Shown here one piece after another: positions 1 to 56,887 of a stretch of DNA of 56,887 nt. The DNA lies in contig JBPCTQ010000118.1 in assembly GCA_051011595.1 (NCBI GenBank), forward strand, positions 1 to 56,887, in the 5' to 3' direction. Within the stretch, counting starts at the first letter, position 1; the number at the start of each line of letters is the position of its first letter. The notes beneath the pieces were generated by a model. It had not been told where the DNA came from, searched no databases, and saw only the letters and a list, made by a program, of their open reading frames with translations. Source of the DNA: Acidimicrobiales bacterium. GTDB lineage: Bacteria; Actinomycetota; Acidimicrobiia; Acidimicrobiales; SHLQ01. Position numbers and translations under genes: made by a program.

Positions 1-1005
1 ATCCTGTGGATTCGGGACGCGAGCCTCGCGTAGACGAGCATCCGGTGCGATTCGTTCATCGACACCCACGATGGTGAACTCCTCCACCGACGCGGCTGCG
101 CCGACCTGGGCGCCCGGAGCGACGACACTGTCGATGACGGTGGCACCGGCCCCGATGTGAGCACCGGCGCCCACCACCGATCGCTCCACCGTGGCGCCGC
201 TTTCGACGCGGGCACCGGCGGCCACCACTGACTCGTTGACCACCGCATCGGGGGCGCACTGGGCATCGGCGCTGATCGCCGGCAACCGCTGGTCCCGCCG
301 GCCGTTCACCAGATCGAGCTGTACCTGGATGTAGGTGGCCGCGGTACCGGCGTCGACCCAGTAGGCATCGGACCCCTGGGCGTACAGCGCACCGTCGTCG
401 ACCAGAGCCGGAAACGTCTCCCGTTCGATCGACACTCGACGATCGGCGGCGATACGGCTCAGCACCGACGGCTCGAACACGTAGCTGCCGGCATTGATCC
501 AGTTGGTGGGTGCTTCGTCGATGGGAGGCTTTTCGATGAACCCGAGCACCCGGCCGTCGTCGTCGGTGGGCACCACTCCGTAGCGGGACGGATCATCGAC
601 CGGCGTCAGGGCAATGGAGCCCTCGGCGCCGGACCGTTCGTGGAAATCGATCAGGGCGGTGAGGTCGAGGTCGGTGAACACGTCACCGTTGACCGCCACG
701 AACCGTTCGTCGATGCCGGCCGCGTCGGCGGCGAAGCGGATGGCGCCGGCGGTGTCGAGCGGCTCGGGCTCCACCGCGTACACCAGGGAGAGCCCGGCGC
801 ACTGTCCGTCGGGGTACGCGTCGATGAACGCGTCGGGCTGGAATCCCAGGGCCAGGACCGCCTCGCTGATGCCATGACGGCCCAGACCGGCCAGGACGTG
901 TTCGATCATGGGCCGGTCGACCACCGGCAACATCTGTTTGGGAACCGACGTGGTCAGCGGCCGCAACCGGGTTCCGAAACCGCCCACCAACACCACGGCC
1001 TTCAT
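1..1005 (-). CDS. Sugar-1-phosphate nucleotidyltransferase (mannose-1-phosphate guanylyltransferase-like); C-terminal end runs off the window
   Basis: Absent from the ORF track because it is open at the window edge. Minus-strand translation from ATG 1005..1003 gives MKAVVLVGGFGTRLRPLTTSVPKQMLPVV (GxGTRL nucleotidyltransferase signature). A hexapeptide-repeat (left-handed beta-helix) region follows, as in mycobacterial Rv3264c-type enzymes. Confidence 0.8.
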   Translation of the reverse strand, partial: MKAVVLVGGFGTRLRPLTTSVPKQMLPVVDRPMIEHVLAGLGRHGISEAVLALGFQPDAFIDAYPDGQCAGLSLVYAVEPEPLDTAGAIRFAADAAGIDERFVAVNGDVFTDLDLTALIDFHERSGAEGSIALTPVDDPSRYGVVPTDDDGRVLGFIEKPPIDEAPTNWINAGSYVFEPSVLSRIAADRRVSIERETFPALVDDGALYAQGSDAYWVDAGTAATYIQVQLDLVNGRRDQRLPAISADAQCAPDAVVNESVVAAGARVESGATVERSVVGAGAHIGAGATVIDSVVAPGAQVGAAASVEEFTIVGVDERIAPDARLREARVPNPQD

Positions 1006-1037
1006 CGACGGATCTCCCCTGTGCCCTTCGGCTGCGA

Positions 1038-1826
1038 TCAGCCGTCGGTGGCGTCGCCGGCCACCGTAGTAGCCGGGCTGGTGTCCGGAGTCGGGTCGGT
1101 GTCGGGTGAGAGGTCGGTGTCGGTATCGGTGTTGCCGGACCCACCGGTGTCGTCGCCGAGATCGGTCACCGGGCCCTCACTCTGCAGCGATTGTGAGGCC
1201 TCGGCCACCTCCGATGCGGTGGGGGGCGGGGGAATGTCGGCGCCGAGGGGAACGAGGGCGATGGTGAAGGCCTCACCGTCGGCGTCGAAACGGATGGCGG
1301 CCAGGTCTTCGGTGATGATCTCGTCGGGATCGCCCGACACATCGAGGGCGCTCGACCATCGAGCCACCTGCCACACCGCGGCTTCGCCGTCGCAGACCGT
1401 GTCGGCCTCGGACAGCACCGTGCCATCGGCCAAGATCATCTGATCGTCGTCGAGCGACACCAACATGGCTTCCAGGAACACGTCCATCTGGGCTTCGTCG
1501 CCGGTGACACTGGACCCGAACGGATGGATGTGGATGAGACCGTCCTGATGGGAGTGGATGCCGTCCGGGTCGTTCTCGCTGGTGAAGGGTTCCAGGAACT
1601 CACCGTCGGTGCACACGAAGACGCCGTAGGCGCTGTGCCAGTGATCACGAAGGGTGGGTGCTTCGGACTCGCGTTGGGTGCGGGCCCAGCCCACCAGCAA
1701 CACCCCGAGAATGACGATGGCGGCGATGGCGATGGGAAAGCCGAGCTCCCGCCGCTCGGACGGCCCCGAGGACTGGCCGGCGCGGGCCGCTCGGGCGACC
1801 TTCTTGGATGAACTGGCTTTACCCAT
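1038..1826 (-). CDS. Single-pass membrane protein of unknown function with His-rich motif and acidic T/D/P-rich tail
   Basis: 262-aa ORF with basic N-terminus then TM (FPIAIAAIVILGVLLVGW). Ectodomain carries DGIHSHQDGLIHIHPF; tail is NTDTDTDLSPDTDPTPDTSP. High GC3 coding-like usage. Confidence 0.6.
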   Translation of the reverse strand: MGKASSSKKVARAARAGQSSGPSERRELGFPIAIAAIVILGVLLVGWARTQRESEAPTLRDHWHSAYGVFVCTDGEFLEPFTSENDPDGIHSHQDGLIHIHPFGSSVTGDEAQMDVFLEAMLVSLDDDQMILADGTVLSEADTVCDGEAAVWQVARWSSALDVSGDPDEIITEDLAAIRFDADGEAFTIALVPLGADIPPPPTASEVAEASQSLQSEGPVTDLGDDTGGSGNTDTDTDLSPDTDPTPDTSPATTVAGDATDG

Positions 1827-1861
1827 AGCTCACCACGCTAGCGGCCAGGGGCCCCGAAAAG

Positions 1862-3130
1862 TCACCGCGGCCGACCCTGCGATCGGTCGGCGAGGAGCTC
1901 CTCGAACAGGTCGCTGTACCTCTCCCCGATGGAGGTCGGAGAGGCCCATTGTTCGATCCAGGCCCGACCGGTCTCACCCATCCGACGAGCAGCGGCGGGG
2001 TCGTCGACCAGGCGGGTGATGGCGTCGATGAACGCCTGATCGTCGTCCGGGGCCACCGCCAGGCCGGCCGGGACCTCAGCGAGCACCCGGTCGAGCTCAC
2101 TACCCGGGTCGACGCTGACCACCACCGGCCGGGCCGCGGCCAGGTTGGCGTAGAACTTCGACGGCACGCTGCACCGGGTGAGGCCCCGTCGGAGCGGGAC
2201 CAGCTGGATGTCGGAGGCGGCCAGCACCTCCGGCATCCGGTCGGTGGGCACGAACCCCACCAGATCGAGGTTGTCGACCTCGACGGCCAGCTGCTCGAGC
2301 TCGTCACGCCGGGCACCGTCACCCACCACGACGAATCGCACGTCGGTGCGCCCGGCCAGAGCTCGGGCCGCCGCCACGATCGACTCCAGCGGCTGGCTGA
2401 ACCCGAGGTTGCCGGCGTACATCACGACGGTTTCATCACCGAGCCCCAGCTCGGCCCGAAACGAATTGTGACGATCGGCGGGGGTGATCCAGTCGTGGTC
2501 GACGAAGTTGGGAATGACGGTGACCCGGTCGGCATCCTCGGCGCCGAGACCACCAACCACGGTGGCACGCATGTCGTCGGACAACACCGTGACCGCATCG
2601 GCCCGCCGGTAGATGAATCGTTCCATGGCCGTGAAGAACCGGATGGCGGAACGGTTGGTGAGCAGGCCCAGCTCGACCGTGACCTGCGGGAAGATGTCCT
2701 GCACGTTGAACACGAAGGGCACTCGCCGCCGCCGGGCCGCCACCCAACCGGCCAAACCCAGGGTGAGCGGCGGCGACATGGCCAACACGATGTCGGGGCG
2801 CCAGCGGTCGATCACCGCCTGCCCGGTGGCCAGTCCGGTGAACCCGGCGAACCCGACGGCTCGGCGGGGCAGCGAATCCTTCGGCGCCGGGAAGGGATGG
2901 ACCCGGGTGATCCGACCCCACTCGGTGTCGTCGTGGCGGACCCGGCGACCCTGCCAGCCCTCTTCGATCTCATTGTTTCGGTAGAACGGCAGCGACGTGA
3001 CCACGTGGATCTGATGGCCGGCCGCGGCCAACCCGTCGACGATACCCGTCATCATCCGGCCGGTGGCGGCGATGTCGGGGGTGAAGTGGGGACTGATGAC
3101 CTGGATCCGCACCGCCGGAGCCTGGCACAC
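1862..3130 (-). CDS. GT4-family glycosyltransferase (WcaI-like)
   Basis: 422 aa. N-terminus RIQVISPHFTPDIAATG; C-terminal half has PSKFYANLAAARPVVV, typical of WcaI-type GT-B enzymes. Confidence 0.8.
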   Translation of the reverse strand: MCQAPAVRIQVISPHFTPDIAATGRMMTGIVDGLAAAGHQIHVVTSLPFYRNNEIEEGWQGRRVRHDDTEWGRITRVHPFPAPKDSLPRRAVGFAGFTGLATGQAVIDRWRPDIVLAMSPPLTLGLAGWVAARRRRVPFVFNVQDIFPQVTVELGLLTNRSAIRFFTAMERFIYRRADAVTVLSDDMRATVVGGLGAEDADRVTVIPNFVDHDWITPADRHNSFRAELGLGDETVVMYAGNLGFSQPLESIVAAARALAGRTDVRFVVVGDGARRDELEQLAVEVDNLDLVGFVPTDRMPEVLAASDIQLVPLRRGLTRCSVPSKFYANLAAARPVVVSVDPGSELDRVLAEVPAGLAVAPDDDQAFIDAITRLVDDPAAARRMGETGRAWIEQWASPTSIGERYSDLFEELLADRSQGRPR

Positions 3131-3150
3131 CCCGTCGGCCCGAGCGCGAC

Positions 3151-4287
3151 TCAGGGCAGGGCGAGGCGGTACGCGGCCTCCAACCGCTCCCCGCTCAGAT
3201 GGCGGGCGAAGCGGGCGGCCTGGAGCCGCCCGGCCGCCGCCGCCTCATCGCGGGGTGGGCGACCGTCGAGGCGATCGAGCAAAGCCGCGGTCCATGCCTC
3301 CACATCGCCGGGGGCCACCAACATCCCCGCGTTGCCCACCACTTCGGGCACTGCGGTGGCGTCGGCGGCGATCACCGGGCAGCCCAGGGCCATGGCCTCG
3401 AGCACCGGGATCCCGAACCCCTCGAACCGAGACGGGAACACCAGGGCCTCGGCTCGGGCGATCACCAGATCGAGGACCGTCCGATCGATGCGGCCCAGCC
3501 GCACCACCCGGTCGCCCACACCCAACTCCGCCACCAACTCGTCGACGGAGTCATCGGCGGCCCCGGCGGCACCGGTGAGAACCAGGCGCAGTGGGCGGCC
3601 GGCCGCCGCCACCTCGGCCACGGCGCGGAGCACGGTGGCATGGTCCTTGTGGGGATGGGTGACCGCCGGGTAGACGATGAAGGGATCGTCGTGATGCAGC
3701 AGGGCCGACACGTCGGGGCCCACCGCAGGATCATCGGGACTCGGCAGGCGCGGCACCTCATAACCCGCAGACACCGCCACCACCCGGTCGGGATCGAGTC
3801 CGTACCGGTCGATCAGCTGCCGCCGCACATAGTCACTGGGAGCCACCACCACCCGGGCGGCGCGTACCGAACGAGGGATGGCGTACTGCAGGTAGCGCGC
3901 CTTCACAGGACCGAAGTGCTCCGGGTACACCAGCGGTTGCAGGTCGTGCACAGTGACCACGGTGGGGGCCGGCCGCACGGCCGGTGACCGGCCGCCGACG
4001 TGGTGCATCACCGCAATGTCGTGGCGTCGGGTCTGGCGGGCCAGCCAGGTGTTCTCCACCGCGATACGCACGGCCCGGTTGCCGCCGCCGATCGACACCG
4101 TTTCGACCCTCGCCCGCTCGCAGATCTCGGGGTGGGCGTCGCGGAACGACTCCAGCGCGAAGACCACGAACTCGAGATCGTCCGGGGCCCGCTCCAGCAC
4201 CGATTCGAGGGTGCGCACGGCGTACTCCTCGGATCCGCCGACCACCCCGGGCACCATCCACACCAGGTTCACCCCGACCCTCGTCAT
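3151..4287 (-). CDS. GT4-family glycosyltransferase
   Basis: Start trimmed to MTRVGVNLVW (ATG 4287), which overlaps the upstream stop in ATGA at 4284-4287. Contains FPSRFEGFGIPVLEAMALGCPVIA (E-x7-E GT4 motif). Confidence 0.8.
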   Translation of the reverse strand: MTRVGVNLVWMVPGVVGGSEEYAVRTLESVLERAPDDLEFVVFALESFRDAHPEICERARVETVSIGGGNRAVRIAVENTWLARQTRRHDIAVMHHVGGRSPAVRPAPTVVTVHDLQPLVYPEHFGPVKARYLQYAIPRSVRAARVVVAPSDYVRRQLIDRYGLDPDRVVAVSAGYEVPRLPSPDDPAVGPDVSALLHHDDPFIVYPAVTHPHKDHATVLRAVAEVAAAGRPLRLVLTGAAGAADDSVDELVAELGVGDRVVRLGRIDRTVLDLVIARAEALVFPSRFEGFGIPVLEAMALGCPVIAADATAVPEVVGNAGMLVAPGDVEAWTAALLDRLDGRPPRDEAAAAGRLQAARFARHLSGERLEAAYRLALP

Positions 4288-5387
4288 GAGCTCACCTCGA
4301 TGGCGCGGCGATAGGCACCCACGGTCTGCTCGGCCGCACGGGCCCAGGTGTAGGTGGCCGCGATGGCCGCCCCGGCCTCGCCCCACTGCGCCACCGGATC
4401 GGGATGGGCAAGCACCCGCTGCAGCCCGGCCGCCACGTCATCGGCCCGTTTCGGGTCGACGAGCACTCCCCCATCACCCACCAGTTCCTCGGTGGCGGTC
4501 CCGCGGCTGGTGACCACCGGAGTGGACCGGGCCATCGCCTCGAGCACCGGCAGGCCGAAACCCTCCAGGAGGCTGGGGTAACAGAACACCGTCGCCGCCC
4601 GATAGAGCGCACGCAGATCACCCGCGGGCACGAACCCGACGGCCCGCACATCGACGGCCGCAGGCCACTGGGTGGTGGCTCCCCAGCCCTCTGGCCCCGC
4701 CAGCACGAGCGGGACCGACTCCTCGAGCTGTTCCATGGCCGCCAGCAGGGTGGACAGATTCTTGCGAGGCTCCTGCGTGCCGACGAAGAGGACGAAACGA
4801 TCATCGAGTCCATACCGACGCCGAACCTCGTCGGCGTCGGCCGCGCTGACCGGAACCACATCGACCCCGTGGGCCACCCGCACGGTGCGATCCGGGTCGA
4901 ACCCGTTGGCGACACAGTCGTCGACCACGGCCTGGGACGGACAGACGACGACATCGGCCCGGCGGCGAGCCGTATCGATGGCCGCTCGCAGGAAGAGGCG
5001 GCCGTTGGTGGTGAAGAAGTCGGGATGGTGCAACACCGCCAGGTCGTGCACGGTGACAACCAGTGGGGTGGCGCCCCGCGGCGGGGTGGCCCCACCGGTG
5101 CCGTGCACGACATCGACCGGGCCGGTGGCCCGGGTGACGGCGGGCCAGCTCGTCCGATGCCACAGCTCGTAGAGCATCCGCCGGGGCACCCGAAGGTGCT
5201 CGACGGCGACGGTGGGTCGAAAGGCGGCGGGCGGCGGGTTGCGATGGGCAGCCGCCACCCCGATGAGGTCGACATCGTCACGGTCCACCAACGCCCGGGC
5301 CAGCTCGAGCGCCGAGGTGGCCGTCCCGCCGGGCACTCGATGCCAACACTGCTCGAGCGTGTAGGCGACGCGCAGCGGTGTGGCCAT
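4284..5387 (-). CDS. GT4-family glycosyltransferase
   Basis: 367 aa with YPSLLEGFGLPVLEAMARSTPVVTS motif. Same strand and operon as its neighbours. Confidence 0.8.
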   Translation of the reverse strand: MATPLRVAYTLEQCWHRVPGGTATSALELARALVDRDDVDLIGVAAAHRNPPPAAFRPTVAVEHLRVPRRMLYELWHRTSWPAVTRATGPVDVVHGTGGATPPRGATPLVVTVHDLAVLHHPDFFTTNGRLFLRAAIDTARRRADVVVCPSQAVVDDCVANGFDPDRTVRVAHGVDVVPVSAADADEVRRRYGLDDRFVLFVGTQEPRKNLSTLLAAMEQLEESVPLVLAGPEGWGATTQWPAAVDVRAVGFVPAGDLRALYRAATVFCYPSLLEGFGLPVLEAMARSTPVVTSRGTATEELVGDGGVLVDPKRADDVAAGLQRVLAHPDPVAQWGEAGAAIAATYTWARAAEQTVGAYRRAIEVSS

Positions 5388-5435
5388 TGTCGGGAGCGTA
5401 CTGCCCGCTCGTGATCGCCCTGGCGATCGAACTTG

Positions 5436-6368
5436 TCAGGCGTGGGAGCGGAAGTACTCCGCGGTCTTCTCCAGGCCGATGCGCAGGTCGACCGAAGGTT
5501 CCCAGCCCAGCTCCTGGCGGGCCCGGGTGATGTCGGGACGACGCTGCATGGGGTCGTCCTGGGGGAGGTCGCGATACACGATCTCCGACGACGAGCCGGT
5601 CACCTCGATGACCAGTTCGGCCAGCTCACTGATGGTGAACTCGCCCGGGTTCCCGATGTTGCACGGCACGGTCAGATCGCTGTCGAGCAGGGCCAAGAAG
5701 CCGCTGATCTCGTCGTCGACATAACAGAAACTGCGGGTCTGGCGGCCGTCGCCGTAGATGGTGATGGCCTGACCCGACAGGGCCTGGACCAAGAAATTGG
5801 ACACCACCCGGCCATCGTCGGCGCGCATCCGGGGCCCGTAGGTGTTGAAGATACGCACGATCCGCACATCGACGCCGTGGTGTCGGTGGTAGGCCATGGT
5901 GATGGCCTCGGAGAACCGTTTGGCCTCGTCGTAGCAGCTGCGTGGCCCCACTGGGTTGACGTGGCCCCAGTAGTCCTCTTGTTGCGGATGGACCTGGGGA
6001 TCGCCGTAGACCTCCGATGTGCTGGCCATGAAGAACCGGGCTTGGTGATCCCGGGCCAGGTCGAGTCCGTTCTGGGTGCCCCGGCTTCCAACCTCGAGGG
6101 TCTCGATCGGTTTGGCCAGGTAGGCCGGCGGCGAGGCCGGACTGGCGAAGTGCAGGACGGCGTCGACCGCACCATCGACCGAGAAGGGCTCGCTCACATC
6201 GTGTTCGACGAACCGGTACCGGTCGTGATCGCTCAGGTGGTCGATGTTGGAGGCCCGACCGGTGACGAAGTTGTCGAAGGCGATGACCTCGTCGCCCCGC
6301 GCCAGCAACCGGTCGGTGAGGTGGCTACCGAGGAAGCCGGCGCCACCGGTGAGGACGAGACGGGCCAT
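5436..6368 (-). CDS. UDP-glucuronate decarboxylase (UDP-xylose synthase-type SDR)
   Basis: [17 protein letters not shown] Rossmann motif, catalytic YDEAKR (YxxxK) and [14 protein letters not shown], typical of the UXS family. Confidence 0.85.
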
Positions 6369-6395
6369 GACAGGAGAAACCGGAGCCGGTGCGGC

Positions 6396-7685
6396 CTAGT
6401 TGCGGCCGATGCCCTGATACGAGAACCCGGCGCGCCGTACGGCACCTCGATCGAGAATGTTGCGGGCGTCGACGATGTTCTTCTCGGCCATGGTGTCGGC
6501 CAGCTTGTCGAGGTCGAGCCACTTGAAGTCGTCCCATTCGGTGAGCACCACCAGCACCGACGCCCCTTCGGCGGCGGCATAGGGATCGTCGACCACGTCG
6601 AGCTCGTTGACACCGAGGTCAGGGGGCAGGGCCGTGATGGCCGGGTCGTACCCACGCACACCGGCACCGGCCTCGAGCAGTCGACGAACGATCTCGACCG
6701 AAGGTGACTCACGCACATCGTCGGTGCCGGCTTTGAAAGTGAGACCGAGCACACCCACCCGGGCATCGGCGATGTCACCGGTGATGGCCGACAAGATCTT
6801 GGCCGCCACCCGGTCGAACTGCTCGTCGTTGACCTCGATGACACCCCGCAACAGCGTGAAGTCGTAGCCGCCCCCTTCGGCGATGGAGATCATCGCCCGG
6901 GTGTCCTTGGGGAAACACGAACCACCCCAGCCCGGACCGGGGCGCAGGAACTCGTGGCCGATGCGACGGTCATAGCCGATACCGAGCATGACGTCGGTGA
7001 CGTCGGCGCCCACGGCCTCACACACCGCGGCGACGGCGTTCACGAACGACAGCTTGGTGGCCAGGAAGGCGTTGCTGGCGTATTTGGTGGTCTCGGCCGA
7101 GGCCGGATCGGTGACCAGGATCGGTGCCCGGGTTCCGAGGAACAACGACGCCACCCGGGTGGCGGCGCCCTGATCGTCGGCCCCGATGACCACTCGGTCG
7201 GGGTTGAGGAAGTCGCTGACGGCCGAACCTTCCCGGAGGAACTCGGGGTTGGACACCACGGTGACGTCGGGGCGCCCGAGCGCCTGCTCGACTCGCCGGG
7301 TGGAACCCACCGGCACGGTGGATTTGTTGATCACGATGGCACTGCGGTCCAGATGGGGAGCGATCTCACTGGCTGCGTTCTGGATGTAGCTCAGGTCGGC
7401 CGATCCGTCGGGAAGCTGCGGGGTCGGCACGCACAGGTAGACGAACTCCCGACCCTCGACCGCGTTGGCGGCACCGAGGACGAATCGCAGGCGACCGGCC
7501 TTGATGGCCTCTTCGACGATGGGTTGGAGCCCCTCCTCGTGGATGGGGATCCGACCCTCGCTCAGCATGGCGACCTTGTCGGGGTCGATGTCGGCACACG
7601 TGACGTCGTGACCCAATTGTGCGAAGCACGCCCCGGTGGTGAGCCCGACGTACCCGGTCCCGATGACCGCGATTCGACTCGACAT
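6396..7685 (-). CDS. ugd: UDP-glucose 6-dehydrogenase
   Basis: Start trimmed to [15 protein letters not shown] (ATG 7685), preceded by AGGAGG (reverse complement of tctcctcctg at 7691-7700). Has the catalytic GGSCFPKDT motif. Confidence 0.9.
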
Positions 7686-7766
7686 GTCTGTCTCCTCCTG
7701 CCAACTCCGTGGCCCCGCTGCTCGACCGCTCATAGTACGCACCAACTCTCCGGGTTGGCCACCCAA

Positions 7767-7794
7767 AGTGACCACTCACGTCACTCAGTGTGAC
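7767..7794. promoter_or_regulatory. Cluster of GTGAC-type half-sites in the LCP-ugd intergenic region (candidate operator)
   Basis: agtgac (7767-7772), 7-nt spacer, gtcact (7780-7785) is a perfect inverted repeat, followed by cagtgtgac (7786-7794). It lies about 80-110 nt upstream of the ugd start. Confidence 0.25.
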
Positions 7795-9309
7795 CTAGGG
7801 GCAAGATTCGCCCTCAGGGGCTCGACCGGTGATCACCTCGGTCGTTGTTGTGGGCACGGTATCGAACGAGGGCGGCTCTTCGGTGGTTGGGGGCGCCACT
7901 GTTGTGTCGACGGACCCCACTTCGCCGCTGGTGGTCGGGGCGGCCACCGGGTCCTCGTCGAGGGCAGCCTCCACGTCGGGTTCGACCTCACCTTCGGCCC
8001 GGGCGATGAGACGAACGGTGCCGTAATCGCCGCTGACCGAGAGGCTGAGCTGCTCGGTTCCCGCCACCAGCTCGAAGGCGGGGACGGGATCGAGGAAACG
8101 ACCGATGAGCTCGGCCTGGTCGGCTTGATCCTCGCTGAAGCGGATGGTGGTGACCTCGTCGTCGAGCTCGAGCGTGGGTTCCACCACGAACTCCTTCAGA
8201 CCCAGAGCCGAACGAGCGTCGGCGGCACCGTTGCTGTCGGACCCTCCGATCACCACCGAGATGTCGGACGGTGACAAGAACCCGGCCTCGCCCCGGAACA
8301 CGTCGAACACCGCGTCGGCCTCGTCGGACCGCAGCCGCAGGACCTTGAGCCCATCAACCCGGTCGTCGAACACCGGGAGGGAGTACTGCCGCAGGCGATC
8401 GGGCTCGAAGTCGCCCATGGCATTGGCCAGCTCGATCAGGTCGTTGGGTGAGAGGCGGTCATCGAGCGTGACCGTCTGCACACCGGCTTCCACCAGGCGC
8501 CGGATCTCGACCGGGTTCCGACCGCCGGCCGCCAGGGCCTGGTCGAGGGCAACGATGAGGAAGTCCTGCTGACGTTCGATGCGAGTGAGGTCGCTGCCGC
8601 CGGTGATGCGCCAGCGGTCGTCGATGAACTCCTGGAACTCGCGACCCCGCACGTAGGCCAGGGACTGGTCGCCGTCGAGACGGTGGCACCCGGCCTCGGG
8701 GATGTCGAGGCCGGCCTTTCGGTCCATGGCCGGATTCTCGAACCACACGTGGACGCCGCCCATGACATCGATGACATCAGCGAAGCCGGCGAAGTCGACC
8801 TGGACGTAGTGGTTGATCTCGACCCCGAAGTTCTCGCTGACCGTCTCGACCAGCTTCTCCTGCCCGCCGATGGCCAACGCCGAGTTGATCTTCCACTCCC
8901 GCCCCGAACCAGGCACGTCGACCCAGAGGTCGCGGGGAATGGACACGGTGGCCGCCTGGCCGGTCTCGGGATCGACCCGCACCAACACGATGCTGTCGGC
9001 CCGGATCTGGTCGGCTTCTTCCTGATCGATGTTGCGCCCTTCCCGACGGGGATCGTCGTCGTCGAGGCCGGCGGCGCTGTCGGCTCCCACCAACAAGAAC
9101 GTGAGGGGTTCGCCCGGTTCGACCGATGGAATGAGCACGTCGGAATCGAAACTCACCCGAGGAATCCGCTGCACCTTCTCCTCGGCGTCTCGCACCAGCA
9201 CGGCAGCCGTCAGACAGGCGGCGATCACACCGAGGTTGAACAGGATCAGCAACCGCTGCGGCCAGGTCCGGCGCAGCCGCGCCGGGGAGGAGGACGCCAC
9301 GACGGCCAA
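7795..9309 (-). CDS. LytR-CpsA-Psr (LCP) family glycopolymer-to-peptidoglycan ligase with C-terminal extension
   Basis: N-terminal TM, then ADSIVLVRVDPETGQAATVSIPRDLWVDVPG and INHYVQVDFAGFADVIDVMGGV, the LCP core pattern. Confidence 0.85.
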   Translation of the reverse strand: MAVVASSSPARLRRTWPQRLLILFNLGVIAACLTAAVLVRDAEEKVQRIPRVSFDSDVLIPSVEPGEPLTFLLVGADSAAGLDDDDPRREGRNIDQEEADQIRADSIVLVRVDPETGQAATVSIPRDLWVDVPGSGREWKINSALAIGGQEKLVETVSENFGVEINHYVQVDFAGFADVIDVMGGVHVWFENPAMDRKAGLDIPEAGCHRLDGDQSLAYVRGREFQEFIDDRWRITGGSDLTRIERQQDFLIVALDQALAAGGRNPVEIRRLVEAGVQTVTLDDRLSPNDLIELANAMGDFEPDRLRQYSLPVFDDRVDGLKVLRLRSDEADAVFDVFRGEAGFLSPSDISVVIGGSDSNGAADARSALGLKEFVVEPTLELDDEVTTIRFSEDQADQAELIGRFLDPVPAFELVAGTEQLSLSVSGDYGTVRLIARAEGEVEPDVEAALDEDPVAAPTTSGEVGSVDTTVAPPTTEEPPSFDTVPTTTTEVITGRAPEGESCP

Positions 9310-9362
9310 TCTACCAATCCCACCCCCCGGACCACGGTCACCGGGCCGATAGGGTCGCCGCC

Positions 9363-10193
9363 ATGAGCGGCCCCATGGCGACAGTGTGGTTCGACGGCCA
9401 GCTCGTCGATCGCGAACTGGCCCATGTGGCCCCCACCGAACACGGTCTGACGGTGGGCGACGGCGTGTTCGAGACGCTCAAGGTCGTCGACGGCACCCCG
9501 TTCGCGCTGCGCCGTCACCTGCGGCGACTTCACCGCAGCGCCGACGGCATGGGCCTGGCGGCCCCCGAGACGCGGCTGTTGGCCAAAGCCGCCCGAGCCG
9601 TGTGCGAAGCCAATCCTGGCGCCACCAAACTCCGCATCATGGTCACCAGCGGCGATGGGCCGGCCGGCTCGGGGCGCGGCGACGGGCCATCCACCCTGGT
9701 GATCTTCGCCGACGACACGCCGCTGGCCACCGCACCGATCGTGCTGGCCACCGTGCCGTGGGCCCGCAACGAACGCAGCGCGGTGACCGGCATCAAGACC
9801 ACGTCCTACGCCGAGAATGTCCTGGCGCTGCAGTGGGCGCACCGCGAGGAGGCCGACGAGGCCGTGTTCGCCAACACCGTCGACCAACTCTGCGAGGGCA
9901 GCGGGACCAACATCTTCGTGGTGCTCGACGACCGGCTGATGACCCCGCCGCTCAGCTCGGGGTGCCTCGCCGGCATCACCCGAGAACTGCTGCTCGAGGT
10001 CACCGACGCGGTCGAGGCACCCATCCCGATGAGCGAACTGGACCGCTGCACCGAGATCTTCGTGACGTCGTCGACCCGCGACGTCGCAGCCGTTGCCTCG
10101 ATCGACGGAAGACAACTGCCGGCGCCCCCGGGACCCCACACCCGGGCCGCGACCGTCGCCTTCGCCACTCTGGCCGCCGATCTCGATCCCTAG
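9363..10193 (+). CDS. Class IV (fold type IV) aminotransferase, aminodeoxychorismate lyase-like
   Basis: 276 aa, HGLTVGDGVFETLKV...RHLRRLHRSA pattern. Its size fits ADC lyase or D-amino-acid aminotransferase rather than IlvE. Confidence 0.7.
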   Translation: MSGPMATVWFDGQLVDRELAHVAPTEHGLTVGDGVFETLKVVDGTPFALRRHLRRLHRSADGMGLAAPETRLLAKAARAVCEANPGATKLRIMVTSGDGPAGSGRGDGPSTLVIFADDTPLATAPIVLATVPWARNERSAVTGIKTTSYAENVLALQWAHREEADEAVFANTVDQLCEGSGTNIFVVLDDRLMTPPLSSGCLAGITRELLLEVTDAVEAPIPMSELDRCTEIFVTSSTRDVAAVASIDGRQLPAPPGPHTRAATVAFATLAADLDP

Positions 10194-10969
10194 GCCGGGC
10201 GGAGATGGTGGACATCACCCACGGTGACCACCTCGGTGGTCCCCCCGGTGTCGACCAGCAAGGCGCCTCGATCATCGACGGTGATGGCCTTTCCGGTGAT
10301 CTCGCCGCCGCCCACCAGGTCGACCCGAACCCGCTCACCCAGCGTGGAACAGCGACTCCGATACGCGGCCACCAGTCCCGCCTGATCGCGCGCCAGCTCG
10401 TCAATCCGCCGGTCGAGGGCCGGCAACAACTCGCCCAGCAGGTCGAAGCGGTCGCCGGCGGCGCCGAGCGCCCGCAGGCTGGTGGCGCCCAGCTCCGGAT
10501 CGGCAGCCGCCGGCCAGGCCACATTGACGCCGAGCCCCACCACCAGCGCCGACGGAGTGGTGACCGCCTCGGCCAGCAGGCCGGCCACCTTGGCGCCGTC
10601 GTGGTGGAGGTCGTTGGGCCACTTCACGGCAACGTCGACACCGAGCTGGTGGCATGCGTCGACCGCCGCCACCGCCACCGCAGCCGACACCCATCCCCAC
10701 CGATCCGGTTGACCCTCGGGCCGGAGCAACACCGACACCAACAGGTTGGCCCCGGGAGGAGATTCCCATCGTCGGTCCAGGCGCCCTCGGCCGCTGGTCT
10801 GGTGATCGGCCACGAGCACGACCGGGGCGGTTGCTCCGCTTCGGGCCAACTCGACCAGATCGGCGTTGGTGGAACCCGTCCGGGCCACCCATCGCAGATC
10901 GTTCCAGCGGTTCGTGTCCGGATCGGCGTCGAGCCGGCGGCGCACGAGGTCGATCTCGGCTTCGCTCAT
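10190..10969 (-). CDS. birA: Biotin-[acetyl-CoA-carboxylase] ligase, class I (no HTH)
   Basis: HQTSGRGRLDRRWESPPGANL (GRGRxGRxW signature). The 3' end overlaps the convergent gene within CTAG. Confidence 0.85.
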   Translation of the reverse strand: MSEAEIDLVRRRLDADPDTNRWNDLRWVARTGSTNADLVELARSGATAPVVLVADHQTSGRGRLDRRWESPPGANLLVSVLLRPEGQPDRWGWVSAAVAVAAVDACHQLGVDVAVKWPNDLHHDGAKVAGLLAEAVTTPSALVVGLGVNVAWPAAADPELGATSLRALGAAGDRFDLLGELLPALDRRIDELARDQAGLVAAYRSRCSTLGERVRVDLVGGGEITGKAITVDDRGALLVDTGGTTEVVTVGDVHHLRPA

Positions 10970-11038
10970 GTCGCACCCGGGGGCCGCTGTCGAGTATTCA
11001 TATGAGGCCCGAACCTACCCACGAGGCCCTCCCAAACC

Positions 11039-12796
11039 GTGTTCACCAAGGTCCTGATCGCCAACCGAGGCGAAATCGCCGTTCGAGTCATCCGCGCCTG
11101 CCAGGAGCTCGGCATCGGCACCGTCGCCGTGTATTCCGAGCTCGATCGTGAGGCACTACACGTACGGCTGGCCGACGAGGCCTACGCCCTGGGTGGCGAG
11201 ACCGCCGCCGACAGCTATCTCAACACCGACGCCATCCTCGACGCCATCGATCGCAGCGGGGCCGAGGCCGTGCACCCCGGCTACGGGTTCTTCTCCGAGA
11301 ACGCCGACTTCGCCAGGGCGATCTCGGAGCGGGGTGTGGCCTTCATCGGTCCGCCGGCCGAGGCCATCGAGGTCATGGGCGACAAGATCTCGGCCCGCCA
11401 GGCGGCCGAGAAGGTCGGAGTCGACGGTGTACCCGGCACCACCGACCTCATCACCGACCCCGAGCAGGTTCGCACCTTCGGGGCGTCACACGGGTACCCC
11501 ATCGCCATCAAGGCGGCCTACGGCGGCGGCGGGCGGGGCATGAAGGTGGTGCCCGATGCCGACTCGGTCGAAGAGGCCATCGAGTCGGCCCAGCGCGAGG
11601 CCATGTCCTACTTCGGGCGCGACGAGATCTACATGGAGCGCTACCTCACCAAACCCCGCCACGTCGAGGTCCAGGTGCTGGCCGACAGCCACGGTCACTG
11701 CGTCTACCTCGGCACCCGCGACTGCTCGGCCCAGCGGCGACACCAGAAGCTCATCGAAGAAGCACCGGCGCCGGGCATCGACGAGGCCATCCTCACCGCC
11801 ATGGGTGAGGCCGCGGTGAAGGTGGCCCAGGGTTGTGACTACGTGAACGCCGGGACCGTCGAGTTCCTCTACGAAGCCGGCGAGTTCTTCTATCTCGAGA
11901 TGAACACCCGGCTCCAGGTCGAACATCCGGCCACCGAGCTCATCACCGGCCTCGATCTGGTCGAGCAGCAGCTCAAGGTGGCGGCCGGTGAACCCCTGGC
12001 GTTCACCCAGGACGACGTGGTCATCCAGGGTCATGCCATCGAGGTGCGCATCAACGCCGAGGACCCGGCCGAAGGGGCGTTCCTGCCCTCGCCGGGCACC
12101 ATCACCACCCTCGACACCCCCGACGGGTACGGGGTCCGGTTCGACGCCGGATACTCCGCCGGCGACGAGATCAGCCAGTTCTACGACAACCTCATCGGCA
12201 AGCTGGTGGTGTGGGGCCACGACCGCGAGACGGCCCGCCGCCGAGCCCTCCGAGCGCTACGCGAGCTCCGAGTGGACGGTGTGGCCACCACCATCCCGGC
12301 CGATGTGGCCATCCTCGAACACCCCGACTTCATCGCCATCGAACACTCCACCAAGTGGGTCGAGGAGGTGCTCGACCTCACCGGTGTGGGCGCCTCGATC
12401 GACGCCGCCGAAGGCGACGACGCCGAAGCCAAGGTCCGCCGCGACATCGCCGTGGAAGTCAACGGCAAACGCTTCTCGGTGAGCATGTGGGTTCCCGAAC
12501 AAGCCGGCACGGTGTCGGCCGGCGACGGCGGTCCGGCTCGCCGGGGCCGTCGGGGCGGCACCGCAGCAGGCGGCGGGGCCGCGTCGGGTGAGGTCACCGT
12601 GCCCATGCAGGGCACCATCTTGAAGGTGTTGGTCAACGAGGGCGACACGGTCTCGGCCGGCGACACCGTGGTGGTGCTCGAGGCCATGAAGATGGAGAAC
12701 AACATCGAAGCCGACAAGGACGGCACGGTGGCCGACGTCAAGGTCGCCGAAGGCGACTCGGTGGGCAGCGGCGACGTCGTGATCGTGATCGAGTAG
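11039..12796 (+). CDS. accA: Acyl-CoA carboxylase alpha subunit (biotin carboxylase plus BCCP domain)
   Basis: GTG start; MFTKVLIANRGEIAVRVIRAC; ATP-grasp core; C-terminal biotinyl-lysine motif VVVLEAMKMEN. Confidence 0.9.
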   Translation: MFTKVLIANRGEIAVRVIRACQELGIGTVAVYSELDREALHVRLADEAYALGGETAADSYLNTDAILDAIDRSGAEAVHPGYGFFSENADFARAISERGVAFIGPPAEAIEVMGDKISARQAAEKVGVDGVPGTTDLITDPEQVRTFGASHGYPIAIKAAYGGGGRGMKVVPDADSVEEAIESAQREAMSYFGRDEIYMERYLTKPRHVEVQVLADSHGHCVYLGTRDCSAQRRHQKLIEEAPAPGIDEAILTAMGEAAVKVAQGCDYVNAGTVEFLYEAGEFFYLEMNTRLQVEHPATELITGLDLVEQQLKVAAGEPLAFTQDDVVIQGHAIEVRINAEDPAEGAFLPSPGTITTLDTPDGYGVRFDAGYSAGDEISQFYDNLIGKLVVWGHDRETARRRALRALRELRVDGVATTIPADVAILEHPDFIAIEHSTKWVEEVLDLTGVGASIDAAEGDDAEAKVRRDIAVEVNGKRFSVSMWVPEQAGTVSAGDGGPARRGRRGGTAAGGGAASGEVTVPMQGTILKVLVNEGDTVSAGDTVVVLEAMKMENNIEADKDGTVADVKVAEGDSVGSGDVVIVIE

Positions 12797-12809
12797 TCGT
12801 CGACTACTC
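12791..12809. terminator. Palindrome between convergent accA and lpdA that embeds both stop codons (possible bidirectional terminator)
   Basis: gagtagtcg t cgactactc: 9-nt perfect inverted arms. TAG of accA (12794-12796) and CTA (the lpdA stop on minus, 12804-12806) lie in the arms. No clear U-tract. Confidence 0.35.
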
Positions 12810-14171
12810 GGCCGCCTCGGCCAACGCCTCGGCCAACGACGGGTGCACCAACAGCGAGTCGATCAGGTTGTTGACCGTGAGCGTGGCGTTCACGGCGATG
12901 GCCAACACCGATATCAACTCGGCCGCGTGCCGACCGACGATCGATCCCCCCAACACCACACCGGTGGCCGGGTCGGACACGATCTTGACGAACCCGCGGG
13001 CATCGTCGTTGATGAGCGCCTTGGCTGAGACCGAAAAGGGCACCTTGGTGACCCGGATTTTGCGGCCTTCGGCAAAGGCGTCGGCCTCGGCCAGGCCCAC
13101 GTCGGCGATCTCGGGTTCGGTGAAGATGGCCGAGGCGGCCTTGTCGTAGTCGAGGTGTTTGTGGGGCAGGTCGTGCATCCCCATGATGTGCTCGGCGATC
13201 TTGCGGCCCTGCATGGAGGCGACCGACGACAGGGGCAGTTTTCCCGAGAGATCACCACCGATGTAGATGTGCGGGACCGATGAACGGCAGTGATGGTCGA
13301 TGGGCACGTAGCCGCCCTCGTCGACGAACACCCCGGCGGCGTCGAGGCCCAGGTGTTCGGAGTTGGGGATCGAACCAATGGCCAACAGCGCATGTGACCC
13401 TTCGGCCACCCGTCCGTCGTTGCAGTTGACCCGTACCGCGTCGGGCAGCCGCTCGATACCCGTGGCTCGCGCCCCCTTGAACAGCGCCACTCCACGATCG
13501 AGGAAGTTCTCCTCCAGCGCGGCGGCCACCTCGGGGTCCTTGCCGGGCAGGACGTGCTGGCGACTGACGATGAGGGTGACGCGGGCACCGAAGCTGGCGA
13601 ACATGTGGACGAACTCCACGCCGGTGACTCCTGAGCCGACCACCACCAGGTGATCGGGCATCAGGGTGGGGGGATAGGCGTGGCGGGTGGTGAGCACCCG
13701 CTCGCCGTCGATTTCGGCCCAATCGGGTACACGGGGGCGACTCCCGGTGCCGAGCACGACGGCGTCGGCCTCGAGCTCGACGCGCTCACCGGTGGCCGCC
13801 TCGGCCACCACCTCGTGCGATCCCACCATCCGGCCCGAGCCCTCGATGATGCGGACTCCCTGGCTCTCGAGCAGGCTGATGGTGGAGGTGGTGAGCCGGG
13901 CCTCGATGGTGGCCAGTCGGTTCCGGAGATTGTCGAGATCGACCTCCGGTCGGACCTCTTCGAGTCCCATGCCGCGTGACCGGGCCAGGAACGACATGGC
14001 TCCACCGGTGGCGATCATCGCCTTGCTGGGTATGCAGTCCCAGAGATGGGCCGCCCCACCCACGATGTCGCGTTCGATCAGCACCACCTCGGCACCCAGT
14101 CGGGCCGCGTGGGTGGCCGCTGCGTTGCCCGCCGGGCCGGCACCGATGATGACCACGCGAGTCGCAACCAT
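12804..14171 (-). CDS. lpdA: Flavoprotein disulfide reductase family, LpdA (Rv3303c)-type NAD(P)H quinone reductase
   Basis: VVIIGAGPAGNAAA FAD motif. GGAAHLWDCIPSK has only one Cys of the usual CxxxxC, as in mycobacterial LpdA. Start trimmed to MVATRVV (14171); ATG 14183 is an alternative. Confidence 0.8.
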   Translation of the reverse strand: MVATRVVIIGAGPAGNAAATHAARLGAEVVLIERDIVGGAAHLWDCIPSKAMIATGGAMSFLARSRGMGLEEVRPEVDLDNLRNRLATIEARLTTSTISLLESQGVRIIEGSGRMVGSHEVVAEAATGERVELEADAVVLGTGSRPRVPDWAEIDGERVLTTRHAYPPTLMPDHLVVVGSGVTGVEFVHMFASFGARVTLIVSRQHVLPGKDPEVAAALEENFLDRGVALFKGARATGIERLPDAVRVNCNDGRVAEGSHALLAIGSIPNSEHLGLDAAGVFVDEGGYVPIDHHCRSSVPHIYIGGDLSGKLPLSSVASMQGRKIAEHIMGMHDLPHKHLDYDKAASAIFTEPEIADVGLAEADAFAEGRKIRVTKVPFSVSAKALINDDARGFVKIVSDPATGVVLGGSIVGRHAAELISVLAIAVNATLTVNNLIDSLLVHPSLAEALAEAAE

Positions 14172-14262
14172 GGGCGGCACCATACCGGGCCCGGCCTGAC
14201 CGACCCGGGAGGGCCGGCGGGGAGACGCTGGTCTTGGATCGGGATCCGCTAGCCTGACCGCC

Positions 14263-14493
14263 ATGATTGGTTACTTCGATGCCGGCACCGGCACCATGAT
14301 CATCTCGGCCGTGGCGGCGGGATTCGCCGGGATTGTCATGTTCGGGAAGTCGGTCTGGTACAAGCTGGCCTTCTGGCGCAAGCCCCAGGACAGCTCGATT
14401 GATCAGGCCGTCAACGTCGACCTCGACGATCTCGAAGGCACCGACGGACTCGACATCGGCGAGATCGACGACGCCGAGCTCGAGATCAACTGA
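14263..14493 (+). CDS. Small membrane protein with acidic C-terminus (unknown function)
   Basis: 76 aa, MIGYFDAGTGTMIISAVAAGFAGIVMFGKSVWYKLAFW then a D/E-rich tail. GC3-rich codons; the 3' end overlaps the convergent gene by 8 nt. Confidence 0.45.
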   Translation: MIGYFDAGTGTMIISAVAAGFAGIVMFGKSVWYKLAFWRKPQDSSIDQAVNVDLDDLEGTDGLDIGEIDDAELEIN

Positions 14494-15607
14494 TCGCTGC
14501 GGCCAACCAAGCGGCCGCGGCTTCGGCCGAATGACCGACGTTGTACACCGCGGCGTCACGCCGCTCGACCAGATCGGCCGCCCACTGGTCGGTTGATGAC
14601 GTCAGGTCGTCGATGGCGGGCACCAGCCGGTCGAGATCGGCCGGGTCGACCACGGCGCCGATCTCGGGCCGGAGTTGCCGCTCGATGGGTTCGATGTCGA
14701 GTTCGGACCACGCCGGGTTGTTGACCTTGGCCGGCGTGTCGATCGACACCACCGGCCGGGCCAGACCCAGGGCGTAGTCGAAGGCGGCACCCGACCAGTC
14801 AGAGATCAGCACACTCGACCGCAGCAGCGACGATCGATCCCGCATGTCGGTCTCGACGTGGAGGCGGCCGTGGCCGCCATGGGTGGCCGACAACTCGAAC
14901 GCCAGGTCGGGCAGGCGGCGCTGGGTCATGGGATGGAGACGCACCACCACCTCGTACTCGGCGGCCAGGAGCCGTTCGACGATGCGGGCGCCGACGTCGG
15001 TCTCCATGAACGCATCGTCGCCCCAACTGCCGGCGACCACGACCACCCCGGATTCGGGCCGAGATGCGGCCGACTCCTCGATGAGCGCATCCAATCGTCC
15101 GTAGCCGTGTTTGACCAACCGGCGGCGGTCGAGACCATGGAGTTGCTCAGCGGCCCGCAGTTCGCGCCCGTGGTGGGGCCCCACACACAACACGGTGTCG
15201 AAGGCGTCGAAGGCCCCCGGTCGGTACACCATGTGGGTGCTGACCACGGCGTGGAAGAGATATACGTAGTGCACCGGGTGCAGCGACCGTTTGACGGCGT
15301 AGGTGTCGAAATCGGGTGTGGTGGTCAACAACATGCCGGCCTGTAGGTCCCGCATCAGCACGTTGCGAACACTGCCCGATCCGATGTTGTAGGCCTGCAG
15401 ACGGGGGTGGTCACGGTCGAGCACCGGATCGTCGGCCTCGCCGGTCAGATACGACACGGCCACGTCGTGATGGTCGATCAGCCGCTCGACCACCGGGCCC
15501 AGGTGGGCGTAGTCGCTGCGCCCTTCGGCGAAGACCACCATTCGGCGCCAGTCGGAGTCGGATTTCTTGAACGCCTTGGCCGCGGACTTCTCGTCGCGCC
15601 GGCTCAC
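14486..15607 (-). CDS. CDP-glycerol glycerophosphotransferase-like (TagB/TagF family) enzyme
   Basis: GTG start inside a GTGA overlap (15604-15607). VVVAGSWGDD...VVVRLHPMT and VLISDWSGAAFDYALGLARPVVSI match the TagF-family C-terminal pattern (LITDYSS.xFD). Confidence 0.65.
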   Translation of the reverse strand: MSRRDEKSAAKAFKKSDSDWRRMVVFAEGRSDYAHLGPVVERLIDHHDVAVSYLTGEADDPVLDRDHPRLQAYNIGSGSVRNVLMRDLQAGMLLTTTPDFDTYAVKRSLHPVHYVYLFHAVVSTHMVYRPGAFDAFDTVLCVGPHHGRELRAAEQLHGLDRRRLVKHGYGRLDALIEESAASRPESGVVVVAGSWGDDAFMETDVGARIVERLLAAEYEVVVRLHPMTQRRLPDLAFELSATHGGHGRLHVETDMRDRSSLLRSSVLISDWSGAAFDYALGLARPVVSIDTPAKVNNPAWSELDIEPIERQLRPEIGAVVDPADLDRLVPAIDDLTSSTDQWAADLVERRDAAVYNVGHSAEAAAAWLAAAIS

Positions 15608-16068
15608 GTCACCTCGAGGCCCGCCAGGAGCTCGTTCACCACCGGAGTCAGCACCCGGCGGCGGCGATGGCTACCGATCACCACGTAGAGGCAGAACGCC
15701 CGGCCACCTTCGTGAAAGAAGATCTGGAGCCCGCCCTGGCCGGCCTGAGGCCGTTGCAGGGTGTGGGTGGCGAAGTCATCGGGCGGCACCGATCGGGGCA
15801 CACCCTCGCGAGCGAACAACGCCGTCCCGGCCGACTCACTGCCATAGTCGACCAGGCACACGAGCACTCCGCTCCGGCCCATGATCTCGACGGCACCGCT
15901 GCCGAAATCACCTCGCTCAGCCGGCAGTGCGAAGTTGGCCGCATGCAGCACCGGGTTCTCGACCCCGCCGGCCGATCGCTCCGTTTCATCGGGTTCCCGA
16001 CGATAGATGGCACCGTCCCACCCGGTGGGGAGGTCGACCGCCATGCCGTGACCACGTAGCACCGTCAC
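15604..16068 (-). CDS. Hypothetical cytoplasmic protein (about 150 aa)
   Basis: Start placed at the GTG overlapping the upstream TGA (GTGA 16065-16068); ATG 16044 is an alternative. I recognise no motif. The longer N-terminal extension in the ORF track overlaps the upstream gene. Confidence 0.5.
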   Translation of the reverse strand: MTVLRGHGMAVDLPTGWDGAIYRREPDETERSAGGVENPVLHAANFALPAERGDFGSGAVEIMGRSGVLVCLVDYGSESAGTALFAREGVPRSVPPDDFATHTLQRPQAGQGGLQIFFHEGGRAFCLYVVIGSHRRRRVLTPVVNELLAGLEVT

Positions 16069-16655
16069 CAGACGAACCCCATCGCCATACCGGCCGCCAG
16101 TGCTGCGGTGGCTCCGGCCAACAGCCGGGCCGGCGCGGCGGCCCGGGCCAGGTCGGTGTGCAGCCGCCGCAAGGACTCCGGGTCGTGCACCCGGGCCACG
16201 ACGCCGATGAGCGCCCCCCGGGTGAGCCCGAACAGACCACAGATGAGCAGCGCCGACCAGAAGCTGCCGCTGGCCAGCGCGATCACGGCGGTGAGATACA
16301 CGAGGGAGGTGGTGACGTAGGTGAACCATCCCGCCCCCAGCTGGAACCCGAAGCCCACGCCGTAGACCCACCCGCGGTAACGACCCAACCAGTCCTCATT
16401 GACCTGCCGGTGCCACGACGGCAGCGGTCGTCCTCGGCGAGTGAGCTCCGACGCGAAGGCAGCGATGGCGACCACCGCGACCACGAGCCAGCGCACGGCC
16501 GGGTCGATCCACACACCGACCGGCAGCGCCGCCGCACCGACCACGATGCCGGTGACGAGCGATCCGGCGAGGGCGCCGACCACGAAGGCGGCGGCGGTGG
16601 TGGACCATCGGTTGTTTCGGGTCCGCTCGCCGAGCGGATGGATGCTGGACAGCAT
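16065..16655 (-). CDS. Polytopic membrane protein of unknown function
   Basis: 196 aa with about 5 hydrophobic spans (AAAFVVGALAGSLVTGIVVGAAAL, WLVVAVVAIAAF, VYGVGFGFQLGAGWFTYV, FWSALLICGLFGL, LLAGATAALAAGMAMGF). Only one Cys, so not CcdA/DsbD-like. Confidence 0.6.
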   Translation of the reverse strand: MLSSIHPLGERTRNNRWSTTAAAFVVGALAGSLVTGIVVGAAALPVGVWIDPAVRWLVVAVVAIAAFASELTRRGRPLPSWHRQVNEDWLGRYRGWVYGVGFGFQLGAGWFTYVTTSLVYLTAVIALASGSFWSALLICGLFGLTRGALIGVVARVHDPESLRRLHTDLARAAAPARLLAGATAALAAGMAMGFVW

Positions 16656-16732
16656 CGACTCACCTCAAGGCGACCAGGTGGACCGAACGGCGGCCATCAC
16701 CGCAGCCACCGAACCCACGAGCACGAACCCGC

Positions 16733-17494
16733 TCATCGGTCACCCTCGGGATCTTCGTTCTCGGGCAGGTACAGGCGGGGGTCGCCGGGGGCGATACCGG
16801 CCCGGGCCAACTCGTCGTCGATGCGGGACTCACGCACCTCGCCGGTGGCCACCGAAGCAGGTGATCGCAGTCCGTCACCGGTGAGTCCGGCATCGGCCAT
16901 CGCCTGCCCCAACAGGTCGCGCACCTGGTCCCACGAGGCCGCCGCCCCCTCGCCGACGATTCGGCGATCGCGGCCGTCGACCAACAAGAAGAAGGGCGAG
17001 ACGGGGACGTCGTAGTCGTCCCAGGCGGTCGAGGACTGCACCACCGTGACCCCTGGTGGGGCCAGCTGGGCCAGCCGGGCCGGACTCTCGGCTTCGGGAC
17101 CCTGGGTGACAACCACGAGGCGGGTGTCGGCGCCGGGGAGAACTCGCTGGTCGGGGTCGGCGAACGCCTCCCAGAAGGTGGCGCAGGTGAGACACCCCGA
17201 CGACAAGAACGCCACCAGCGTGAGATGGTCGGTTCCGACGACCGCCACCTTCAACGAACCTCCATCGAGGGTCGATCCCACGATGTCGTGGCCGATGCGG
17301 TCACCGGCGGGCCGCGGCTCGGGAACACCCGGACGGGTGCGAATCGACATGCCGGCGGCGGTGGGATCGAGCACGTCGTCGAGGCCGAGCTCGTGCAGCG
17401 CTCGCAACACCTCGGCGTGAGCTCGCAACATCCCGACGACGAGCACGGCGAGCAGCGCCACCACCACCGTGAGGGCCACCACCAGCGCGGTCAC
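16733..17494 (-). CDS. Membrane-anchored thioredoxin-fold protein (TlpA/MauD-like, CxxC)
   Basis: Start trimmed to the GTG in the GTGA overlap at 17491-17494. N-terminal TM VTALVVALTVVVALLAVLVVGML, then LVAFLSSGCLTCATFWEAF redox motif. Acidic C-terminal tail. Confidence 0.7.
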   Translation of the reverse strand: MTALVVALTVVVALLAVLVVGMLRAHAEVLRALHELGLDDVLDPTAAGMSIRTRPGVPEPRPAGDRIGHDIVGSTLDGGSLKVAVVGTDHLTLVAFLSSGCLTCATFWEAFADPDQRVLPGADTRLVVVTQGPEAESPARLAQLAPPGVTVVQSSTAWDDYDVPVSPFFLLVDGRDRRIVGEGAAASWDQVRDLLGQAMADAGLTGDGLRSPASVATGEVRESRIDDELARAGIAPGDPRLYLPENEDPEGDR

Positions 17495-19656
17495 GACACC
17501 TCCACGGTGCGACAGCCGAGCAAGGTGTTGGGTTGTCCGCCGACCTTGTCCTTGCCGTACACACACACCTCGCGGGTTCCGGACCCGGCGGGCACAGTGA
17601 TCTTGAAGCCGTGCCGCGACGAGTACCCGGGATTGACGGCAGCCACCCGCCCCTTGTGACGGTCGGCTCGCCCGGCCCCGGCGAAGACCCCGTCGACGTA
17701 GACGTGCACACCGGCCGGCCCGTCGGTGTCGGGATCGATGACCCAACCCCGGACGGTGACCTGGCCACTTCCCGGTTCGACCTTCTGGAGCCGGCCGAAC
17801 GGCGAACCGGTGGGGGTGGTGAAGCGGCTCCGGTCGAGGAGCACGGTACGACCGGGGCTCTGGCGGTCGCGGGCATGGACGCGCAGCTCGTGGGTGCCCG
17901 CGTCGACCGGTACCACGAAGTCGAACCCGCCGCCGCTGCCGTACCCGGGCACATCGGGACGGTCGCCGTCGGCCCGCACCCCACCCCAGAACACATCGTC
18001 GAGGTAGACGTGGAGGTTGACCGCTTTGGGTGTGTCCGGATCGGCCACCCAGCCCCGAACCCGGACCTCATCGGGGCCCACGGTGAGCGACTCGACCGCC
18101 CCCAATGGGGACCCGGTGGGCACCGAGACATCGGCGCAGTCGATGGTGGTACGACGACCGGACCCGCCATTGCGGGCCCGCAGGCAGACCTGGTGGGAGC
18201 CGGTGACACCCTCCACCACGATGTCGAAACCGTGATCAGGGCCGGCCTCGGGGAAGGCCTGGGCCACATCGGGTCGGGGCAGGTTGGCCCGCCGCGACAG
18301 CGCCACCTCGCCGTCGATCAACACGTCGACCATCGAGGCCTGTTCGATATCGGGGTCGATGACCCAACCGCGAAGGTACACACCACCCGCGACAGCTTCG
18401 ATACGGGCCGCCCCGAACGGAGACCCGTCCGGGACCACGACGTCGGCGCATCCGATGAGCGTGCGCTGACCTACACCTCGGTTGACGGCGTAGACACAGA
18501 CGCGGCGAGCGCCAGGGCCGGCTTCGACCGAGGCGGCGAACCCGTGGTCGGGGCCGAAGGCGCCGTAGTCGGTCAGGTCGGGACGAGCAAGATCGGCCCG
18601 AGCGAAGGCGACGAATTCGTCGTCGACATGGATCTCGACCCGGACGAAGTTGTCGGTGTTGGGGTCGATGGCCCAACCGACCACGTCGATGGTGCCGAAC
18701 GGGCTGGTGGTGGCCATCTCCAACTCGCCGAAGGGGTTGCCCCCGGGCACCGTCAGCCGTCGACAACCAATGGTGCGCAGCGACAATCCCTCCACCACGT
18801 TGGCGCACACGGTGTGGGTGCCAGGGCCGAGCGGAACCGACACGTCGAACCAGCGGACTCCCCCGTTCACGGCGTCGAATCCGGGCGGCGGCTCGGTGAG
18901 GGTGGCTTCGGTGTAACCGATCCCTTCAGCCCCCACCGTGATGGCGATGTTGGTCGGCGCTTGAGGGACGACATAACCCACGACCCGAACGCCGTCGGGG
19001 GCCAACTGCACGTCGACCACGTTGCCCTCGGGATTACCCGGGTCGATCTGCAGGCACGGTCGGTTGTGGAACCGCGTGTTGTTGTCGGTGCGTACCGCCG
19101 TGGTGCAGGTCGGATCGAGCAGCCAGGGCGGCGTACAGGTGACCACCCGGCACACGATGGGCCCCAGGCAGGCAATGCCCTGGTTGCACTGGCCATAACG
19201 GAACCCGGTGCACCCGGCCTTGCGGTTCCCGCAGCTGCCGGCCGCACAGCCACATCGAGTGCCCGAGCATGAACCCGAGCAGATCCCGCCCGAGCCACAG
19301 CCACAGGAGCCGCAGGAGGCGTTGCAGTCGAGGTAGTAGCGGGGTTGGGGTGAGCCGTTGTCGCAGTAACCGGACCCGTCGGCCTTCCACCACCCGCCGT
19401 AGCTGGTACCCGGCGGACAGCCGTTCACGCCGGTGGTGGTGCAGCAGAATTCGGTGTAGCCGTCACAGCAGGTGGCTCCGCAATCGCAACTCTGCCCCGA
19501 GCAGTTGCAGATGGCGGCGTAGGCAGTGGTGGGACGAAGTACGTAGGCAGCCGGGGCCACGGTCATGGCCGATCCGGCCAGCGCCCCTCGCCGCAGGAAA
19601 CCGCGGCGATCGGTGCGTCGTTCGAGGAAACGGGCGGCGCGATCGACAATGGTCAT
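17491..19656 (-). CDS. Tat-exported protein: cysteine-packed MauA-like N-terminal domain plus five tandem about 100-aa beta-type repeats
   Basis: 721 aa. Twin-arginine signal TDRRGFLRRGALAGSAMTVAPAAY. 26 Cys between aa 50 and 201, including GCPPGTSYGGWWKADGSGYC...RYYLDC. Repeats follow with the pattern GSPFG..V.VRGWVIDPD...RPDV...GPDHGF...H.VC...GC..V.VP. Confidence 0.8.
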   Translation of the reverse strand: MTIVDRAARFLERRTDRRGFLRRGALAGSAMTVAPAAYVLRPTTAYAAICNCSGQSCDCGATCCDGYTEFCCTTTGVNGCPPGTSYGGWWKADGSGYCDNGSPQPRYYLDCNASCGSCGCGSGGICSGSCSGTRCGCAAGSCGNRKAGCTGFRYGQCNQGIACLGPIVCRVVTCTPPWLLDPTCTTAVRTDNNTRFHNRPCLQIDPGNPEGNVVDVQLAPDGVRVVGYVVPQAPTNIAITVGAEGIGYTEATLTEPPPGFDAVNGGVRWFDVSVPLGPGTHTVCANVVEGLSLRTIGCRRLTVPGGNPFGELEMATTSPFGTIDVVGWAIDPNTDNFVRVEIHVDDEFVAFARADLARPDLTDYGAFGPDHGFAASVEAGPGARRVCVYAVNRGVGQRTLIGCADVVVPDGSPFGAARIEAVAGGVYLRGWVIDPDIEQASMVDVLIDGEVALSRRANLPRPDVAQAFPEAGPDHGFDIVVEGVTGSHQVCLRARNGGSGRRTTIDCADVSVPTGSPLGAVESLTVGPDEVRVRGWVADPDTPKAVNLHVYLDDVFWGGVRADGDRPDVPGYGSGGGFDFVVPVDAGTHELRVHARDRQSPGRTVLLDRSRFTTPTGSPFGRLQKVEPGSGQVTVRGWVIDPDTDGPAGVHVYVDGVFAGAGRADRHKGRVAAVNPGYSSRHGFKITVPAGSGTREVCVYGKDKVGGQPNTLLGCRTVEVS
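17494..18741 (-). repeat. Four tandem about 100-codon repeat modules inside CDS 17491-19656 (a fifth, degenerate copy extends to about 19050)
   Basis: Each module starts G(S/N)P(F/L)G and contains RGW.(I/A)DPD, RPD(V/L), (GPD)HGF. All but the third also carry a Cys pair (VC...GC). Confidence 0.8.
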
Positions 19657-20189
19657 GAGGATCCTCCGGCGGCGGAACGGGACGGGCCGACGTACACCAT
19701 GGCCTCGGGCAGCACCGTCAGTACCGCATAGGACAAGGCGGCGCCGAGGGTGACCACACCCGCGAACGGGAGGCCGTACCAGGGCTGGTCGGCCACGATC
19801 TGGTCGACGGAATCGATGGGGAAGAAGACGGCGGCCAGGCCCACCCCCGCCGCGGCCGCATTAAAAGTGATGTGGATGGCACCGGGGCTGGTGCCCGACG
19901 ATCCGAAACAGCCGCAGTTGGTGAGCCGGCCCGATCGGCGACCGACGGCCACGAACACCGCGAACCCGGCATATGTGAGGCCGAGCGCGGCGGCCGGGAG
20001 GGCGCCACCCCACACGAGCACCGAGGTTGCGATGGCCACTTCGGCCAGGGCGAAGGCGACGACGACCAGCGTCGACGACGGGAGGCCGACGGCATACAAC
20101 GCGGCGCGGGTGGCGGTGGGGCTCCACAACTTGGCCAGGCCGGCTGCAGCCAGCAGCAGGGCGCACATGATGATCGGACCGGCGAGCAC
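19653..20189 (-). CDS. MauE/DoxX-family-like redox-associated membrane protein
   Basis: 178 aa with 4-5 TM spans and the RLTNCGCFGSSG motif (CGC motif of MauE). GTG start (ATG 20168 alternative). Its stop overlaps the next start in ATGA at 19653-19656. Confidence 0.7.
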   Translation of the reverse strand: MLAGPIIMCALLLAAAGLAKLWSPTATRAALYAVGLPSSTLVVVAFALAEVAIATSVLVWGGALPAAALGLTYAGFAVFVAVGRRSGRLTNCGCFGSSGTSPGAIHITFNAAAAGVGLAAVFFPIDSVDQIVADQPWYGLPFAGVVTLGAALSYAVLTVLPEAMVYVGPSRSAAGGSS

Positions 20190-20280
20190 GCCGGCATCGT
20201 AGTCAACCCGCTCCCCTTGCCTCGATCCGGCCGCCGCTACTGTTGGCCGAGCCGCCCGCCGTCGTCAGGAAGACCCGATC

Positions 20281-21639
20281 GTGACCCAGCCCGACCGGTC
20301 GACCGGACCTGTTCGTTCGGTTGTGGTCGCCACCCCCGAACCCCTCGCTCACCGCCGTGCGGGGCCTGCGGTCAGAGCCATTCGAACCGCCGAGACCCTG
20401 GCCGCTGAAGGCCATCGAGTCACGCTGGCGTCCACGGCCGCGGCTGGGCCCGACATCGAGGTCGACGGCTGCACGGTCGTGGACCGCCTCGCCGTCCCCA
20501 CCGACGCCGAGGTGTACGTGGTCACCGGTCGGGCCATGCTCGATCTCGCCTGGCTGGACGACTCGACGGCGGCGGTCGGGGTCGATCTCTACGACCCGTT
20601 CCAGCTGGAGGCCCTCCATCGGGGTGGCGACGACGAGATCCGGCGCATCGATCTGGTGGAGGGCGCCCATCGAACCCTGGCCGCCCAGTTCACCCGAGGC
20701 GATCGGTTCTTCTGTGCCAACGAACCGCAGCGTTCCTTGTGGTTGGGGTACCTCGGGGCGTTCGGGCGCCTCAACCCGGCCACCCACGACGCCGACCCGT
20801 CGGCGGCGGGACTGATCGAGTTGGCACCCTTCGGCGTCGACGGCGACGAACCGACCACCGGCCCGTCGCCGCTCCGCGCGCACCCGGGCATCGGCCCCGA
20901 TGACCCCATCGTGGTCTGGGCCGGCGGCCTGCACGACTGGCTCGATCCGGAGACGCTGGTTCGGGCCGCCGAGGTGGCCGCCCGGCGGCGCTCCGACCTG
21001 CGGGTGGTCTTCGTGGCCGGCCCTCCTCCCGCGGGCGACCCCACCGGTGCGCCCGAGCGGGCCCGGCGAGAGGCCGACCGTCTGGGCCTCACCGACCGGG
21101 TGGTGTTCTTCCATCCCGACTGGATTCCCCACGACCAGCGAGGTCCCATGTTGGTCGACGCGGCCATCGGGGTGTGTACCCATCGGCCCCACCTCGAGAC
21201 CCGGTTCTCTCATCGCACTCGTTTCCTCGACCACCTGTGGGCGGGGTTACCGACGGTGAGTACCGGCGGTGATCCGCTGTCGGCTCAGCTGGAGGCCGCC
21301 GGGGCGGCACTGATCGTCGAGCCGGGAGATCCCGACGGTGTGGCCGATGCCCTGGTCGACCTGCTCGACCACGACGACCGCCGCACCGGTATGGGCGACG
21401 CGGCCCGCGCCCTGGGCACCACCCTCCACTGGCCCGACACGCTCGCACCCATCGTGGACTGGGTGGCCTCGGCCGCCACCGCCCCCGACCGTCTCGACCC
21501 GGCCCTGGCGCACCGCCTGGGGCCCCAGGCCCACACATCACGCTCGGCGGTGTCACGACTGCGATTGCAGTGGCAGCGTGAAGGTGCGGCCGGAGTGCTC
21601 GACCGGGCCAGCCGCCGCGTGCGCCGTCCATCGTCGTGA
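20281..21639 (+). CDS. GT-B glycosyltransferase (GT4/GT1-like)
   Basis: 452 aa. IVVWAGGLHDWLDPETLVRA, then RVVFF..WIPHDQRGPMLVDAAIGVCTHRPHLETRFSHRTRFLDHLWAGLPTV, a GT-B C-terminal-domain pattern. Confidence 0.65.
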   Translation: MTQPDRSTGPVRSVVVATPEPLAHRRAGPAVRAIRTAETLAAEGHRVTLASTAAAGPDIEVDGCTVVDRLAVPTDAEVYVVTGRAMLDLAWLDDSTAAVGVDLYDPFQLEALHRGGDDEIRRIDLVEGAHRTLAAQFTRGDRFFCANEPQRSLWLGYLGAFGRLNPATHDADPSAAGLIELAPFGVDGDEPTTGPSPLRAHPGIGPDDPIVVWAGGLHDWLDPETLVRAAEVAARRRSDLRVVFVAGPPPAGDPTGAPERARREADRLGLTDRVVFFHPDWIPHDQRGPMLVDAAIGVCTHRPHLETRFSHRTRFLDHLWAGLPTVSTGGDPLSAQLEAAGAALIVEPGDPDGVADALVDLLDHDDRRTGMGDAARALGTTLHWPDTLAPIVDWVASAATAPDRLDPALAHRLGPQAHTSRSAVSRLRLQWQREGAAGVLDRASRRVRRPSS

Positions 21640-22922
21640 ACGACCACCCGCCGGTCAGAGCAGTGGTCGTGAACCACAACGGCGGTGAGCTGTTGAACCG
21701 CTGCCTGCAATCGCTGCAGGCCCTCGAGTGGCCGAACGACCGAATTCACATCGTGGTGGCCGACAATGCCAGCACCGACAACAGCCTCGACTCCGTCCCC
21801 ACCGGCGTGGAGATCATCGAGATGGGCACCAACGCCGGATTCGGGGCGGCCATCAACCGGGCGGTGTCGGCGCCGGGCCCGGCGTTCGATGCCGTGTTGT
21901 TGCTCAATCCCGACGCGTGGATCGAACCCGACGCACTGGAGAAGCTGCGTCACGTGCTCGATACCGATCCCGGCGTCGGCGCGGCCTGTCCTCGCATCCT
22001 GTTCGATCGTCCCATGGCCACCGTCACCATCACGGCCGACGAGGGTATGGACTGCCGGCTCGGCGCCGCCGAGGTCGACGGAACCGACGTCCGCGACTCG
22101 GTGCACGGGCTGGAAGGGGCCGAGCGAACGCCGAACCGGTTCGGGACATCGACCTGGAAGCTGAGCGCCCGCAGCACCCTGCACGTCCCCCATGGCTCGC
22201 GTCTGCGGGTCGAACTCGAGGCCCGACGCCGGGGCCGGGTCACGATCGCCGCCGACGCCGATCCGGTCACGGCGCTGGTCGGCCCGGGCGCAACGTCGAT
22301 CGATGTGGCCCTCGGCGATGAACCACTCACCGTCGTCCAGAACGACGGATCCTCGGTGGCCGCCGACGGCACCGGCACCAATCGGCACTTCCATCGACCC
22401 CTCTCGGCCGTCGACTCCCGACCGGCCGACGTGTTCGCCTGGTGTGGCGCCGGCGTGCTGCTCCGATCGGCGATGCTCGACCAGATCGGCTCGTTCGCCG
22501 AACCCTTCTTCCTCTACTACGAGGACACCGACCTGGCTTGGCGGGGCCAGGCCGCGGCGTGGCGCAGCACCCTGGTGCCCGACGCGGTGGTGCATCATCG
22601 GCACTCGGCCACCACCGGCCAGGGTCGGGCCGTCACCGAGGTCCACCAACACCGAAACCGGGTGCTGATGATGGCCCGGAACGCACCCCTGGGTGCGGCC
22701 TTGGGCACGCTGATCGGGCTGGTGCTGACCGCCGGGTCCACCACGGTGCGGGGATGTGCGGCGCGACTGCGCGGCTCGGGCGACCTCACCCGGGCCGGGT
22801 ACCGCTGGCGCTCGGTTGTGGCCGCGCTGGCCAAGCTGCCGTGGGCGCTGTCCACCCGCCGCAGGCTCGGGCGGCGAGCTCGTCGGCCCCGACGCCAGGT
22901 CTACGCCGAGCTGGAGCCGTGA
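21636..22922 (+). CDS. GT2-family glycosyltransferase (rhamnosyltransferase-like) with a large internal insertion
   Basis: GTG in a GTGA overlap with the upstream stop. VVVNHNGGELLNRCLQSL, VVADNASTDNS, LLLNPDAW, FAWCGAGVLLR, FFLYYEDTDLAWR. Confidence 0.8.
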   Translation: MNDHPPVRAVVVNHNGGELLNRCLQSLQALEWPNDRIHIVVADNASTDNSLDSVPTGVEIIEMGTNAGFGAAINRAVSAPGPAFDAVLLLNPDAWIEPDALEKLRHVLDTDPGVGAACPRILFDRPMATVTITADEGMDCRLGAAEVDGTDVRDSVHGLEGAERTPNRFGTSTWKLSARSTLHVPHGSRLRVELEARRRGRVTIAADADPVTALVGPGATSIDVALGDEPLTVVQNDGSSVAADGTGTNRHFHRPLSAVDSRPADVFAWCGAGVLLRSAMLDQIGSFAEPFFLYYEDTDLAWRGQAAAWRSTLVPDAVVHHRHSATTGQGRAVTEVHQHRNRVLMMARNAPLGAALGTLIGLVLTAGSTTVRGCAARLRGSGDLTRAGYRWRSVVAALAKLPWALSTRRRLGRRARRPRRQVYAELEP

Positions 22923-22971
22923 CCGCCGAGGAGCAACGGCCTGGCGCACCTCAGCCTCTACAGTCGAACCC

Positions 22972-24003
22972 GTGCAGATCGTCTATCTGACGGCTCGACC
23001 GTCGGTCCTGGCCCAGACGCTCGACCACGTCGGGCACTACATGCCGTTCATCGACCAGGTCGTGGCGGTGTGCCCGGCGGCCGCGGCCGACGCGGTGGCC
23101 ACCATCTCCGGCATCGAGGTCATCACCGACGAACACCTCACCGGGCAGTCGGCGGCCACCATCGCGGCCTGGGACCACACCACGCGGAACTTCCGACTAC
23201 GGGCCGCCATGGCCGACCACCCGGTGATCGCCGAAGAATTCGTGATGGCCGACGACGACAACCGGCCACTCCAGGCCATCGACCGGTCGTTCTTCACCGA
23301 CAACCGAGGCCGCACCCGCAACTACTGGTTCACCGAGCTCGATGCGTGGAAACGCGACGAGACCCCGTTCGATCAGGGCCTGACCCATGCCCTGCTGGTC
23401 CTACGCCAACTCGGCGTCGACCGACCCCTGGCCTACGCCTCCCATCAACCCCAGCTCATCGACCGGGCGCTCTTCGGTGAGGCCGTCGGGCGGGTGATGG
23501 CCACCGCCTCCCGATACCCCCTCGACGAGTGGTCGATCTACTTCAACCTGGCCCGAGCGGGCGCCCCGGAACGATTCGCTCCCCCGGAGCCGTTCGTCAC
23601 GCTGGGCTGGCCCCAGTTCCCAGGTGAATGGCTCCACATGGTGCCGCCCGCCGGGTACCTGTTCGAGAACCATCATCCCGAGCTGTACCAACCGGGCGGC
23701 CTGTTCGAGGGGCTCCCCACCGACCTGGTTCCCGAGACCGCCGATGCCGACAACCTCGAGAAGGCCGTTCGCTGGCATCGATTCGGGCTGGCCCTCGGAC
23801 GCCTCGACATCGACGATGCGGTGACCAATCCGTACACCCAGGGCAAACCCCATCGAAGAGCCTTCATGCGCGGCACCCGTTCGTTGCGCAAGGTCGTCGA
23901 ATACGCCACCATCGCCGAACGCGAGGCCCTCACCGACCTGACCGGCCGCGTCCGTCGGCTCGAACAGCGACTGGACGAGCTGGCCGTCGATGACGACGAC
24001 TGA
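22972..24003 (+). CDS. Hypothetical protein in the glycosyltransferase operon (DDD motif, C-terminal coiled-coil-like tail)
   Basis: Start trimmed to GTG 22972 (VQIVYLTARPS), because the upstream part of the ORF overlaps the GT2 gene. Contains EEFVMADDDNRPL and ASHQPQLIDRALF. Ends TDLTGRVRRLEQRLDELAVDDDD. Confidence 0.5.
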   Translation: MQIVYLTARPSVLAQTLDHVGHYMPFIDQVVAVCPAAAADAVATISGIEVITDEHLTGQSAATIAAWDHTTRNFRLRAAMADHPVIAEEFVMADDDNRPLQAIDRSFFTDNRGRTRNYWFTELDAWKRDETPFDQGLTHALLVLRQLGVDRPLAYASHQPQLIDRALFGEAVGRVMATASRYPLDEWSIYFNLARAGAPERFAPPEPFVTLGWPQFPGEWLHMVPPAGYLFENHHPELYQPGGLFEGLPTDLVPETADADNLEKAVRWHRFGLALGRLDIDDAVTNPYTQGKPHRRAFMRGTRSLRKVVEYATIAEREALTDLTGRVRRLEQRLDELAVDDDD

Positions 24004-25543
24004 GCCGGCGCCGGACCACGTCGAGTCCGAAGAACCCGAGGGCGGCCCGCCACTCCCCCGCGCCGCCCGTATCGCCATCGCGCTGGCGGTGGCCGCCGGC
24101 ATCGTGGTCCGGTTCGTGGCCGACACGCCCTTGTGGCTCGACGAGGCATTGTCGGTGAACATTGCCGACCTCCCGGCCGGCGACATCGACGACGCCCTGC
24201 GCCGTGACGGCCATCCGCCGCTGTACTACTTCTTGTTGAAAGCCCACATGGCGGTGTTCGGGCAATCCGATCTGGCGGTGCGGGCGTTGTCGGGTCTGAT
24301 AGCGGTGGCCACCCTGCCGCTGGCGTTCGTGGCCGGACGCCGGCTGGGGGGCGTTCGGACGGCGTGGCTCAGCCTTGCGCTGTTCGCCGCCTCACCCTTC
24401 GCCATCCGGTACGCCACCGAGACCCGGATGTACACGTTGCTCATGTTGTTGGCCCTGGTTTTGTGGCTGCTGGTCGACCGGGCCCGCACCGCGCCAACCG
24501 CGGGCCGGCTGGTGGCCATTGCGGTGGTGGCCAGCGCATTGTGTTGGACGCACTACTGGGCGTTCTGGTTGTTGGCGGCCTTCGGGTTGTGGGCCTTGGT
24601 GGCGGCGGTACGCGGGCTTCCCGACTTCCCCATTCGGTCCGGTCGTCTTGTCGCAGGTGCGCTGGTGGTGGGTGGTGTGTTGTTCCTCCCCTGGGTGCCG
24701 GCGTTGCTCGATCAGCTCGCCCACACCGGTACCCCCTGGGGTGATCCCAGTCGGCCGGCCGAGGTGGCGGTGCTCACCCTGTTCGAGCTGGGTGGTGGCC
24801 CGCGGTCTGAAGCCCAGTTGGTGGGCATGGCCATCACCACCCTGGCCGTGCTCGGTGTCCTCGCTCGGCCGGGTGACGACAAACGCATCGAGCTGGATCT
24901 ACGTGTGCCGCTCCCGGCCCGGGAATTGGCCGGCCTGGTGGTGGTGACCATGGCCCTGGGTTTGCTGGTCAACGTGGTCACCGGCAGCACCTTCCAGCCT
25001 CGGTACGCCGCGGTGGTGGTGCCTTTCGTGATGTTGCTGGCCGCTCGGGGGCTGGGGGCGTTTCGGGGCCCCGCCCTCGGCATCGTCGCCAGTCTGGTGG
25101 TGGTGGCCGGGTTGGCCGCCGGCGTGGGGGTGAGTGGCCTGGAACGAAGCCAGGGTGAGGTGGTGGCCGCAGTCATCAACGCGGACCACGGTGACGGCGA
25201 CGTGGTGGTGTTCTGCCCCGACCAGCTGGGCCCCTCCACCGACCGCTACCTCGACGACGTGGTCAACGGAGTCACGTTCCCGGACGGGGCGTCACCGACG
25301 CTGGTCGACTGGCGCGACTACGCCGATCGGGTCGATGCGGCCGACCCGGTCTCGTTCATCACCGAGGTCGACGCCGCCCACGACGGCACCATCTGGCTGG
25401 TCATGGCCACGTCCTACCGGACACTGGAGGGGGTGTGCGAAGAGATGAACGCCACCCTGTTCGCCTCCCACTCCGGCGAGTTGGTGGTGCGACCCAACAC
25501 CGACTTCTACGAGCCGGCGGCCTTGTACCGATTCGACCCATGA
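23990..25543 (+). CDS. GT-C fold membrane glycosyltransferase (GT39/ArnT-PMT-like)
   Basis: 517 aa, many TM spans. N-terminal loop LWLDEALSVNIA...RRDGHPPLYYFLLKAHMAVFG (DE motif plus PPLYY) is typical of family 39/83 enzymes. Soluble C-terminal domain. Confidence 0.65.
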   Translation: MTTTEPAPDHVESEEPEGGPPLPRAARIAIALAVAAGIVVRFVADTPLWLDEALSVNIADLPAGDIDDALRRDGHPPLYYFLLKAHMAVFGQSDLAVRALSGLIAVATLPLAFVAGRRLGGVRTAWLSLALFAASPFAIRYATETRMYTLLMLLALVLWLLVDRARTAPTAGRLVAIAVVASALCWTHYWAFWLLAAFGLWALVAAVRGLPDFPIRSGRLVAGALVVGGVLFLPWVPALLDQLAHTGTPWGDPSRPAEVAVLTLFELGGGPRSEAQLVGMAITTLAVLGVLARPGDDKRIELDLRVPLPARELAGLVVVTMALGLLVNVVTGSTFQPRYAAVVVPFVMLLAARGLGAFRGPALGIVASLVVVAGLAAGVGVSGLERSQGEVVAAVINADHGDGDVVVFCPDQLGPSTDRYLDDVVNGVTFPDGASPTLVDWRDYADRVDAADPVSFITEVDAAHDGTIWLVMATSYRTLEGVCEEMNATLFASHSGELVVRPNTDFYEPAALYRFDP

Positions 25544-26616
25544 GCGGGTGGCGGCGCGATCTGCGCATCGCCTTGCCCGCCTGGATCACCACCCGGGTGT
25601 TGGTGGCCATCACGTTCGTGGTGGCCCATGCCGTGGGAGCCGACGACGACAAGGGTCAGCTCACCCTCGACCAGGGCCTGCTGGCCTGGGACGGCGACTG
25701 GTACCACCAGATCGCCGAACACGGTTATGGCGGAGCCCCGGACGGCGCCATTCGGTACTTTCCGGGGTACCCGCTCTTGGGGCGAGTTCTGGGATGGCCG
25801 CTCACGGGTCGCAGCGACATCGCGCTGGTGTTGGTGGCCAACCTGGCCGCGCTGGCCGCCACCGTCGTGTTGGTCCGTCTGGCCCGCCGCGAATTCGACG
25901 GGACCGTCGCTCGCCGCACGGCGTGGTGGTTCTCGCTGTTCCCCGCGTCGTTCGTACTCACCTGGGCGTACAGCGAGTCCGTCTTCGTGCTCGCGGCGGC
26001 CGTCGCCATGCTCGCCACTCGCTCCCGGCGCTGGCCGGTGGCCGCCGGCGCCGGCCTCCTCGCCGCTCTGGTTCGACCTACCGGCGTGTTGCTGAGCGGT
26101 TTCATCGCGGTCGACGGGTGGACCCGTCGACGGCGATCCGACCGCTTCGGCTGGGTGGCGGCCACCGTCGCCCCGATCGTGGGGCTGTGCTGCTTCTTCG
26201 TGTGGGCGCAATGGGCCGAGGACTCGTGGCGCGCCCCGCTCGATGCCCAGCGCGAGATTCGAGGCGGATTCCACGAACCGGTGACAAGGGTGCTGCGGGG
26301 TCTGGGGCGGGGCCTCGGCGGCGATCAGACCGAGCTGTTGCACGCCGTGGCCGCCATTGTGTTCGTCACGGTGATCGTGGTGGTGTTCCGGTCGCGGCCG
26401 GCCTACCTGGTGTACGGGCTCGGCGGGGTGGCCGTCGGCCTGGCCGCATCCACCATCAACAGCTTCGAACGCTACGGACTGGGACTGATCCCCGTGATCC
26501 TGGGCCTGGGCGCCCTGCCACTGTCGGAACGAGCCCACCGAATCGGCCTGGCCGGGTCGAGCCTGGCCATGATCGGCTTGGGCACCCTCGCCCTCACCGG
26601 CCAATACGTGCCGTAA
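25540..26616 (+). CDS. GT-C-like integral membrane mannosyltransferase-type protein (PIG-V-like)
   Basis: Start trimmed to the ATG in the ATGA overlap at 25540-25543. First loop has LAWDGDWYHQIAEHGY, which I associate with PIG-V-type transferases. About 9 TM spans. Confidence 0.55.
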   Translation: MSGWRRDLRIALPAWITTRVLVAITFVVAHAVGADDDKGQLTLDQGLLAWDGDWYHQIAEHGYGGAPDGAIRYFPGYPLLGRVLGWPLTGRSDIALVLVANLAALAATVVLVRLARREFDGTVARRTAWWFSLFPASFVLTWAYSESVFVLAAAVAMLATRSRRWPVAAGAGLLAALVRPTGVLLSGFIAVDGWTRRRRSDRFGWVAATVAPIVGLCCFFVWAQWAEDSWRAPLDAQREIRGGFHEPVTRVLRGLGRGLGGDQTELLHAVAAIVFVTVIVVVFRSRPAYLVYGLGGVAVGLAASTINSFERYGLGLIPVILGLGALPLSERAHRIGLAGSSLAMIGLGTLALTGQYVP

Positions 26617-26626
26617 CCTTCGGACA

Positions 26627-28924
26627 ATGGTCAACCTGGTGCCGGCGGGCGATCTCGCCGACGACCCTGCGGGGGACCATCGATGGGTCGTCACCGGCCC
26701 TCGGCCCCAGCTCCGGGTCGACGGGGATCTGCCCGAGGGCTGGTATCGGTTGCGGGCCCGGTACCGGGCCGACGACACCCACCCCGGTGAGGCCTTGGGG
26801 CCCCAGCTGCGTCTCACCGGCCTGGCCGGACCCGTCAGCGCGGTGTCACGGGCCCTTGGGCTCCGCGACGACCACATCGACCGCATCGTGCACATCCCCG
26901 CGCAGGTCGCCGCGGTGTTCGTCGACCTGCCCATCACCGCTCGCGCCGTCGACATCGATCAGTTCCGCTGCGAAGCCGTCGGCCAGGCTTCGGCCGCCCG
27001 CATCATGCTGCAACGGGTGCTGGCCACCAGCCGAGAAGGATCCACCCAGACCGCGTCACTGCTCACCCGAGCCTGGGAGTCGCTGCGCAGCAGCGGGGCG
27101 ACGGGGCTTCGCGAGCAGTTGGTGGCCGACTACGAGGCCGTGCAACGGCGCCGAGCCGGCCTGGTGGCCATTCCCTACCGGGAGTGGATCGAATACCACG
27201 ACGTCCGCGATGGCGAGGACGGCACCGCCATCGATGCCCACATCGCCGCCTTCACGACCACACCCACCATCTCGGTGGTGGTGCCGGTGCACGACCCGCC
27301 CGCCGAGCTGCTCGAACGTTGCCTCGACTCGGTTCGGGCCCAGCGGTATCCGCATTGGCAGTTGTGCCTGGCCGATGACGCCAGCACCGATCCAGCGGTG
27401 GCCGCCGTGCTCGACCGGTACGAGGCCTCCGATGGTCGCATCGAGGTTGTTCGCCGGAGCGAGAACGGCCACATCGTGGCTGCGTCCAACTCGGCGCTCG
27501 GCCTGGCCACTGGCGAGTTCGTGGCCCTGCTCGACCACGACGACGAGCTCCCCGACCACGCCCTGTATCTGGTGGCACAGGCCATCGACGCCGACCCGTC
27601 GGTCGACCTCGTCTACACCGACGAGGACAAGATCGACGAGGAAGGTCGCCGCTACGACCCCCACTTCAAGCCCGACTACAACCCGGAGCTGTTGCTGGGC
27701 CAGAACTACTTCTCACACCTCACCACCATTCGTCGCTCGGTGGCGGAAGAGGTCGGGTCGTTCCGGCCCGGCACCGAAGGCAGCCAGGACTACGACCTGG
27801 TGCTGCGGGTGGTGGCCCACACCGACCGGATCGTGCACGTCCCACACGTGGGCTACCACTGGCGAGCCATCGAAGGGTCCACGGCCAAGGACAGCGCCGC
27901 CAAACGCTACGTGATCGATGCCGCCCTCACGGCCCTGCGCGACCACGTGCCCGACGATTGGACGGTCGAGCCGGCCTCCGCCCCCACCACCTACCGGGCC
28001 CGGCCGCCGCTACCCGACCCGGCCCCGTCGGTGTCGATCCTGGTACCCACCCGCAACGGGTGGCCCCTCATCGACACCTTGATGACGAGCCTCGAGCTGA
28101 CCACATATCCCAACTACGAAGTGGTGATCCTCGACAACCAGAGCGACGATCAACGAGCGCTGGCCGGCTTCGCCGAGCTGGAGGCTTCCGGGCGGGCTCG
28201 GGTGGAGCCCTTCGACGCCCCGTTCAACTACTCGGCCATCAACAACCACGGGGTCGACTGCACCGACGGCGAGTTGATCTGCCTGCTCAACAACGACATC
28301 GAGATCGTCGACGGCGACTGGCTCGGGGAGCTGGTTCGCCAGGCCGTCCGGCCCGAGATCGGAGCGGTCGGCGCCAAGCTGCTCTATCCCGACCGCACCA
28401 TCCAGCACGCCGGGGTGATCCTCGGTCTGGGTGGTGTGGCCGGCCACGGACACCGCCAGTTCGCCCATGACGCCCACGGGTACTTCAGCCGACTGGCCAT
28501 CACTCACCAGGTGGGAGCGGTCACCGGCGCCTGCCTGGTGGTGCGTCGCTCGGTGTGGACCGAAGCGGGCGGCCTCGACGAGTCCGATCTGGCGGTGGCG
28601 TTCAACGACGTCGACCTGTGCCTGAAGATCACCGCACAGGGCTACCGCAACGTGTTGTGCCCGCATGTGGTGCTGGTCCACCACGAGTCGGTCACCCGTG
28701 GGGCCGAGGACACACCCGAGAAGCAGGCTCGGTTCGGCTCCGAGATCGACGTGATGCTCAGTCGGTGGGGCGGCGCCCTGTTCGACGATCCGGCCTACAA
28801 CCCCAACCTGGCCTTGGACGCGGATGCCTTCACCCTGGCCCGCGAGCCGCGTGTCACCACCCCCTGGCGCCGGCGCGCCGATAGCCTCGGGCCAGCCGAG
28901 GACCACCTCGACACGGCACCATGA
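26627..28924 (+). CDS. Dual-GT2 glycosyltransferase (glycan polymerase type)
   Basis: 765 aa. First GT2: ISVVVPVHDPPAELLERCLDSV, LADDASTD, LLDHDDEL. Second GT2: VSILVPTRNG, ILDNQSDD, LLNNDIEI. Confidence 0.8.
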   Translation: MVNLVPAGDLADDPAGDHRWVVTGPRPQLRVDGDLPEGWYRLRARYRADDTHPGEALGPQLRLTGLAGPVSAVSRALGLRDDHIDRIVHIPAQVAAVFVDLPITARAVDIDQFRCEAVGQASAARIMLQRVLATSREGSTQTASLLTRAWESLRSSGATGLREQLVADYEAVQRRRAGLVAIPYREWIEYHDVRDGEDGTAIDAHIAAFTTTPTISVVVPVHDPPAELLERCLDSVRAQRYPHWQLCLADDASTDPAVAAVLDRYEASDGRIEVVRRSENGHIVAASNSALGLATGEFVALLDHDDELPDHALYLVAQAIDADPSVDLVYTDEDKIDEEGRRYDPHFKPDYNPELLLGQNYFSHLTTIRRSVAEEVGSFRPGTEGSQDYDLVLRVVAHTDRIVHVPHVGYHWRAIEGSTAKDSAAKRYVIDAALTALRDHVPDDWTVEPASAPTTYRARPPLPDPAPSVSILVPTRNGWPLIDTLMTSLELTTYPNYEVVILDNQSDDQRALAGFAELEASGRARVEPFDAPFNYSAINNHGVDCTDGELICLLNNDIEIVDGDWLGELVRQAVRPEIGAVGAKLLYPDRTIQHAGVILGLGGVAGHGHRQFAHDAHGYFSRLAITHQVGAVTGACLVVRRSVWTEAGGLDESDLAVAFNDVDLCLKITAQGYRNVLCPHVVLVHHESVTRGAEDTPEKQARFGSEIDVMLSRWGGALFDDPAYNPNLALDADAFTLAREPRVTTPWRRRADSLGPAEDHLDTAP

Positions 28925-29790
28925 GCAGCTCCGAAACCCCCGTCATCGTCTTCTCCCCCACCGGCCGCCAGCGGGGCATCCTCGGCTCGGCCCGCGAGGT
29001 CTGGGAGTACCGCGGATTCATCGAGTACCTCACCAAACGTGAGCTCAAGACGATGTACAACCGCAGCTACCTCGGGTGGTTGTGGTCGCTCATCAATCCG
29101 ATCATCGTCCTGGCCATCTACTGGTTCGTCTTCGGCCAGATCCTCAGCATCGATCGCGGCGCACCCAGCCCCACCGGCCTCGACTCGTTCGCCCACTTCC
29201 TCATGAGCGGCCTGATCCTTTGGAACCTCTTCAGCCAGGTCTCCAACGGATACCTCCAGGCCTTCCAGCAGTCGGTGGCCCTGCGCAAGAAGCTCTACTT
29301 CCCGCCGAGCGCCCACGGGGTGGCCCGCACCATCGTGAAGGTCATCGAGTCGAGCCTCGAACTGCTCGTGCTGGTCATCTTCTACGTCGCCTTCGACAAC
29401 TTCGGGGTCACGTTCATCCTGGTCCCGGTGATGATGCTGCTGGCCGCCGTGTACGGCATGGGGGTGGGGATGCTGCTGGCCGTGCCCAACGTGCGCTATC
29501 GCGACGTCGGCTACCTGTACTCGCTGGCGCTGCGCCTGTTCTTCTACCTCACACCCATCATCTGGCCCTACGAGCTCATCCAGTCCCGCATCGATGTCCC
29601 CCTCATCCGGTTCATCGCCGAGTGGAACCCCCTGGCCAAACTCATCGAAGCCAACCGCGACATCACCTACCGGCTCCAGTGGCCCGACCCGGGCGACATG
29701 ATCTATCTCGTCGTGTCGTCCACGCTCCTGTTCCTGCTGGGCTGGCGTTCGTTCCACAAACGGTCCATCAAGGCCACCGAGGGCCTCTGA
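28921..29790 (+). CDS. wzm: ABC-2 type polysaccharide exporter permease
   Basis: ATGA overlap with the upstream gene. RELKTMYNRSYLGWLWSLINP signature and 6 TM spans. Confidence 0.85.
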   Translation: MSSSETPVIVFSPTGRQRGILGSAREVWEYRGFIEYLTKRELKTMYNRSYLGWLWSLINPIIVLAIYWFVFGQILSIDRGAPSPTGLDSFAHFLMSGLILWNLFSQVSNGYLQAFQQSVALRKKLYFPPSAHGVARTIVKVIESSLELLVLVIFYVAFDNFGVTFILVPVMMLLAAVYGMGVGMLLAVPNVRYRDVGYLYSLALRLFFYLTPIIWPYELIQSRIDVPLIRFIAEWNPLAKLIEANRDITYRLQWPDPGDMIYLVVSSTLLFLLGWRSFHKRSIKATEGL

Positions 29791-29791
29791 A

Positions 29792-30961
29792 TTGACCACC
29801 AGTCCCGATCTGCGCCCCGCAATCGTCGCCGAAGGCCTGGGCAAGATGTTCCGGCTCCATCGCAGCTCGACCAGCAGTCTGAAGTCGATGTTGGGTGGCC
29901 TCGGCAGCGCCAACTTCGAAGAGTTCTGGGCCGTCCGCGACGTCTCGATGACCATTCCCCGCGGCTCGATGGTGGGAATCATCGGCCGCAACGGTGCGGG
30001 CAAGTCGACGTTGTTACGCATGTTGTGCGGCGTCTACCAACCCTCCGAAGGCCGAGTCGAGGTCCGGGGCCGAATCACCGCACTGCTCGAATTGGGTGCC
30101 GGGTTCCACAACGAGTTGTCGGGCCGCGAGAACGTCTACATGAATGCCGCCGTCATGGGGATCTCTCGTGAGATGGTCGACGAGCGACTCGACGACATCA
30201 TCGCCCTGGCCGACATCGGCGACTTCATCAACAGCCCCGTAGAGGTCTACTCCAGCGGCATGCGGGCCCGGCTGGGCTTCGCGGTGTCGGTGTTCCTCGA
30301 CCCCGAGATCCTGCTGGCCGACGAGATCATCTCGGTGGGCGACGTCGGCTTCGCCAAACACTGCACCCAGCACATGCAACGTATGCGATCCGAGGGCGTC
30401 ACCATTGCCCTGGTGGCCCACAACCTCGGGATCATGGAGAGCATGTGCGACCACGTGGTGTGGCTGCACCAGGGCCAGCTGATGGCCCAGGGCGACCCCA
30501 CCGAGGTGGTTCGCGAGTACCGCGACTTCATGATGGGGGCCACCGACGACGTCCCGATCTCCGAGGACACCGGCGTCACCGGCATCACCCACCTCGACGC
30601 CGCCTCCGAGGACGGGGTGGCCTTCGGCTACACCGGCGCCCCCCTCACCGTCCGCGCCGGCTACGACCTGACCCGACCGGTCGAACAGGCGCAGGTGCGC
30701 GTGTTCGTGCACCACCAGAACGGGCCCGTGTACCTCGGGGACGAGTCCGGCGACCCCCGCACCCTGGAGGGACGCGGCGACATCGAGTACCACGTGCCCG
30801 TGCTGCCCGTGCCCCCCGGGCGCTACAGCCTCGAACTCCAGATCGTCGACGGCGCCGGTCACGTGATCGAGGCCCGCCGCTCTCCGCTGCCCGTTCGGCC
30901 CCTCGGTGAGCTGGTGACCGAACGCTACGTCGAGATGGGCGGCTACTGGCGCATCGACTGA
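29792..30961 (+). CDS. wzt: Polysaccharide ABC exporter ATPase with C-terminal beta-sandwich extension
   Basis: TTG start. Walker A GIIGRNGAGKSTLL, signature YSSGMRARLGFA, Walker B ILLADEI. About 140 extra C-terminal residues. Confidence 0.85.
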   Translation: MTTSPDLRPAIVAEGLGKMFRLHRSSTSSLKSMLGGLGSANFEEFWAVRDVSMTIPRGSMVGIIGRNGAGKSTLLRMLCGVYQPSEGRVEVRGRITALLELGAGFHNELSGRENVYMNAAVMGISREMVDERLDDIIALADIGDFINSPVEVYSSGMRARLGFAVSVFLDPEILLADEIISVGDVGFAKHCTQHMQRMRSEGVTIALVAHNLGIMESMCDHVVWLHQGQLMAQGDPTEVVREYRDFMMGATDDVPISEDTGVTGITHLDAASEDGVAFGYTGAPLTVRAGYDLTRPVEQAQVRVFVHHQNGPVYLGDESGDPRTLEGRGDIEYHVPVLPVPPGRYSLELQIVDGAGHVIEARRSPLPVRPLGELVTERYVEMGGYWRID

Positions 30962-31746
30962 GCGGATTCGGCTCGGGCCGACTCCACCAGCCGTTCGACA
31001 TAGCGCGAGCAGTGTTCGGGGTCGATGGTCGGATGCTCGGCCAGATCCCAGCCCTTCTGGTAGTCGAGCCGCCGCAGGACCGACGACACCATGGGCCGCA
31101 ACCACAACAGGTCGCGGTCGGTGAACCAGTGCTTCCAGTCCCCGGAGCTCTTGGTGCGCACCACTCGCTGGAGGTCGGGGCCCACGTCGGGTGTACCCAG
31201 CTCGTCGACCTCGAGGTAGATCTCCAACTGGCTGGTCTGACCGGCTATGTAGAGCTCGTAGTAGACCAAGGTGAAGAGGTCGCGGTAGCGGCCCAGCAGG
31301 TCGTTGAGCCGCGCCGTCGACCGGGCCAGTGCGCTCAACAGGTCGTTGCCCGTGAGTCGCCAGTAGGCGTGGGTCAGGCGAAGGAACGGCACCCCCACCG
31401 GGTCTTCCTCCTTCTTGCGCAGCATGTCGATGAACGTCTCGATCTTCTCCGGGTCGAGGTCGTTGACCCGGCCGTGGATGTCGTACAACAGCCACGACAC
31501 GAGGCGATCGCGGGGATCACGCACGATCAGCACCCGCCGGTCGAACTCCCCGAAGAGGTTCTTCTCCTCACCCGAGAGATTGCCGAGCAGCTTCTTGGCC
31601 ACCAGCTCGGGCGGCGACAGATCGATCTGGGTGAGGTCTTCGGGTTCGAAGTAGCTGTGTTCGGGTGCGATGTTGCGGGCGTCGCAGATGGCTCGGTGCA
31701 ACATGGTGGTGCCGCTCTTGGCCTCACCCAGGATGAGAGTCTTCAT
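30943..31746 (-). CDS. Sulfotransferase-family protein
   Basis: 5'-PSB-like loop LILGEAKSGTTMLHRAI and 3'-PB-like VLIVRDPRDRLVSWL. ATGA overlap with the upstream gene at 31743-31746. Confidence 0.65.
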   Translation of the reverse strand: MKTLILGEAKSGTTMLHRAICDARNIAPEHSYFEPEDLTQIDLSPPELVAKKLLGNLSGEEKNLFGEFDRRVLIVRDPRDRLVSWLLYDIHGRVNDLDPEKIETFIDMLRKKEEDPVGVPFLRLTHAYWRLTGNDLLSALARSTARLNDLLGRYRDLFTLVYYELYIAGQTSQLEIYLEVDELGTPDVGPDLQRVVRTKSSGDWKHWFTDRDLLWLRPMVSSVLRRLDYQKGWDLAEHPTIDPEHCSRYVERLVESARAESAQSMRQ

Positions 31747-32498
31747 GTAGAGAAGTTGTACCCGAGTTCGCGGCTGATCGGACCACAGATCTCCTCGACC
31801 AAGGCCAATGCCTCGGGATCGAGCACGTCGGCGAAGGCGTTTCGTTCGTGACGAACCCGGCCCAGCTCCTCGGGCGGCACCTGTTCGATGTCGACGAATC
31901 GACAGATCCGGCGCACCACGGTGACCGGATCACCGGTGAGGTCGGCGTAGGACACGGTGAGCATCCGTTCGGGGTTGGCCCGTTCGAACGCCGCGGCCAG
32001 AATCTCCGATTCACGCCAGTAGTTGGCGGCACCGACGACGTTGTCGACCTTCATCACCTTGCCCACCGCCAGGCTGGCCACCACATTGCGGGGGTCGCGG
32101 TAGATGTGCACGAAACGGGCGTCGGGATAGTCGGACGCCAGCAACGACACGCAGTAGATGTTCTGGGGTGTCTTGTCGAACCATCGAGTGTCGGGGTCGA
32201 GCCCTTGCTTCTCGCGGAACAGCGCCATGTACCGGTCGGTGAAGTCACGGCGGGTGTGGGAGTGCTCGAGCAGCTCCCCCATCTCGTCCTCGGTGACCTC
32301 GTCGATCTCGCGGTGGCGAGCCAGCACGGCGTTCTTGCGGTAGTTGTGCTCGAACTGGCGGGTACCGAAGGGTTGGGCCCAGCGATAGAAGTGAGTCTCC
32401 TCTGGACAACACAACCCCGGCACCGACCGGAGCAGGTCGCGGAGCATGGTGGTGCCCGAACGCACGCAGCCGAGGATGAAGAACGGAGGTTGGGTCAT
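31743..32498 (-). CDS. Sulfotransferase-family protein
   Basis: Start trimmed to MTQPPFFILGCVRSGTTMLRDLL (ATG 32498). Second motif HIYRDPRNVVASL. Confidence 0.7.
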   Translation of the reverse strand: MTQPPFFILGCVRSGTTMLRDLLRSVPGLCCPEETHFYRWAQPFGTRQFEHNYRKNAVLARHREIDEVTEDEMGELLEHSHTRRDFTDRYMALFREKQGLDPDTRWFDKTPQNIYCVSLLASDYPDARFVHIYRDPRNVVASLAVGKVMKVDNVVGAANYWRESEILAAAFERANPERMLTVSYADLTGDPVTVVRRICRFVDIEQVPPEELGRVRHERNAFADVLDPEALALVEEICGPISRELGYNFST

Positions 32499-32505
32499 GG
32501 ATCTC

Positions 32506-35500
32506 TCAGCGGGTCCAGCCGGACACGTCGCCGCGCAGCTCGTCGTACAGGGCCAGCCAGTCGGCCGCCATGGCGCCGCGACCTCGCACGTTGTGCAGGG
32601 TGGCGGTACGAGCCAGATCGGCGTAGGCCAGACGATCGCGGCCGTACTTGGCGGCGGTGTGCACGATGACCTCCGGGTCGAGCTCGTCGACGACCAGGCC
32701 ACCGCCGTGTTCGTGGACCCGTTCGGCCGGCGCCCCCAAAGGACCGGTGATGACCGGGATGCCGGCGGCCCACGCTTCCGACAGTACGTAACAGTGCGTC
32801 TCGGGCCACAGGGAGAACACCCCGATGAACGTGGGGCGGATGACAGCGAGGCGAGCCATCAGCTCGTCGCGCTGGTACTCGCCGTGGCCGTGGGCCACGT
32901 GTTCGTATCCGGGTTCGACCTTGCCGAGAATCTCCAGGCGCACGCCGGCTTCGAGGCCGGCTTCGGCGATATCGGCGGCCAGGGTGGCACCCTTGGACTG
33001 GTTGATCCCGCCCACCAGCAACAACGTGACCGGTTCGTCGTGGCGCGGGGCCCGAGCGAAGGCTCGCTGGCGCCGGAAGTCGCGACCGTGCTCGATGATG
33101 TCGATTCGGGATCCCACATCGGCACCGAAGGTGGCGATGTACCGGTCCCGGGTGTCGTTCGACGGCGTGACGAACCGGGGAATGGTCTCGAACAGCTTGG
33201 TGGTCTCGTGGCGCCAGAGGTGCACGAATCGGTGTTTGAGGGGCAAGTCGTTGGGCAAGAAGACCGGGGTCGGGCAGCGGCCCTCACCTTCGGTGCAGAC
33301 GCCACGGCAGTAGCGCAACTGTTCGTCGAGCAGGTTGACCGATGGGCAGGCCAGGTAGAAGTCGTGCAACGACATGACCACCGGCAAGCCGATGGCGTCG
33401 GCCAGCTCGGGCAGATCGAGGGTGAGCCCGATGAGGTGCTGGATGTGCACCAGTGAGATGTCGTAGCGGGTGAGCACCTCCAGCGCGATGGCTGCGGCCT
33501 CGTCGTCGTGGAACTGGCGGATGTCCCAGGGGCGAGACATGTGCCACTCGTTCTCGATGACCCACTCCGGACCCTCGTAGCGCCACAGCCGCAGTGTCTG
33601 CCCGTCGGGCATCAACAACAACGGTTCCTCGTCGCCGGCGGCGGCCTCGGCCAGATCGCGGGCGAAGTACTCGGTGCCGCCACCGCCGGCGTGCAGCACA
33701 TGCAGCACCCGGGGCAGCGTGGCCTCGTCACCGTCGTCGGTGGCGGCCGCACCGGCGATCGATCGGGCGGCCACGAACGCCGTCGACGCCACGAACTCCT
33801 CGGCCAGCGAGGCGTAGTCCGGATACCGCTCGGCCAGTACCGCCAGGCCGTCGGTGATGAGGGCGTGGCGTTGGGCGTCGCCGAAACTGGCCGACTCCTC
33901 GTGGAACACGGCCACGTCGTCGGCCACCACGTGCTCGAACCCGGCGGATCGCAACTTCATGCAGAAGTCGTTCTCTTCGCCGTACCCACGCGGGAACCCC
34001 TCGTGGTCGAGGCGGGGGACTTCGGCCAGGGCCTCGGCTCGGACATACAGGCAGAATCCGTTGCCGGTGGGACCGGTGGGCCGTAGGTAGTGGCTGGCCC
34101 GGGCCACGCGGGCGGCGATGGTGGCGCCGTGGTGCAGGCCGGTGGGCACCGGGCTGGCGAAGGAGAAGACGCCGGCGTGGTCCGACAGCGGCGTGACCGT
34201 GCCGATTCCGGGTCGTTCGATCGCCGCCAGCCGCAAGCGCTCGGTCCACCGGGGTGTGACCTGGGTGTCGCTGTTGAGGATGATGACGTCGCCCTCGGTC
34301 ACCTCGTCGAGGCCCCGATTGACGGTGGCCGGGAAGCCGAGGTTCTCGGAATTGCGGATGATGCGAACCCCCGACCGCGATCGGAGCTGGTCGATGACCA
34401 GGTCGATTCGTTCGTCGGTGCTGGCATCGTCGATCAACACGATGTCGACATCGGACGGGGTGAAACGATCGACGGCCTCGAGACAGCGTTGGACGGCATC
34501 AGCCGCGTTGTAGATGGGGATGAGGACCGTCAGCCGGCGTTGCATGGTGCCGGCCCGCAGCTCGGACCGAACATGGTCCCAGTCGGCCTGGCGGGGCGGC
34601 GGCACCACCGGCGTCTCGGTGTGCTCGTCGTCTTCGGTGCCGCTCCCGGGGCTGCGGCCCAGTCGATCGGCGAAGCGCAGCACCCACTTGACGGCAGGCC
34701 GGGAGTACAACTCGGCCAGGTCCTGGGCCGTGAGGTTACGGGTGTGGATCGCCGTTTCGAGGTCGATGCGCAGGTCGGTCACCTGGTCCTGGAGGTGATC
34801 CAGTCCGCTGAGGTCGACCTCGGCATCGGTGAGCATGGCCCGTAGCCGTTCGATCTCATCGAGGTGGCGGTCCTCGATGGCCGTCCGCTCCTGTTCGATG
34901 AGGTTGATTCGTTTGTCGGACTCGGCCTCGATGCGGGCCACGTTCTCGTGTTCGTCGGACAGGCTCCGGCGGACCTCGTCGAGGGCGTCGCTCTGTTCGT
35001 CGATGTAGTCCCGAGCCTCCTGGAGTCGCTCCTCGTAGGCGGCCTCCGATGCCCTGAACTGGTCGAGCATGCTGGCGTGACCCCGGGCGAAGGACTCCTC
35101 GGCGATCGAATCGTTGAGCTCGTACAACGACACCGCCGCCTCGAACAACAGGTCCAGACCCGGTGTCTCCCGTCCGAGGGAGGGCACCTCGAAGCCGTCG
35201 TGGCCACCGTCGAGCGACCCCAGCACCTCGAGCAGCTGATGCTGTTGGGTCGACAGAACGATGCTGGCCTCGTCGTGGCCCCGGTGGTGGCGCAAGTCGG
35301 TCTCCAACACCGAGAGGAACCGGGCCATGCGGTCGGCGGTCTCGGCGTCACCGGCCGCCGGCCCCAGTTGTTCGACCGCGAACTCGACCAGGGCCTCGGT
35401 GTGCTCGGCGCCGGCCAACAGGTCGTCGTAATCGATCACGAACAACGGCAGGTCGGCCAGGCCGGCCAACGCCGTACGCGTGTAACGCTCCCAGATGGCC

Positions 35501-35982
35501 ACACCGTGCCGTAGGGCCAGACCGTTACGGTCCCGGATCGAGTGGGCCACGCTGACCGGATCGCGCCGGAGCAACACCGCGGCTTGGGGTGCCGATGCCA
35601 CCTCGCGCCAGAACGGCAGGGTCAGACACAGCCGGGGGTCCTTCATGAGCCACCGGTCGGTGGAGTAGGCCTCCAGGAAGGTGCGCCGGGCCCGCGGCTC
35701 GAGTCCATAGGTGGGATCGACCAGCTCGGTGATCGACGTGATGGCCGCTCGGGTGGGGGCGTACCAGGCCCCGCCGGCGCGGGTGAGCAGCTCCTCGGTG
35801 AGGTCCATGAGGGCCTGGACCTCGAAGTGCCCACGCGGGTTCGATTCGTCGCCACCCACCAGGTCGGCCTCGTCGGGCAGCTCGAAGGGCATGGTGGCCA
35901 GAGCTTCGGTGGCCGCGGAGGTACCGCTGCGATGCATGCCGACGACGAACAGACCCACGGCGGCGAGCCTACCGGTGTGCAT
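32506..35982 (-). CDS. Multidomain enzyme: sulfotransferase-like domain, about 150-aa coiled coil, GT2 domain, GT4 domain
   Basis: Start at MHTGRLAAVGLFVVGMHRSGTSAATEAL (ATG 35982; ATG 36021 alternative). LLRRDPVSVAHSI. Heptad-rich region EAAYEERLQEARDYIDEQSDALDEVRRSLSDEHENVARIEAESDKRINLIEQERTAIEDRHLDEIERLRAML. GT2: LTVLIPIYNAADAVQRCLEAV, LIDDASTD. GT-B C-terminal part. Confidence 0.8.
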   Translation of the reverse strand: MHTGRLAAVGLFVVGMHRSGTSAATEALATMPFELPDEADLVGGDESNPRGHFEVQALMDLTEELLTRAGGAWYAPTRAAITSITELVDPTYGLEPRARRTFLEAYSTDRWLMKDPRLCLTLPFWREVASAPQAAVLLRRDPVSVAHSIRDRNGLALRHGVAIWERYTRTALAGLADLPLFVIDYDDLLAGAEHTEALVEFAVEQLGPAAGDAETADRMARFLSVLETDLRHHRGHDEASIVLSTQQHQLLEVLGSLDGGHDGFEVPSLGRETPGLDLLFEAAVSLYELNDSIAEESFARGHASMLDQFRASEAAYEERLQEARDYIDEQSDALDEVRRSLSDEHENVARIEAESDKRINLIEQERTAIEDRHLDEIERLRAMLTDAEVDLSGLDHLQDQVTDLRIDLETAIHTRNLTAQDLAELYSRPAVKWVLRFADRLGRSPGSGTEDDEHTETPVVPPPRQADWDHVRSELRAGTMQRRLTVLIPIYNAADAVQRCLEAVDRFTPSDVDIVLIDDASTDERIDLVIDQLRSRSGVRIIRNSENLGFPATVNRGLDEVTEGDVIILNSDTQVTPRWTERLRLAAIERPGIGTVTPLSDHAGVFSFASPVPTGLHHGATIAARVARASHYLRPTGPTGNGFCLYVRAEALAEVPRLDHEGFPRGYGEENDFCMKLRSAGFEHVVADDVAVFHEESASFGDAQRHALITDGLAVLAERYPDYASLAEEFVASTAFVAARSIAGAAATDDGDEATLPRVLHVLHAGGGGTEYFARDLAEAAAGDEEPLLLMPDGQTLRLWRYEGPEWVIENEWHMSRPWDIRQFHDDEAAAIALEVLTRYDISLVHIQHLIGLTLDLPELADAIGLPVVMSLHDFYLACPSVNLLDEQLRYCRGVCTEGEGRCPTPVFLPNDLPLKHRFVHLWRHETTKLFETIPRFVTPSNDTRDRYIATFGADVGSRIDIIEHGRDFRRQRAFARAPRHDEPVTLLLVGGINQSKGATLAADIAEAGLEAGVRLEILGKVEPGYEHVAHGHGEYQRDELMARLAVIRPTFIGVFSLWPETHCYVLSEAWAAGIPVITGPLGAPAERVHEHGGGLVVDELDPEVIVHTAAKYGRDRLAYADLARTATLHNVRGRGAMAADWLALYDELRGDVSGWTR

Positions 35983-36074
35983 TTGACGAGGGGCGCACAC
36001 AGGTGATCGCGTGCCAACCACTGGATCGGCGCGGGCTTCCGCCGATGAGGATCACCGTGACTCCTGCCCTTGCG

Positions 36075-38321
36075 ATGCATCGTTTCCGCACCGTCGTTGC
36101 CGGCCTGGCAGCCTTCGCCCTGGTGTGCTTCGCCGCCGCTCCCGCGGGCGCTGCCCAAGGCGACGGCGCGTCGAGCGACGCCATGCCGGCCGAGCGGTCG
36201 TCCACCAGCGATCTGGCCCCGGGCGACCCCGCCACCATCACCTTCACCGGCGGTGGGTGGGGCCACGGCGCCGGTATGAGCCAGTACGGCGCCTACGGCC
36301 GCGCCGCGGCGGGCAAGAACTACAAGGCGATACTGCGCTTCTACTACCAGAACACCGTGGTGCGGCAGTCCGACTATGCGGGCAACGTGGCGGTCGGCCT
36401 GGGCACCAGCTCCGCGGTAACCTTCACCCCGCGGGGCCGGGCCGAACTGCGGCTGAACAACACGGTCAAGGCCGTGGCCCGCAACGGCCAGTCCGTTCGA
36501 GTGGCCCGCTCCGGTTCGGGTTGGAGCCTCAAGATCAACGGGGCCGAGCAGTGCGCGGCCGGATCGTGTGGGGGCGGCTCGTTTGCCCTCACCTACGCCG
36601 ACGGCACCATCATCGACGTGGCCGGTTTCGGCTCCTATGACCACGGCAAGATCAAACTGGTGCCCACGGCCCCCGGTTCGTCGTCGCTGTGGGTGGTGGT
36701 GGCCTCGCTCACCATGGACGAGTACCTCTACGGCCTGGCCGAGGTGCCGTCGTCGTGGCCGGCCGAGGCCCTGAAGACCCAGGCCGTGGCCGGACGCTCA
36801 TTCGCCCAGCACAACATCGAGGCTCGCCGGGCCTCGTCGAGTTGGACCAAACCCTTCGACCTGTCAGCCACCACCGGCGACCAGGTGTACGCCGGCCGAG
36901 CCAAGTCCGCGGGGTCGTACAGCGAATTCTGGCGGGCGGCCGTCGACGACACCTCCGGGGAGATCTCCACCTTCGAGGGCGAACCCATCCAGGCCTTCTA
37001 CTCGTCGTCGCACGGCGGCTACAGCGAGAACTCCGAGTACGTCTTCTACGAGAGACTCGACTACATCCGGGCTCGGCCCGATCCCTTCGACGGCCACCAG
37101 AACGCCTTCCACGAGTGGACGCGCACCTACTCGATCGCCGAACTGTCCCGCTGGCTGGGAGCCTATTCGTCCAGCAACGTGGGCACCCTCCGGTCGATCG
37201 AGATCACCGGCAACATCGGTGTCTCGGGCCGGGTCAACCGGGCCACGGCCGTCCTCATCGGTAGCGCCGGCACCAAACGCATCACCGGCAACGAGCTGCG
37301 CTGGCGTATCAACGCCGGCGCCGGAAGCAGCCTCGACCGCCAGCTACTCAGCACCAAGTTCGAGGTCGGCTCGACCAAAGCACCCGACGAGGCCCCGATC
37401 GGCAAGTTCAAGGTCACCGACGTGGTCGACTCCGGGCCCAATGCCCACATCTCACTACGAGGCTGGGCGCTCGATCCCGACACGTCGGCATCGATTCGGG
37501 TGTATCTGACCGACAACGGACGGTGGTCGGGAGGCCAGGTGGCCAACGACCTGCGTCCCGGCATCGACAACCAGTACGGCCTGGGCCCCAAACACGGCTT
37601 CGAGTTCGATCACGATCTGTCACCCGGTGTGCACCGGGTGTGTGTGGTCGCCCGCAATCACCCCGACAACACACCTGTCGAACTGGGCTGTCGCACCGTT
37701 CGCGTGGGCAACTCTCCGAGCGGCACCATCGCCGACGTGAGCTCCCGCGTCGAACCCGGCCTCCCCTACCGACCGGCGGTCGTGTCGGTCACCGGAACGG
37801 CCGACGACCCCGACACGCCCGGTGCCATCGACGTGGTGGTCGCCCTCGGCAACGAGACCACCACCGCAACCACGTCCAACGGCACCTTCGCCACCACCTT
37901 CTCCGCTCCCCCGGGCCCGGCCCAGGCCTGTGCCACCGTGGTCGACGATTCCGGTTTGCGCCCCGACGCCGACCTCGGATGTGTCAACCACCAGGTCGTT
38001 GACCGCTCCCCGGTGGGCAAGTTCAACGTCACGTTCCCCGGGCCCGGCCAGATCCGGCTGCACGGCTGGGCGCTCGACCCCGACAGCACCGCTTCGATCG
38101 ACGTCGTCCTCACGATCGACGGACAGACCGCCGCCGAACGCACCGCCGACGATGCCCGGCCCAGTATCGCCACCAAATACGGCCGGGGTCCCGCTCACGG
38201 CTACGACCTCGATGCCACGGTGGCACCGGGCCGCTACCGATTCTGCGTGCTGGCCATCGACGCCACCGACACGTCGGCGACGCCGGTGGAGATCGGCTGT
38301 CGCAACAAGACCGTCGCCTGA
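36075..38321 (+). CDS. Secreted SpoIID/LytB-domain peptidoglycan-remodelling protein with three C-terminal repeat modules
   Basis: Signal peptide MHRFRTVVAGLAAFALVCFAAAPAGAAQ (starts at 36003 or 36045 are possible). GGGWGHGAGMSQYGAYGRA and FYSSSHGGYSENSEYVF are SpoIID hallmarks. The C-terminal repeats match those of CDS 17491-19656. Confidence 0.8.
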   Translation: MHRFRTVVAGLAAFALVCFAAAPAGAAQGDGASSDAMPAERSSTSDLAPGDPATITFTGGGWGHGAGMSQYGAYGRAAAGKNYKAILRFYYQNTVVRQSDYAGNVAVGLGTSSAVTFTPRGRAELRLNNTVKAVARNGQSVRVARSGSGWSLKINGAEQCAAGSCGGGSFALTYADGTIIDVAGFGSYDHGKIKLVPTAPGSSSLWVVVASLTMDEYLYGLAEVPSSWPAEALKTQAVAGRSFAQHNIEARRASSSWTKPFDLSATTGDQVYAGRAKSAGSYSEFWRAAVDDTSGEISTFEGEPIQAFYSSSHGGYSENSEYVFYERLDYIRARPDPFDGHQNAFHEWTRTYSIAELSRWLGAYSSSNVGTLRSIEITGNIGVSGRVNRATAVLIGSAGTKRITGNELRWRINAGAGSSLDRQLLSTKFEVGSTKAPDEAPIGKFKVTDVVDSGPNAHISLRGWALDPDTSASIRVYLTDNGRWSGGQVANDLRPGIDNQYGLGPKHGFEFDHDLSPGVHRVCVVARNHPDNTPVELGCRTVRVGNSPSGTIADVSSRVEPGLPYRPAVVSVTGTADDPDTPGAIDVVVALGNETTTATTSNGTFATTFSAPPGPAQACATVVDDSGLRPDADLGCVNHQVVDRSPVGKFNVTFPGPGQIRLHGWALDPDSTASIDVVLTIDGQTAAERTADDARPSIATKYGRGPAHGYDLDATVAPGRYRFCVLAIDATDTSATPVEIGCRNKTVA
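37392..38318 (+). repeat. Three tandem copies of the same module family at the C-terminus of the SpoIID-like protein
   Basis: APIGKFKV...LRGWALDPDTSASIRVYL...LRPGIDNQYGLGPKHGFEF...HRVCVVA...LGCRTVRV and SPVGKFNV...LHGWALDPDSTASIDVVL...ARPSIATKYGRGPAHGYDL...YRFCVLA...IGCRNKTV. The middle copy is degenerate. Confidence 0.75.
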
Positions 38322-38329
38322 CGGTTCGT

Positions 38330-39181
38330 CTACAGCTCGCCGGTAGCCAACAGCTCCACGGGGTCTTGCACGTCGAGGGTGCCCAGGTAGCCGCCGCCGG
38401 TGGCGATGGCATCGTGAGCGGCGTAGCCGATGAGCTCCTGGGCCCGACGGGGCAGGTGATGGACCATGTCGGGTGGGGTGGCCAGGATGTTGTTCTCCTC
38501 GGTGCGCAACCAGCCCACCACGAAACTGAGGTGGAACCCCCGCCGCCACTCGTCGTCGGTGTTGTTGGTGCCGCCGGCGTGGTAGGTCGACCCGAGGTAC
38601 ACCACTGCCGCCCCGGCCGGCATCTCGGCCACCTCCAGCTCGCTGTCGTCGGGATAGCGCCCGTCCTCCCAGCGGTTGCTGCCGGGAACCAGCCGAGTGG
38701 CGCCGTTGTCGGCGGTGAAGTCCTTCAGGGCCACGATCGATGCCACCTCCACCTCCGGATGGGGCTTCGGCAGGAACGACCACACGTCTTCGTCGCGGTG
38801 GATGAACTGCTGTTCGGCTCCCGGCCCCCGCTCCAGCAGATGACCGATGTTGAGCCGCCAATTGGCGCAGTTGGGCCCGAGGATCTGGGCGTTCACCGCC
38901 TCGTACAGCGGATGGCACAACACCTCGGTGGCGAACAGGGGCGAACGCCCGGCAATACCCGTGAGATGTCGCACCCGGTCGCCGAAGAAGTCGGCGATGG
39001 CGGGGTTGATGAACCGTCGCTCGTGGGGCGCCTCGGCCATCACCGGATCGAGCTCGTGGTTCAGGGCCGACACCACCTCGCCATCGAGGAAGTCGTCGAT
39101 GATGACCCCACCGTCGTCTCGCAACGCCGCCACGATCTGGTCGATGTCGTCGGTCTTGAGGAGATGGCGCAGCGCAGGCAT
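38330..39181 (-). CDS. PhyH-family Fe(II)/2-oxoglutarate-dependent dioxygenase
   Basis: Start trimmed to MPALRHLL (ATG 39181). HxD in QQFIHRDEDVW, distal His in GSTYHAGGTN, and RGFHLSF. Confidence 0.7.
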   Translation of the reverse strand: MPALRHLLKTDDIDQIVAALRDDGGVIIDDFLDGEVVSALNHELDPVMAEAPHERRFINPAIADFFGDRVRHLTGIAGRSPLFATEVLCHPLYEAVNAQILGPNCANWRLNIGHLLERGPGAEQQFIHRDEDVWSFLPKPHPEVEVASIVALKDFTADNGATRLVPGSNRWEDGRYPDDSELEVAEMPAGAAVVYLGSTYHAGGTNNTDDEWRRGFHLSFVVGWLRTEENNILATPPDMVHHLPRRAQELIGYAAHDAIATGGGYLGTLDVQDPVELLATGEL

Positions 39182-39197
39182 GCGCCGATGGTATGGC

Positions 39198-40046
39198 TCA
39201 GGCCCGGAGCTTGGCCACCAGCTCGCCGAGTGGTTCGCGGAAGTCGCGCAGCAGCGGGATGTCGCACAGGCGCAGGGCGGCATTGTCGAGCACCGAGTTG
39301 GCCGGCCGAGGAGCCGGACGGGCCGGCTGCATGTCGGCGGTGCTGATGGGTTCGACCCGGGACGGGTCGGCGCCGGCTGCTCGGGCCACTTCCTGGGCGA
39401 ACTCGTGCCAGCTCACGGCACCCTGGTTGGTGACGTGGAACCGTCCGGGCCGCTTCTCGGTGGCCAGGCGGTAGATCATGGTGGCCAGGTCGGCGCAGAA
39501 GCTGGGATGGCCCCGCTGGTCATCGACGAATCGCAGGGTGTCGTGTTCGTCGAGCAGGCCGAGGATGGTCTTCACCATGTTCTGCCCGTACTCGCCGCAC
39601 ACCCACGATGTGCGCATGATGGTGGCGTCGGGCCCCAGCTCCATCTCGCCACCGAGTTTGGTGGCGCCGTACACCGACTGGGGATTGGGTGTGTCCCATT
39701 CGAGGTACGGGCTGGTCTTGGTGCCGTCGAACACGTAATCGGTGCTCACATACGCCAGGTGGGCGTCGACCAGACGGGCCGCCTCGGCGAAGTGGCGGAC
39801 CGACAGCGTGTTCACCCGATAGGCGGTGTCGACCTCGGTCTCGCAGAGATCGACAGCGGTGAACGCGGCACCGTGCACGATGACGTCGGGGTTGGTGGTG
39901 GTGACCGCGCCGAGCACCTGGTCGCGCTGACCGATGTCGAAGTCGTCGATGTCGACGGCGATCACGTCGTGGTGGCCCGGCGCTTCGAACACCTGCACCA
40001 CGTCCTGGCCGAGTTGGCCCTTGGCCCCGGTGATCATGACCTTCAT
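39198..40046 (-). CDS. rmlD: dTDP-4-dehydrorhamnose reductase
   Basis: Start trimmed to MKVMITGAKGQLG (ATG 40046). YGATKLGGE catalytic YxxxK. DDQRGHPSF. Confidence 0.85.
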   Translation of the reverse strand: MKVMITGAKGQLGQDVVQVFEAPGHHDVIAVDIDDFDIGQRDQVLGAVTTTNPDVIVHGAAFTAVDLCETEVDTAYRVNTLSVRHFAEAARLVDAHLAYVSTDYVFDGTKTSPYLEWDTPNPQSVYGATKLGGEMELGPDATIMRTSWVCGEYGQNMVKTILGLLDEHDTLRFVDDQRGHPSFCADLATMIYRLATEKRPGRFHVTNQGAVSWHEFAQEVARAAGADPSRVEPISTADMQPARPAPRPANSVLDNAALRLCDIPLLRDFREPLGELVAKLRA

Positions 40047-40059
40047 GGCAGTCCTCGTC

Positions 40060-41016
40060 TCAGCCGTTCTTGAGTGGTTCCCACCACCAGCGGTTGTCGC
40101 GGTACCACTCGACGGTGAGGCCGAGTGCGTCGGCGAACTCGTATTTCGGAGCCCAGCCCAACGCTTCGATCTTGGTGGTGTCGATGGAGTACCGGCGATC
40201 GTGACCCAACCGATCCTCGACCCACTCGATGGCCGAGTCGTCGCGGCCGGTGAGCTCGATGAGGCGGGCCGTGATCTCGGTGTTGGGGATCTCGTTGTCG
40301 GCCCCGATGTTGTAGATCTGGCCGACCGAACCTTCCCGCAACACGGTGTCGACTCCGGCACAGTTGTCGACCACGTAGCACCAGTCCCGCACGTTCATGC
40401 CGTCGCCGTACAGCGGCACGGTGTGACCGTCGAAGAGGTTGGTGGTGAACAACGGGATCAGCTTCTCCGGGTACTGCCACGGACCGAAGTTGTTGGACGA
40501 GCGGGTGATGACGATCGGCAGGTCGTAGGTGGTGTGGTACGACATGGCGATGAGGTCGGATCCCGCTTTGCTGGCCGAGTACGGCGAGCGGGGTTCGAGG
40601 GGGTCGGTCTCGGAGAACGACCCCTCGTCGATCGACCCGTACACCTCGTCGGTGGAGATGTGCAGGATCTTGTCGACTTCGAGCTGGCGGGCGATGTCAC
40701 ACACCACGTTGGTGCCATCGCAGTTGGTGTGGACGAACACGTCGGGACCGTCGATCGAACGGTCGACATGGCTCTCGGCGGCGAAGTGCACCACCCGATC
40801 GTGGCCCGCCATCGCCTCGGCCACGGCCGCTCGATCGGTGATGTCACCCTGCACGAACGAGAAACGCGAATCGTCTTCGAGGTCGGCCACTGTCTGGCGA
40901 TTGCCGGCGTAGGTCAGCGCGTCGAAGACGGTGACCTCGTCGTCGGAGTTGTCGAGTACGTAGCGGACGTAGTTGGAGCCGATGAACCCGGCTCCACCGG
41001 TGACGAACAACTTCAT
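40060..41016 (-). CDS. rmlB: dTDP-glucose 4,6-dehydratase
   Basis: MKLFVTGGAGFIGSNYV, HFAAESHVDRS, YSASKAGSD. Confidence 0.9.
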   Translation of the reverse strand: MKLFVTGGAGFIGSNYVRYVLDNSDDEVTVFDALTYAGNRQTVADLEDDSRFSFVQGDITDRAAVAEAMAGHDRVVHFAAESHVDRSIDGPDVFVHTNCDGTNVVCDIARQLEVDKILHISTDEVYGSIDEGSFSETDPLEPRSPYSASKAGSDLIAMSYHTTYDLPIVITRSSNNFGPWQYPEKLIPLFTTNLFDGHTVPLYGDGMNVRDWCYVVDNCAGVDTVLREGSVGQIYNIGADNEIPNTEITARLIELTGRDDSAIEWVEDRLGHDRRYSIDTTKIEALGWAPKYEFADALGLTVEWYRDNRWWWEPLKNG

Positions 41017-41043
41017 GGAATTACCTCGAGGAATCGGGAAGGG

Positions 41044-41610
41044 TCAGGTACGGAGGGAGACGTGGGGCTGCCACATCGCTTCGATGTCGGCCCGCCGGGG
41101 ATTGGCCTGGTCGCGCGCCGACAGGATCGGATCGTCGAGACCCCAGTCGGCCCCGATCTCGGGATCGTCCCACGCCACGCCCAGCTCGTCTTCGGGGTTG
41201 TAGTACCCGTCGACCAGGTAGGTGATGGTCATGTCGGTGAGGCTGGCGAATCCGTGGGCCACACCCGGCGGGATGAACACCCCACGATGGCTGAACGACC
41301 CATCGGCCTGCTCGCCCAGGTCGAGCTCGAGGGTGTTGCCGTCGGTGTCTGACCCCCGGCGGAGGTCGTGGAGGACGACGCGGGCCCGCCCGAAGGGCAC
41401 ATACCAGTAGTCGGCCTGGTGCAGGTGGTAGTGCAGTCCAACGATGCAGCCGGCCTGGCGATTGCCCCGATTGCCCTGGATCATCTCCCGGCCGTTGGGG
41501 AACCACTCGCGCCGGTAGGTCTCCACGAAGATGCCCCGCTCGTCGCCGTGCACGCTGGGTTCGACGATGTGGACGCCCGCGATGGTGTCGGATTCAGTGA
41601 TCTCGGCCAT
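41044..41610 (-). CDS. rmlC: dTDP-4-dehydrorhamnose 3,5-epimerase
   Basis: Start trimmed to MAEITESD (ATG 41610), preceded by GAGGAG. HGDERGIFVETY, GLHYH. Confidence 0.85.
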   Translation of the reverse strand: MAEITESDTIAGVHIVEPSVHGDERGIFVETYRREWFPNGREMIQGNRGNRQAGCIVGLHYHLHQADYWYVPFGRARVVLHDLRRGSDTDGNTLELDLGEQADGSFSHRGVFIPPGVAHGFASLTDMTITYLVDGYYNPEDELGVAWDDPEIGADWGLDDPILSARDQANPRRADIEAMWQPHVSLRT

Positions 41611-41694
41611 GGTCTCCTCTGGCACTGGTGGGTCTGGCGGGTGCCGGTCGCAGCGGTTGACCACGCACGAGAGCCGACGGTACCGCGTTCGGGC

Positions 41695-42969
41695 TCAGCG
41701 GACCCTCTTCAGCTCGTGCCACGTGATGACACCCATCGACGTGACGGCCACCGCCACCGCGGCCACCAGGGCCAACTCGACCCGCAGGAACAGATCTTCT
41801 GACGCCACGCTCACCACGATGGGGAAGGTGAACACTCCGGGCAGCCACCCGAAGGCCACCTGACGCTGCTTACCCAACGACACCAGGGTGAGCGCCAGCG
41901 ACACGGCGAGCATGAGCCCACACATCGATGCCGCCAGCAGTGCCATGTCGAGACGGCCGATGGAATCGCCGAACACCGTCTCCACCACCCAGGGGCCCAA
42001 CAGGGCCGACCCGATCACCCCGGCGACGCTGATTCCCAAGACGGCCGCCAACAGGCGGTAGAGCGTGCCCAGGAACTCGTCCCACTGGCGAAGCCCGGCC
42101 ATGCGGGCCAGGTTGGGGATGAGCGACGCCTTGACCGCCTGGAACAGGAACAGCGGCACGCGGGCCATCAACAGGCCGTTGAGGAACCGACCGGCCTCTT
42201 CTTCCTGCCCGCTGTCGGCCAGCACCTTCACCGTCACCACGCCGATGTTCAACAAGAACGCTTCCGACACCGATGCGGCCAGCAGGAAACCCAGGGCCTG
42301 GGTGACTTCGCCCCAGCCGGCGTCGGGGCCGGGACGGATGAGATCGCGCTGGCCCCGTCCGGCGATGATCAACGCGGCGAGCGGGCCGGCGGCCACCACC
42401 AGACCGAACGGACCCACGAGGGTGACACCGGCAATGGCCAGCACCAGGGCCAGCACCACCCGCGACAGACCTTCGGTGGCGAAGTAGGTGCCGTACGCGT
42501 TGAATCGGTGGTACCCGGCCAACAGACCGCGCAGCAGTTCGCCGGCGCCGAACGCCGCCAGGGTGAGGATGAGGGCACCCAGCAGAGTCCATTCGCCGTC
42601 GAAGGACTCCTCGACGAGCCACGGCGACGCCGCCAACAACCCCAGGGTGAGCAGGCCGAAGATCCCGCCTCCGACGATGGCCGCCCGTCGCAGTACGGGT
42701 TCGGATCCTTCTCCCCGGCTGGCCCGGTCGGCGCTGACCCGGCTGACCTCTTGCTCGAGGGGCTGGAAGAACCCCGGTCCGAGGATGAACACGATGGCCC
42801 ACAACGCAGCCAGCGCGCTGTACGTGTCCTCTCCCAGAGCGCGACGGGAGATGACGAGGAAGCCGTACGTGGCCAGCCCGTTGACGGCCAGACCGATACC
42901 GACGGTGGCGGTGCCGTCCGGAAGCGCGTTCGAAGCTCGCGCCGAGAGGCGCGATGTGGTGCGGGACAC
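41695..42969 (-). CDS. MOP-superfamily polysaccharide flippase-like membrane protein
   Basis: 424 aa with about 12 hydrophobic spans. Composition and size fit Wzx/polysaccharide-biosynthesis-protein families. No catalytic motif, so the call rests on topology and context. Confidence 0.6.
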   Translation of the reverse strand: MSRTTSRLSARASNALPDGTATVGIGLAVNGLATYGFLVISRRALGEDTYSALAALWAIVFILGPGFFQPLEQEVSRVSADRASRGEGSEPVLRRAAIVGGGIFGLLTLGLLAASPWLVEESFDGEWTLLGALILTLAAFGAGELLRGLLAGYHRFNAYGTYFATEGLSRVVLALVLAIAGVTLVGPFGLVVAAGPLAALIIAGRGQRDLIRPGPDAGWGEVTQALGFLLAASVSEAFLLNIGVVTVKVLADSGQEEEAGRFLNGLLMARVPLFLFQAVKASLIPNLARMAGLRQWDEFLGTLYRLLAAVLGISVAGVIGSALLGPWVVETVFGDSIGRLDMALLAASMCGLMLAVSLALTLVSLGKQRQVAFGWLPGVFTFPIVVSVASEDLFLRVELALVAAVAVAVTSMGVITWHELKRVR

Positions 42970-43035
42970 GATGGGTGAAGGGTACGCGGTCGATCACTCG
43001 TTAAAGCGCACCGGGGCCCGCCGCAGCGGCTTCGT

Positions 43036-44196
43036 TCAGGTCAGGGTGGGCATGCAGAGACCATCGAGCTCGGTGATCTCGATGCGCTCACGGTTCTCCC
43101 AGGTGACCTCGTTGTGGGGATCGACCCGCAACCGGTACTCGTTGAAGCTCATGTCGAGGGCGTCGAAGGCCACCAAACGGCCTCGTAGCGGTTCACCCAG
43201 GCCGAGGATCAACTTGATGGCCTCGAGGGCCTGGATGCTGCCCACGATGCCGGGCAACACACCCAGAACACCGGCCTCGGCACAGCTGGGGGCGAACTCC
43301 GCCGGCGGCGCCTCGGGCAACATGTCGCGGTACGTCGGGCCCTGCCGGGGGTCGAACACGGTGACCTGCCCTTCGAACCGGAAGATCGATCCGTGCACCA
43401 CGGGGATACCGAGTTTCACCGACGCGTCGTTGAGGAGGTACCGGCTGGGGAAGTTGTCGGCCCCGTCGACCACGATGTCGTAGCCGCTGAGGATGTCCAT
43501 GATGTTGTCGGCCCCCAGACGCACGTCGTAGGTCACGACGTTCACATCGGGGTTGAGCAGGGCCAAGGTCTTCTTGGCCGAGTCGACCTTGCGGTCGCCG
43601 ACCCGGTCGAGGTTGTGCAGGATCTGGCGTTGCAGGTTGGACTCGTCGACGACGTCCATGTCGATGACACCGATGGTGCCCACGCCGGCCGCCCCCAGGT
43701 AGAGGGCGGCTGGTGATCCCAGACCGCCGGCGCCCAGCAACAGCACCTTGGCGTCGAGCAGCTTGAGCTGTCCCTCCTCGCCCACCTCCGGCAACAGCAG
43801 ATGCCGTTGGTAGCGGTTGCGCTGTTCGGGACCCAGGGTGCGGGGCTGTTGCCAGTCGCGCCCCTCGTCCTTCCAGCGGTTGAAGCCGCCGTCCATGGAT
43901 ATGACGTCGGTGTAGCCCAGCTCGGCCAGGGTCTTGGCCGCGAAGGCGCTCCGCACTCCACCGGCACACATCACCACCAACGGTGTGTCCCGATCGGTGA
44001 CCCGGTTCTCGATGTTGGACTCGAGGTTGCCGCGGGGGATGTGGATCGAGTTCGGGACCGCACCCTGCTCGTACTCGTCGGGTTCGCGCACATCGAGGAG
44101 CGTGGCGCCATCGGCCAGCAGCACCTCGGCACCTTCGGGATCGGTCTCTCGGACCTGACGCTTCGCGTCGGCCAGCAGCTCTCTGAACGTTGCCAT
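43036..44196 (-). CDS. Rhodanese-ThiF/MoeB fusion (sulfur-carrier adenylyltransferase/sulfurtransferase, MoeZ-like but domain order reversed)
   Basis: aa 1-118 is rhodanese with active-site loop VVMCAGGVRS. Then NRYQRHLLLPEVGEEGQLKLLDAKVLLLGAGGLGSPAALYLGAAGVGTIGVIDMDVVDESNLQRQ, the ThiF/MoeB nucleotide-binding core. Confidence 0.8.
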   Translation of the reverse strand: MATFRELLADAKRQVRETDPEGAEVLLADGATLLDVREPDEYEQGAVPNSIHIPRGNLESNIENRVTDRDTPLVVMCAGGVRSAFAAKTLAELGYTDVISMDGGFNRWKDEGRDWQQPRTLGPEQRNRYQRHLLLPEVGEEGQLKLLDAKVLLLGAGGLGSPAALYLGAAGVGTIGVIDMDVVDESNLQRQILHNLDRVGDRKVDSAKKTLALLNPDVNVVTYDVRLGADNIMDILSGYDIVVDGADNFPSRYLLNDASVKLGIPVVHGSIFRFEGQVTVFDPRQGPTYRDMLPEAPPAEFAPSCAEAGVLGVLPGIVGSIQALEAIKLILGLGEPLRGRLVAFDALDMSFNEYRLRVDPHNEVTWENRERIEITELDGLCMPTLT

Positions 44197-44276
44197 GGCA
44201 AAACCCTACCTATTTGGTCGGCAATTCTCACACCGACAACCACGATCGACCGGTTGTCATTCCCGCGGCGGGGTAT

Positions 44277-45047
44277 TCAGCCGCAGATGAGTGGCAGGGT
44301 CTGGCTGATACCCGCCTGGAGCACCACATCGGCCAGGTGGTCCATGGCTGTCGGTTCACCGTTGACGATCACCACCCGGGCGCCGCTGCGAGCCGCCACC
44401 GGCACGGTCTCGTTGATGGGGAAGACCTGCAGGCTGGTGCCCACCGCGAGGAAGAGATCACACTCCAGCGCCGCCCGTTCGGCCCGCGCCAGGTCCTCGG
44501 CCACCAGGCTCTGACCGAACGAGATGGTGGCCGACTTCAAGATGCCACCACAGACCACACAGGGCGGATCGGTTTCGCCTCCCCGCACCCGTTCGAGCAC
44601 CACTTCCATGTCGGCCCGGTACTCACACGACAGGCACTGCACTTTGCGGGTGGTGCCGTGGATCTCCACCACCAGCCCGGGATCGGCACCGGCCCGTTGG
44701 TGCAGCTCGTCGACGTTCTGGGTGATCAGCGTGTGGAGTTTGCCCCGATCCTGCAGCCGCACCCGGGCGTGGTGACCGGCGTTGGGTTCGACATCGGCCC
44801 ACAGCTCCCCGGCCGCCCGCCGTTCCCAGTTGCGACGCCGCACATCGGGGTCGGACAGATAGGTCCGAATGTTGGAGGCCTTCTCGGCGGCGGGGTCCTT
44901 GGTCCACAGTCCCTGCGGACCCCGAAAATCGGGGATGCCACTGTCGGTGGAGATGCCGGCACCGGTGAGCACACAGATACGGGTGGCCTCGGCCACGAGC
45001 GCGGCGGCCGCTTCCACCAGTGCGTCGGGAGATGCCGGGCGCTCCAT
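44277..45047 (-). CDS. cobB: NAD-dependent protein deacylase (sirtuin, Sir2 family)
   Basis: Start trimmed to MERPASPD (ATG 45047). LTGAGISTDSGIPDFRGPQGLW, ITQNVDELH, and zinc ribbon CLSC...CVVCGG. Confidence 0.8.
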   Translation of the reverse strand: MERPASPDALVEAAAALVAEATRICVLTGAGISTDSGIPDFRGPQGLWTKDPAAEKASNIRTYLSDPDVRRRNWERRAAGELWADVEPNAGHHARVRLQDRGKLHTLITQNVDELHQRAGADPGLVVEIHGTTRKVQCLSCEYRADMEVVLERVRGGETDPPCVVCGGILKSATISFGQSLVAEDLARAERAALECDLFLAVGTSLQVFPINETVPVAARSGARVVIVNGEPTAMDHLADVVLQAGISQTLPLICG

Positions 45048-45098
45048 CGCCGCCGAGCATACGACGGGCCCACCCGGCCCGCCGGTTCGTGGTTCCCC

Positions 45099-45126
45099 TT
45101 GATTTTGAAATGATATGAAATATGCT
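45099..45126 (+). promoter_or_regulatory. Candidate sigma-70-type promoter in an AT-rich island upstream of CDS 45190
   Basis: TTGATT (45099-45104), 16-nt spacer, TATGCT (45121-45126). The spacer carries TGAAAT twice, 10 nt apart. About 35 nt of AT-rich DNA in a roughly 70 percent GC background. Confidence 0.35.
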
Positions 45127-45189
45127 GACGTTCGCTTCCCCTGCGACTTCCTCGGCGGATCGGCAACACGCAACAGAAGGAAGACGATC

Positions 45190-45519
45190 ATGGCTGCTTC
45201 AGCGCGCCCGGTGTTCGAAGGTGAACACCTCTGGATCACCGCTTGGACCGACGACATCATCGACCTGCACGGGGTCGACGTTCGGAGTCACTACGTCGAG
45301 CACGTGTGGCTCGGAGTACTGGGACCGAGCACGGTGTGGCTCCTGCGCCGGTTGGTCGACGGGCTCGACGGCCAACCCGACGGGTATGCCCTCGACCTGG
45401 CCGAGACCGCCACTGCCCTCGGCCTCGGCGGCCACGGCCGCAACAGCCCGCTGATGCGTTCGGTGGGGCGAGCCTGCACCTTCGGCCTGGCCCGCCAGTT
45501 GGGCCCGGCCCAACTCTAG
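45190..45519 (+). CDS. Hypothetical protein (109 aa), ends at a TAG followed in frame by the next ORF
   Basis: Start trimmed to MAASARPVFEG, preceded by GAAGGAAG. No motif recognised. See the finding on the in-frame TAG. Confidence 0.5.
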   Translation: MAASARPVFEGEHLWITAWTDDIIDLHGVDVRSHYVEHVWLGVLGPSTVWLLRRLVDGLDGQPDGYALDLAETATALGLGGHGRNSPLMRSVGRACTFGLARQLGPAQL

Positions 45520-45795
45520 GTGCGCCGACGCGTGCCGCCGGCAACCCACGGCCACCTGGCCAAACTGCCGGACTCGGCCCGCACCGTCCACGACGCATGG
45601 ATGCGTCGTGACCGCGACCTGGCCACCGGCCACGCCCGTCAGCTGGCGTCGAGCCTGGTCGAGGTCACCGACTCACCTGACCAGGCCGAACACGTGCTGC
45701 AACAACTGCGCATCGCCCCGGCCACCGCCCACGACGCGGTGGCGTGGGCCCGGGCCCAGCGAGATCACCCCTCGGGCGGGCCCGAAGCAGCCTGA
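45520..45795 (+). CDS. Hypothetical protein, or C-terminal part of the preceding ORF
   Basis: GTG directly after TAG 45517-45519, in the same frame. 91 aa, VRRRVPPATHGHLAKLPDSARTVHDAW. Confidence 0.35.
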   Translation: MRRRVPPATHGHLAKLPDSARTVHDAWMRRDRDLATGHARQLASSLVEVTDSPDQAEHVLQQLRIAPATAHDAVAWARAQRDHPSGGPEAA

Positions 45796-45870
45796 GCCCC
45801 CAGCTCGTCTGACAACAACTCACACCACCCTCCGTCGCACCGATAGGCACCCGTCAAGGGAGGGATTGAC

Positions 45871-46515
45871 ATGATGAGACGCCTGGTTGGCCTCGCCGTG
45901 GTCGCGTTGACCGCCGCGGCCTGCACCCCGTACTTCAACAACGGGGTGGTGTCGACGACCTCGGACGTACCCCGGATCATCTTCCTGGGCGATTCCATCA
46001 TCAACGGCGCAGGCGACGAGATCGTGACCACCTTCGACGCCGAGGGGTACTGGTGGCACCACATCCTGGCGGGTGGCGGTTGGACGGTGCAGGACATCAA
46101 CGATCACGACAACCAGGGTCTGGCGTCGGATCCCGACGCCATCATCATCGCCGCAGGCACGAACGACACCGGCCAGTGCCTCAACGATCCGGAGTGTTGG
46201 CCGAACGTCCCCGTCGATCGCCTCGACGATCTGTGGGACGACTATGCCGCCATCGGGCCCCACGCCTGTCGGATCGGGGTGACCATCGTGTTCGACCCGG
46301 GGTATCGGGGTGCCATCAACACCCGGCTGTACGAGCTGGCGGCCCAGGGCACCATCACCCACGTGGCCGACTGGAAGGCCTACAGCGCGAGCCATCCCGA
46401 GTGGTTCTCCGACGGTGTCGGGCACCTCAACCCATCCGGCCAGCAGGCCTTCGCCGACTTCTTGTTGGCCGAGACCGACTCGGTCTGCTTCGACAGCAAG
46501 GGTGGCGAGGGCTAG
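45871..46515 (+). CDS. SGNH/GDSL-family hydrolase lipoprotein
   Basis: RBS AGGGAGGG. Lipobox LTAAAC. Block I IIFLGDSIINGAG, block III AAGTND, block V SDGVGHLN. Confidence 0.7.
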   Translation: MMRRLVGLAVVALTAAACTPYFNNGVVSTTSDVPRIIFLGDSIINGAGDEIVTTFDAEGYWWHHILAGGGWTVQDINDHDNQGLASDPDAIIIAAGTNDTGQCLNDPECWPNVPVDRLDDLWDDYAAIGPHACRIGVTIVFDPGYRGAINTRLYELAAQGTITHVADWKAYSASHPEWFSDGVGHLNPSGQQAFADFLLAETDSVCFDSKGGEG

Positions 46516-46527
46516 GAGGACCGAGCC

Positions 46528-47973
46528 CTACGGCTTGGTGAACCCCTCGGCCAGCTCGACCAGCAGCCGTACCCCGAAACCACTGGCGCCGGCCGGCCCC
46601 AGCGGTGTCTCGCTGTCGCCGAAGGCGGGCCCGGCGATGTCGACGTGGGCCCAGGCGATGTCGTCGTCGACGAACTCCTTCAGGAACAACCCGGCGGTAA
46701 GCGCCCCGCCGTACGCCCCGCCGATGTTCTTCACGTCGGCGACGGTGGAGTCGAGCATCTTGCGGTAGTCGCTCGGCAGCGGCAGTGGCCAGACCCGCTC
46801 ATTCGACCGGTCACCGGCAGCCGCCACCTGGTCGCGCCAATCGTCGTGGTTGCTCATCAGCCCGGCAATACCAGGGCCCAGGGCCACCATGCAGGCCCCG
46901 GTGAGGGTGGCCAGGTCGACGATGGCATCGGGTCGGGCCTCGGTGGCCAACGACAAGGCGTCGGCCAGGATCAACCGACCTTCGGCGTCGGTGTTGAGCA
47001 CCTCGACCGTCTTGCCGTTGCGGATGGTGAGCACGTCGCCGGGCCGGGTGGCGTCGTCGCCCAACATGTTGTCGGTCATGGGTACATACGCCACCACTCG
47101 AACCGGCGGAGCCAGCTGGGCGATGGCCGACATGGCCCCGAGCACCGCGGCCCCGCCTCCCATGTCACATTTCATGGTCATCATTCCCGTGCCCGTCTTG
47201 ATGGACAGGCCGCCGGCATCGAAGGTGATGCCTTTGCCCACCAGGGCCAGCGTGCCGCGCGCCTTGCCGTCGGGTTCGTAGGTGAGCTGTACCAGCCGAG
47301 GCGGGTGCTTGGACCCTCGATTGACACCGAGCACGCCGCCCAGCTTGGCCGCCTCGATGGCGTTGGCGTCCATGATCTTGGCCTTCAGCCCCACTCGTTT
47401 GGCCATGCGGCCCGCCTCTCGGGCGAACTTGGGCGGGGTGAGCGATCCGCCCGGTTCGTTGACCAGGTCCCGCGCCCAGGCCACGGCCTCCGACACCACC
47501 CGACCACGTTCGACGGCGGCTTTGGTGCGAGCGCCGGTGGAGCCCACGTGGGTGATCTTCTTCAGGGTTGGTTTGTCGGGGTCGCTCTTTTGTTCGAGGT
47601 ACCGATACGAACCCAGCCCGACACCTTCGGCGAAGGCTTGGGTGGCGGCCTCACCATCGAGGCCCTCGGGTAACGCCTGAACCACGTGGGAGGCCACGTG
47701 GCTGTACTTCTTGGCCCGACGGGCCAGGGTGACCCCCGCCTTGCGAACGGCCTCGACATCGAGCTCGTCGGGGTCGCCCAGACCCAGCACCAACGCCGGT
47801 CGGCCGTCGCGGTCGACCAACAGCTGGGCAGTGCCCGACTTGGCCTCGAAACCCAACGCGTCGAGCGCCGCCCGATCGAGTTCGTCGGGAACGTCGCCGT
47901 CGACGAACAACCCGAAGGCCTCGAGGTCGGCGGCGGCGGGGCGGGTGCGGGCAACGGCCATCGAAATCGACAT
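46528..47973 (-). CDS. pepA: Leucyl aminopeptidase (M17)
   Basis: 481 aa with the NTDAEGRLILADAL signature and VGKGITFDAGG. Confidence 0.9.
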   Translation of the reverse strand: MSISMAVARTRPAAADLEAFGLFVDGDVPDELDRAALDALGFEAKSGTAQLLVDRDGRPALVLGLGDPDELDVEAVRKAGVTLARRAKKYSHVASHVVQALPEGLDGEAATQAFAEGVGLGSYRYLEQKSDPDKPTLKKITHVGSTGARTKAAVERGRVVSEAVAWARDLVNEPGGSLTPPKFAREAGRMAKRVGLKAKIMDANAIEAAKLGGVLGVNRGSKHPPRLVQLTYEPDGKARGTLALVGKGITFDAGGLSIKTGTGMMTMKCDMGGGAAVLGAMSAIAQLAPPVRVVAYVPMTDNMLGDDATRPGDVLTIRNGKTVEVLNTDAEGRLILADALSLATEARPDAIVDLATLTGACMVALGPGIAGLMSNHDDWRDQVAAAGDRSNERVWPLPLPSDYRKMLDSTVADVKNIGGAYGGALTAGLFLKEFVDDDIAWAHVDIAGPAFGDSETPLGPAGASGFGVRLLVELAEGFTKP

Positions 47974-47995
47974 GGCGCAACCCTAGGCCCGTACG

Positions 47996-48745
47996 GTGGA
48001 CCCGGTGAGCCCGGCCGAAGTGATCGTGATCCTGACGGCCGTGGTGGCCGGGGCGCTCGTGAAGTCGATCACCGGCATGGGGTTCCCGCTGGTCGCCATC
48101 CCGGTGATCAGCCTCTTCGTCTCGGTCGAGACCGCAGTGGTGGTGATCGCCCTTCCCAACGCCACGGCCAATGCCCTGCTGGCCGTGCGCGAGCGCCACG
48201 CCTGGCCCGACACCAGAGACCTGCCCGTGTTGATCCCCACGAGCATCGTCGGGGCGGTGGCCGGCACCTTCTTGTTGGTGAACCTGCCCGAACGGGTGTT
48301 GACCTTGGCGCTGGCCATTGCCGTGCTGTTCTACGTCGTCACCCGGCTGCGGCGACCCGATCTGATGGTGACCCCCTCGCTGTCGCGCCGGCTGGCTCCG
48401 GTGGTGGGATTGCTGGCCGGTGTGTTCCAAGGAGCCATCGGGGTGTCCGGGCCGGTGGTGGGATCGTGGATCCAGAGCTACCGCCTCACGCGCGACGCCT
48501 TCGTGTTGTCGGTGACCCTGCTGTTCCTGTTCAGCGGCACCGCACAACTCCTCATCCTGGCCGGTTCGGGCCAGTTCGATCGCGGCCGCATCGTCGCCAG
48601 CCTGATGGCCCTGGTGCCGGCTGTTGGTTTGATCCCCGTCGGAACCCGTCTTCGCGATCGACTGTCGGGCCAGGCCTTCGACGGTGCGGTGCTCGGCCTG
48701 TTGGTGGTATCGGCCGTGGCACTCGTGGTCCGCAGCCTCATGTGA
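47996..48745 (+). CDS. TauE/SafE-family anion (sulfite/sulfonate-type) permease
   Basis: 249 aa, about 7-8 TM spans. N-terminal VAGALVKSITGMGFPLVAIPV and internal LAGVFQGAIGVSGPVVG repeat pattern. Confidence 0.7.
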   Translation: MDPVSPAEVIVILTAVVAGALVKSITGMGFPLVAIPVISLFVSVETAVVVIALPNATANALLAVRERHAWPDTRDLPVLIPTSIVGAVAGTFLLVNLPERVLTLALAIAVLFYVVTRLRRPDLMVTPSLSRRLAPVVGLLAGVFQGAIGVSGPVVGSWIQSYRLTRDAFVLSVTLLFLFSGTAQLLILAGSGQFDRGRIVASLMALVPAVGLIPVGTRLRDRLSGQAFDGAVLGLLVVSAVALVVRSLM

Positions 48746-48895
48746 ATCAGGCTTGGCGTCGCCCGACCGGCTCGGTACTCTGAAAGGACCTGGCCTCTGC
48801 TCAGACGAGCGGCGACCGATCACCCCCGAACCCCCAGCGCACGACTGCATGATCGTCCGGGCGGTTCCTTCCGTTGATCCTCGAGAGGAACACTG

Positions 48896-51800
48896 GTGAC
48901 GGCCTACACCCAGGCAATCCGCGATCGAGTCGTCGTCTTCGACGGTGCATTCGGCACGTACATCCAAGAACAGCACCTGTCGGCCGACGACTTCGGCGGG
49001 CCCGACCTGGAGGGCTGCAACGAACTGCTCGTGGTGACCCGACCCGACGTCATCACCGGCATGCACGACGCCTACCTGTCGATCGGCGTCGACGTCATCG
49101 AGACGGCCACCTTCGGCGCCTTCGCCGTGCCACTCGGCGAATACGACATCGCCGACCGCAGCGACGAGATCAACCTGGCCGCCGCCAAGCTGGCTCGCGA
49201 TGTGGCCAACAGCCACAGCACGCCGGACCGACCTCGGTGGGTTGCCGGGTCCATCGGTCCCGGCACCAAGTTCGCCTCGCTGGGGCAGATCTCCTATGTC
49301 GAGCTCCGCGACGCCTACGAACAGCAAGCCCGCGTGCTGCTGGCCGGTGGTGTCGACCTGTTCATCGTCGAGACCATGTTCGATCTGCTCGGCGTGAAGG
49401 CGGCCATGAACGGCTGTCGCCGGGCGATGGTGGCCGCGGGGCGCGAGGTCCCCATCCAGACCCAGGTCACCATCGAGCTCACCGGCCGCATGTTGCCCGG
49501 CACCGAGATCGGGGCGGCCATCACCGCCATCGAACCGCTGGGCCCTGCTGCCCTGGGTATCAACTGCGCCACCGGACCGGCCGAGATGGGCGAACACCTG
49601 CGGGTGCTGTCGCATCAGAGTCGGGTGCCCATCAGTTGTATCCCCAACGCCGGTATGCCGTCGGTCGTCGACGGCAAGATGCACTACGACCTCACCCCCG
49701 ATCAGCTGGCCGATCATCTCGCCCGCTACGTCACCGAGCTGGGGGTCACCGTCATCGGCGGGTGTTGCGGCACCACCATCGACCATCTCCAGGCCGTGGT
49801 CGACCGCTGCCACGAGCTGACGCCGGCACCGCGCACGCCGCAGCCCGAGCCGGGCGCCACCTCCATCTACAGCACGGTGCCCTTCGATCAGGACACGTCG
49901 TTCCTCATGATCGGCGAACGCACCAACGCCAACGGCTCCAAGAAGTTCCGCGAGCTGATGCTCGACGGCGACTGGGACAGCTGCCTGAAGATGGCCACCG
50001 ACCAGGTCAAGGAAGGGGCCCACATCATCGATGTGTGCGCCGACTACGTGGGCCGCGACGGCACCGTCGACATGACCGAGCTGGCCAGTCGTTTCGCCAC
50101 CCAGGTGGCCGCACCCCTGGTTCTCGACAGCACCGAACCCGAGGTGATGGAGGCCGGGCTGCAACACATCGGCGGCCGGTCCCTGCTCAACTCGGCCAAC
50201 CTGGAGGATGGAGAGGGACCCGGGTCTCGCCTCGACCGGGTGTTCAACCTGGCCAAGGAGTACGGCGCCGCCGTCATCTGCCTGCTCATCGACGAGGAGG
50301 GTCAGGCCCGCGACGTCGAATGGAAGATGCGAGTGGCCCACCGCATCCACGACATCGCCACCCAGCAGTACGGGCTGGAGCCGTCGGAGCTGATCTTCGA
50401 CGCCCTCACGTTCCCGCTGTCGACCGGCGACGACGACCTGCGCCGCGACGGCATCGCCACCATCGAAGCCATCCGCCGCATCAAGGACGAGTTGCCCGGT
50501 GTGTACACCACGCTGGGTGTGTCCAACGTGTCGTTCGGCCTCAAACCGGCCGCCCGCCACGTGCTCAACTCGGTGTTCCTGCACGAGTGTGTCGAAGCCG
50601 GGCTCGATTCGGCCATCGTGCACGCCGGCAAGATCGTGCCCTTGGCTCGGATGAGCGACGAACACCGTCAGGTGTGCCTCGATCTCGTGTGGGATCGGCG
50701 CGGGACCGACGGGGGCGACGGCACCGACCCGAAGTACGACCCGCTGGTGAAGCTGCTGGAGGTGTTCGAAGACGTCGAGTCGGTCAAGACGGTGAAGGAA
50801 GACCGCACCGACTGGACCATCGAACGGATCCTCGAGACTCGGATCATCGAAGGTGACCGGGAGGGACTCACCGACGATCTCGAGCTCGCCCGCCAGACCA
50901 CCAAACCCCTCGACATCGTGAACAACACGCTCTTGGCCGGCATGAAGGTCGTGGGCGATCAGTTCGCCTCGGGCGAGATGCAGCTGCCCTTCGTGCTGCA
51001 GTCGGCCGAGACCATGAAGGCGGCCGTGGCCCACCTGGAGCCCCACATGGAGAAGGCCGACGGTGACGCCGGCAAGGGCAAGATCGTGCTGGCCACGGTG
51101 AAGGGCGACGTGCACGACATCGGCAAGAACCTGGTCGACATCATCATGTCGAACAACGGCTACGAGACCGTCAACCTCGGTATCAAGGTCAGCATCAACG
51201 AGATGATCGATTCGGCGCTGGCCGAGGGGGCCGATGCCATCGGCATGAGCGGCCTGTTGGTGAAGAGCACGCTCATCATGCGCGACAACCTCGAGGAGCT
51301 CAACGATCGAGGACTGGCCGACCTGCCCATCATGTTGGGAGGAGCCGCCCTCACCCGCACCTACGTCGAGAAGGACCTGCGTGAGGTCTACGACGGTCGC
51401 CTGTTCTACGGCAAGGATGCGTTCGAAGGGCTGCGCACCATGGACCGCCTGATGGAGATCAGCCGGGGCGAAGAGGACGACCCCGAGTTCGGGACCGTGC
51501 CCACCGGCCGCGACCGCTCCGAGCGGACCAAACCCGATGTCGACCCGGCGACCATCCCGGCCCGCTCCCCCGAGGCGGCCATCGACAACCCGGTGTTCAC
51601 CCCCCCGTTCCTGGGTTCGAAGGTGATGAAGGGAATCGGCCTCGACGACATCGCCGAGTACATCAACGAGACGGCCCTGTTCCGCAACCAGTGGCAGTTC
51701 CGGCCCGAGAAGGGTGAGGACGACGCCGCATTCAAGGACCGCATCCGTCCCCTGCTGCGCGAGCAGTTGGGCGCGGCCAAGGCCGGCGACATGCTCGTTC

Positions 51801-52390
51801 CCCAGGTGGTGTACGGCTACTTCCCGGCCAACGGCGACGGCAACGACCTGGTGATCTGGACCGACGAGTCGCGCACCGAAGAACGCTGCCGGTTCACCTA
51901 TCCCCGCCAGAAGGTCGAGCCGTGGTTGTGCATCGCCGACTTCTTCCGCCCCATCGATGGCGACGAGGTCGACTACGCCGCCTTCCACATCGCCACCATG
52001 GGCCAGCAGGTGTCGGAAGTGACGGCCGAGTTGTTTGCGGCCGACAAGTACCAGGACTACCTGATGGTGCACGGCATCGGGGTGGAGATGGCCGAGGCGC
52101 TGGCCGAGCTGTGGCATCGCCGCATTCGTGAGGAGTGGGGTTTCGCCGACGAGGACGGCCCCGACCTCCAGGGTCTGTTCCGCCAGAAGTACCGCGGCGG
52201 TCGTTACAGCTGGGGGTACCCGGCCTGTCCCGATCTCGAGGACAACGCCCTGGTGCTCGAGCTGCTCGAAGGCGAACGCATCGGCCTGGAGTGCAACGAG
52301 GAGACGGGCTGGCAGTACCAGCCCGAACAGACCACGTCGGCACTCATCTGCCACCACCCCCGAGCCAAGTATTTCGTGGCGCGGGACTAG
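48896..52390 (+). CDS. metH: Cobalamin-dependent methionine synthase
   Basis: 1164 aa. Hcy-binding GGCCGTT, pterin-binding domain, B12 motif VKGDVHDIGKNLV, and AdoMet-activation domain. Confidence 0.95.
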   Translation: MTAYTQAIRDRVVVFDGAFGTYIQEQHLSADDFGGPDLEGCNELLVVTRPDVITGMHDAYLSIGVDVIETATFGAFAVPLGEYDIADRSDEINLAAAKLARDVANSHSTPDRPRWVAGSIGPGTKFASLGQISYVELRDAYEQQARVLLAGGVDLFIVETMFDLLGVKAAMNGCRRAMVAAGREVPIQTQVTIELTGRMLPGTEIGAAITAIEPLGPAALGINCATGPAEMGEHLRVLSHQSRVPISCIPNAGMPSVVDGKMHYDLTPDQLADHLARYVTELGVTVIGGCCGTTIDHLQAVVDRCHELTPAPRTPQPEPGATSIYSTVPFDQDTSFLMIGERTNANGSKKFRELMLDGDWDSCLKMATDQVKEGAHIIDVCADYVGRDGTVDMTELASRFATQVAAPLVLDSTEPEVMEAGLQHIGGRSLLNSANLEDGEGPGSRLDRVFNLAKEYGAAVICLLIDEEGQARDVEWKMRVAHRIHDIATQQYGLEPSELIFDALTFPLSTGDDDLRRDGIATIEAIRRIKDELPGVYTTLGVSNVSFGLKPAARHVLNSVFLHECVEAGLDSAIVHAGKIVPLARMSDEHRQVCLDLVWDRRGTDGGDGTDPKYDPLVKLLEVFEDVESVKTVKEDRTDWTIERILETRIIEGDREGLTDDLELARQTTKPLDIVNNTLLAGMKVVGDQFASGEMQLPFVLQSAETMKAAVAHLEPHMEKADGDAGKGKIVLATVKGDVHDIGKNLVDIIMSNNGYETVNLGIKVSINEMIDSALAEGADAIGMSGLLVKSTLIMRDNLEELNDRGLADLPIMLGGAALTRTYVEKDLREVYDGRLFYGKDAFEGLRTMDRLMEISRGEEDDPEFGTVPTGRDRSERTKPDVDPATIPARSPEAAIDNPVFTPPFLGSKVMKGIGLDDIAEYINETALFRNQWQFRPEKGEDDAAFKDRIRPLLREQLGAAKAGDMLVPQVVYGYFPANGDGNDLVIWTDESRTEERCRFTYPRQKVEPWLCIADFFRPIDGDEVDYAAFHIATMGQQVSEVTAELFAADKYQDYLMVHGIGVEMAEALAELWHRRIREEWGFADEDGPDLQGLFRQKYRGGRYSWGYPACPDLEDNALVLELLEGERIGLECNEETGWQYQPEQTTSALICHHPRAKYFVARD

Positions 52391-52427
52391 ATCCCGAGCG
52401 GCCCCCTCTCCCTCGCCCTCCTTGTTG

Positions 52428-52475
52428 CGCTTCTGGTAGTGCAGCGACAGCCAGAGCCTGACGCTGCACGACCAG
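52428..52475. repeat. 48-nt repeat, copy 1 (hairpin-forming), between the convergent metH and sigma-partner genes
   Basis: cgcttctggtagtgcagcgacagccagagcctgacgctgcacgaccag, identical to 55322-55369. Arms ctggtagtgcagcg / cgctgcacgaccag pair at 13 of 14 positions around a 15-nt loop. In this copy pairing extends to 16 positions (52431-52477). Confidence 0.9.
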
Positions 52476-52506
52476 AACCGGGTATTCGGTCGGGGATGAT
52501 GAGATG

Positions 52507-52524
52507 GCGACCGGGTGCGGTCGC
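52507..52524 (-). terminator. GC-rich hairpin 5 nt downstream of the sigma-partner gene stop
   Basis: gcgaccg ggtg cggtcgc: 7-bp stem, 4-nt loop. On the minus strand it is followed by catctcatcatcc, a weak T-containing tail. Confidence 0.35.
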
Positions 52525-52529
52525 GGCGC

Positions 52530-54689
52530 CTACCCGATCACGTACACATGGGCCACTGCGCCCGAGATCTCTGGACTGGCAGATGTGAGGGTCAGCACCA
52601 GCACCCCTGGTTCGAGCTCATCGGGAAGCGCCACATGGGTTTGCAGGCCCTCGTGGTCGCTGACGACGGCAACCTCCGTCTCGCCGATGAAGGCTCGTGA
52701 CCCACCTTCGACAGCCACGCCCGGAAACGTGATGATGTCGCCGCCACTCACCCTCGAGCCAGCGGCGGGCTCAGACTGGTCGAGGAACGGCAGCCGCCAA
52801 ATGGCCAGCCCTTCGTCAGTCTCGTCCGCGAGCACGAACGAGGCGGCCTGGGCACCGTCGACCGACATGACGGTGACGGCGGCCTCCGCTCCCCTGAAGG
52901 TGTTGGGCGGGTTCACATACAGGTCAGAGATGGCCCCGGTGATCCAGGGGAATTCCTCAACCATCGCCGCGAGCCCCGCCTCACGATCCTCCTCGCCGTT
53001 CGGATAGCCGTTCCACATCGCCAACGCTTCGTCGGTCTCCCCGAGCGCCAGATGCCCCAGGAACGCAAGCACCACATCGCGAGCTTCGTCACGCTGGGCC
53101 TCGGTCAACGTCGGCAGGGCCGACACCGCCTGCTCGAGTTGCTCAGCGTCCAGCTCGACGTCAATGGGCACCACCGACACGGCGCGCGGTGGGCCCGGGT
53201 ACACCAGCTCGAGTGTCCACAAGCCCCCCGGATGCACAAGATCCGGCAACTCGATCATGATGGAGCCGGCCGCTGCCTCGACCGAGCCCACTTCGTCGAA
53301 GCACGACCCGAACAAGATGTCGGGCGCCCCAGGATTCGCGTAGCACAGTCGCACTCGGGCATCCTCAGGCGACTCATCGGCGGCGAACGAGACGACGTCA
53401 CCGACCGCGTGAGGGCCGGCGTCGACCGTCAGGCCGGGATTGTCACCACGCTCGACATCGATTGCCACCTGGGCGATCACGCCCTCGTCGAAGAGCACCA
53501 GCCACCAGCGCGCGTCCTCGACGCCGTCGACGACAGGAAGGCGGATGGCGCCGCGGGTCGGAAAGGCGAAGGTCACGATCTGTTCGCAGACCGCCTCCGG
53601 ATCCCGGAGTACCCGCTGGAGGCAGAGCTGCACGATGGACCTCTGCGGCGCCCCGATGGCCGTGAACGAGATCTCGTCACCCATCAGGTGCGGCCCGGGA
53701 TCGACCATCAGCGGGCCGTCCGGGGGCTCAGCCCGCTGCTGGTCGAATGCAATGGCCACCGGGTTGGGGGTGCGTGCAGCCTGGACCACGATGCGACAGC
53801 CGTAAGGGTCGGTTACGCAGTCGGCCGTCGCACCGGTGGTGTTGACCCACCGGCGAGCCGGGACCTCGGCCCGGAATTCGCCGGAGTCGTCGACGACGAT
53901 CTCGGCCGTTGGATTGTTGGACAGGCACCCACTCATACCGTCGAACCCGCCAAGGACACATTGCGTCAAGAGCGTGGTCTCACCCGGTTCGAAGCCGCGT
54001 CCGGCCACGAAGAGGGTGTCGCCGTCGACGAGGAGGTCGCTGGGCTCGACGGTGAAGATCGGCGGCTCGCTGCCCGCGACCTCCGGGTCGAAGAAGACCG
54101 CGGCGGAGCCGGACTGGTCGTAGTCCTCGACGTCGGCCACTCCGACCCGACAGCCCGCCTCCAGGCCGCCGTCGGCGCAGTCATGGGTGCCGGTGGATGT
54201 GGTGATGATCCGGCGCACTTCCATCTGCAGACGGAAGCGACCTTCGGCGTCGGCCACACCGGTCGCGATGTTGCCCAGGTCGCAATCGTCGGCCGAGCCG
54301 CCGGTCTCGCCCAGCCAGCACTGGGTCGCGGCAACGGTTGCACGCGGCTTCATGCCTTCGCCCTGCACGGTGACCGTCTGGCCGTCGACCAGGCCGTTGT
54401 CGGGTTCGAGCATCACCGGCAGGCCGACCGACTCGAGACCGTCGTAGGGACCGCCGAACTCGGGTTGTTGCACGGCCACCTCCTCGCCCGGGTCATCACC
54501 ACCGTCGCGGCTGGCGACAACGACACCGGCGGCGACCACGACGGCCAGGGCCAGCACCGCCAGACCGCCTCGAACCCGAGACCGGCGCCGACTACGGGCT
54601 TCGACCCCGTCAGGATCAGCCTCGAGGTCGATCAGCCCGCCACTCACCCGGTGGCCGGCATCGTGCAAGCGGTCGTCGAATTCGTTCAT
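52530..54689 (-). CDS. Single-pass membrane protein coupled to an ECF sigma factor; ectodomain has two neocarzinostatin-like domains plus further repeats (candidate anti-sigma/sensor)
   Basis: Start trimmed to MNEFDDRLHD (ATG 54689), sharing one nucleotide with the sigma-gene stop (TGATG). TM GGLAVLALAVVVAAGVVVA. Two copies of the pattern V.P..GLVDG.TV.V.G.G..P......QC.......C...V.D..G.F....VRR.......DC.....C.VG. Confidence 0.7.
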   Translation of the reverse strand: MNEFDDRLHDAGHRVSGGLIDLEADPDGVEARSRRRSRVRGGLAVLALAVVVAAGVVVASRDGGDDPGEEVAVQQPEFGGPYDGLESVGLPVMLEPDNGLVDGQTVTVQGEGMKPRATVAATQCWLGETGGSADDCDLGNIATGVADAEGRFRLQMEVRRIITTSTGTHDCADGGLEAGCRVGVADVEDYDQSGSAAVFFDPEVAGSEPPIFTVEPSDLLVDGDTLFVAGRGFEPGETTLLTQCVLGGFDGMSGCLSNNPTAEIVVDDSGEFRAEVPARRWVNTTGATADCVTDPYGCRIVVQAARTPNPVAIAFDQQRAEPPDGPLMVDPGPHLMGDEISFTAIGAPQRSIVQLCLQRVLRDPEAVCEQIVTFAFPTRGAIRLPVVDGVEDARWWLVLFDEGVIAQVAIDVERGDNPGLTVDAGPHAVGDVVSFAADESPEDARVRLCYANPGAPDILFGSCFDEVGSVEAAAGSIMIELPDLVHPGGLWTLELVYPGPPRAVSVVPIDVELDAEQLEQAVSALPTLTEAQRDEARDVVLAFLGHLALGETDEALAMWNGYPNGEEDREAGLAAMVEEFPWITGAISDLYVNPPNTFRGAEAAVTVMSVDGAQAASFVLADETDEGLAIWRLPFLDQSEPAAGSRVSGGDIITFPGVAVEGGSRAFIGETEVAVVSDHEGLQTHVALPDELEPGVLVLTLTSASPEISGAVAHVYVIG

Positions 54690-55234
54690 CAGAGTTCTCC
54701 GTTCTCGCCGAGCAGTTCGGCCAATCGGCGCCGAGCTCGTTTCAGGTGGGTCCGAGCGGTCTCCCGGCTTATGTCGAGGCACTCGGCGGCCTCGGCCTCG
54801 GGAAGGTCCAACACGTAGCGCAGAGCAATCAACTGGGCCTGACGTTTTGGGAGCGTGCGCACTGCGGACCAGAGCTGTTCATCACCTTCGGGGAGCTCGA
54901 CGACGGCGACCGATCGCGATCGCAGCCGAGCCAGGCCCCGCGCCTCGACGGCCAAGCGCCGCACACGTGACACCGAACGATTCACGACCACCCGCCGCAA
55001 CCAGGCCCGGGGGTCGTCGTAGGACCCGATGCGCCCCCAGTTGCGATAGGCGGCCAAGAACGCATCGGCGGCCAGATCCTCGGCCACCGCCCGGTCGCCG
55101 GTGAGCACGTACCCCAGGCTGACCAGACCGCGGTGCTCGGCTCGATACACGGTGTCGAAGTCGGCAACCAGGGCGATCGGCGCAGTCGCCGGCGTGCCGC
55201 CTTCGTCGGGTCCGAGGTCTCCCACCAGTTCCAT
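54689..55234 (-). CDS. ECF-type RNA polymerase sigma factor
   Basis: Start trimmed to MELVGDLG (ATG 55234). Region 2 DLAADAFLAAYRNWGRI. Region 4 AQLIALRYVLDLPEAEAAECLDISRETARTHLKRARRRL. Confidence 0.8.
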   Translation of the reverse strand: MELVGDLGPDEGGTPATAPIALVADFDTVYRAEHRGLVSLGYVLTGDRAVAEDLAADAFLAAYRNWGRIGSYDDPRAWLRRVVVNRSVSRVRRLAVEARGLARLRSRSVAVVELPEGDEQLWSAVRTLPKRQAQLIALRYVLDLPEAEAAECLDISRETARTHLKRARRRLAELLGENGEL

Positions 55235-55321
55235 CACACCATGTACTCGCCACAGACCCGGGCCAGGGGGGACACTCACACCCAGAAATCTCCCGCGCCC
55301 CGTCCTCGTCCGCTGCCCCTT

Positions 55322-55369
55322 CGCTTCTGGTAGTGCAGCGACAGCCAGAGCCTGACGCTGCACGACCAG
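55322..55369. repeat. 48-nt repeat, copy 2, in the divergent region between the ECF sigma gene and the RNase gene
   Basis: Same 48-mer in the same orientation. Both copies are preceded by a C/T-rich tract (ccctctccctcgccctcc versus ccccgtcctcgtccgctgcccc). Confidence 0.9.
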
Positions 55370-55405
55370 TTGGCGGGGAGGGGGCGCCGATAGGGTTGCG
55401 GGCTC

Positions 55406-55915
55406 ATGATTCGGCGCCCGAAGTCCCCCCGTCGGTGGTTGCTGCTGCCGCTGTGGATCGTGTTCGGTGCGGTGCTCGTGCTGACCGGCTGCGGGTCCGA
55501 CGACAGCTCCACCACCACCTCCTCCACCACCACGACCGAGGCCAGCGGTTCGCCGACGACGACGCTCGACCAACCGGCACGCTCCACTCCCCCATCGACC
55601 ACCCAGACCGAGGTCGAGATCGTCCGCTACAGCGACCTGCCCACGGTCACCGTCGGCGAACTGCCACCCGAAGCCATCGACACCTTGCGCCTCATCCGTG
55701 ACGGCGGTCCCTTCCCGTACGACCAGGACGGTTCGACGTTCCAGAACCGTGAGGGGCTGCTGCCCGACTACGACATCGGCTTCTACCAGGAGTACACGGT
55801 CGACACCCCGGGGCTGTCACACCGCGGCGCCCGGCGGTTGGTCACCGGCGACGACGGCGCCATCTACTGGACCGCCGACCATTACGCATCGTTCGAGGAG
55901 TTGGTGGTGGGATGA
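55406..55915 (+). CDS. Guanyl-specific ribonuclease (RNase Sa / barnase-N1-T1 superfamily) lipoprotein
   Basis: Signal plus lipobox LVLTGC, S/T-rich linker, then PFPYDQDGSTFQNREGLLP, YQEYTV, HRGARRLV and YWTADHYASF. Confidence 0.8.
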   Translation: MIRRPKSPRRWLLLPLWIVFGAVLVLTGCGSDDSSTTTSSTTTTEASGSPTTTLDQPARSTPPSTTQTEVEIVRYSDLPTVTVGELPPEAIDTLRLIRDGGPFPYDQDGSTFQNREGLLPDYDIGFYQEYTVDTPGLSHRGARRLVTGDDGAIYWTADHYASFEELVVG

Positions 55916-56343
55916 CCTGGCTGGACCGACTGATCACCAGCGCCGACCCGGGGACCTACGTGGCCCCGCCCGAACCGGACCGCTACGGCGTGGCCGACGA
56001 GGTGTCGGCTCGGGGCTGGCGTTGCCTGAGCGACGATCTGGCCGATGCCACCGACAAGGCCAATCTGGTGGCGGCCCTGGCCCGGGCGGTCGACGCCCCC
56101 GACTACTTCGGCGGCAACTGGGATGCCCTGGTCGACGTGATGCGCGACCTGTCGTGGAGCCCGGCCGAAGGGTACGTGGTGCTGCTGGAGAACTGCGGAA
56201 CCCCGGCCCGTTCGTGCCCCGCCGACTGGGCCGTTGCCCTCGACATCTTCGCCGAGACGGTTCGGTGGTGGACCGAGCACGGCACCCCGATGCGTTTCGT
56301 GCTGCGCGACGCCGACGTGTTCTCGGGTTACCACGCGCTGTGA
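55912..56343 (+). CDS. Barstar-family ribonuclease inhibitor
   Basis: ATGA overlap with the RNase gene. APDYFGGNWDALVDVMRDL is the barstar-type motif. No signal peptide. Confidence 0.7.
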   Translation: MTWLDRLITSADPGTYVAPPEPDRYGVADEVSARGWRCLSDDLADATDKANLVAALARAVDAPDYFGGNWDALVDVMRDLSWSPAEGYVVLLENCGTPARSCPADWAVALDIFAETVRWWTEHGTPMRFVLRDADVFSGYHAL

Positions 56344-56768
56344 CCGACGCGGCAGGCACCCACGATGGGGGTGTGCTGCGGAAGGTCGACGCCGTCACCG
56401 TTCGTGTACCCACCCTCGACGAGGGTGTGTCGTTCTACGTCGACGGGCTCGGCCACCAACTGGCCTGGCGCAACGACACCATCGGACAAGCCGGCCTGGT
56501 TCTCGACGACGGTGACTCCGAACTCGTGCTCACCACCGAACACGCCTACGAACCCAACTGGTTGGTTCGTTCCGTCGACGAGGCGCTGGCCGCCTTCGTC
56601 GCCGCGGGTGGCCGGACACTCTCGCCGCCCGTCGACATTCCCGTGGGGCGAGTGGCCGTGGTGCAGGATCCCTTCGGCAACGTGTTGGTGCTCGTCGATC
56701 TCAGCAAGGGCACCCACGACACCAACGACGACGGCACCGTCCGAGGGGTCAGCGGAAAACCCGCGTAA
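56340..56768 (+). CDS. VOC/glyoxalase-family protein
   Basis: Start trimmed to the GTG in the GTGA overlap at 56340-56343. VDAVTVRVPTLDEGVSFYVDGLG...VAVVQDPFGNVLVLVD is the paired beta-alpha-beta-beta-beta pattern. Confidence 0.65.
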   Translation: MTDAAGTHDGGVLRKVDAVTVRVPTLDEGVSFYVDGLGHQLAWRNDTIGQAGLVLDDGDSELVLTTEHAYEPNWLVRSVDEALAAFVAAGGRTLSPPVDIPVGRVAVVQDPFGNVLVLVDLSKGTHDTNDDGTVRGVSGKPA

Positions 56769-56842
56769 TGTGACACTTCTAGACTGTGACACTTATAGAC
56801 ATTGTGTCACGCCACTGTTACAACTAGGGCTGCGATGTCACA
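56769..56842. repeat. Iteron-like array: two tandem 16-mers plus two inverted half-sites in a low-GC patch
   Basis: tgtgacacttctagac (56769-56784) is followed directly by tgtgacacttatagac (56785-56800). Then gtgtcac (56804-56810) and tgtcaca (56836-56842) occur in inverse orientation. Confidence 0.8.
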
Positions 56843-56887
56843 GGCCAACGAACCGGCGTGGGGTGGGGATCCTCCCCAGAATGCAGC

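Follow-up and report, generated by a model that had tools for sequence, protein, structure and literature searches.

Proteobacteria need three membrane factors, MauE, MauD and MauF, for the small subunit of methylamine dehydrogenase (MADH). The question raised by the locus studied here, in an Acidimicrobiales bacterium, is what such factors do where no dehydrogenase accompanies them. The window is the whole stretch of DNA that was analysed (56,887 nucleotides). Between positions 14486 and 20189 it holds six ORFs, of which genes 1-5 are a conserved cassette of the Acidimicrobiia that encodes homologues of MauE, MauD and MauF, the last proposed to bear selenocysteine (Sec), together with a cysteine-packed, Tat-exported surface protein. 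The reading that we favor, with a probability of roughly 0.6, is that the cassette makes a single secreted protein: gene 2 would be a Tat-exported, signal-peptidase-cleaved envelope protein whose N-terminal domain of about 158 residues is held by 8-13 disulfides, and a thiol/selenol-disulfide relay would serve this cysteine-rich domain.

The six ORFs lie head to tail on the minus strand (Table 1), with 4-nt overlaps at 19653-19656 (ATGA) and at 17491-17494, 16065-16068 and 15604-15607 (GTGA), all read directly in the sequence as previously described. The fifth junction had been taken for a 77-nt intergenic gap, but it belongs to a reading frame: the ATG at 16736 shares the ATGA of 16733-16736 with the stop of gene 3 and opens 23 codons, which are followed by an in-frame TGA and then by gene 4 in the same frame. 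The supposed gap is the start of gene 4, read through the TGA.

Table 1 Features of the locus, with positions in the window
Feature	Positions	Strand	Description and basis
Gene 1	19653..20189	-	MauE-like polytopic membrane protein, 178 aa; Pfam PF07291
Gene 2, Tat signal peptide (residues 1-47)	19516..19656	-	Twin-arginine DRRGFLRRG, ending AYA/A; read from sequence
Gene 2, cysteine-rich domain (residues 48-205)	19042..19515	-	26 Cys
Gene 2, repeats (residues 206-721 + stop)	17491..19041	-	Five repeats of ~100 aa; self-BLAST
Gene 3	16733..17494	-	MauD-like, N-terminally anchored thioredoxin-type protein, 253 aa; hhalign
Gene 4, full length	16065..16736	-	MauF-like six-TM membrane protein, putative selenoprotein, 223 aa; hhalign, BLASTP
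Proposed Sec codon TGA (residue 24, motif WSP-U-G)	16665..16667	-	TGA/Cys alignment across loci
SECIS-like element, two hairpins	16622..16656	-	RNAalifold, covariance model
Gene 5	15604..16068	-	Conserved protein, 154 aa, no signal peptide
Gene 6	14486..15607	-	TagB/TagF-type glycerophosphotransferase-like, 373 aa; Pfam PF04464

The expected conservation of the neighbourhood is borne out, as the synteny of genes 1-5 is kept across about 80 loci. Among 81 loci, gene 3 is present in 75, gene 5 in 69, and genes 1 (counted by tblastn) and 4 in 55 each. Gene 6 (PF04464, E 1.6e-8) adjoins the cassette in a single locus, that of the closest relative (L002); although overlap-coupled here, it lies outside the conserved cassette, and the six-gene unit first proposed does not hold. 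Searching the window by tblastn with MauB, MauC, MauG, MauJ, MauL, MauM and MauN gave no match (E > 0.1), and none of its GC3-supported ORFs contains CxxCH, which agrees with the reported lack of mauB, mauG, a CxxCH protein and a cupredoxin. Genes for MauB, MauG and amicyanin (MauC) are likewise missing from 84 loci. With the heavy chain, MauG and amicyanin all absent, the cassette is not an amine dehydrogenase system.

The resemblance to mau clusters concerns the maturation factors. Judged by its sequence, gene 1 is MauE, as had been proposed from its CGCFG motif (Cys92-Gly-Cys94, 19908-19916): it matches the Pfam MauE model at 51.5 bits (cut-off 27), and its family aligns with Methylobacterium MauE, CGCF included (hhalign probability 83%, E 1e-5). 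For gene 3, the N-terminal TM helix and the CLTC motif (Cys101/Cys104, 17183-17194) stand, yet Pfam and NCBIfam yield no thioredoxin or MauD match, and the likeness to MauD is visible only by profile comparison, where its family aligns with a genuine MauD (a TIGR02661 match at 373 bits) over 169 columns spanning the TM helix, the LLR motif, CxxC and the PY(F) loop (hhalign probability 95%, E 4e-8). Gene 4 matches no Pfam or NCBIfam model and appears to be MauF-like from the comparison of its family with MauF (hhalign probability 96.5%, E 1e-9; BLASTP E 6e-6). The hhalign specificity matrix of the MauD-like and MauF-like families against all 11 Mau proteins is clean. Gene 5 has 1391 homologues, all unnamed and devoid of Pfam domains, with the invariant motif LP..RGDFGSGAVE.M; its AF2 model (pLDDT 92) is weakly similar to the Tsi3, EagT6, PsbP and MucB class of folds (best E 5e-3, TM about 0.4), and it may be a cytoplasmic adaptor or chaperone-like protein. 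Neither this conserved gene nor the MauF homologue with its selenocysteine figured in the original prediction, in which the core idea, E/D-type maturation of a different, wall-displayed substrate and no amine dehydrogenase, survives as part of a picture that was incomplete.

Compared with a proteobacterial mau cluster, such as the genuine mauFBEDACJGLMN of a Methylobacterium reference locus, the cassette likewise sets MauE, MauD and MauF homologues beside a Tat-led, disulfide-rich protein (MauA itself has the Tat motif SRRGF) and keeps the CGCF, CxxC and SP-C/U-G motifs. In contrast, it lacks MauB, MauG, amicyanin, MauJ, MauL, MauM and MauN, its MauF is N-terminally shortened, with Sec for Cys and the second Cys lost, and it includes the additional gene 5. 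Its substrate falls outside Pfam PF02975 and is larger, containing 16-30 Cys and continuing into wall-binding modules, and its host is an actinobacterium of the Acidimicrobiia.

The presumed substrate, gene 2, has the twin-arginine leader that had been described. An RRxF/L-type motif precedes the domain in 125 of the 140 family representatives, and L.P..AYA is conserved ahead of it. Of the cysteines of the domain, 16 are conserved family-wide, as are the invariant motifs GWWK, RYYxDC and FRYG. Its sequences make up a large family that lacks annotation (481 clusters at 50% identity and no fewer than 541 matches in genomes), with 55-85% identity across the class. The cysteine count, which ranges from 16 to 30, is even in 223 of the 247 domains, and Cys50, 52, 59 and 64 are lost together as a quartet; the even counts point to disulfides. 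Gene 2 has no sequence or profile match in the PDB, and the AF2 model of the domain (pLDDT 88), the structural check that had been suggested, gave no significant PDB fold match. A distant kinship with the MADH light chain is probable. Behind the domain, self-BLAST delimits repeats at residues 207-304, 306-410, 411-513, 515-606 and 617-720, which in homologues are replaced by SLH, ricin, LGFP or CW_binding_2 modules, in keeping with the display on the wall that had been predicted.

How the relay would be placed depends on the topology of its members. In the MauF-like family, the Sec-bearing and alternate loops have 3.8-4.8 K+R, against 0-0.3 in the others; the CGC loop of the MauE-like proteins follows the same pattern as the Sec loop, and the MauD-like anchor has 2.3 K+R after it against 0 before it. 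Solely by the positive-inside rule, all three redox motifs are predicted to lie on the cytoplasmic face. Tat carries folded cargo and, with this placement, folding of the cysteine-rich domain would probably precede export and take place on the inner side of the membrane. There, the MauE-, MauD- and MauF-like proteins would act as a thiol/selenol-disulfide relay, creating or rearranging disulfides within the domain, and MauE would pass electrons on within the membrane.

Alternatively, the same components could work on the outer side of the membrane once the domain has been exported, in the manner of DsbB/VKOR-DsbA joined by a CcdA/DsbD-type partner. The MauE-like protein would then re-oxidise the MauD-like one, the latter would oxidise the exported domain, and the MauF-like selenoprotein would give reducing power for isomerisation. 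The usual assumption for MauD-type proteins is a periplasmic location, the oxidation of disulfide-rich secreted domains normally takes place outside the cell, and the single N-terminal hydrophobic segment of the MauD-like protein could be a signal anchor. Such a scheme also follows the conventional view of MauE and MauD, whose function is summarised in PMC7794033, citing van der Palen 1997. Nevertheless, we consider it rather unlikely: the positive-inside statistics that place the three motifs in the cytoplasm are family-wide, the conserved Tat leader of the substrate implies folding before export, and PDB profile searches found no CcdA, DsbD or DsbB relative of the MauF-like protein. The DsbB-DsbA, VKOR and CcdA/DsbD-ResA/TlpA systems do resemble the cassette in combining a polytopic redox-Cys membrane protein with a membrane-anchored thioredoxin-fold CxxC protein in the service of secreted proteins. 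Yet they show no sequence relationship to it in the PDB profile searches, and the cassette differs in the predicted cytoplasmic position of its redox motifs, in the use of Tat by its substrate and in having one putative selenoprotein component.

A further possibility is that the cysteine-rich domain, as a relative of the MADH light chain, is itself catalytic and bears a cofactor, a protein-derived quinone or cross-link formed from the invariant Trp89/Trp90. It would act on an envelope substrate without a heavy chain, and MauE, MauD and MauF would be needed as in MADH. In the best local alignment, D65-G66 stand opposite Asp32-Gly33, CPPGT opposite CPPGT, W90 opposite the TTQ Trp57 and D110-C111 opposite Asp76-Cys77, and the first seven cysteines of MauA align with family-invariant ones; the very strong conservation of the domain and the retention of all three small-subunit-specific factors would also fit. 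The similarity of the domain to the light chain is, however, below significance in both sequence and fold. Hhalign aligns only 13-16 columns with MauA, around CPPGT (probability 12%), Foldseek compares the model with the light chain at E 7.5, and Pfam Me-amine-dh_L is not matched even at E <= 10. The likeness originally noted is not confirmed: the profile searches upheld the MauE family and not the MauA family. Moreover, the second Trp of MADH, Trp108, lacks a conserved counterpart (Trp178 varies), there is no MauG-type di-haem enzyme or CxxCH protein, and the conserved gene set includes no flavoprotein, all of which makes a catalytic role improbable.

A close precedent for a maturation cassette comes from candidate RiPP families of Streptomyces found by decRiPPter, in which orphan mauE (plus mauD) lie beside cysteine-rich precursor genes and were proposed to modify the neighbouring product (Kloosterman et al. 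2020, PMC7794033). As in the cassette, actinobacterial MauE and MauD homologues neighbour a gene whose product contains 8 Cys or more; in Streptomyces they occur without other mau genes. The Streptomyces candidates were, however, reported as RiPP precursor genes and not as a 158-aa domain on a Tat protein of 300-720 aa, and no MauF homologue, selenocysteine or gene 5 family is reported in that paper.

The full-length gene 4 protein begins MSGFVLVGSVAAVMAAVRSTWSP-U-GESMLSSIHPLGER..., and the Sec motif sits at the end of TM1. The aligned codon is TGA in 44 of 55 loci and TGT/TGC (Cys) in the other 11, never TAA or TAG, and its position aligns with the Cys of TWSPCGYSSLC in MauF. In the 44 TGA loci, the window among them, conservation of the N-terminal extension runs on across the codon, so that both flanks are conserved. 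Just downstream, and confined to these loci, RNAalifold predicts two hairpins (16641-16656, GAUGCU-NNNN-AGCAUC; 16622-16638, loop GGN), with 99.1% of cells paired against 35-50% when partners are slid, and with covariation of pairs 30-46 and 34-42. The first hairpin is complete in 44/44 TGA loci and 0/11 Cys loci. The covariance model finds exactly one site per TGA locus (62-79 bits), with no other hit exceeding 20 bits in 1.08 Mb, and it recovers two loci outside its training set (L086 and L020). Directly upstream of the cassette, L027 carries selD-selA-selB-tRNA-Sec, and L053 has selD and selA matches and a tRNA-Sec in the same positions (these three being scored); selB-selA-selD lie directly downstream in L071, L070 has selA and selD matches in that position, and selA-selD adjoin the cassette in L086. 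No sel genes or tRNA-Sec were found within the window, and it is from relatives that the organism is deduced to decode Sec. We propose that UGA here specifies selenocysteine in place of the conserved Cys of MauF, with a SECIS-like element behind it. That the TGA is an ordinary stop, leaving a pseudogene or a split gene (a 23-aa peptide and a 196-aa protein made by termination and re-initiation at an AUG 9 nt downstream), hardly seems credible: an SD-like GGUGAG and that AUG, where the ORF tool starts gene 4 (16655), do follow the TGA in a window devoid of Sec machinery, but the AUG falls within the invariant stem of the first hairpin, its Met is also conserved in the hairpin-less Cys-type genes, and neither the exclusive use of TGA opposite Cys nor the sel genes beside the cassette, complete in L027 and L071, would be expected.

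Prokaryotic thiol-redox selenoproteins, among them DsbA-like, TlpA-like UGC and rhodanese/DsbD-fusion TsoB proteins, are tabulated in a 2026 review (PMC13188914). In common with them, the gene 4 protein has Sec paired with Cys at a redox motif, a stem-loop behind its in-frame UGA and a need for selABCD; it differs in matching no Pfam or NCBIfam model and in carrying WSP-U-G where the first of its six TM helices ends. Terms starting with "Mau" or "methylamine" are absent from the text of the review, and the parts of its family table considered here include no MauF-like family. The MauF-like selenoproteins apparently constitute a family unlisted so far, and the cassette gives a first functional clue for MauF.

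The six minus-strand ORFs of the original prediction are present in the window, and a direct reading of the strand bore out the four 4-nt stop/start overlaps described between them. The fifth junction had been taken for a 77-nt gap. It is in fact coding: an ATG that overlaps the stop of gene 3 opens a longer frame, which reads MSGFVLVGSVAAVMAAVRSTWSP, meets a TGA codon and continues with GESMLSSIHPLGER..., in frame with the ORF previously called gene 4, whose start corresponds to codon 28 in the longer frame. The GC content of the window is high (0.65-0.71) and its nearest relatives are Acidimicrobiales MAGs. No Rfam match was obtained across the whole window, no tRNA gene was found in it, and a scan for promoters and terminators yielded no usable signal within the operon. 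Envelope-glycan genes surround the cassette (GT1- and GT2-family glycosyltransferases, a PMT_2-type mannosyltransferase and the TagB/F-like gene 6), a setting that is particular to this lineage.

Coordinates of the features discussed, in the window and in related loci from other genomes (L handles)
Sequence	Positions	Strand	Feature
Window	19653-20189	minus	Gene 1, MauE-like
Window	17491-19656	minus	Gene 2, Tat-led cysteine-rich protein
Window	16733-17494	minus	Gene 3, MauD-like
Window	16065-16736	minus	Gene 4, MauF-like, predicted selenoprotein (proposed Sec, residue 24)
Window	15604-16068	minus	Gene 5
Window	14486-15607	minus	Gene 6, TagB/F-like
Window	19653-19656	minus	ATGA overlap, genes 1 and 2
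Window	17491-17494	minus	GTGA overlap, genes 2 and 3
Window	16733-16736	minus	ATGA overlap, genes 3 and 4
Window	16065-16068	minus	GTGA overlap, genes 4 and 5
Window	15604-15607	minus	GTGA overlap, genes 5 and 6
Window	16736	minus	ATG opening the longer gene 4 frame
Window	16665-16667	minus	In-frame TGA of gene 4
Window	16653-16664	minus	SD-like GGUGAG, then AUG
Window	16655	minus	ATG previously taken as the gene 4 start
Window	20281-25543	plus	Envelope-glycan genes
Window	31743-32702	minus	319-aa ORF
Window	36003-38321	plus	772-aa protein with gene 2-type repeats
L001 (Actinospongicola)	14522-15589		HExxH-motif protein with gene 2-type repeat
L083 (Methylobacterium)	4598-8561		Canonical MauF, MauE, MauD and MauA
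L027	3624-7735		selD, selA, selB and tRNA-Sec
L053	3886-5571		selD/selA matches
L053	7656-7751		tRNA-Sec
L070/L071	about 11772-16334		sel genes downstream of the cassette
L086	7565-9930		selA and selD
L086	321-2205		Divergent LGFP-type member

A fetched canonical mau cluster (Methylobacterium, mauFBEDACJGLMN), whose MauD is genuine (TIGR02661, 373 bits), served as the reference for gene identities. Family alignments were made from related loci and each was compared with all eleven Mau proteins: gene 1 matched only MauE, gene 3 only MauD and gene 4 only MauF, and the gene 5 family matched none of them. The assignment of gene 1 to MauE holds, with a Pfam PF07291 match of 51.5 bits over residues 6-122 (gathering cut-off 27); its family also aligns with the reference MauE in hhalign (probability 83%), SCGCFG facing DCGCFR. 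Genes 2-5 have no significant match in Pfam or NCBIfam. The proposed identity of gene 3 as MauD stands in part. The MauD architecture is there (N-terminal TM anchor, thioredoxin fold with CxxC and cis-Pro loop, full-length homology), and the hhalign match to MauD (95%, E 4e-8) extends over 169 columns spanning the TM anchor, LLR, CxxC and the PY(F) loop. Nevertheless, no NCBIfam match was obtained at E <= 1 (the TIGR02661 equivalog cut-off is 188.6 bits), to be set against the score of the genuine protein, so that gene 3 is a MauD homologue and not an equivalog. Neither Pfam nor NCBIfam has a model for MauF itself, and the gene 4 protein matches no model in either; its family is related to the reference MauF by hhalign (probability 96.5%, E 1e-9, 146 columns) and BLASTP (E 6e-6). 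The WSP-[U/C]-G motif of this family, located after the TM helix, could be matched to TWSPCG of MauF by visual alignment, and the second cysteine of MauF CGYSSLC is lost. The family profile gave only chance matches among all PDB sequences, with no sequence relationship to solved DsbB, VKOR or CcdA-DsbD proteins. The gene 5 family profile likewise gave only chance matches in the PDB; the protein lacks a signal peptide, is modelled by AF2 at pLDDT 92, and has only weak Foldseek matches, of the PsbP / Tsi3 / Eag (EagT6-type adaptor) class.

The occurrence of these genes in 81 loci (tblastn) defines genes 1-5 as the unit: gene 3 was found in 75, gene 5 in 69, and genes 1 and 4 in 55 each. Gene 6, a TagB/F-like glycerophosphotransferase (PF04464), adjoins the others in 1/81 and was rejected as a member. 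Actinospongicola halichondriae carries genes 1, 2, 3 and 5. The expected absence of mauB, mauG, amicyanin and CxxCH proteins was upheld, as homology searches found no relatives of MauB, MauG, MauC, MauJ, MauL, MauM or MauN in 84 loci or in the window, and no GC3-supported ORF of the window contains a CxxCH motif. The MauE-like, cysteine-rich Tat and Trx-like genes do co-occur without mauB/mauG at related loci (81 surveyed for the cassette genes, 84 for the mau genes). One protein of 512 aa (P0258) reads as a MauE-like N-terminus joined to the cysteine-rich domain, which may reflect a genuine fusion or a frameshift in the assembly. In locus L086, a divergent LGFP-type member has crgA and genes for a rhomboid and a PPIase nearby, neighbours which suggest that the cassette may also occur outside Acidimicrobiia, in the class Actinomycetes.

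The conserved set includes three membrane proteins with redox motifs, respectively CGC, CxxC and Sec. Together with gene 5, the MauE-, MauD- and MauF-like proteins would act as a thiol/selenol-disulfide relay for folding the gene 2 domain. The leader of gene 2 (DRRGFLRRG...AYA, cleaved before an A, DRRGFLRRGALAGSAMTVAPAAYVLRPTTAYA preceding the cut) has a twin-arginine motif, a hydrophobic region and an AxA cleavage site and is conserved in the family, making the protein a predicted Tat substrate. The main rival is the conventional reading of the same components, in which they would act in Dsb-like fashion outside the cytoplasm, after export. Across the families, positive-inside statistics predict a cytoplasmic location for the Sec and CGC loops and for the MauD-like domain, and Tat transports folded cargo; both points favor a scenario in which the disulfides would be made at the inner membrane face, ahead of Tat export. 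Canonical MauE, MauD and MauF have the same charge pattern when read by eye: in the Methylobacterium cluster, the CGC loop of MauE, the SPCG loop of MauF and the MauD domain all look cytoplasmic, and a Tat motif, SRRGF, is present in MauA. The idea of folding before export may also apply to methylamine dehydrogenase (MADH) itself. Taken furthest, this scenario would make the cassette a selenoprotein-dependent, cytoplasmic-face disulfide machine that folds a multi-disulfide domain before Tat export, by a route distinct from Dsb/VKOR; by homology, it would explain the need of the MADH light chain for MauF, MauE and MauD, and, as a further possibility, the exported domain would carry a new Trp-based protein-derived cofactor. 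This furthest reading has a probability of roughly 0.3.

The selenoprotein part of this scenario is based on the TGA codon of gene 4. In-frame reading upstream of the gene 4 homologues gave RSTWSP-TGA-GESMLSSIHP in 44 loci including the window, and the stop at that codon is TGA in every one of them; one carrier of the TGA form, Salinilacustrithrix flava EGI L10123 (locus L043), is in culture. Eleven other loci read RSTWSP-Cys-GLSMLSTITP, and the corresponding site of MauF is TWSPCGYSSLC. The coding sequence is kept on both sides of the UGA. RNAalifold predicts two hairpins 3' of the TGA (+11 to +45), hairpin 1 being GAUGCU-NNNN-AGCAUC and hairpin 2 having a GGN loop; in one of them, the apical loop is 3 nt long and includes an invariant G. 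Pairing reaches 99.1%, compared with 35-50% when the partners are slid, and two pairs covary, namely 30-46 (CG 20, UA 16, UG 5) and 34-42 (CG 30, UA 11, UG 3). Hairpin 1 is complete in 44/44 TGA loci and 0/11 Cys loci, and hairpin 2 is nearly complete in 43/44 and 2/11, respectively. A covariance model found one site per TGA locus at 62-79 bits, including two loci on which it had not been trained (L086 and L020), whereas Cys-type genes scored 19-45 bits and nothing else exceeded 20 bits in 1.08 Mb. On these sequence grounds, the MauF-like gene 4 is a predicted selenoprotein gene. Translation could alternatively re-initiate after the TGA in place of Sec decoding, given the SD-like GGUGAG and AUG found there in the window; since this AUG is embedded in the invariant hairpin 1 stem, and Cys-type genes keep the Met as well, such re-initiation is unlikely. 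GGN-GAR (Gly-Glu) after the TGA is kept in nearly all Sec-type genes, compared with Gly-Leu in most Cys-type genes, and may contribute to the recoding signal or offer a fallback site for re-initiation. The Cys-type loci (L006, L007, L009, L010, L016, L019, L024, L039, L040, L041 and L046) have a rearranged cassette, with gene 4 either following gene 5 or encoded on the other strand, share the distinct motifs GLSMLST and HHRRQV, and look like a separate clade.

Neither sel genes nor tRNA-Sec were found in the 57-kb window. In other genomes, sel genes directly adjoin the cassette, and at least three different layouts are seen. In locus L027, selD, selA, selB and tRNA-Sec are all present directly upstream of the cysteine-rich gene, and locus L053 has selD/selA matches and a tRNA-Sec in the same positions (in a scan without selB). 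Locus L071 has selB, selA and selD directly downstream of the cassette, with selA and selD matches at the same position in L070, and in the divergent locus L086 the cassette is directly adjoined by selA and selD. This proximity suggests that the MauF-like protein is a principal client of Sec decoding in the sel-adjacent genomes. The SelD encoded beside the cassette is of the Cys type and gives no second SECIS to compare. The use of Sec was recently reported in another order of Acidimicrobiia (bioRxiv 10.64898/2026.04.03.716425).

Gene 2 is made up of the Tat leader, a 158-residue domain with 26 cysteines and five repeats of about 100 residues. The cysteine-rich domain family comprises 481 clusters at 50% identity; its matches in species-representative genomes number at least 541 and come almost exclusively from Acidimicrobiia. 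Single-sequence and profile searches with the domain found no match in Pfam, NCBIfam or PDB sequences, and its AF2 model (pLDDT 88, pTM 0.84) found nothing significant in the PDB with Foldseek. The number of cysteines per domain varies from 16 to 30 and is even in 223/247 members; 16 are universal, and Cys50, 52, 59 and 64 are lost together. Even and co-lost counts are the pattern expected of disulfides and not of metal sites; metal or Fe-S binding was therefore rejected, as the cysteine numbers vary and yet stay even through losses in pairs or quartets. In homologues, SLH, ricin, LGFP or CW_binding_2 modules take the place of the repeats, which argues for the display at the wall that had been proposed. 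The repeat motif (G-S/N-P-F-G...GW.IDP...RPD...HGF...VC.YA...GC) matched no Pfam model. It occurs twice in another protein of the window, of 772 aa, and at the C-terminus of an Actinospongicola protein with an HExxH motif. A 319-aa ORF of the window has 12 cysteines, several of them in a probably over-extended N-terminus; the HMM of the gene 2 domain did not match this ORF, which bears no relation to that domain.

The membership of gene 2 in the methylamine/aralkylamine dehydrogenase light-chain family did not hold: at E <= 10, PF02975 matched neither gene 2 nor any of 32 family members, and gene 2 is thus outside that family by sequence. The family profile found no match in the PDB, including the solved light chains, and hhalign against one MauA and against a 120-member MauA alignment recovered only the CPPGT segment (probability 1.7-12%); a global-mode hhalign alignment was discarded as a meaningless end-to-end overlap. 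Several weak signals point consistently the other way. The MADH light chain 2j56_M ranked fifth of 350,542 chains in Foldseek, a weak match (E 7.5, TMq 0.23, 63 columns). The hhalign score to MauA exceeded those of 60/60 column shuffles (24.5 vs 13.6 +/- 2.7), and the Smith-Waterman score was 69 vs 43.8 +/- 8.6 shuffled (z 2.9, p about 0.016). In the latter alignment, C57, C63, D65-G66, C71, C72, CPPGT, W90, C98 and D110-C111 of gene 2 respectively face C23, C29, D32-G33, C36, C38, CPPGT, W57, C61 and D76-C77 of MauA, and the seven cysteines of gene 2 are invariant in its family. The disulfide pairs of MauA are 23-88, 29-61, 36-121, 38-86, 46-77 and 78-109. Both gene 2 and MauA have a Tat leader, and the gene 2 domain is inherited together with all three of the small-subunit-specific factors. 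On balance, the sequences lean towards a remote homology between the N-terminal half of gene 2 and MauA. Trp57 of TTQ can be aligned with the invariant W89/W90. No conserved equivalent of Trp108 is present in the gene 2 family, the only other Trp (178) not being conserved, so that gene 2 would be unable to form TTQ.

Among known systems, the mauF/E/D-mauA portion of MADH clusters comes closest. In Streptomyces, orphan mauE and mauD beside genes for cysteine-rich precursors have been described as candidate RiPP clusters (PMC7794033). Literature searches for a MauF or other Mau selenoprotein found nothing relevant. A 2026 review of prokaryotic selenoproteins (PMC13188914) has no term beginning with 'Mau' or 'methylamine' in its text and no MauF-like family in the covered part of its family table, so that, within those bounds, the MauF homologue with a predicted selenocysteine appears to be new and would add a selenoprotein family. 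The conserved five-gene architecture with its linkage to sel genes and, thirdly, the cysteine-rich domain family itself also appear to be new.

MauF, MauE and MauD were reportedly found in the 1990s to be required for the production of the MADH small subunit, with no mechanism (Chistoserdov 1994; van der Palen 1997, cited in PMC7794033). Natural Sec/Cys pairs are known to flag catalytic redox cysteines, and the one seen here hence indicates the MauF SPCG cysteine as a redox-active site, a question that can now be tested. The gene 2 domain family is large, lacks annotation and is highly conserved; it defines a disulfide-rich surface domain of an actinobacterial class that is abundant and little studied. 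Its Tat leader, together with the predicted cytoplasm-facing redox motifs, suggests that disulfides might form before export. Since the MauF-like family lies directly beside sel genes in several genomes, it may be a main reason why these Acidimicrobiia keep the Sec machinery.

Follow-up and report, generated by a model that had tools for sequence, protein, structure and literature searches.

A 26-cysteine, Tat-exported domain encoded with MauE, MauD and MauF homologues in Acidimicrobiia: a probable disulfide knot on the cell wall

A single gene in the genome of an Acidimicrobiales bacterium (GenBank assembly GCA_051011595.1, contig JBPCTQ010000118.1; the whole stretch analysed here, 56,887 nucleotides, is called the window) begs the question of what a secreted domain with 26 cysteines is built for, and how it is made. 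A preliminary description of this DNA had offered three answers: a disulfide-knotted scaffold, a metal-thiolate cluster, or a quinone or cross-link cofactor formed from the protein's own residues without MauG. The reading that we regard as the probable one is that the domain is a disulfide knot on the cell wall, matured by homologues of MauE, MauD and MauF, and itself probably related, at a distance, to MauA.

That the open reading frame is a genuine gene follows from its third-position GC content (GC3 = 0.82), from at least 234 homologues with 54-83% identity, and from a start codon that overlaps the stop codon of the MauE gene (ATGA) behind a GGAGGA Shine-Dalgarno sequence. The count of exactly 26 cysteines, an even number, in residues 50-201 was correct on the translation, and the strings quoted alongside it are all found there (CNCSGQSCDCGATCCDGYTEFCC at residue 50, GCPPGTSYGGWWKADGSGYC at residue 79, RYYLDC at residue 106 and CGSCGCGSGGICSGSCSGTRCGCAAGSCG at residue 115). 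This corresponds to 26 cysteines in 152 residues (17%) as compared to 8 in the remaining 520 residues (1.5%), and thus to an enrichment far above chance. The claimed Tat motif DRRGFLRRG likewise is present, at residue 16, and its residues R17, R18 and F20 are conserved to 92-98% in 121 homologues, and an invariant A-Y-A-A site precedes C50. As a whole, the leader combines a helix in the n-region (VDRAARFLERR) with the twin-arginine motif TDRRGFL, an h-region and a site for cleavage at A-Y-A|A, and several homologues carry the NCBI name [quoted passage not shown]. The features of the gene and of its neighbours are collected in Table 1.

Table 1. Features of the cassette, with positions in the window
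Feature	Position	Strand	Basis
Tat-signal, Cys-rich, repeat-bearing protein, 721 aa, whole CDS	17491..19656	-	translation
Tat leader, residues 1-48	19513..19656	-	conservation; hhalign of leader profile
Cys-rich domain, residues 50-201, 26 Cys	19054..19509	-	translation, conservation, AF2, Cys parity
Five Ig-like repeats, ~100 aa each, residues 206-721	17494..19041	-	repeat alignment; weak Big_7 match
MauE-like membrane protein, 178 aa, 5 predicted TM segments, NCGCFG motif	19653..20189	-	Pfam PF07291 MauE, E = 1.6e-13
MauD-like thioredoxin-fold protein, 253 aa from GTG at 17494	16733..17494	-	profile score on P. denitrificans MauD
MauF-like membrane protein (Mem196), 196 aa, no conserved Cys	16065..16655	-	BLASTP and profile vs P. 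denitrificans MauF
Conserved 154-aa protein (Small150), no signal peptide	15604..16068	-	neighbour conservation; GTGA start/stop overlap

The Cys-rich part is predicted to be a compact, truly folded domain of about 155 residues that forms the N-terminal "head" of the protein. AlphaFold2 (AF2) modeled it with a pLDDT of 91.4 and a pTM of 0.85 as a beta-rich, irregular fold, which dispels the concern, raised at the outset, that it might be unstructured low-complexity sequence. Across 341 distinct sequences, conservation reaches 95% or more in 34 columns. The invariant residues other than cysteine include N78, P81, G88, W89, W90, R106, Y107, D110, F152-R153-Y154-G155 and R170; W89, W90 and D110 are kept in 340 or 341 of the 341 sequences, and W90 in every one. 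Neither the domain nor the family profile had a sequence match in Pfam, NCBIfam or the PDB, and when the PDB and BFVD were searched by Foldseek with the AF2 model, nothing came up at E <= 0.001 (best E 4.6) and no MADH light chain was among the matches. The PF26607 annotation that some homologues carry was not reproduced, and literature searches found no description of the family. Judged by sequence, the domain thus defines an unannotated family. Its genomic copies number at least 551, most of them from Acidimicrobiia and others from Actinomycetes, including Nakamurella.

The gene is part of a five-gene operon that encodes MauE, the Cys-rich protein, a MauD homologue with a thioredoxin (Trx) fold, a MauF homologue (Mem196) and a 154-aa protein (Small150), and overlaps of start and stop codons join the genes of this cassette. 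It is kept in approximately 70 of 80 species-representative loci, and Small150 adjoins it in 69 of the 80. In Nakamurella alba and in one CWB2-type locus the cassette is retained with a rearranged gene order, and in a cluster of 7 sequences MauE and the Cys-rich protein are fused.

MauE scores 51.5 bits against PF07291, where the gathering cut-off is 27, and the profile of its family gives 46 bits on P. denitrificans MauE and matches no other protein of the mau cluster. The motif CGC[FL][GA] is present in all 73 homologues, and takes the form CGCFG in 67 of them. Other MauE proteins have a CXC-F-G active site, and it was found experimentally that MauE replaces DsbB through its CXC motif (bioRxiv 10.64898/2026.03.05.709764). 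Like the general MauE of that study, the protein described here has the CGC-F-G motif, a conserved Lys in TM1 and a Glu in TM2, it is present without MauA or MADH, and it has a thioredoxin-fold partner. In contrast to it, however, it is no free-standing housekeeping gene: its translation is coupled to that of a single, extremely Cys-rich client and of the MauD and MauF homologues, and this client has a Tat rather than a Sec signal. The protein may well be a DsbB-like, quinone-linked disulfide-forming oxidase.

The MauD-like protein, whose GTGA start overlaps the upstream stop, has a hydrophobic segment at its N-terminus, and its SGCxxC and cis-Pro motifs are invariant and align to the same motifs of Trx-fold oxidoreductases in the PDB; among the matches listed (76 homologues), [ST]GCxxC is the sole CxxC pattern. 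On P. denitrificans MauD, its family profile scores 31.2 bits in an alignment of 118 columns that takes in the two motifs; the maximum over 1000 shuffles was 2.8. Since no NCBIfam model matched it at E <= 1 (the MauD model included, if the library has one), we refer to it as MauD-like and not as an orthologue. Mem196 shows 35% identity to P. denitrificans MauF over 117 aa in BLASTP (E = 1.2e-8), and its family profile scores 61.3 bits on MauF residues 99-237, i.e., the C-terminal two-thirds only (shuffle maximum 15.6). Within the mau cluster, the Trx and Mem196 profiles each match only their own counterpart. Neither Mem196 nor Small150 has a Pfam match, and the identity of Mem196 derives solely from the comparison with P. 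denitrificans MauF. Small150 has 3108 homologues, none of them named; its AF2 model (pLDDT 92.8) displays a weak fold likeness to PsbP/Tsi3 (best Foldseek E = 5e-3, TM 0.35-0.43). On the strength of these comparisons between sequences, the neighbors are true homologues of MauE, MauD and MauF, the accessory proteins of TTQ small-subunit systems.

With respect to the cysteines themselves, their number is even in 247 of 253 distinct family members (range 18-30; 118 of 121 in a smaller set), and cysteine columns come and go two at a time: 115 with 130 (r = 0.86-0.95), 118 with 163 (r ~0.7), and 133 with 148. The quartet 52/57/59/64 disappears as one unit in short-form members. The even counts and the paired gain and loss point to about 13 disulfides in the domain rather than to a metal cluster, and together with the co-encoded MauE and its CxxC partner they speak for the scaffold among the three original alternatives. 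For the metal-thiolate alternative, in which the CxC, CC and CxxC runs would be ligands of Cu(I), Zn or Fe-S and the domain would be loaded in the cytoplasm and leave the cell folded through Tat, one could cite the metallothionein-like spacing in residues 111-149, the fact that cofactor-loaded proteins typically use Tat export, and the presence, in one genome, of a CopC gene and a P-type ATPase close to the cassette. However, this most metallothionein-like stretch is the least conserved part of the domain, with indels and optional cysteines that come and go in pairs, the sequence is devoid of a ferredoxin-type CxxCxxCxxxCP motif, metal genes are not among the conserved neighbors, and it is a disulfide-forming oxidase and a thioredoxin-fold protein that are co-encoded. 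We therefore hold a metal-binding or metal-storage function to be extremely unlikely. The copper storage protein Csp1 is also Cys-rich and exported by Tat, but it is a four-helix bundle whose 13 (an odd number) cysteines bind metal and are not known to form disulfides, whereas the family described here has a beta-rich, irregular fold, an even cysteine parity and an oxidase encoded alongside.

A further question is whether the domain is related to MauA, since the same set of helpers serves the 12-Cys, Tat-exported MauA of methylotrophs. Both the family and MauA/AauA (PF02975) are small, extremely Cys-rich secreted domains behind a Tat-type leader with an extended n-region, both have a CPPGT motif and, after it, a conserved Trp, a Cys and Y-x-D-C, and both have MauE, MauD and MauF homologues in one operon. 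The cysteine spacing in the N-terminal half also matches, reading C-x5-C-x7-CC-x8-CPPG[ST] in short-form members and C-x5-C-x6-C-x-C-x7-CPPGT in MauA. The differences are nonetheless considerable. The family has 22-28 cysteines in about 155 residues, MauA 12 in about 125; the C-terminal half is larger and unlike that of MauA; there is no Trp at the position of Trp108, and no MauB, MauG, amicyanin, MauJ, MauM or MauN nearby; the domain is fused to cell-wall-binding modules; the family has no significant Pfam, HMMER or Foldseek match; and its hosts are Acidimicrobiia and Actinomycetes instead of methylotrophic Proteobacteria. A likeness of "ICDCSGGS / ICNCSGQS" (CDC, C57/C59) to MauA was rejected as topologically wrong: because C52, C57, C59 and C64 are lost together in short forms, they appear to be an inserted local two-disulfide element and not the equivalents of MauA C36/C38. 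The paired loss of C163, which aligns to MauA C109, and C118, just after the D-C motif, would be compatible with the MauA pair C78-C109.

Profile comparisons gave a graded picture. Whole precursors aligned with TTQ small-subunit precursors in hhalign at Prob 97.1% (E = 6.8e-11), a signal that comes mostly from the leader. The leader profile alone reached Prob 95.9% against TTQ small-subunit leaders, and scored 22-38 on 15 MADH/AADH-type TTQ leaders as compared to 12-21.5 on 16 generic Tat leaders (from E. coli), though this likeness could reflect high-GC Tat signals in both. For the mature cores, hhalign gave Prob 11-13% (E ~0.002; 0.0027), and the score with a diversified TTQ profile exceeded column shuffles (P = 0.0033, z = 3.9). 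A narrow MauA profile yielded Prob 2% (shuffle P = 0.015), with the CPPGT segment alone aligned. Comparisons with MauA on its own, by BLASTP and hhalign, stayed weak or at chance level, HMM-versus-sequence tests with filters off gave P = 0.47 for P. denitrificans MauA and a marginal P = 0.057 for the mean of the MauA family, and Pfam PF02975, phmmer and hmmsearch (Pfam/PDB) found no MauA match, even at E <= 10. Hence, the CPPGT...W...C...DC resemblance to the MADH light chain that had first been noticed is weakly borne out by the mature cores, while PF02975, HMMER and Foldseek offer nothing for it; the suggestion of a MauA-like special case holds at the level of the system, with its three helper homologues and a leader nearer to TTQ leaders than to generic Tat leaders.

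It is conceivable, and to us rather unlikely without being far-fetched, that the domain has no MauA ancestry and was recruited as a client by a general MauE/MauD/MauF oxidative-folding module, the CPPGT/W/DC and leader resemblances being convergence or chance. The failure of profile-to-sequence and fold searches to find MauA, the 2% of the narrow profile and the one attractive motif match (CDC) that proved topologically wrong are in line with this, as is the finding that MauE is far commoner than MauA, which is present in 10% of MauE-bearing species (bioRxiv 10.64898/2026.03.05.709764). Against it stand the conservation alongside the domain of all three MauA-specific helpers and not just MauE, the lift of the mature-domain score by the diversified TTQ profile, leader scores above those of all 16 generic leaders, and an N-terminal cysteine spacing as in MauA. 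We consider the domain probably to be a remote MauA relative: leader architecture, N-terminal cysteine spacing and the CPPGT motif are common to both, and a Trp aligns, at low confidence, with TTQ Trp57.

W90 aligns with TTQ beta-Trp57 in every hhalign alignment obtained, these alignments being of low confidence, but the search for both TTQ tryptophans failed at the other one: position 162, which aligns to beta-Trp108, is A, P, G, S or R and never W in 341 sequences. W178, the other candidate for a second Trp, is 77% conserved and otherwise V, Y or A, and the Asp that aligns to MauA Asp32 is 79% conserved. With P. denitrificans queries (phmmer, E <= 1e-3), neither the window nor 82 loci of the family yielded a match to MauG, MauB, amicyanin, MauJ, MauM or MauN, and no likely gene of the window encodes a CxxCH motif, a lone one lying in a 105-aa ORF. 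Given that the second TTQ Trp, MauB and MauG are all absent, the domain would carry no TTQ, and a TTQ-like cofactor in it is not supported.

A different protein-derived quinone or cross-link, made without MauG from W89/W90 with D110 and Y107/Y108, would turn the protein into a wall-bound oxidoreductase. The invariance of W89, W90 and D110, the position of W90 and the many invariant polar and aromatic residues, which suggest a functional site, could be taken in its favor, and divergent MauA-like paralogues of Thermomicrobium have "WW" at the same position. Yet neighboring Trp in the predicted beta-strand would face opposite sides, even cysteine parity speaks against a single Cys-Trp thioether, the candidates for a second Trp fail as above, and no electron acceptor (amicyanin, cytochrome) is encoded nearby. 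Moreover, the known routes to TTQ and CTQ each require MauG, a CxxCH protein, a flavoprotein or a radical-SAM maturase (PMC11951088), and the cassette includes no MauG, flavoprotein or radical-SAM maturase, just as its likely genes include no CxxCH protein. Such a cofactor thus seems very unlikely to us. The Thermomicrobium roseum paralogues annotated as "methylamine dehydrogenase light chain" (L166; WP_143714793.1) are orphan small Cys-rich MauA-like proteins with RR leaders, "AWW" at the position of the TTQ Trp, and neither mauB nor mauG nearby. In contrast to the family, however, they match the MauA profile (E = 1e-7 to 1e-10), retain the Trp108-Cys109 motif and have no MauE, MauD or MauF neighbors; they were considered as a bridge between the families, and the Cys-rich family HMM does not match them.

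How, then, would the knot be made and used? In the reading we prefer, the same-operon machinery, whose homology is shown above, would introduce 13 disulfides into the head domain. MauE would act as the membrane oxidase with a CGC active site and pass electrons to quinone as DsbB does, and the MauD homologue, as a membrane-associated Trx-fold CxxC protein, would be the direct thiol oxidase or isomerase, with the MauF homologue and the 154-aa protein as further members of the cassette. The weakest step is that of function: the head domain most likely would be a rigid surface module, resistant to proteases and redox changes, with a binding or structural role, and its functional surface would be the invariant patch of W89, W90, K91, D93, R106, Y107, D110, F-R-Y-G 152-155 and R170. 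The C-terminal modules would anchor it on the wall.

Counting by the positive-inside rule, we found that the CGC loop of MauE and the MauD-like domain fall on the cytoplasmic side, and if this is so, the site of oxidation changes. The same components would then oxidize the knot at the inner face of the membrane, where the 154-aa protein might hold it, prior to its export in folded form by Tat. In 65 of 68 MauE-like proteins, loops 1 and 3 (the latter being the CGC loop) carry a mean of 3.5 K+R as compared to 0.76 for the N-terminus and loops 2 and 4, and the C-terminus is also positive; in the MauD-like protein, basic residues follow and do not precede the N-terminal hydrophobic segment; the 154-aa protein has no signal peptide; and the use of Tat by a 13-disulfide domain would be accounted for. 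Folding ahead of export, which the preliminary description drew from the Tat motif, is a conjecture here as it is for MauA itself. However, two MauE proteins can stand in for DsbB in an E. coli dsbB deletion, for which a periplasmic CXC is needed, and TOPCONS places the MauE CXC in the periplasm (bioRxiv 10.64898/2026.03.05.709764). P. denitrificans MauE has the same charge pattern, which may thus be a quirk of the family and not a signal of topology. Oxidation on the cytoplasmic side consequently strikes us as unlikely. We attach a similarly small likelihood to a farther-reaching reading, namely a wall-anchored TTQ small-subunit branch of non-methylotrophs that performs Trp-pair chemistry without MauG, linked to oxidation by MauE, MauD and MauF at the cytoplasmic face and folded Tat export. 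Either the Trp-pair chemistry or the cytoplasmic-face oxidation, if true, would revise the view of how MauA-type proteins mature.

The C-terminal module of the protein is variable. Here it consists of Ig-like repeats, four of the five with one Cys pair each, and in homologues of LGFP, CWB2 (CW_binding_2), SLH or ricin domains. Since such modules occur in homologues, and since the cassette in the window sits within a wall-glycopolymer locus, the protein would be secreted and tethered to the cell wall via lineage-specific C-terminal modules.

For the study of oxidative folding, where the proposal of MauE as a general DsbB-like oxidase is very recent, the cassette provides a natural, genetically linked client with a putative 13 disulfides, and alongside it MauD and MauF homologues in a setting other than methylamine metabolism, which makes the division of labor among MauE, MauD and MauF directly testable. 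For the TTQ field, it makes more acute a long-standing riddle, the use of the Tat pathway by proteins of this kind, and it suggests that a far larger family of disulfide-knotted surface domains either was the source of the MADH small subunit and its helpers or arose from them. Finally, Acidimicrobiia, which are poorly cultured, abound in soil, marine and wastewater communities. The family, whose fold is predicted with confidence and has no structural neighbor in the PDB, would represent an unannotated component of their cell surface that is found across the class.

The open reading frame that carries the cysteine-rich stretch is a real gene, since its GC3 is 0.82, its ATG, preceded by GGAGGA, overlaps the stop codon of the gene before it (ATGA), and it has hundreds of homologues. 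The preliminary description proved accurate in its particulars: window positions 19054-19509 map exactly to residues 50-201, these hold exactly 26 cysteines, every string quoted from the protein is found at its place in the translation, and the Tat motif DRRGFLRRG occurs at residue 16. Outside residues 50-201, the protein has 8 cysteines in 520 residues.

Features of the window around the cysteine-rich gene
Feature	Position (nt)	Strand	Remarks
MauE-like protein	19653-20189	-	Pfam MauE E = 1.6e-13; NCGCFG
Tat-signal Cys-rich protein	17491-19656	-	721 aa; translation
Leader of Cys-rich protein	19513-19656	-	
Cys-rich domain	19054-19509	-	residues 50-201; 26 Cys (17%)
MauD-like protein	16733-17494	-	N-terminal hydrophobic segment, invariant SGCxxC, cis-Pro motif
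MauF-like protein	16065-16655	-	P. denitrificans MauF: 35% identity, 117 residues, E = 1.2e-8
154-aa protein	15604-16068	-	3108 homologues, all unnamed; no signal peptide
Pyridine-nucleotide disulfide oxidoreductase	12807-14270	-	Pyr_redox_2 + dimerisation domain
Wall-glycopolymer locus	7798-9477	-	
Wall-glycopolymer locus	14486-15607	-	
Wall-glycopolymer locus	20281-25540	+	
Wall-glycopolymer locus	26573-30958	+	
Wall-glycopolymer locus	32509-36051	-	
MetH	48878-52387	+	cobalamin-dependent methionine synthase, full length, all five domains; unrelated to the Cys-rich finding

The family to which the domain belongs is class-wide and so far unannotated. A protein search with residues 1-207 returned at least 234 homologues of 54-83% identity, almost all of the named ones from Acidimicrobiales/Acidimicrobiia, and the sole name that they carry is [quoted passage not shown]. 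When a single genome was scanned for each species, at least 551 stretches encoding such proteins came to light, and an exhaustive profile search gave 478 clusters at 50% identity, one of them from Nakamurella alba of the class Actinomycetes. Cultured carriers include Actinospongicola halichondriae, Salinilacustrithrix flava and N. alba. Sequence and profile searches of the domain against Pfam, NCBIfam and the PDB had no match even at E <= 10, and with Foldseek its model had no neighbour in BFVD or in the PDB, where the best E was 4.6. Conservation reaches at least 95% in 34 alignment columns across 341 distinct sequences; 16 of these columns are cysteines and the others G66, F70, G76, N78, P81, G88, W89, W90, R106, Y107, D110, F152-R153-Y154-G155, G165, R170 and T194. 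The leader is likewise conserved (RR 98%, F20 92%), with an invariant A-Y-A-A site directly N-terminal to C50. AlphaFold2 with the family alignment yielded a mean pLDDT of 91.4 and a pTM of 0.85, with a predicted core of three strands (residues 84-92, 106-114 and 164-173) forming a sheet. According to this model, the stretch folds as a conserved module, and its conservation and confident fold rule out a reading as low-complexity sequence.

What are the cysteines for? A disulfide-knotted scaffold and a metal-thiolate cluster had both been put forward. In the domain, 118 of 121 members have an even number of cysteines, as do 247 of 253 distinct full-length members, the usual counts being 22, 24, 26 and 28. 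Furthermore, cysteines that only part of the family has are gained and lost two at a time: column 115 co-varies with 130 (r = 0.86-0.95), 118 with 163 (r about 0.7) and 133 with 148 (r = 0.6-0.7), and a subset of the family, the short-form members, jointly lack cysteines 52, 57, 59 and 64 and retain all others. The C-terminal Ig-like repeats have one extra cysteine pair per repeat in four of the five. Even counts and paired gain and loss support the scaffold, and judged by these sequence patterns, the domain cysteines would form disulfides, with a putative pairing map. The metal cluster found no support, because cysteines are gained and lost pairwise and because the cysteine-dense residues 111-149, the most metallothionein-like part, vary most in length and cysteine content, the opposite of what would be expected for a set of metal ligands.

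[quoted passage not shown] In single-sequence and narrow-profile comparisons, CPPGT alone aligned, and the hhalign probability of 2% was matched by 1.5% of column shuffles. Filter-off HMM-versus-sequence comparison did no better than chance for P. denitrificans MauA (P = 0.47) and marginal for the MauA family mean (P = 0.057). A diverse alignment of small-subunit precursors of tryptophan tryptophylquinone (TTQ) enzymes was also assembled from MADH sequences, plasmid genes resembling aromatic amine dehydrogenase (AADH) and three divergent Thermomicrobium roseum paralogues. Against it, the precursor profile of the family gave an hhalign probability of 97.1% (E = 6.8e-11, 143 columns), the leader alone 95.9%, and the mature part alone 11% (E = 0.0027), a score reached by 1 of 300 column shuffles (z = 3.9); the short-form subfamily was similar (12.8%). 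The leader profile scored 22-38 on 15 MADH/AADH-type TTQ leaders versus 12-21.5 on 16 generic Tat leaders, an imperfect control made up of E. coli sequences. Cysteine spacing can be compared as well, C-x5-C-x7-CC-x8-CPPG[ST]-x5-WW in the short form versus C-x5-C-x6-C-x-C-x7-CPPGT-x6-W in MauA. A single cysteine pair lends itself to comparison with MauA: C163 lines up with C109, and C118, with which C163 co-varies, sits just past the D-C motif, a placement compatible with the MauA pair C78-C109. On balance, we favour a genuine, if distant, homology between the N-terminal half of the domain and the TTQ small subunit. A match of "ICDCSGGS" to MauA was spurious, as it falls in the inserted quartet 52/57/59/64.

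The TTQ small-subunit leaders (P. denitrificans mau locus, 4830-5000, and the further leader loci L167-L174) have an n-region helix F-D-x-x-x-E-x-L-S-R-x-x-A before RR and a PLLPVDR motif past the h-region. Analogous elements in the cysteine-rich family are L-x-D-R-A-A-x-x-L-x-R-R before RR and AP-x-x-[FY]-V-L-[RK]-P after it; these motifs may be a docking site for shared helpers. The three T. roseum paralogues lie on the megaplasmid of strain DSM 5159 (locus positions 5878-6318, 9737-10198 and 10216-10950), just one of them listed in the record's gene table. They have RR leaders, "AWW" or "AWY" at the TTQ tryptophan position and W-C at the Trp108 site, and no mauB, mauG, mauE, mauD or mauF was found within 6 kb of them.

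[quoted passage not shown] The proposed TTQ-site look-alike is not supported. W90 is invariant and aligns, with low confidence, to Trp57, and the position aligned to Trp108 is A, P, G, S or R, never W. The only other tryptophan, W178, is 77% conserved, and D65, aligned to MauA Asp32, 79%. As adjacent residues of a predicted strand, W89 and W90 would point to opposite faces, and the even cysteine parity argues against a single Cys-Trp thioether. The surroundings of the cysteine-rich gene encode neither a maturase nor a heavy subunit nor an electron acceptor; P. denitrificans queries for MauB, MauG, MauJ, amicyanin, MauM, MauN and MauA found none in the 57-kb window or 82 family loci, and the CxxCH haem motif is absent from every likely gene of the window. 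The cysteine-rich domain very probably lacks TTQ.

The hunch of a MauA-like special case, by comparison, gained support from the TTQ-like leader and from co-encoded MauE, MauD and MauF homologues. The five cassette genes run from 20189 to 15604 with ATGA/GTGA start/stop overlaps or short gaps. CGC[FL][GA] is present in 73 of 73 MauE-like homologues. In the MauD-like family profile, CxxC and cis-Pro line up with the active-site motifs of PDB thioredoxin-fold oxidoreductases, with weak E-values; the profile scores 31.2 bits on P. denitrificans MauD versus a maximum of 2.8 over 1000 shuffles. The MauF-like protein had no match in Pfam; the profile of its family reaches 61.3 bits on MauF versus a shuffle maximum of 15.6. 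Among eleven canonical mau cluster proteins, every cassette profile matches its own counterpart only. The 154-aa protein has a confident model (pLDDT 92.8) weakly resembling PsbP/Tsi3-type folds. Of 80 species-representative loci, about 70 have the cassette beside the cysteine-rich gene, and it is kept despite gene-order rearrangement in Nakamurella alba and one CWB2-type locus; a cluster of seven sequences has MauE and the cysteine-rich protein as a single fused chain. We regard it as very probable that the whole cassette is homologous to mauE/D/F plus their substrate. Some genomes have stand-alone cysteine-rich genes without it, for example P0100 (8001-8855 of its locus, L002), with DprE1/DprE2-like, UbiA and sugar-nucleotide genes as neighbours, so that one cassette may serve several clients. 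The disulfide oxidoreductase of the window lies two genes downstream of the cassette.

Two MauE proteins substitute for DsbB in E. coli, the CXC motif, which precedes a conserved F-G, is needed for this, and MauE is far commoner across species than MauA (bioRxiv 10.64898/2026.03.05.709764). Where oxidation would take place is a separate matter. In 68 MauE-like proteins, K+R counts are 3.5 in loops 1 and 3 versus 0.76 in the N-terminus and loops 2 and 4; loop 3 carries CGC and is Arg/Lys-rich in 65 of 68, the alternate loops are not, and the C-terminus is positive too. The MauD-like hydrophobic segment has basic residues after it, not before. The positive-inside rule would place both redox motifs on the cytoplasmic side, so that the knot could fold ahead of its export by Tat. 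However, the same charge pattern is seen in P. denitrificans MauE (3623-4183 of the mau locus), and a cytoplasmic active site would conflict with the published DsbB complementation; we consider oxidation before export improbable. The fusion protein P0133 (624 aa, Acidimicrobiia MAGs) consists of MauE with 5 TM segments, a linker of ~70 residues, an internal SRRAFLGR Tat-like motif, the cysteine-rich domain and FG-GAP-like repeats; it limits the relative topology of MauE and client, yet fits two models. In the mechanism that we propose, the MauE, MauD and MauF homologues would mature a Tat-exported disulfide knot.

The C-terminal partner of the domain varies by lineage: five Ig-like repeats in the window protein, a single one in Actinospongicola, LGFP repeats in Nakamurella among others, and CW_binding_2, SLH or ricin lectin in further homologues. 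These partners are wall-binding or spacer modules, which suggests that the cysteine-rich head is displayed on the cell wall. For a subgroup of homologues of ~280 aa (P0039, P0044, P0047 and others), the protein index lists a precomputed PF26607 hit for the C-terminal module, and a Pfam-A scan returned no match even at E <= 10. The window cassette sits within a large wall-glycopolymer locus with an LCP (LytR_cpsA_psr) ligase, a TagF-like glycerophosphotransferase, GT4, GT2, a PMT_2 membrane glycosyltransferase, a double-GT2 protein, an ABC exporter pair and a 1181-aa GT2+GT4 fusion, and another family copy is located in a similar locus. The family probably consists of Tat-exported disulfide knots that are distant kin of MauA and have taken on a role in the cell wall, and in which the head would be a rigid, disulfide-stapled surface module whose invariant aromatic and charged patch may bind a ligand or partner.

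What the first reader, a model, noticed from the sequence alone, without database searches (positions are those of the whole stretch)
30943..32498. Three sulfotransferase paralogues in one ABC-exported glycan locus predict a sulfated actinobacterial wall polysaccharide
Seen: two stand-alone sulfotransferase-like genes are joined by an ATGA overlap (30943-31746 and 31743-32498). A third such domain sits at the N-terminus of the adjacent fusion protein. Each has a P-loop-like (K/R/H)SGT(T/S) 5'-PSB motif and an RDP...(V/L)(V/A)S 3'-PB-like motif.

The locus also encodes rmlBCD, ugd and a UDP-xylose synthase. The polymer could therefore contain rhamnose, glucuronate and/or xylose.

Established: sulfated bacterial glycans are uncommon. 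Examples include rhizobial LPS/KPS, cyanobacterial synechan and mycobacterial sulfolipids.

I see no PAPS-synthesis genes (cysD/N/C) in the window. A TauE/SafE permease lies at 47996-48745.
Basis: partly seen in the sequence, partly recalled or inferred. Interest (0 to 1): 0.65.

Follow-up and report, generated by a model that had tools for sequence, protein, structure and literature searches.

The report
Sulfotransferase-capped glycan polymerase with ABC exporter
An uncultured Acidimicrobiia bacterium carries a cell-surface sugar-polymer locus with three genuine sulfotransferase domains, one fused by a long helical stalk to the polymerase where known systems put their chain-terminating enzyme, so sulfate may be a new "stop and export" mark.

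Summary
ST1 (30943-31746) and ST2 (31743-32498) overlap by ATGA on the minus strand. A third sulfotransferase domain heads the adjacent 1158-aa protein (32506-35982). Profile, motif and fold evidence places all three in the PAPS-dependent sulfotransferase superfamily. They belong to three distant families and are not recent paralogues.

This matches WbbB-type terminator/ruler/polymerase proteins of ABC-transporter-dependent glycan synthesis. The adjacent Wzt carries a C-terminal domain that resembles the cap-binding modules of Wzt.

The gene order fusion-ST2-ST1-wzt-wzm, flanked by rmlBCD, is conserved in Acidimicrobiales MAGs. Of the 150 closest representative proteins, 57 have the same head. 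Others carry methyltransferase, pyruvyltransferase or radical-SAM heads in its place.

Best reading: a sulfated, probably rhamnose-containing envelope glycan whose chains are capped by sulfation for length control and export. The capping role is inferred, at about 45%. PAPS supply and the chemistry could not be tested. I rate it a new variant of a known kind.

The parts
32506..35982 (-). Fusion protein (1158 aa; alternative GTG start at 36021): sulfotransferase head, helical stalk, GT2, GT4. Proposed polymerase / molecular ruler / terminator.
   Evidence: A single ORF. Pfam finds GT2, GT4 and weak Sulfotransfer_3. It is full length and collinear in 9 Acidimicrobiales MAG loci at 46-79% identity. 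57 of the 150 nearest representative proteins share the head-plus-GT2-GT4 plan.
35197..35970 (-). Sulfotransferase head (aa 5-262). Key residues: GMHRSGTS 15-22, E54, KDPR 114-117, R140, S148.
   Evidence: These residues are invariant in a 42-sequence family alignment and near-invariant in 57 fused heads. The family profile's significant PDB matches (E < 0.01) are TPST1, a tick TPST and M. tuberculosis Stf1; cytosolic SULT and CurM/OLS sulfotransferases follow at weaker E. The AF2 model has pLDDT above 90 over the domain. The top 17 Foldseek PDB hits are sulfotransferase-fold enzymes (one is retinol dehydratase) at E 3e-6 to 1e-3; P-loop kinases score weaker. A family member lies next to cysC, cysN and cysD in L031.
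34657..35157 (-). Helical stalk (aa 276-442): a 112-residue continuous helix plus shorter helices, ending in the conserved amphipathic helix RPAVKWVLRFADRL (34660-34701).
   Evidence: AF2 predicts helix 276-387 at pLDDT 85-97, then helices 392-414, 419-426 and 429-442. The segment is rich in L, E, A, D and R, with 1 Pro and 3 Gly in 167 residues, and shows a raised heptad score. Orthologues differ here by indels of up to about 80 residues. The head-to-GT gap ranges from 76 to 697 residues (median 217) across 57 homologues.
33877..34530 (-). GT2 (GT-A) module of the fusion.
   Evidence: Pfam Glycos_transf_2 at 70 bits, E 2.8e-19. PDB sequence hits include chondroitin synthase and TagF-associated GT2 domains.
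32602..33681 (-). GT4 (GT-B) module of the fusion, with an invariant 4-Cys motif at 33265-33366.
   Evidence: Pfam Glyco_transf_4 and Glyco_trans_1_4 at their gathering scores. The Cys motif is invariant in 36 distant homologues and 9 orthologues.
31743..32498 (-). ST2, a stand-alone Sulfotransfer_3-type sulfotransferase (251 aa).
   Evidence: Pfam at 125 bits, E 5.5e-36. PDB hits are the OLS and CurM sulfotransferases, Stf1, Stf9 and TPST, with the PEETH motif aligned to CurM/OLS PELH. There is a weak NCBIfam hit to NoeE. The gene lies directly downstream of the fusion in seven loci: L001, L003-L006, L008 and L010.
30943..31746 (-). ST1, a stand-alone Sulfotransfer_1-type sulfotransferase (267 aa).
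   Evidence: Pfam at 22 bits, equal to the cutoff. It has 68 homologues, many carrying PF00685 and some named sulfotransferase by NCBI. Invariant residues are KSGTT, E34, K51, RDPRD..S84 and RTK..GDW. The family profile matches SULT2A1, SULT2A8 and SULT2B1 at E 7e-7 to 5e-5 across all three PAPS motifs.
29792..30961 (+). Wzt, the ABC-transporter ATPase (389 aa), with a C-terminal beta-sandwich extension (about 30575-30958) resembling Wzt carbohydrate-binding modules. Its 3' end overlaps that of ST1 by 19 bp, convergently.
   Evidence: Pfam ABC_tran. Wzt_C is the top Pfam family for the C-terminal domain in 5 of 6 orthologues, with best E 7.6e-5, below the gathering score. A single-sequence AF2 model (pLDDT 60) has A. 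aeolicus Wzt (8dku, E 3.4e-6) as top Foldseek hit. It also matches the Kdo-cap-binding Wzt CBM 5hno (2.9e-5) and the 3-O-methyl-mannose-binding CBD 8dky/6o14 (TM 0.54-0.60). The extension is conserved in five Acidimicrobiales loci.
28921..29790 (+). Wzm, the ABC-2 permease.
   Evidence: Pfam ABC2_membrane at 72 bits. The gene is syntenic in related loci.
26627..28924 (+). Protein with two GT2 modules (765 aa) and an unassigned N-terminal domain of about 210 aa. Probably a second polymerase or an adaptor synthase.
   Evidence: Pfam finds two Glycos_transf_2 stretches at 141 bits. The gene is syntenic in L001, L003, L005, L006 and L010.
20281..26616 (+). Upstream genes of the same plus-strand operon: GT-B glycosyltransferase of Pfam group 1 (20281-21639), GT2 (21636-22922), unknown (22756-24003, start uncertain), PMT_2-type GT-C (23990-25543), PIG-V/GT87-like GT-C (25435-26616).
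   Evidence: Pfam hits. The PIG-V-like gene is syntenic in L001 and L006.
39198..42969 (-). rmlD (39198-40046), rmlB (40060-41016) and rmlC (41044-41664), plus a conserved unknown 424-aa protein (41695-42969).
   Evidence: NCBIfam: TIGR01181 at 429 bits and TIGR01214 at 267 bits, both above cutoff. rmlC scores 113 bits, and Pfam dTDP_sugar_isom scores 131 bits. The rmlD start was placed. The block is syntenic with the fusion in L003-L006, L008 and L009; in L010 the rml genes are present but partly inverted.
36003..39283 (.). Conserved neighbours: a SpoIID/LytB-domain protein (36003-38321, plus strand, divergent from the fusion) and a PhyH-family Fe/2OG dioxygenase (38330-39283, minus strand).
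   Evidence: Pfam and NCBIfam hits. The SpoIID-like gene neighbours the fusion in L001, L003-L006 and L008-L010. In L005 a PhyH paralogue and a fourth sulfotransferase lie between ST2 and ST1.

Best explanation
The region 20.3-43 kb is an ABC-transporter-dependent (Wzm/Wzt) locus for a cell-envelope glycan in an Acidimicrobiia bacterium. The glycan is probably rhamnose-containing and is modified with sulfate by three PAPS-dependent sulfotransferases.

Proposed mechanism for the 1158-aa protein:
- It works like WbbB of Klebsiella O12. Its C-terminal GT2 and GT4 modules polymerise the repeat on a lipid-linked primer at the cytoplasmic face of the membrane.
- A stalk of about 170 residues holds the N-terminal sulfotransferase roughly 15-20 nm away. 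Only chains that have reached a set length can reach it.
- Sulfation of the non-reducing terminal sugar then blocks further extension.
- The sulfated end is read by the C-terminal carbohydrate-binding-like domain of Wzt, which licenses export through Wzm/Wzt.
- ST1 and ST2 add further sulfate, either along the chain or on the terminal epitope.

Shown by computation:
- Sulfotransferase identity of all three domains, with intact cofactor motifs.
- The head/stalk/GT2/GT4 architecture.
- The Wzt C-terminal beta-sandwich.
- Conserved synteny.
- The wide occurrence of the same fusion plan.
- Its interchange with methyltransferase heads.

Inferred:
- That the head acts on the chain end and terminates polymerisation.
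- That the stalk is an oligomeric coiled-coil ruler.
- That Wzt recognises the sulfated cap.
- The sugar composition.
- The final attachment site.
For: Sulfotransferase identity.

PAPS link by association: a head-family member lies beside cysC, cysN and cysD and four further Sulfotransfer_3 genes in L031.

Architecture:
- AF2 predicts a long helix at residues 276-387.
- Stalk length varies among orthologues and across 57 homologues.
- Composition and heptad signal fit a coiled coil.

The head occupies the terminator position. Homologous GT2-GT4 modules carry other N-terminal heads:
- Methyltransf_24 in 17 of 36 non-sulfotransferase homologues scanned.
- Other methyltransferases in about 2.
- A pyruvyltransferase in 1.
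- Radical SAM in L011.
Head types are interleaved on a tree of the GT module. Methyl and methylphosphate groups are established caps. [quoted passage not shown]

Export coupling:
- The Wzt C-terminal domain matches Wzt CBMs by fold, and by Pfam below threshold.
- The L029 locus pairs a sulfotransferase-headed fusion with a Wzt that carries a Pfam Wzt_C hit.
- In published terminated systems a CBM on Wzt binds the cap.

No other terminator candidate (methyltransferase, kinase or Kdo transferase) was detected among the locus ORFs.

Operon and synteny.

Precedent for sulfate as a chain stopper: HNK-1ST caps the non-reducing GlcA of matriglycan and prevents extension (PMC9232514).
Against: - No biochemistry exists for any member of this family, and no glycan structure for any Acidimicrobiia.
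- Three other sulfotransferase-headed loci have a short Wzt without a CBM: L025/L026 (300 aa), L028 (248 aa) and L027 (310 aa). The head is therefore not universally tied to cap-dependent export and may be a tethered decorating enzyme there.
- The Wzt C-terminal evidence rests on a pLDDT-60 single-sequence model and Pfam hits below the gathering score. Profile-versus-PDB and hhalign comparisons were not significant.
- The coiled-coil state is inferred from a monomer model and a home-made heptad score.
- Two conserved proteins of unknown function (22756-24003 and 41695-42969) could supply another terminator.
- No PAPS-synthesis gene and no initiating phosphoglycosyl transferase lies in the window.
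Confidence: 0.45

Rival explanations
1. The glycan is sulfated, but the head is only a decorating enzyme. It sulfates internal residues as the chain grows. The helical region serves oligomerisation or scaffolding. Chain length is set by polymerisation/export coupling or by another factor.
For: - Three sulfotransferase-headed loci have Wzt without a CBM.
- Many loci hold several further stand-alone sulfotransferases, for example 7-8 in L029. That suggests heavy internal sulfation.
- The Wzt CBM evidence for the window is moderate only.
Against: - The head sits exactly where methyltransferase heads occur in homologous polymerases.
- Stalk length is highly variable while the head and GT modules are conserved, as expected of a ruler.
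- The window's Wzt does carry a conserved extra domain of Wzt-CBM fold.
- Stand-alone ST1 and ST2 are already available for internal sulfation.
Confidence: 0.33
2. One or more of the sulfotransferases act on a non-glycan substrate, such as a protein tyrosine (as with RaxST and TPST), a lipid or a small molecule. Their co-location with the glycan genes would then be incidental.
For: ST2 and the head are closest in sequence and fold to TPST and to the CurM/OLS and Stf-type enzymes, none of which acts on a polysaccharide.
Against: - The head is covalently fused to two glycosyltransferases in at least 57 representative clusters.
- ST2 and ST1 are translationally coupled to it and syntenic across MAGs.
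- Related loci are packed with GTs, Wzm/Wzt and nucleotide-sugar genes.
Confidence: 0.07
3. The head is a P-loop kinase or an inactive binding module rather than a sulfotransferase. If it is a kinase, the cap would be phosphate, as with the WbdD kinase.
For: - Pfam Sulfotransfer_3 is below threshold for the window sequence itself (21 bits against 27).
- P-loop kinases appear lower in the fold-search list.
Against: - There is no Walker-A lysine; the loop reads GMHRSGTS.
- The 3'-phosphate-binding R140 and S148, together with K114 and E54, are conserved in 54-57 of 58 aligned heads, counting the window.
- The top 17 fold hits are sulfotransferase-fold enzymes.
- Family members score PF13469, and one is adjacent to cysDNC.
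Confidence: 0.05

Closest known systems
WbbB of Klebsiella pneumoniae O12 / Raoultella terrigena (terminator GT99, coiled coil, two polymerase GTs)
   Same: - One polypeptide in the order N-terminal terminating enzyme, extended helical stalk, two C-terminal polymerising GT modules.
- Encoded next to wzm/wzt.
- Wzt carries a C-terminal cap-binding module.
The paradigm is as described in PMC11231755; the window's architecture comes.
   Different: The head is a PAPS-type sulfotransferase, not a beta-Kdo glycosyltransferase. The GT modules are GT2 plus GT4. No sequence relationship to WbbB was detected. The host is a monoderm actinobacterium, so the product is not an LPS O antigen.
WbdD (E. coli O9a/O8; K. 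pneumoniae O3/O5) and K. pneumoniae O7 ORF6 (methyltransferase-kinase, coiled coil, two GT2 modules)
   Same: - A non-glycosyl cap (methyl or methylphosphate) is installed by a small-molecule transferase at the distal end of a coiled-coil ruler.
- O7 ORF6 also has GT2 polymerase modules after the coil.
- Close homologues of the window's GT2-GT4 module carry methyltransferase heads.
   Different: The cap chemistry would be sulfate from PAPS rather than methyl or phosphate from SAM or ATP. WbdD lacks fused polymerase modules.
Wzt carbohydrate-binding modules (A. aeolicus 6o14/8dky, R. terrigena 5hno; Pfam PF14524)
   Same: A beta-sandwich appended to the C terminus of the Wzt ATPase. These are the top fold-search matches, and Wzt_C is the top Pfam family.
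   Different: Sequence similarity is below Pfam's threshold and the ligand is unknown. A module reading a sulfated sugar would have a new specificity.
HNK-1 sulfotransferase capping of matriglycan made by LARGE1 (animals)
   Same: Sulfation of the non-reducing terminal sugar of a polymer made by a dual-GT polymerase prevents further extension and controls length (PMC9232514).
   Different: It is a separate Golgi enzyme with no fusion, ruler or exporter read-out, and no close sequence relationship was shown.
Characterised bacterial carbohydrate, lipid and protein sulfotransferases: rhizobial NoeE, NodH, LpsS and KpsS; mycobacterial Stf0 and Stf1; CurM/OLS sulfotransferase domains; Xanthomonas RaxST. 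Several of these are listed from general knowledge.
   Same: The same PAPS-dependent fold and motifs. ST2 has weak NoeE, Stf1 and CurM hits. Stf0 appears in the fold list.
   Different: These are stand-alone or PKS-embedded enzymes. None is fused through a stalk to a glycan polymerase, and none is known to act as a chain terminator.

Membership tests
PAPS-dependent sulfotransferase superfamily (Pfam Sulfotransfer_1 / Sulfotransfer_3) | Significant profile match to a curated sulfotransferase family. | tested here: met
   - ST2 scores 125 bits on PF13469.
- ST1 scores 22.0 bits on PF00685, equal to the gathering score.
- The head scores 21 bits, below its cutoff of 27.
- Both the ST1 and the head family profiles match sulfotransferases in PDB.
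- Many homologues carry PF13469 or PF00685.
PAPS-dependent sulfotransferase superfamily (Pfam Sulfotransfer_1 / Sulfotransfer_3) | 5'-phosphosulfate-binding loop (xxSGT[TS]) and 3'-phosphate-binding motif (R-x7-S). | tested here: met
   - ST1: K10-SGTT, and R76...S84.
- ST2: RSGTT, and RDPRNVVAS.
- Head: R18-SGTS, and R140...S148.
These residues are invariant in the family alignments and present in 50-57 of the 58 aligned heads, counting the window. They align to the TPST and SULT motifs.
PAPS-dependent sulfotransferase superfamily (Pfam Sulfotransfer_1 / Sulfotransfer_3) | Sulfotransferase fold (alpha/beta P-loop-like with PAPS cleft). | tested here: met
   The head AF2 model has pLDDT above 90, and its top 17 PDB fold hits are sulfotransferase-fold enzymes. 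ST1 and ST2 were not modelled; for them the fold is inferred from sequence profiles.
PAPS-dependent sulfotransferase superfamily (Pfam Sulfotransfer_1 / Sulfotransfer_3) | A catalytic base, and measured PAPS-dependent sulfotransfer. | not testable with these tools
   Candidate bases are invariant: head E54 and K114, ST1 E34, ST2 E31, E32 and H34. Mapping head E54 and K114 to TPST2 E99 and K158 rests on my memory of the TPST sequence, not on a residue-level alignment. Activity needs an assay.
Coiled-coil terminator / molecular-ruler proteins of ABC-transporter-dependent glycan synthesis (WbbB, WbdD, O7 ORF6 type) | An extended coiled coil separating a distal modifying domain from the polymerase or membrane-proximal end. 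| tested here: inconclusive
   The monomer AF2 model has a 112-residue helix plus further helices. The stalk varies in length, and composition and heptad signal fit a coiled coil. Oligomeric coiled-coil formation was not modelled, and no dedicated predictor was available.
Coiled-coil terminator / molecular-ruler proteins of ABC-transporter-dependent glycan synthesis (WbbB, WbdD, O7 ORF6 type) | Polymerising GT modules in the same protein or recruited to it, encoded with wzm/wzt. | tested here: met
   GT2 and GT4 follow the stalk. wzm and wzt are adjacent and syntenic. The same holds in L025, L028 and L029 (Wzm plus Wzt) and in L027, which has an ABC ATPase beside an unassigned 277-aa protein.
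Coiled-coil terminator / molecular-ruler proteins of ABC-transporter-dependent glycan synthesis (WbbB, WbdD, O7 ORF6 type) | Wzt carries a C-terminal carbohydrate-binding module specific for the cap. | tested here: inconclusive
   The domain is present and conserved. Wzt_C is the top Pfam family but below the gathering score. Wzt CBMs are among the best fold matches, from a pLDDT-60 model. Ligand specificity was not tested. Three other sulfotransferase-headed loci lack the domain.
Coiled-coil terminator / molecular-ruler proteins of ABC-transporter-dependent glycan synthesis (WbbB, WbdD, O7 ORF6 type) | The distal domain adds a non-reducing-end residue that stops polymerisation and sets chain length. 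| not testable with these tools
   This needs the glycan structure and mutant phenotypes. The only support is positional equivalence to methyltransferase heads.
Coiled-coil terminator / molecular-ruler proteins of ABC-transporter-dependent glycan synthesis (WbbB, WbdD, O7 ORF6 type) | Homology of the terminator domain to known terminators (GT99, GT137, WbdD kinase or methyltransferase). | tested here: not met
   The head is a sulfotransferase. No GT99, kinase or methyltransferase family was hit. It works like this family but is not a sequence member of any known terminator family.
dTDP-L-rhamnose pathway (RmlABCD) | RmlB, RmlC and RmlD equivalogs are present, and RmlA is present. | tested here: inconclusive
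   RmlB and RmlD score above the NCBIfam cutoffs, and RmlC is supported by Pfam. No RmlA-type gene lies beside them. The only NTP_transferase is the partial ORF at 1-1176, which has a hexapeptide C-terminal domain.

The most novel reading that the evidence does not exclude
Sulfation is a previously unrecognised chain-terminating, export-licensing cap for ABC-transporter-dependent bacterial glycans. It would be installed by a sulfotransferase held on a coiled-coil ruler fused to the polymerase, and read by a sulfate-specific Wzt carbohydrate-binding module.

The fusion plan is common. It appears in 57 of the 150 nearest 50%-identity clusters and spans Acidimicrobiia, Planctomycetota and a probable Firmicute. 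If the reading is right, a large hidden class of length-controlled sulfated envelope polymers exists in environmental bacteria.
Probability: 0.4. Interest if true: 0.75.

Novelty: new variant of a known kind. Interest (0 to 1): 0.62.

Why it matters
Known caps in ABC-transporter-dependent glycan assembly are methyl, methylphosphate and Kdo. A sulfate cap would be a fourth chemistry, and it would imply Wzt modules that recognise sulfated sugars.

It would also give a genetic handle on sulfated, glycosaminoglycan-like polymers in uncultured marine and soil bacteria, and on how their length is set. That matters for carbon and sulfur cycling, for phage and grazer recognition, and for the enzymatic synthesis of defined sulfated glycans.

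The hypothesis is directly testable with recombinant proteins. In databases the head goes unannotated: these proteins are simply named 'glycosyltransferase'.

Tried and rejected
- Exact look-ups of ST1 and ST2 in the contig index found nothing.
- ST1 alone against PDB gave no hit. A family profile was needed.
- The word-indexed homologue search with the Wzt C-terminal domain returned nothing and used the last search of that kind.
- The Wzt C-terminal profile against PDB sequences was not significant.
- hhalign against Wzt_C-positive domains from L013 and L014 aligned only a 25-33-residue 'LP(L/V)xPGxY' stretch, with probabilities of 1% and 42%.
- The Whitfield 2020 review and Williams 2017 (WbbB) are not held in the library. 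I could not check whether they mention sulfotransferase heads.
- Literature searches combining sulfotransferase with coiled coil, molecular ruler, Wzt, WbbB or WbdD found no bacterial report. The nearest is an uncharacterised stand-alone sulfotransferase-domain gene next to wzt and wbbB in Aeromonas salmonicida, whose O antigen has no known sulfate.
- A kinase identity for the head was rejected on motifs and fold ranking.
- I rejected the idea that ugd and the UXS-like gene belong to this operon, because they are not syntenic in related loci.
- I rejected TauE and the MoeZ-like gene as evidence for PAPS metabolism, because they sit among housekeeping genes.
- The two conserved unknown proteins gave no Pfam, NCBIfam or PDB hit.

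Full report
**Observation**

The window has about 68% G+C. Its closest public relative for this locus is an Acidimicrobiia MAG (JAOUEE01, 79% identity over the large protein). More distant relatives are all Acidimicrobiales MAGs.

Three genes form a tight operon on the minus strand:
- a 1158-aa ORF at 32506-35982 (alternative GTG start at 36021);
- ST2 at 31743-32498, starting 7 nt after the stop of the first;
- ST1 at 30943-31746, overlapping ST2 by ATGA.

**Are they sulfotransferases?**

ST2 is clear. It scores 125 bits on Pfam Sulfotransfer_3 (E 5.5e-36). Its PDB sequence hits are the OLS and CurM sulfotransferase domains, the mycobacterial Stf1 and Stf9 structures and tyrosylprotein sulfotransferases. 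Its PEETH segment aligns to the CurM/OLS PELH catalytic segment.

ST1 alone sits exactly at the Sulfotransfer_1 gathering score and finds nothing in PDB.
- It has 68 homologues, many scoring PF00685.
- A profile of 30 of them matches SULT2A1, SULT2A8 and SULT2B1 at E 7e-7 to 5e-5.
- The match covers the PSB loop, the RDPRD..S motif and the C-terminal R-x-K-x-x-GDW motif.

The N-terminal 270 residues of the large protein score only 21 bits on Sulfotransfer_3 (cutoff 27).
- They have 234 homologues, mostly stand-alone proteins of 300-400 aa, many carrying PF13469.
- Invariant residues are GMHRSGTS, E54, KDPR 114-117, R140 and S148.
- The family profile's best PDB matches are TPST-type enzymes and Stf1.
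- An AF2 model has pLDDT above 90 across the domain.
- Its top 17 Foldseek PDB matches are all sulfotransferase-fold enzymes (one is retinol dehydratase); P-loop kinases come only below them.
- One family member lies beside cysC, cysN, cysD and four more sulfotransferase genes (L031).

The three domains are not close paralogues, however. Pairwise BLAST aligns only the P-loop region (E 0.006-0.4).

After the head, AF2 predicts a single 112-residue helix (276-387, pLDDT 85-97), followed by shorter helices to residue 442.
- This segment is rich in L, E, A, D and R, has almost no Pro or Gly, and shows a raised heptad signal.
- Orthologues differ here by indels of up to about 80 residues, while the head and the GT modules align cleanly.
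- It ends in a conserved amphipathic helix, RPAVKWVLRFADRL.
- A GT2 module and a GT4 module follow.

Head, stalk, then two GTs is the plan of WbbB. More loosely, it is also the plan of WbdD and of the Klebsiella O7 ORF6 protein. In those systems the terminating enzyme sits at the distal end of a coiled-coil molecular ruler, and a carbohydrate-binding module on Wzt admits only capped chains to the exporter (PMC11231755).

**The exporter**

wzm (28921-29790) and wzt (29792-30961) converge on the sulfotransferase operon. Wzt has a C-terminal extension of about 140 residues that is conserved in five related MAG loci.
- Pfam Wzt_C is the top family for this extension in 5 of 6 orthologues, with best E 7.6e-5, below threshold.
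- A single-sequence AF2 model is only moderately confident (pLDDT 60).
- Its best PDB fold match is the A. aeolicus Wzt.
- The Kdo-cap-binding Wzt module 5hno and the 3-O-methyl-mannose-binding module 8dky/6o14 are also among the top hits, alongside generic beta-sandwiches.
- Sequence-profile comparisons to PDB and to Wzt_C-positive domains were not significant.

I treat the cap-binding module as likely but not established.

**Comparative evidence**

The order rmlC-rmlB-rmlD, SpoIID-like, fusion, ST2, ST1, wzt, wzm, 2xGT2 recurs in Acidimicrobiales loci. In L005 the roughly 2-kb insert between ST2 and ST1 holds a fourth sulfotransferase and a PhyH dioxygenase. A similar gap occurs in L006, L008 and L010.

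An exhaustive HMMER search of 1.84 billion representative proteins returned 150 best hits that share the GT2-GT4 module.
- 57 of them carry the same sulfotransferase head at residues about 3-300, with the cofactor and catalytic residues conserved.
- Their head-to-GT spacer ranges from 76 to 697 residues.
- Sampled contexts include Planctomycetota UBA1135, a contig carrying a CW_binding_2 gene, and a locus with seven or eight further sulfotransferase genes.
- Three of these contexts encode a Wzm/Wzt pair. The fourth (L027) has an ABC ATPase beside an unassigned 277-aa protein.
- Of 36 homologues that have a long N-terminal extension but no sulfotransferase head, 17 carry a Methyltransf_24 head. 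A few carry other methyltransferases, and one carries a pyruvyltransferase.
- A Defluviitaleaceae homologue has a radical-SAM head.
- On a crude NJ tree of the GT module, the head types are interleaved.

The sulfotransferase therefore occupies a swappable slot that is otherwise filled by enzymes of established cap chemistry.

**Caveats**

- Three of the sampled sulfotransferase-headed loci have a short Wzt without a binding module. In those, the head may simply decorate the chain.
- Two conserved proteins in the window remain entirely unassigned.
- No PAPS-synthesis gene and no initiating transferase lies in the window.
- ugd and the UXS-like SDR are real genes. They sit about 25 kb away with three GT4 genes and an LCP ligase, separated by housekeeping genes, and they are absent from the syntenic block in related loci. 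Only rhamnose is well linked to this operon.

**Interpretation**

- With high confidence (about 0.8), this is an ABC-transporter-dependent envelope-glycan locus whose product is sulfated.
- With moderate confidence (about 0.45), the head is a chain-terminating, length-setting sulfotransferase whose product is read by Wzt.
- The main rival (about 0.33) is a tethered decorating enzyme.

Sulfate capping that halts a dual-GT polymerase has a eukaryotic precedent: HNK-1ST acting on matriglycan (PMC9232514).

I found no bacterial report that links a sulfotransferase to a coiled-coil ruler. The key reviews were not available to check. Databases name these proteins only 'glycosyltransferase'.

I classify the finding as a new variant of a known kind, with interest 0.62.

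Noticed in passing
window 33265-33366 (fusion aa 873-906): An invariant four-cysteine motif, C-P-S-x12-C-x3-C-x7-C, lies inside the N-lobe of the GT4 module. It is conserved in 9 orthologues and in 36 distant homologues, and may be a metal (Zn) site.
   Followed up: partly
window 34660-34701 (fusion aa 428-441): A conserved, strongly amphipathic helix, RPAVKWVLRFADRL, sits at the base of the stalk just before the linker to GT2. It may be a membrane-association or docking element, comparable in position to the WbdD amphipathic helix.
   Followed up: partly
window 38330-39283 (-); L005 14134-16079: A PhyH-family Fe/2OG dioxygenase travels with the sulfotransferases. In L005 a PhyH paralogue and a fourth sulfotransferase are inserted between ST2 and ST1; L006, L008 and L010 show a gap of similar size there. 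Its role is unknown.
   Followed up: partly
window 36003-38321 (+): A 772-aa SpoIID/LytB-domain protein is the divergent neighbour of the fusion gene in eight of the Acidimicrobiales loci (L001, L003-L006, L008-L010). This hints at a link between this glycan and peptidoglycan remodelling.
   Followed up: no
window 41695-42969 (-) and 22756-24003 (+): Two proteins have no Pfam, NCBIfam or PDB match. The first is conserved next to rmlC in L003-L006 and L008-L010. Either could be an unrecognised enzyme of the pathway.
   Followed up: partly
window 30943-30961: wzt and ST1 are convergent, and their 3' ends overlap by 19 bp. No intergenic terminator can lie between the two operons.
   Followed up: no
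L029 (ENA ERZ25071726 contig, 17.9 kb): A sulfotransferase-headed fusion homologue sits with seven or eight further sulfotransferase genes and a Wzt that carries a Pfam Wzt_C hit. This looks like a locus for a very heavily sulfated polymer.
   Followed up: no
L031 (ENA ERZ25039548 contig_18541) 2021-4821 and 10001-19053: cysC, cysN and cysD lie inside a glycan locus together with a head-family sulfotransferase, four more sulfotransferases, methyltransferases and a WecA-type initiating transferase.
   Followed up: no
L011 871-4713 (Defluviitaleaceae MAG): A homologue of the stalk-GT2-GT4 part (33% identity from residue 334 onward) carries an N-terminal radical-SAM domain instead of a sulfotransferase. 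It lies next to a short Wzt.
   Followed up: partly
window 1-9309: A second glycan sub-cluster: a partial NTP_transferase with a hexapeptide domain, an unassigned 262-aa ORF (1038-1826), three GT4 genes, a UXS-like SDR, Ugd and an LCP-family ligase. A TagF-like glycerophosphotransferase lies further along at 14486-15607.
   Followed up: partly
window 52530-55915: A 750-aa protein with neocarzinostatin-family domains (52530-54782, minus strand) and a barnase-type secreted ribonuclease (55394-55915, plus strand). Both are unrelated to the finding.
   Followed up: no
window 43036-44196 (-): A rhodanese-ThiF (MoeZ-like) sulfur-carrier-activating enzyme, with Sir2, a GDSL lipase, PepA, TauE and MetH nearby. 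These are sulfur-related housekeeping genes, not PAPS synthesis.
   Followed up: no
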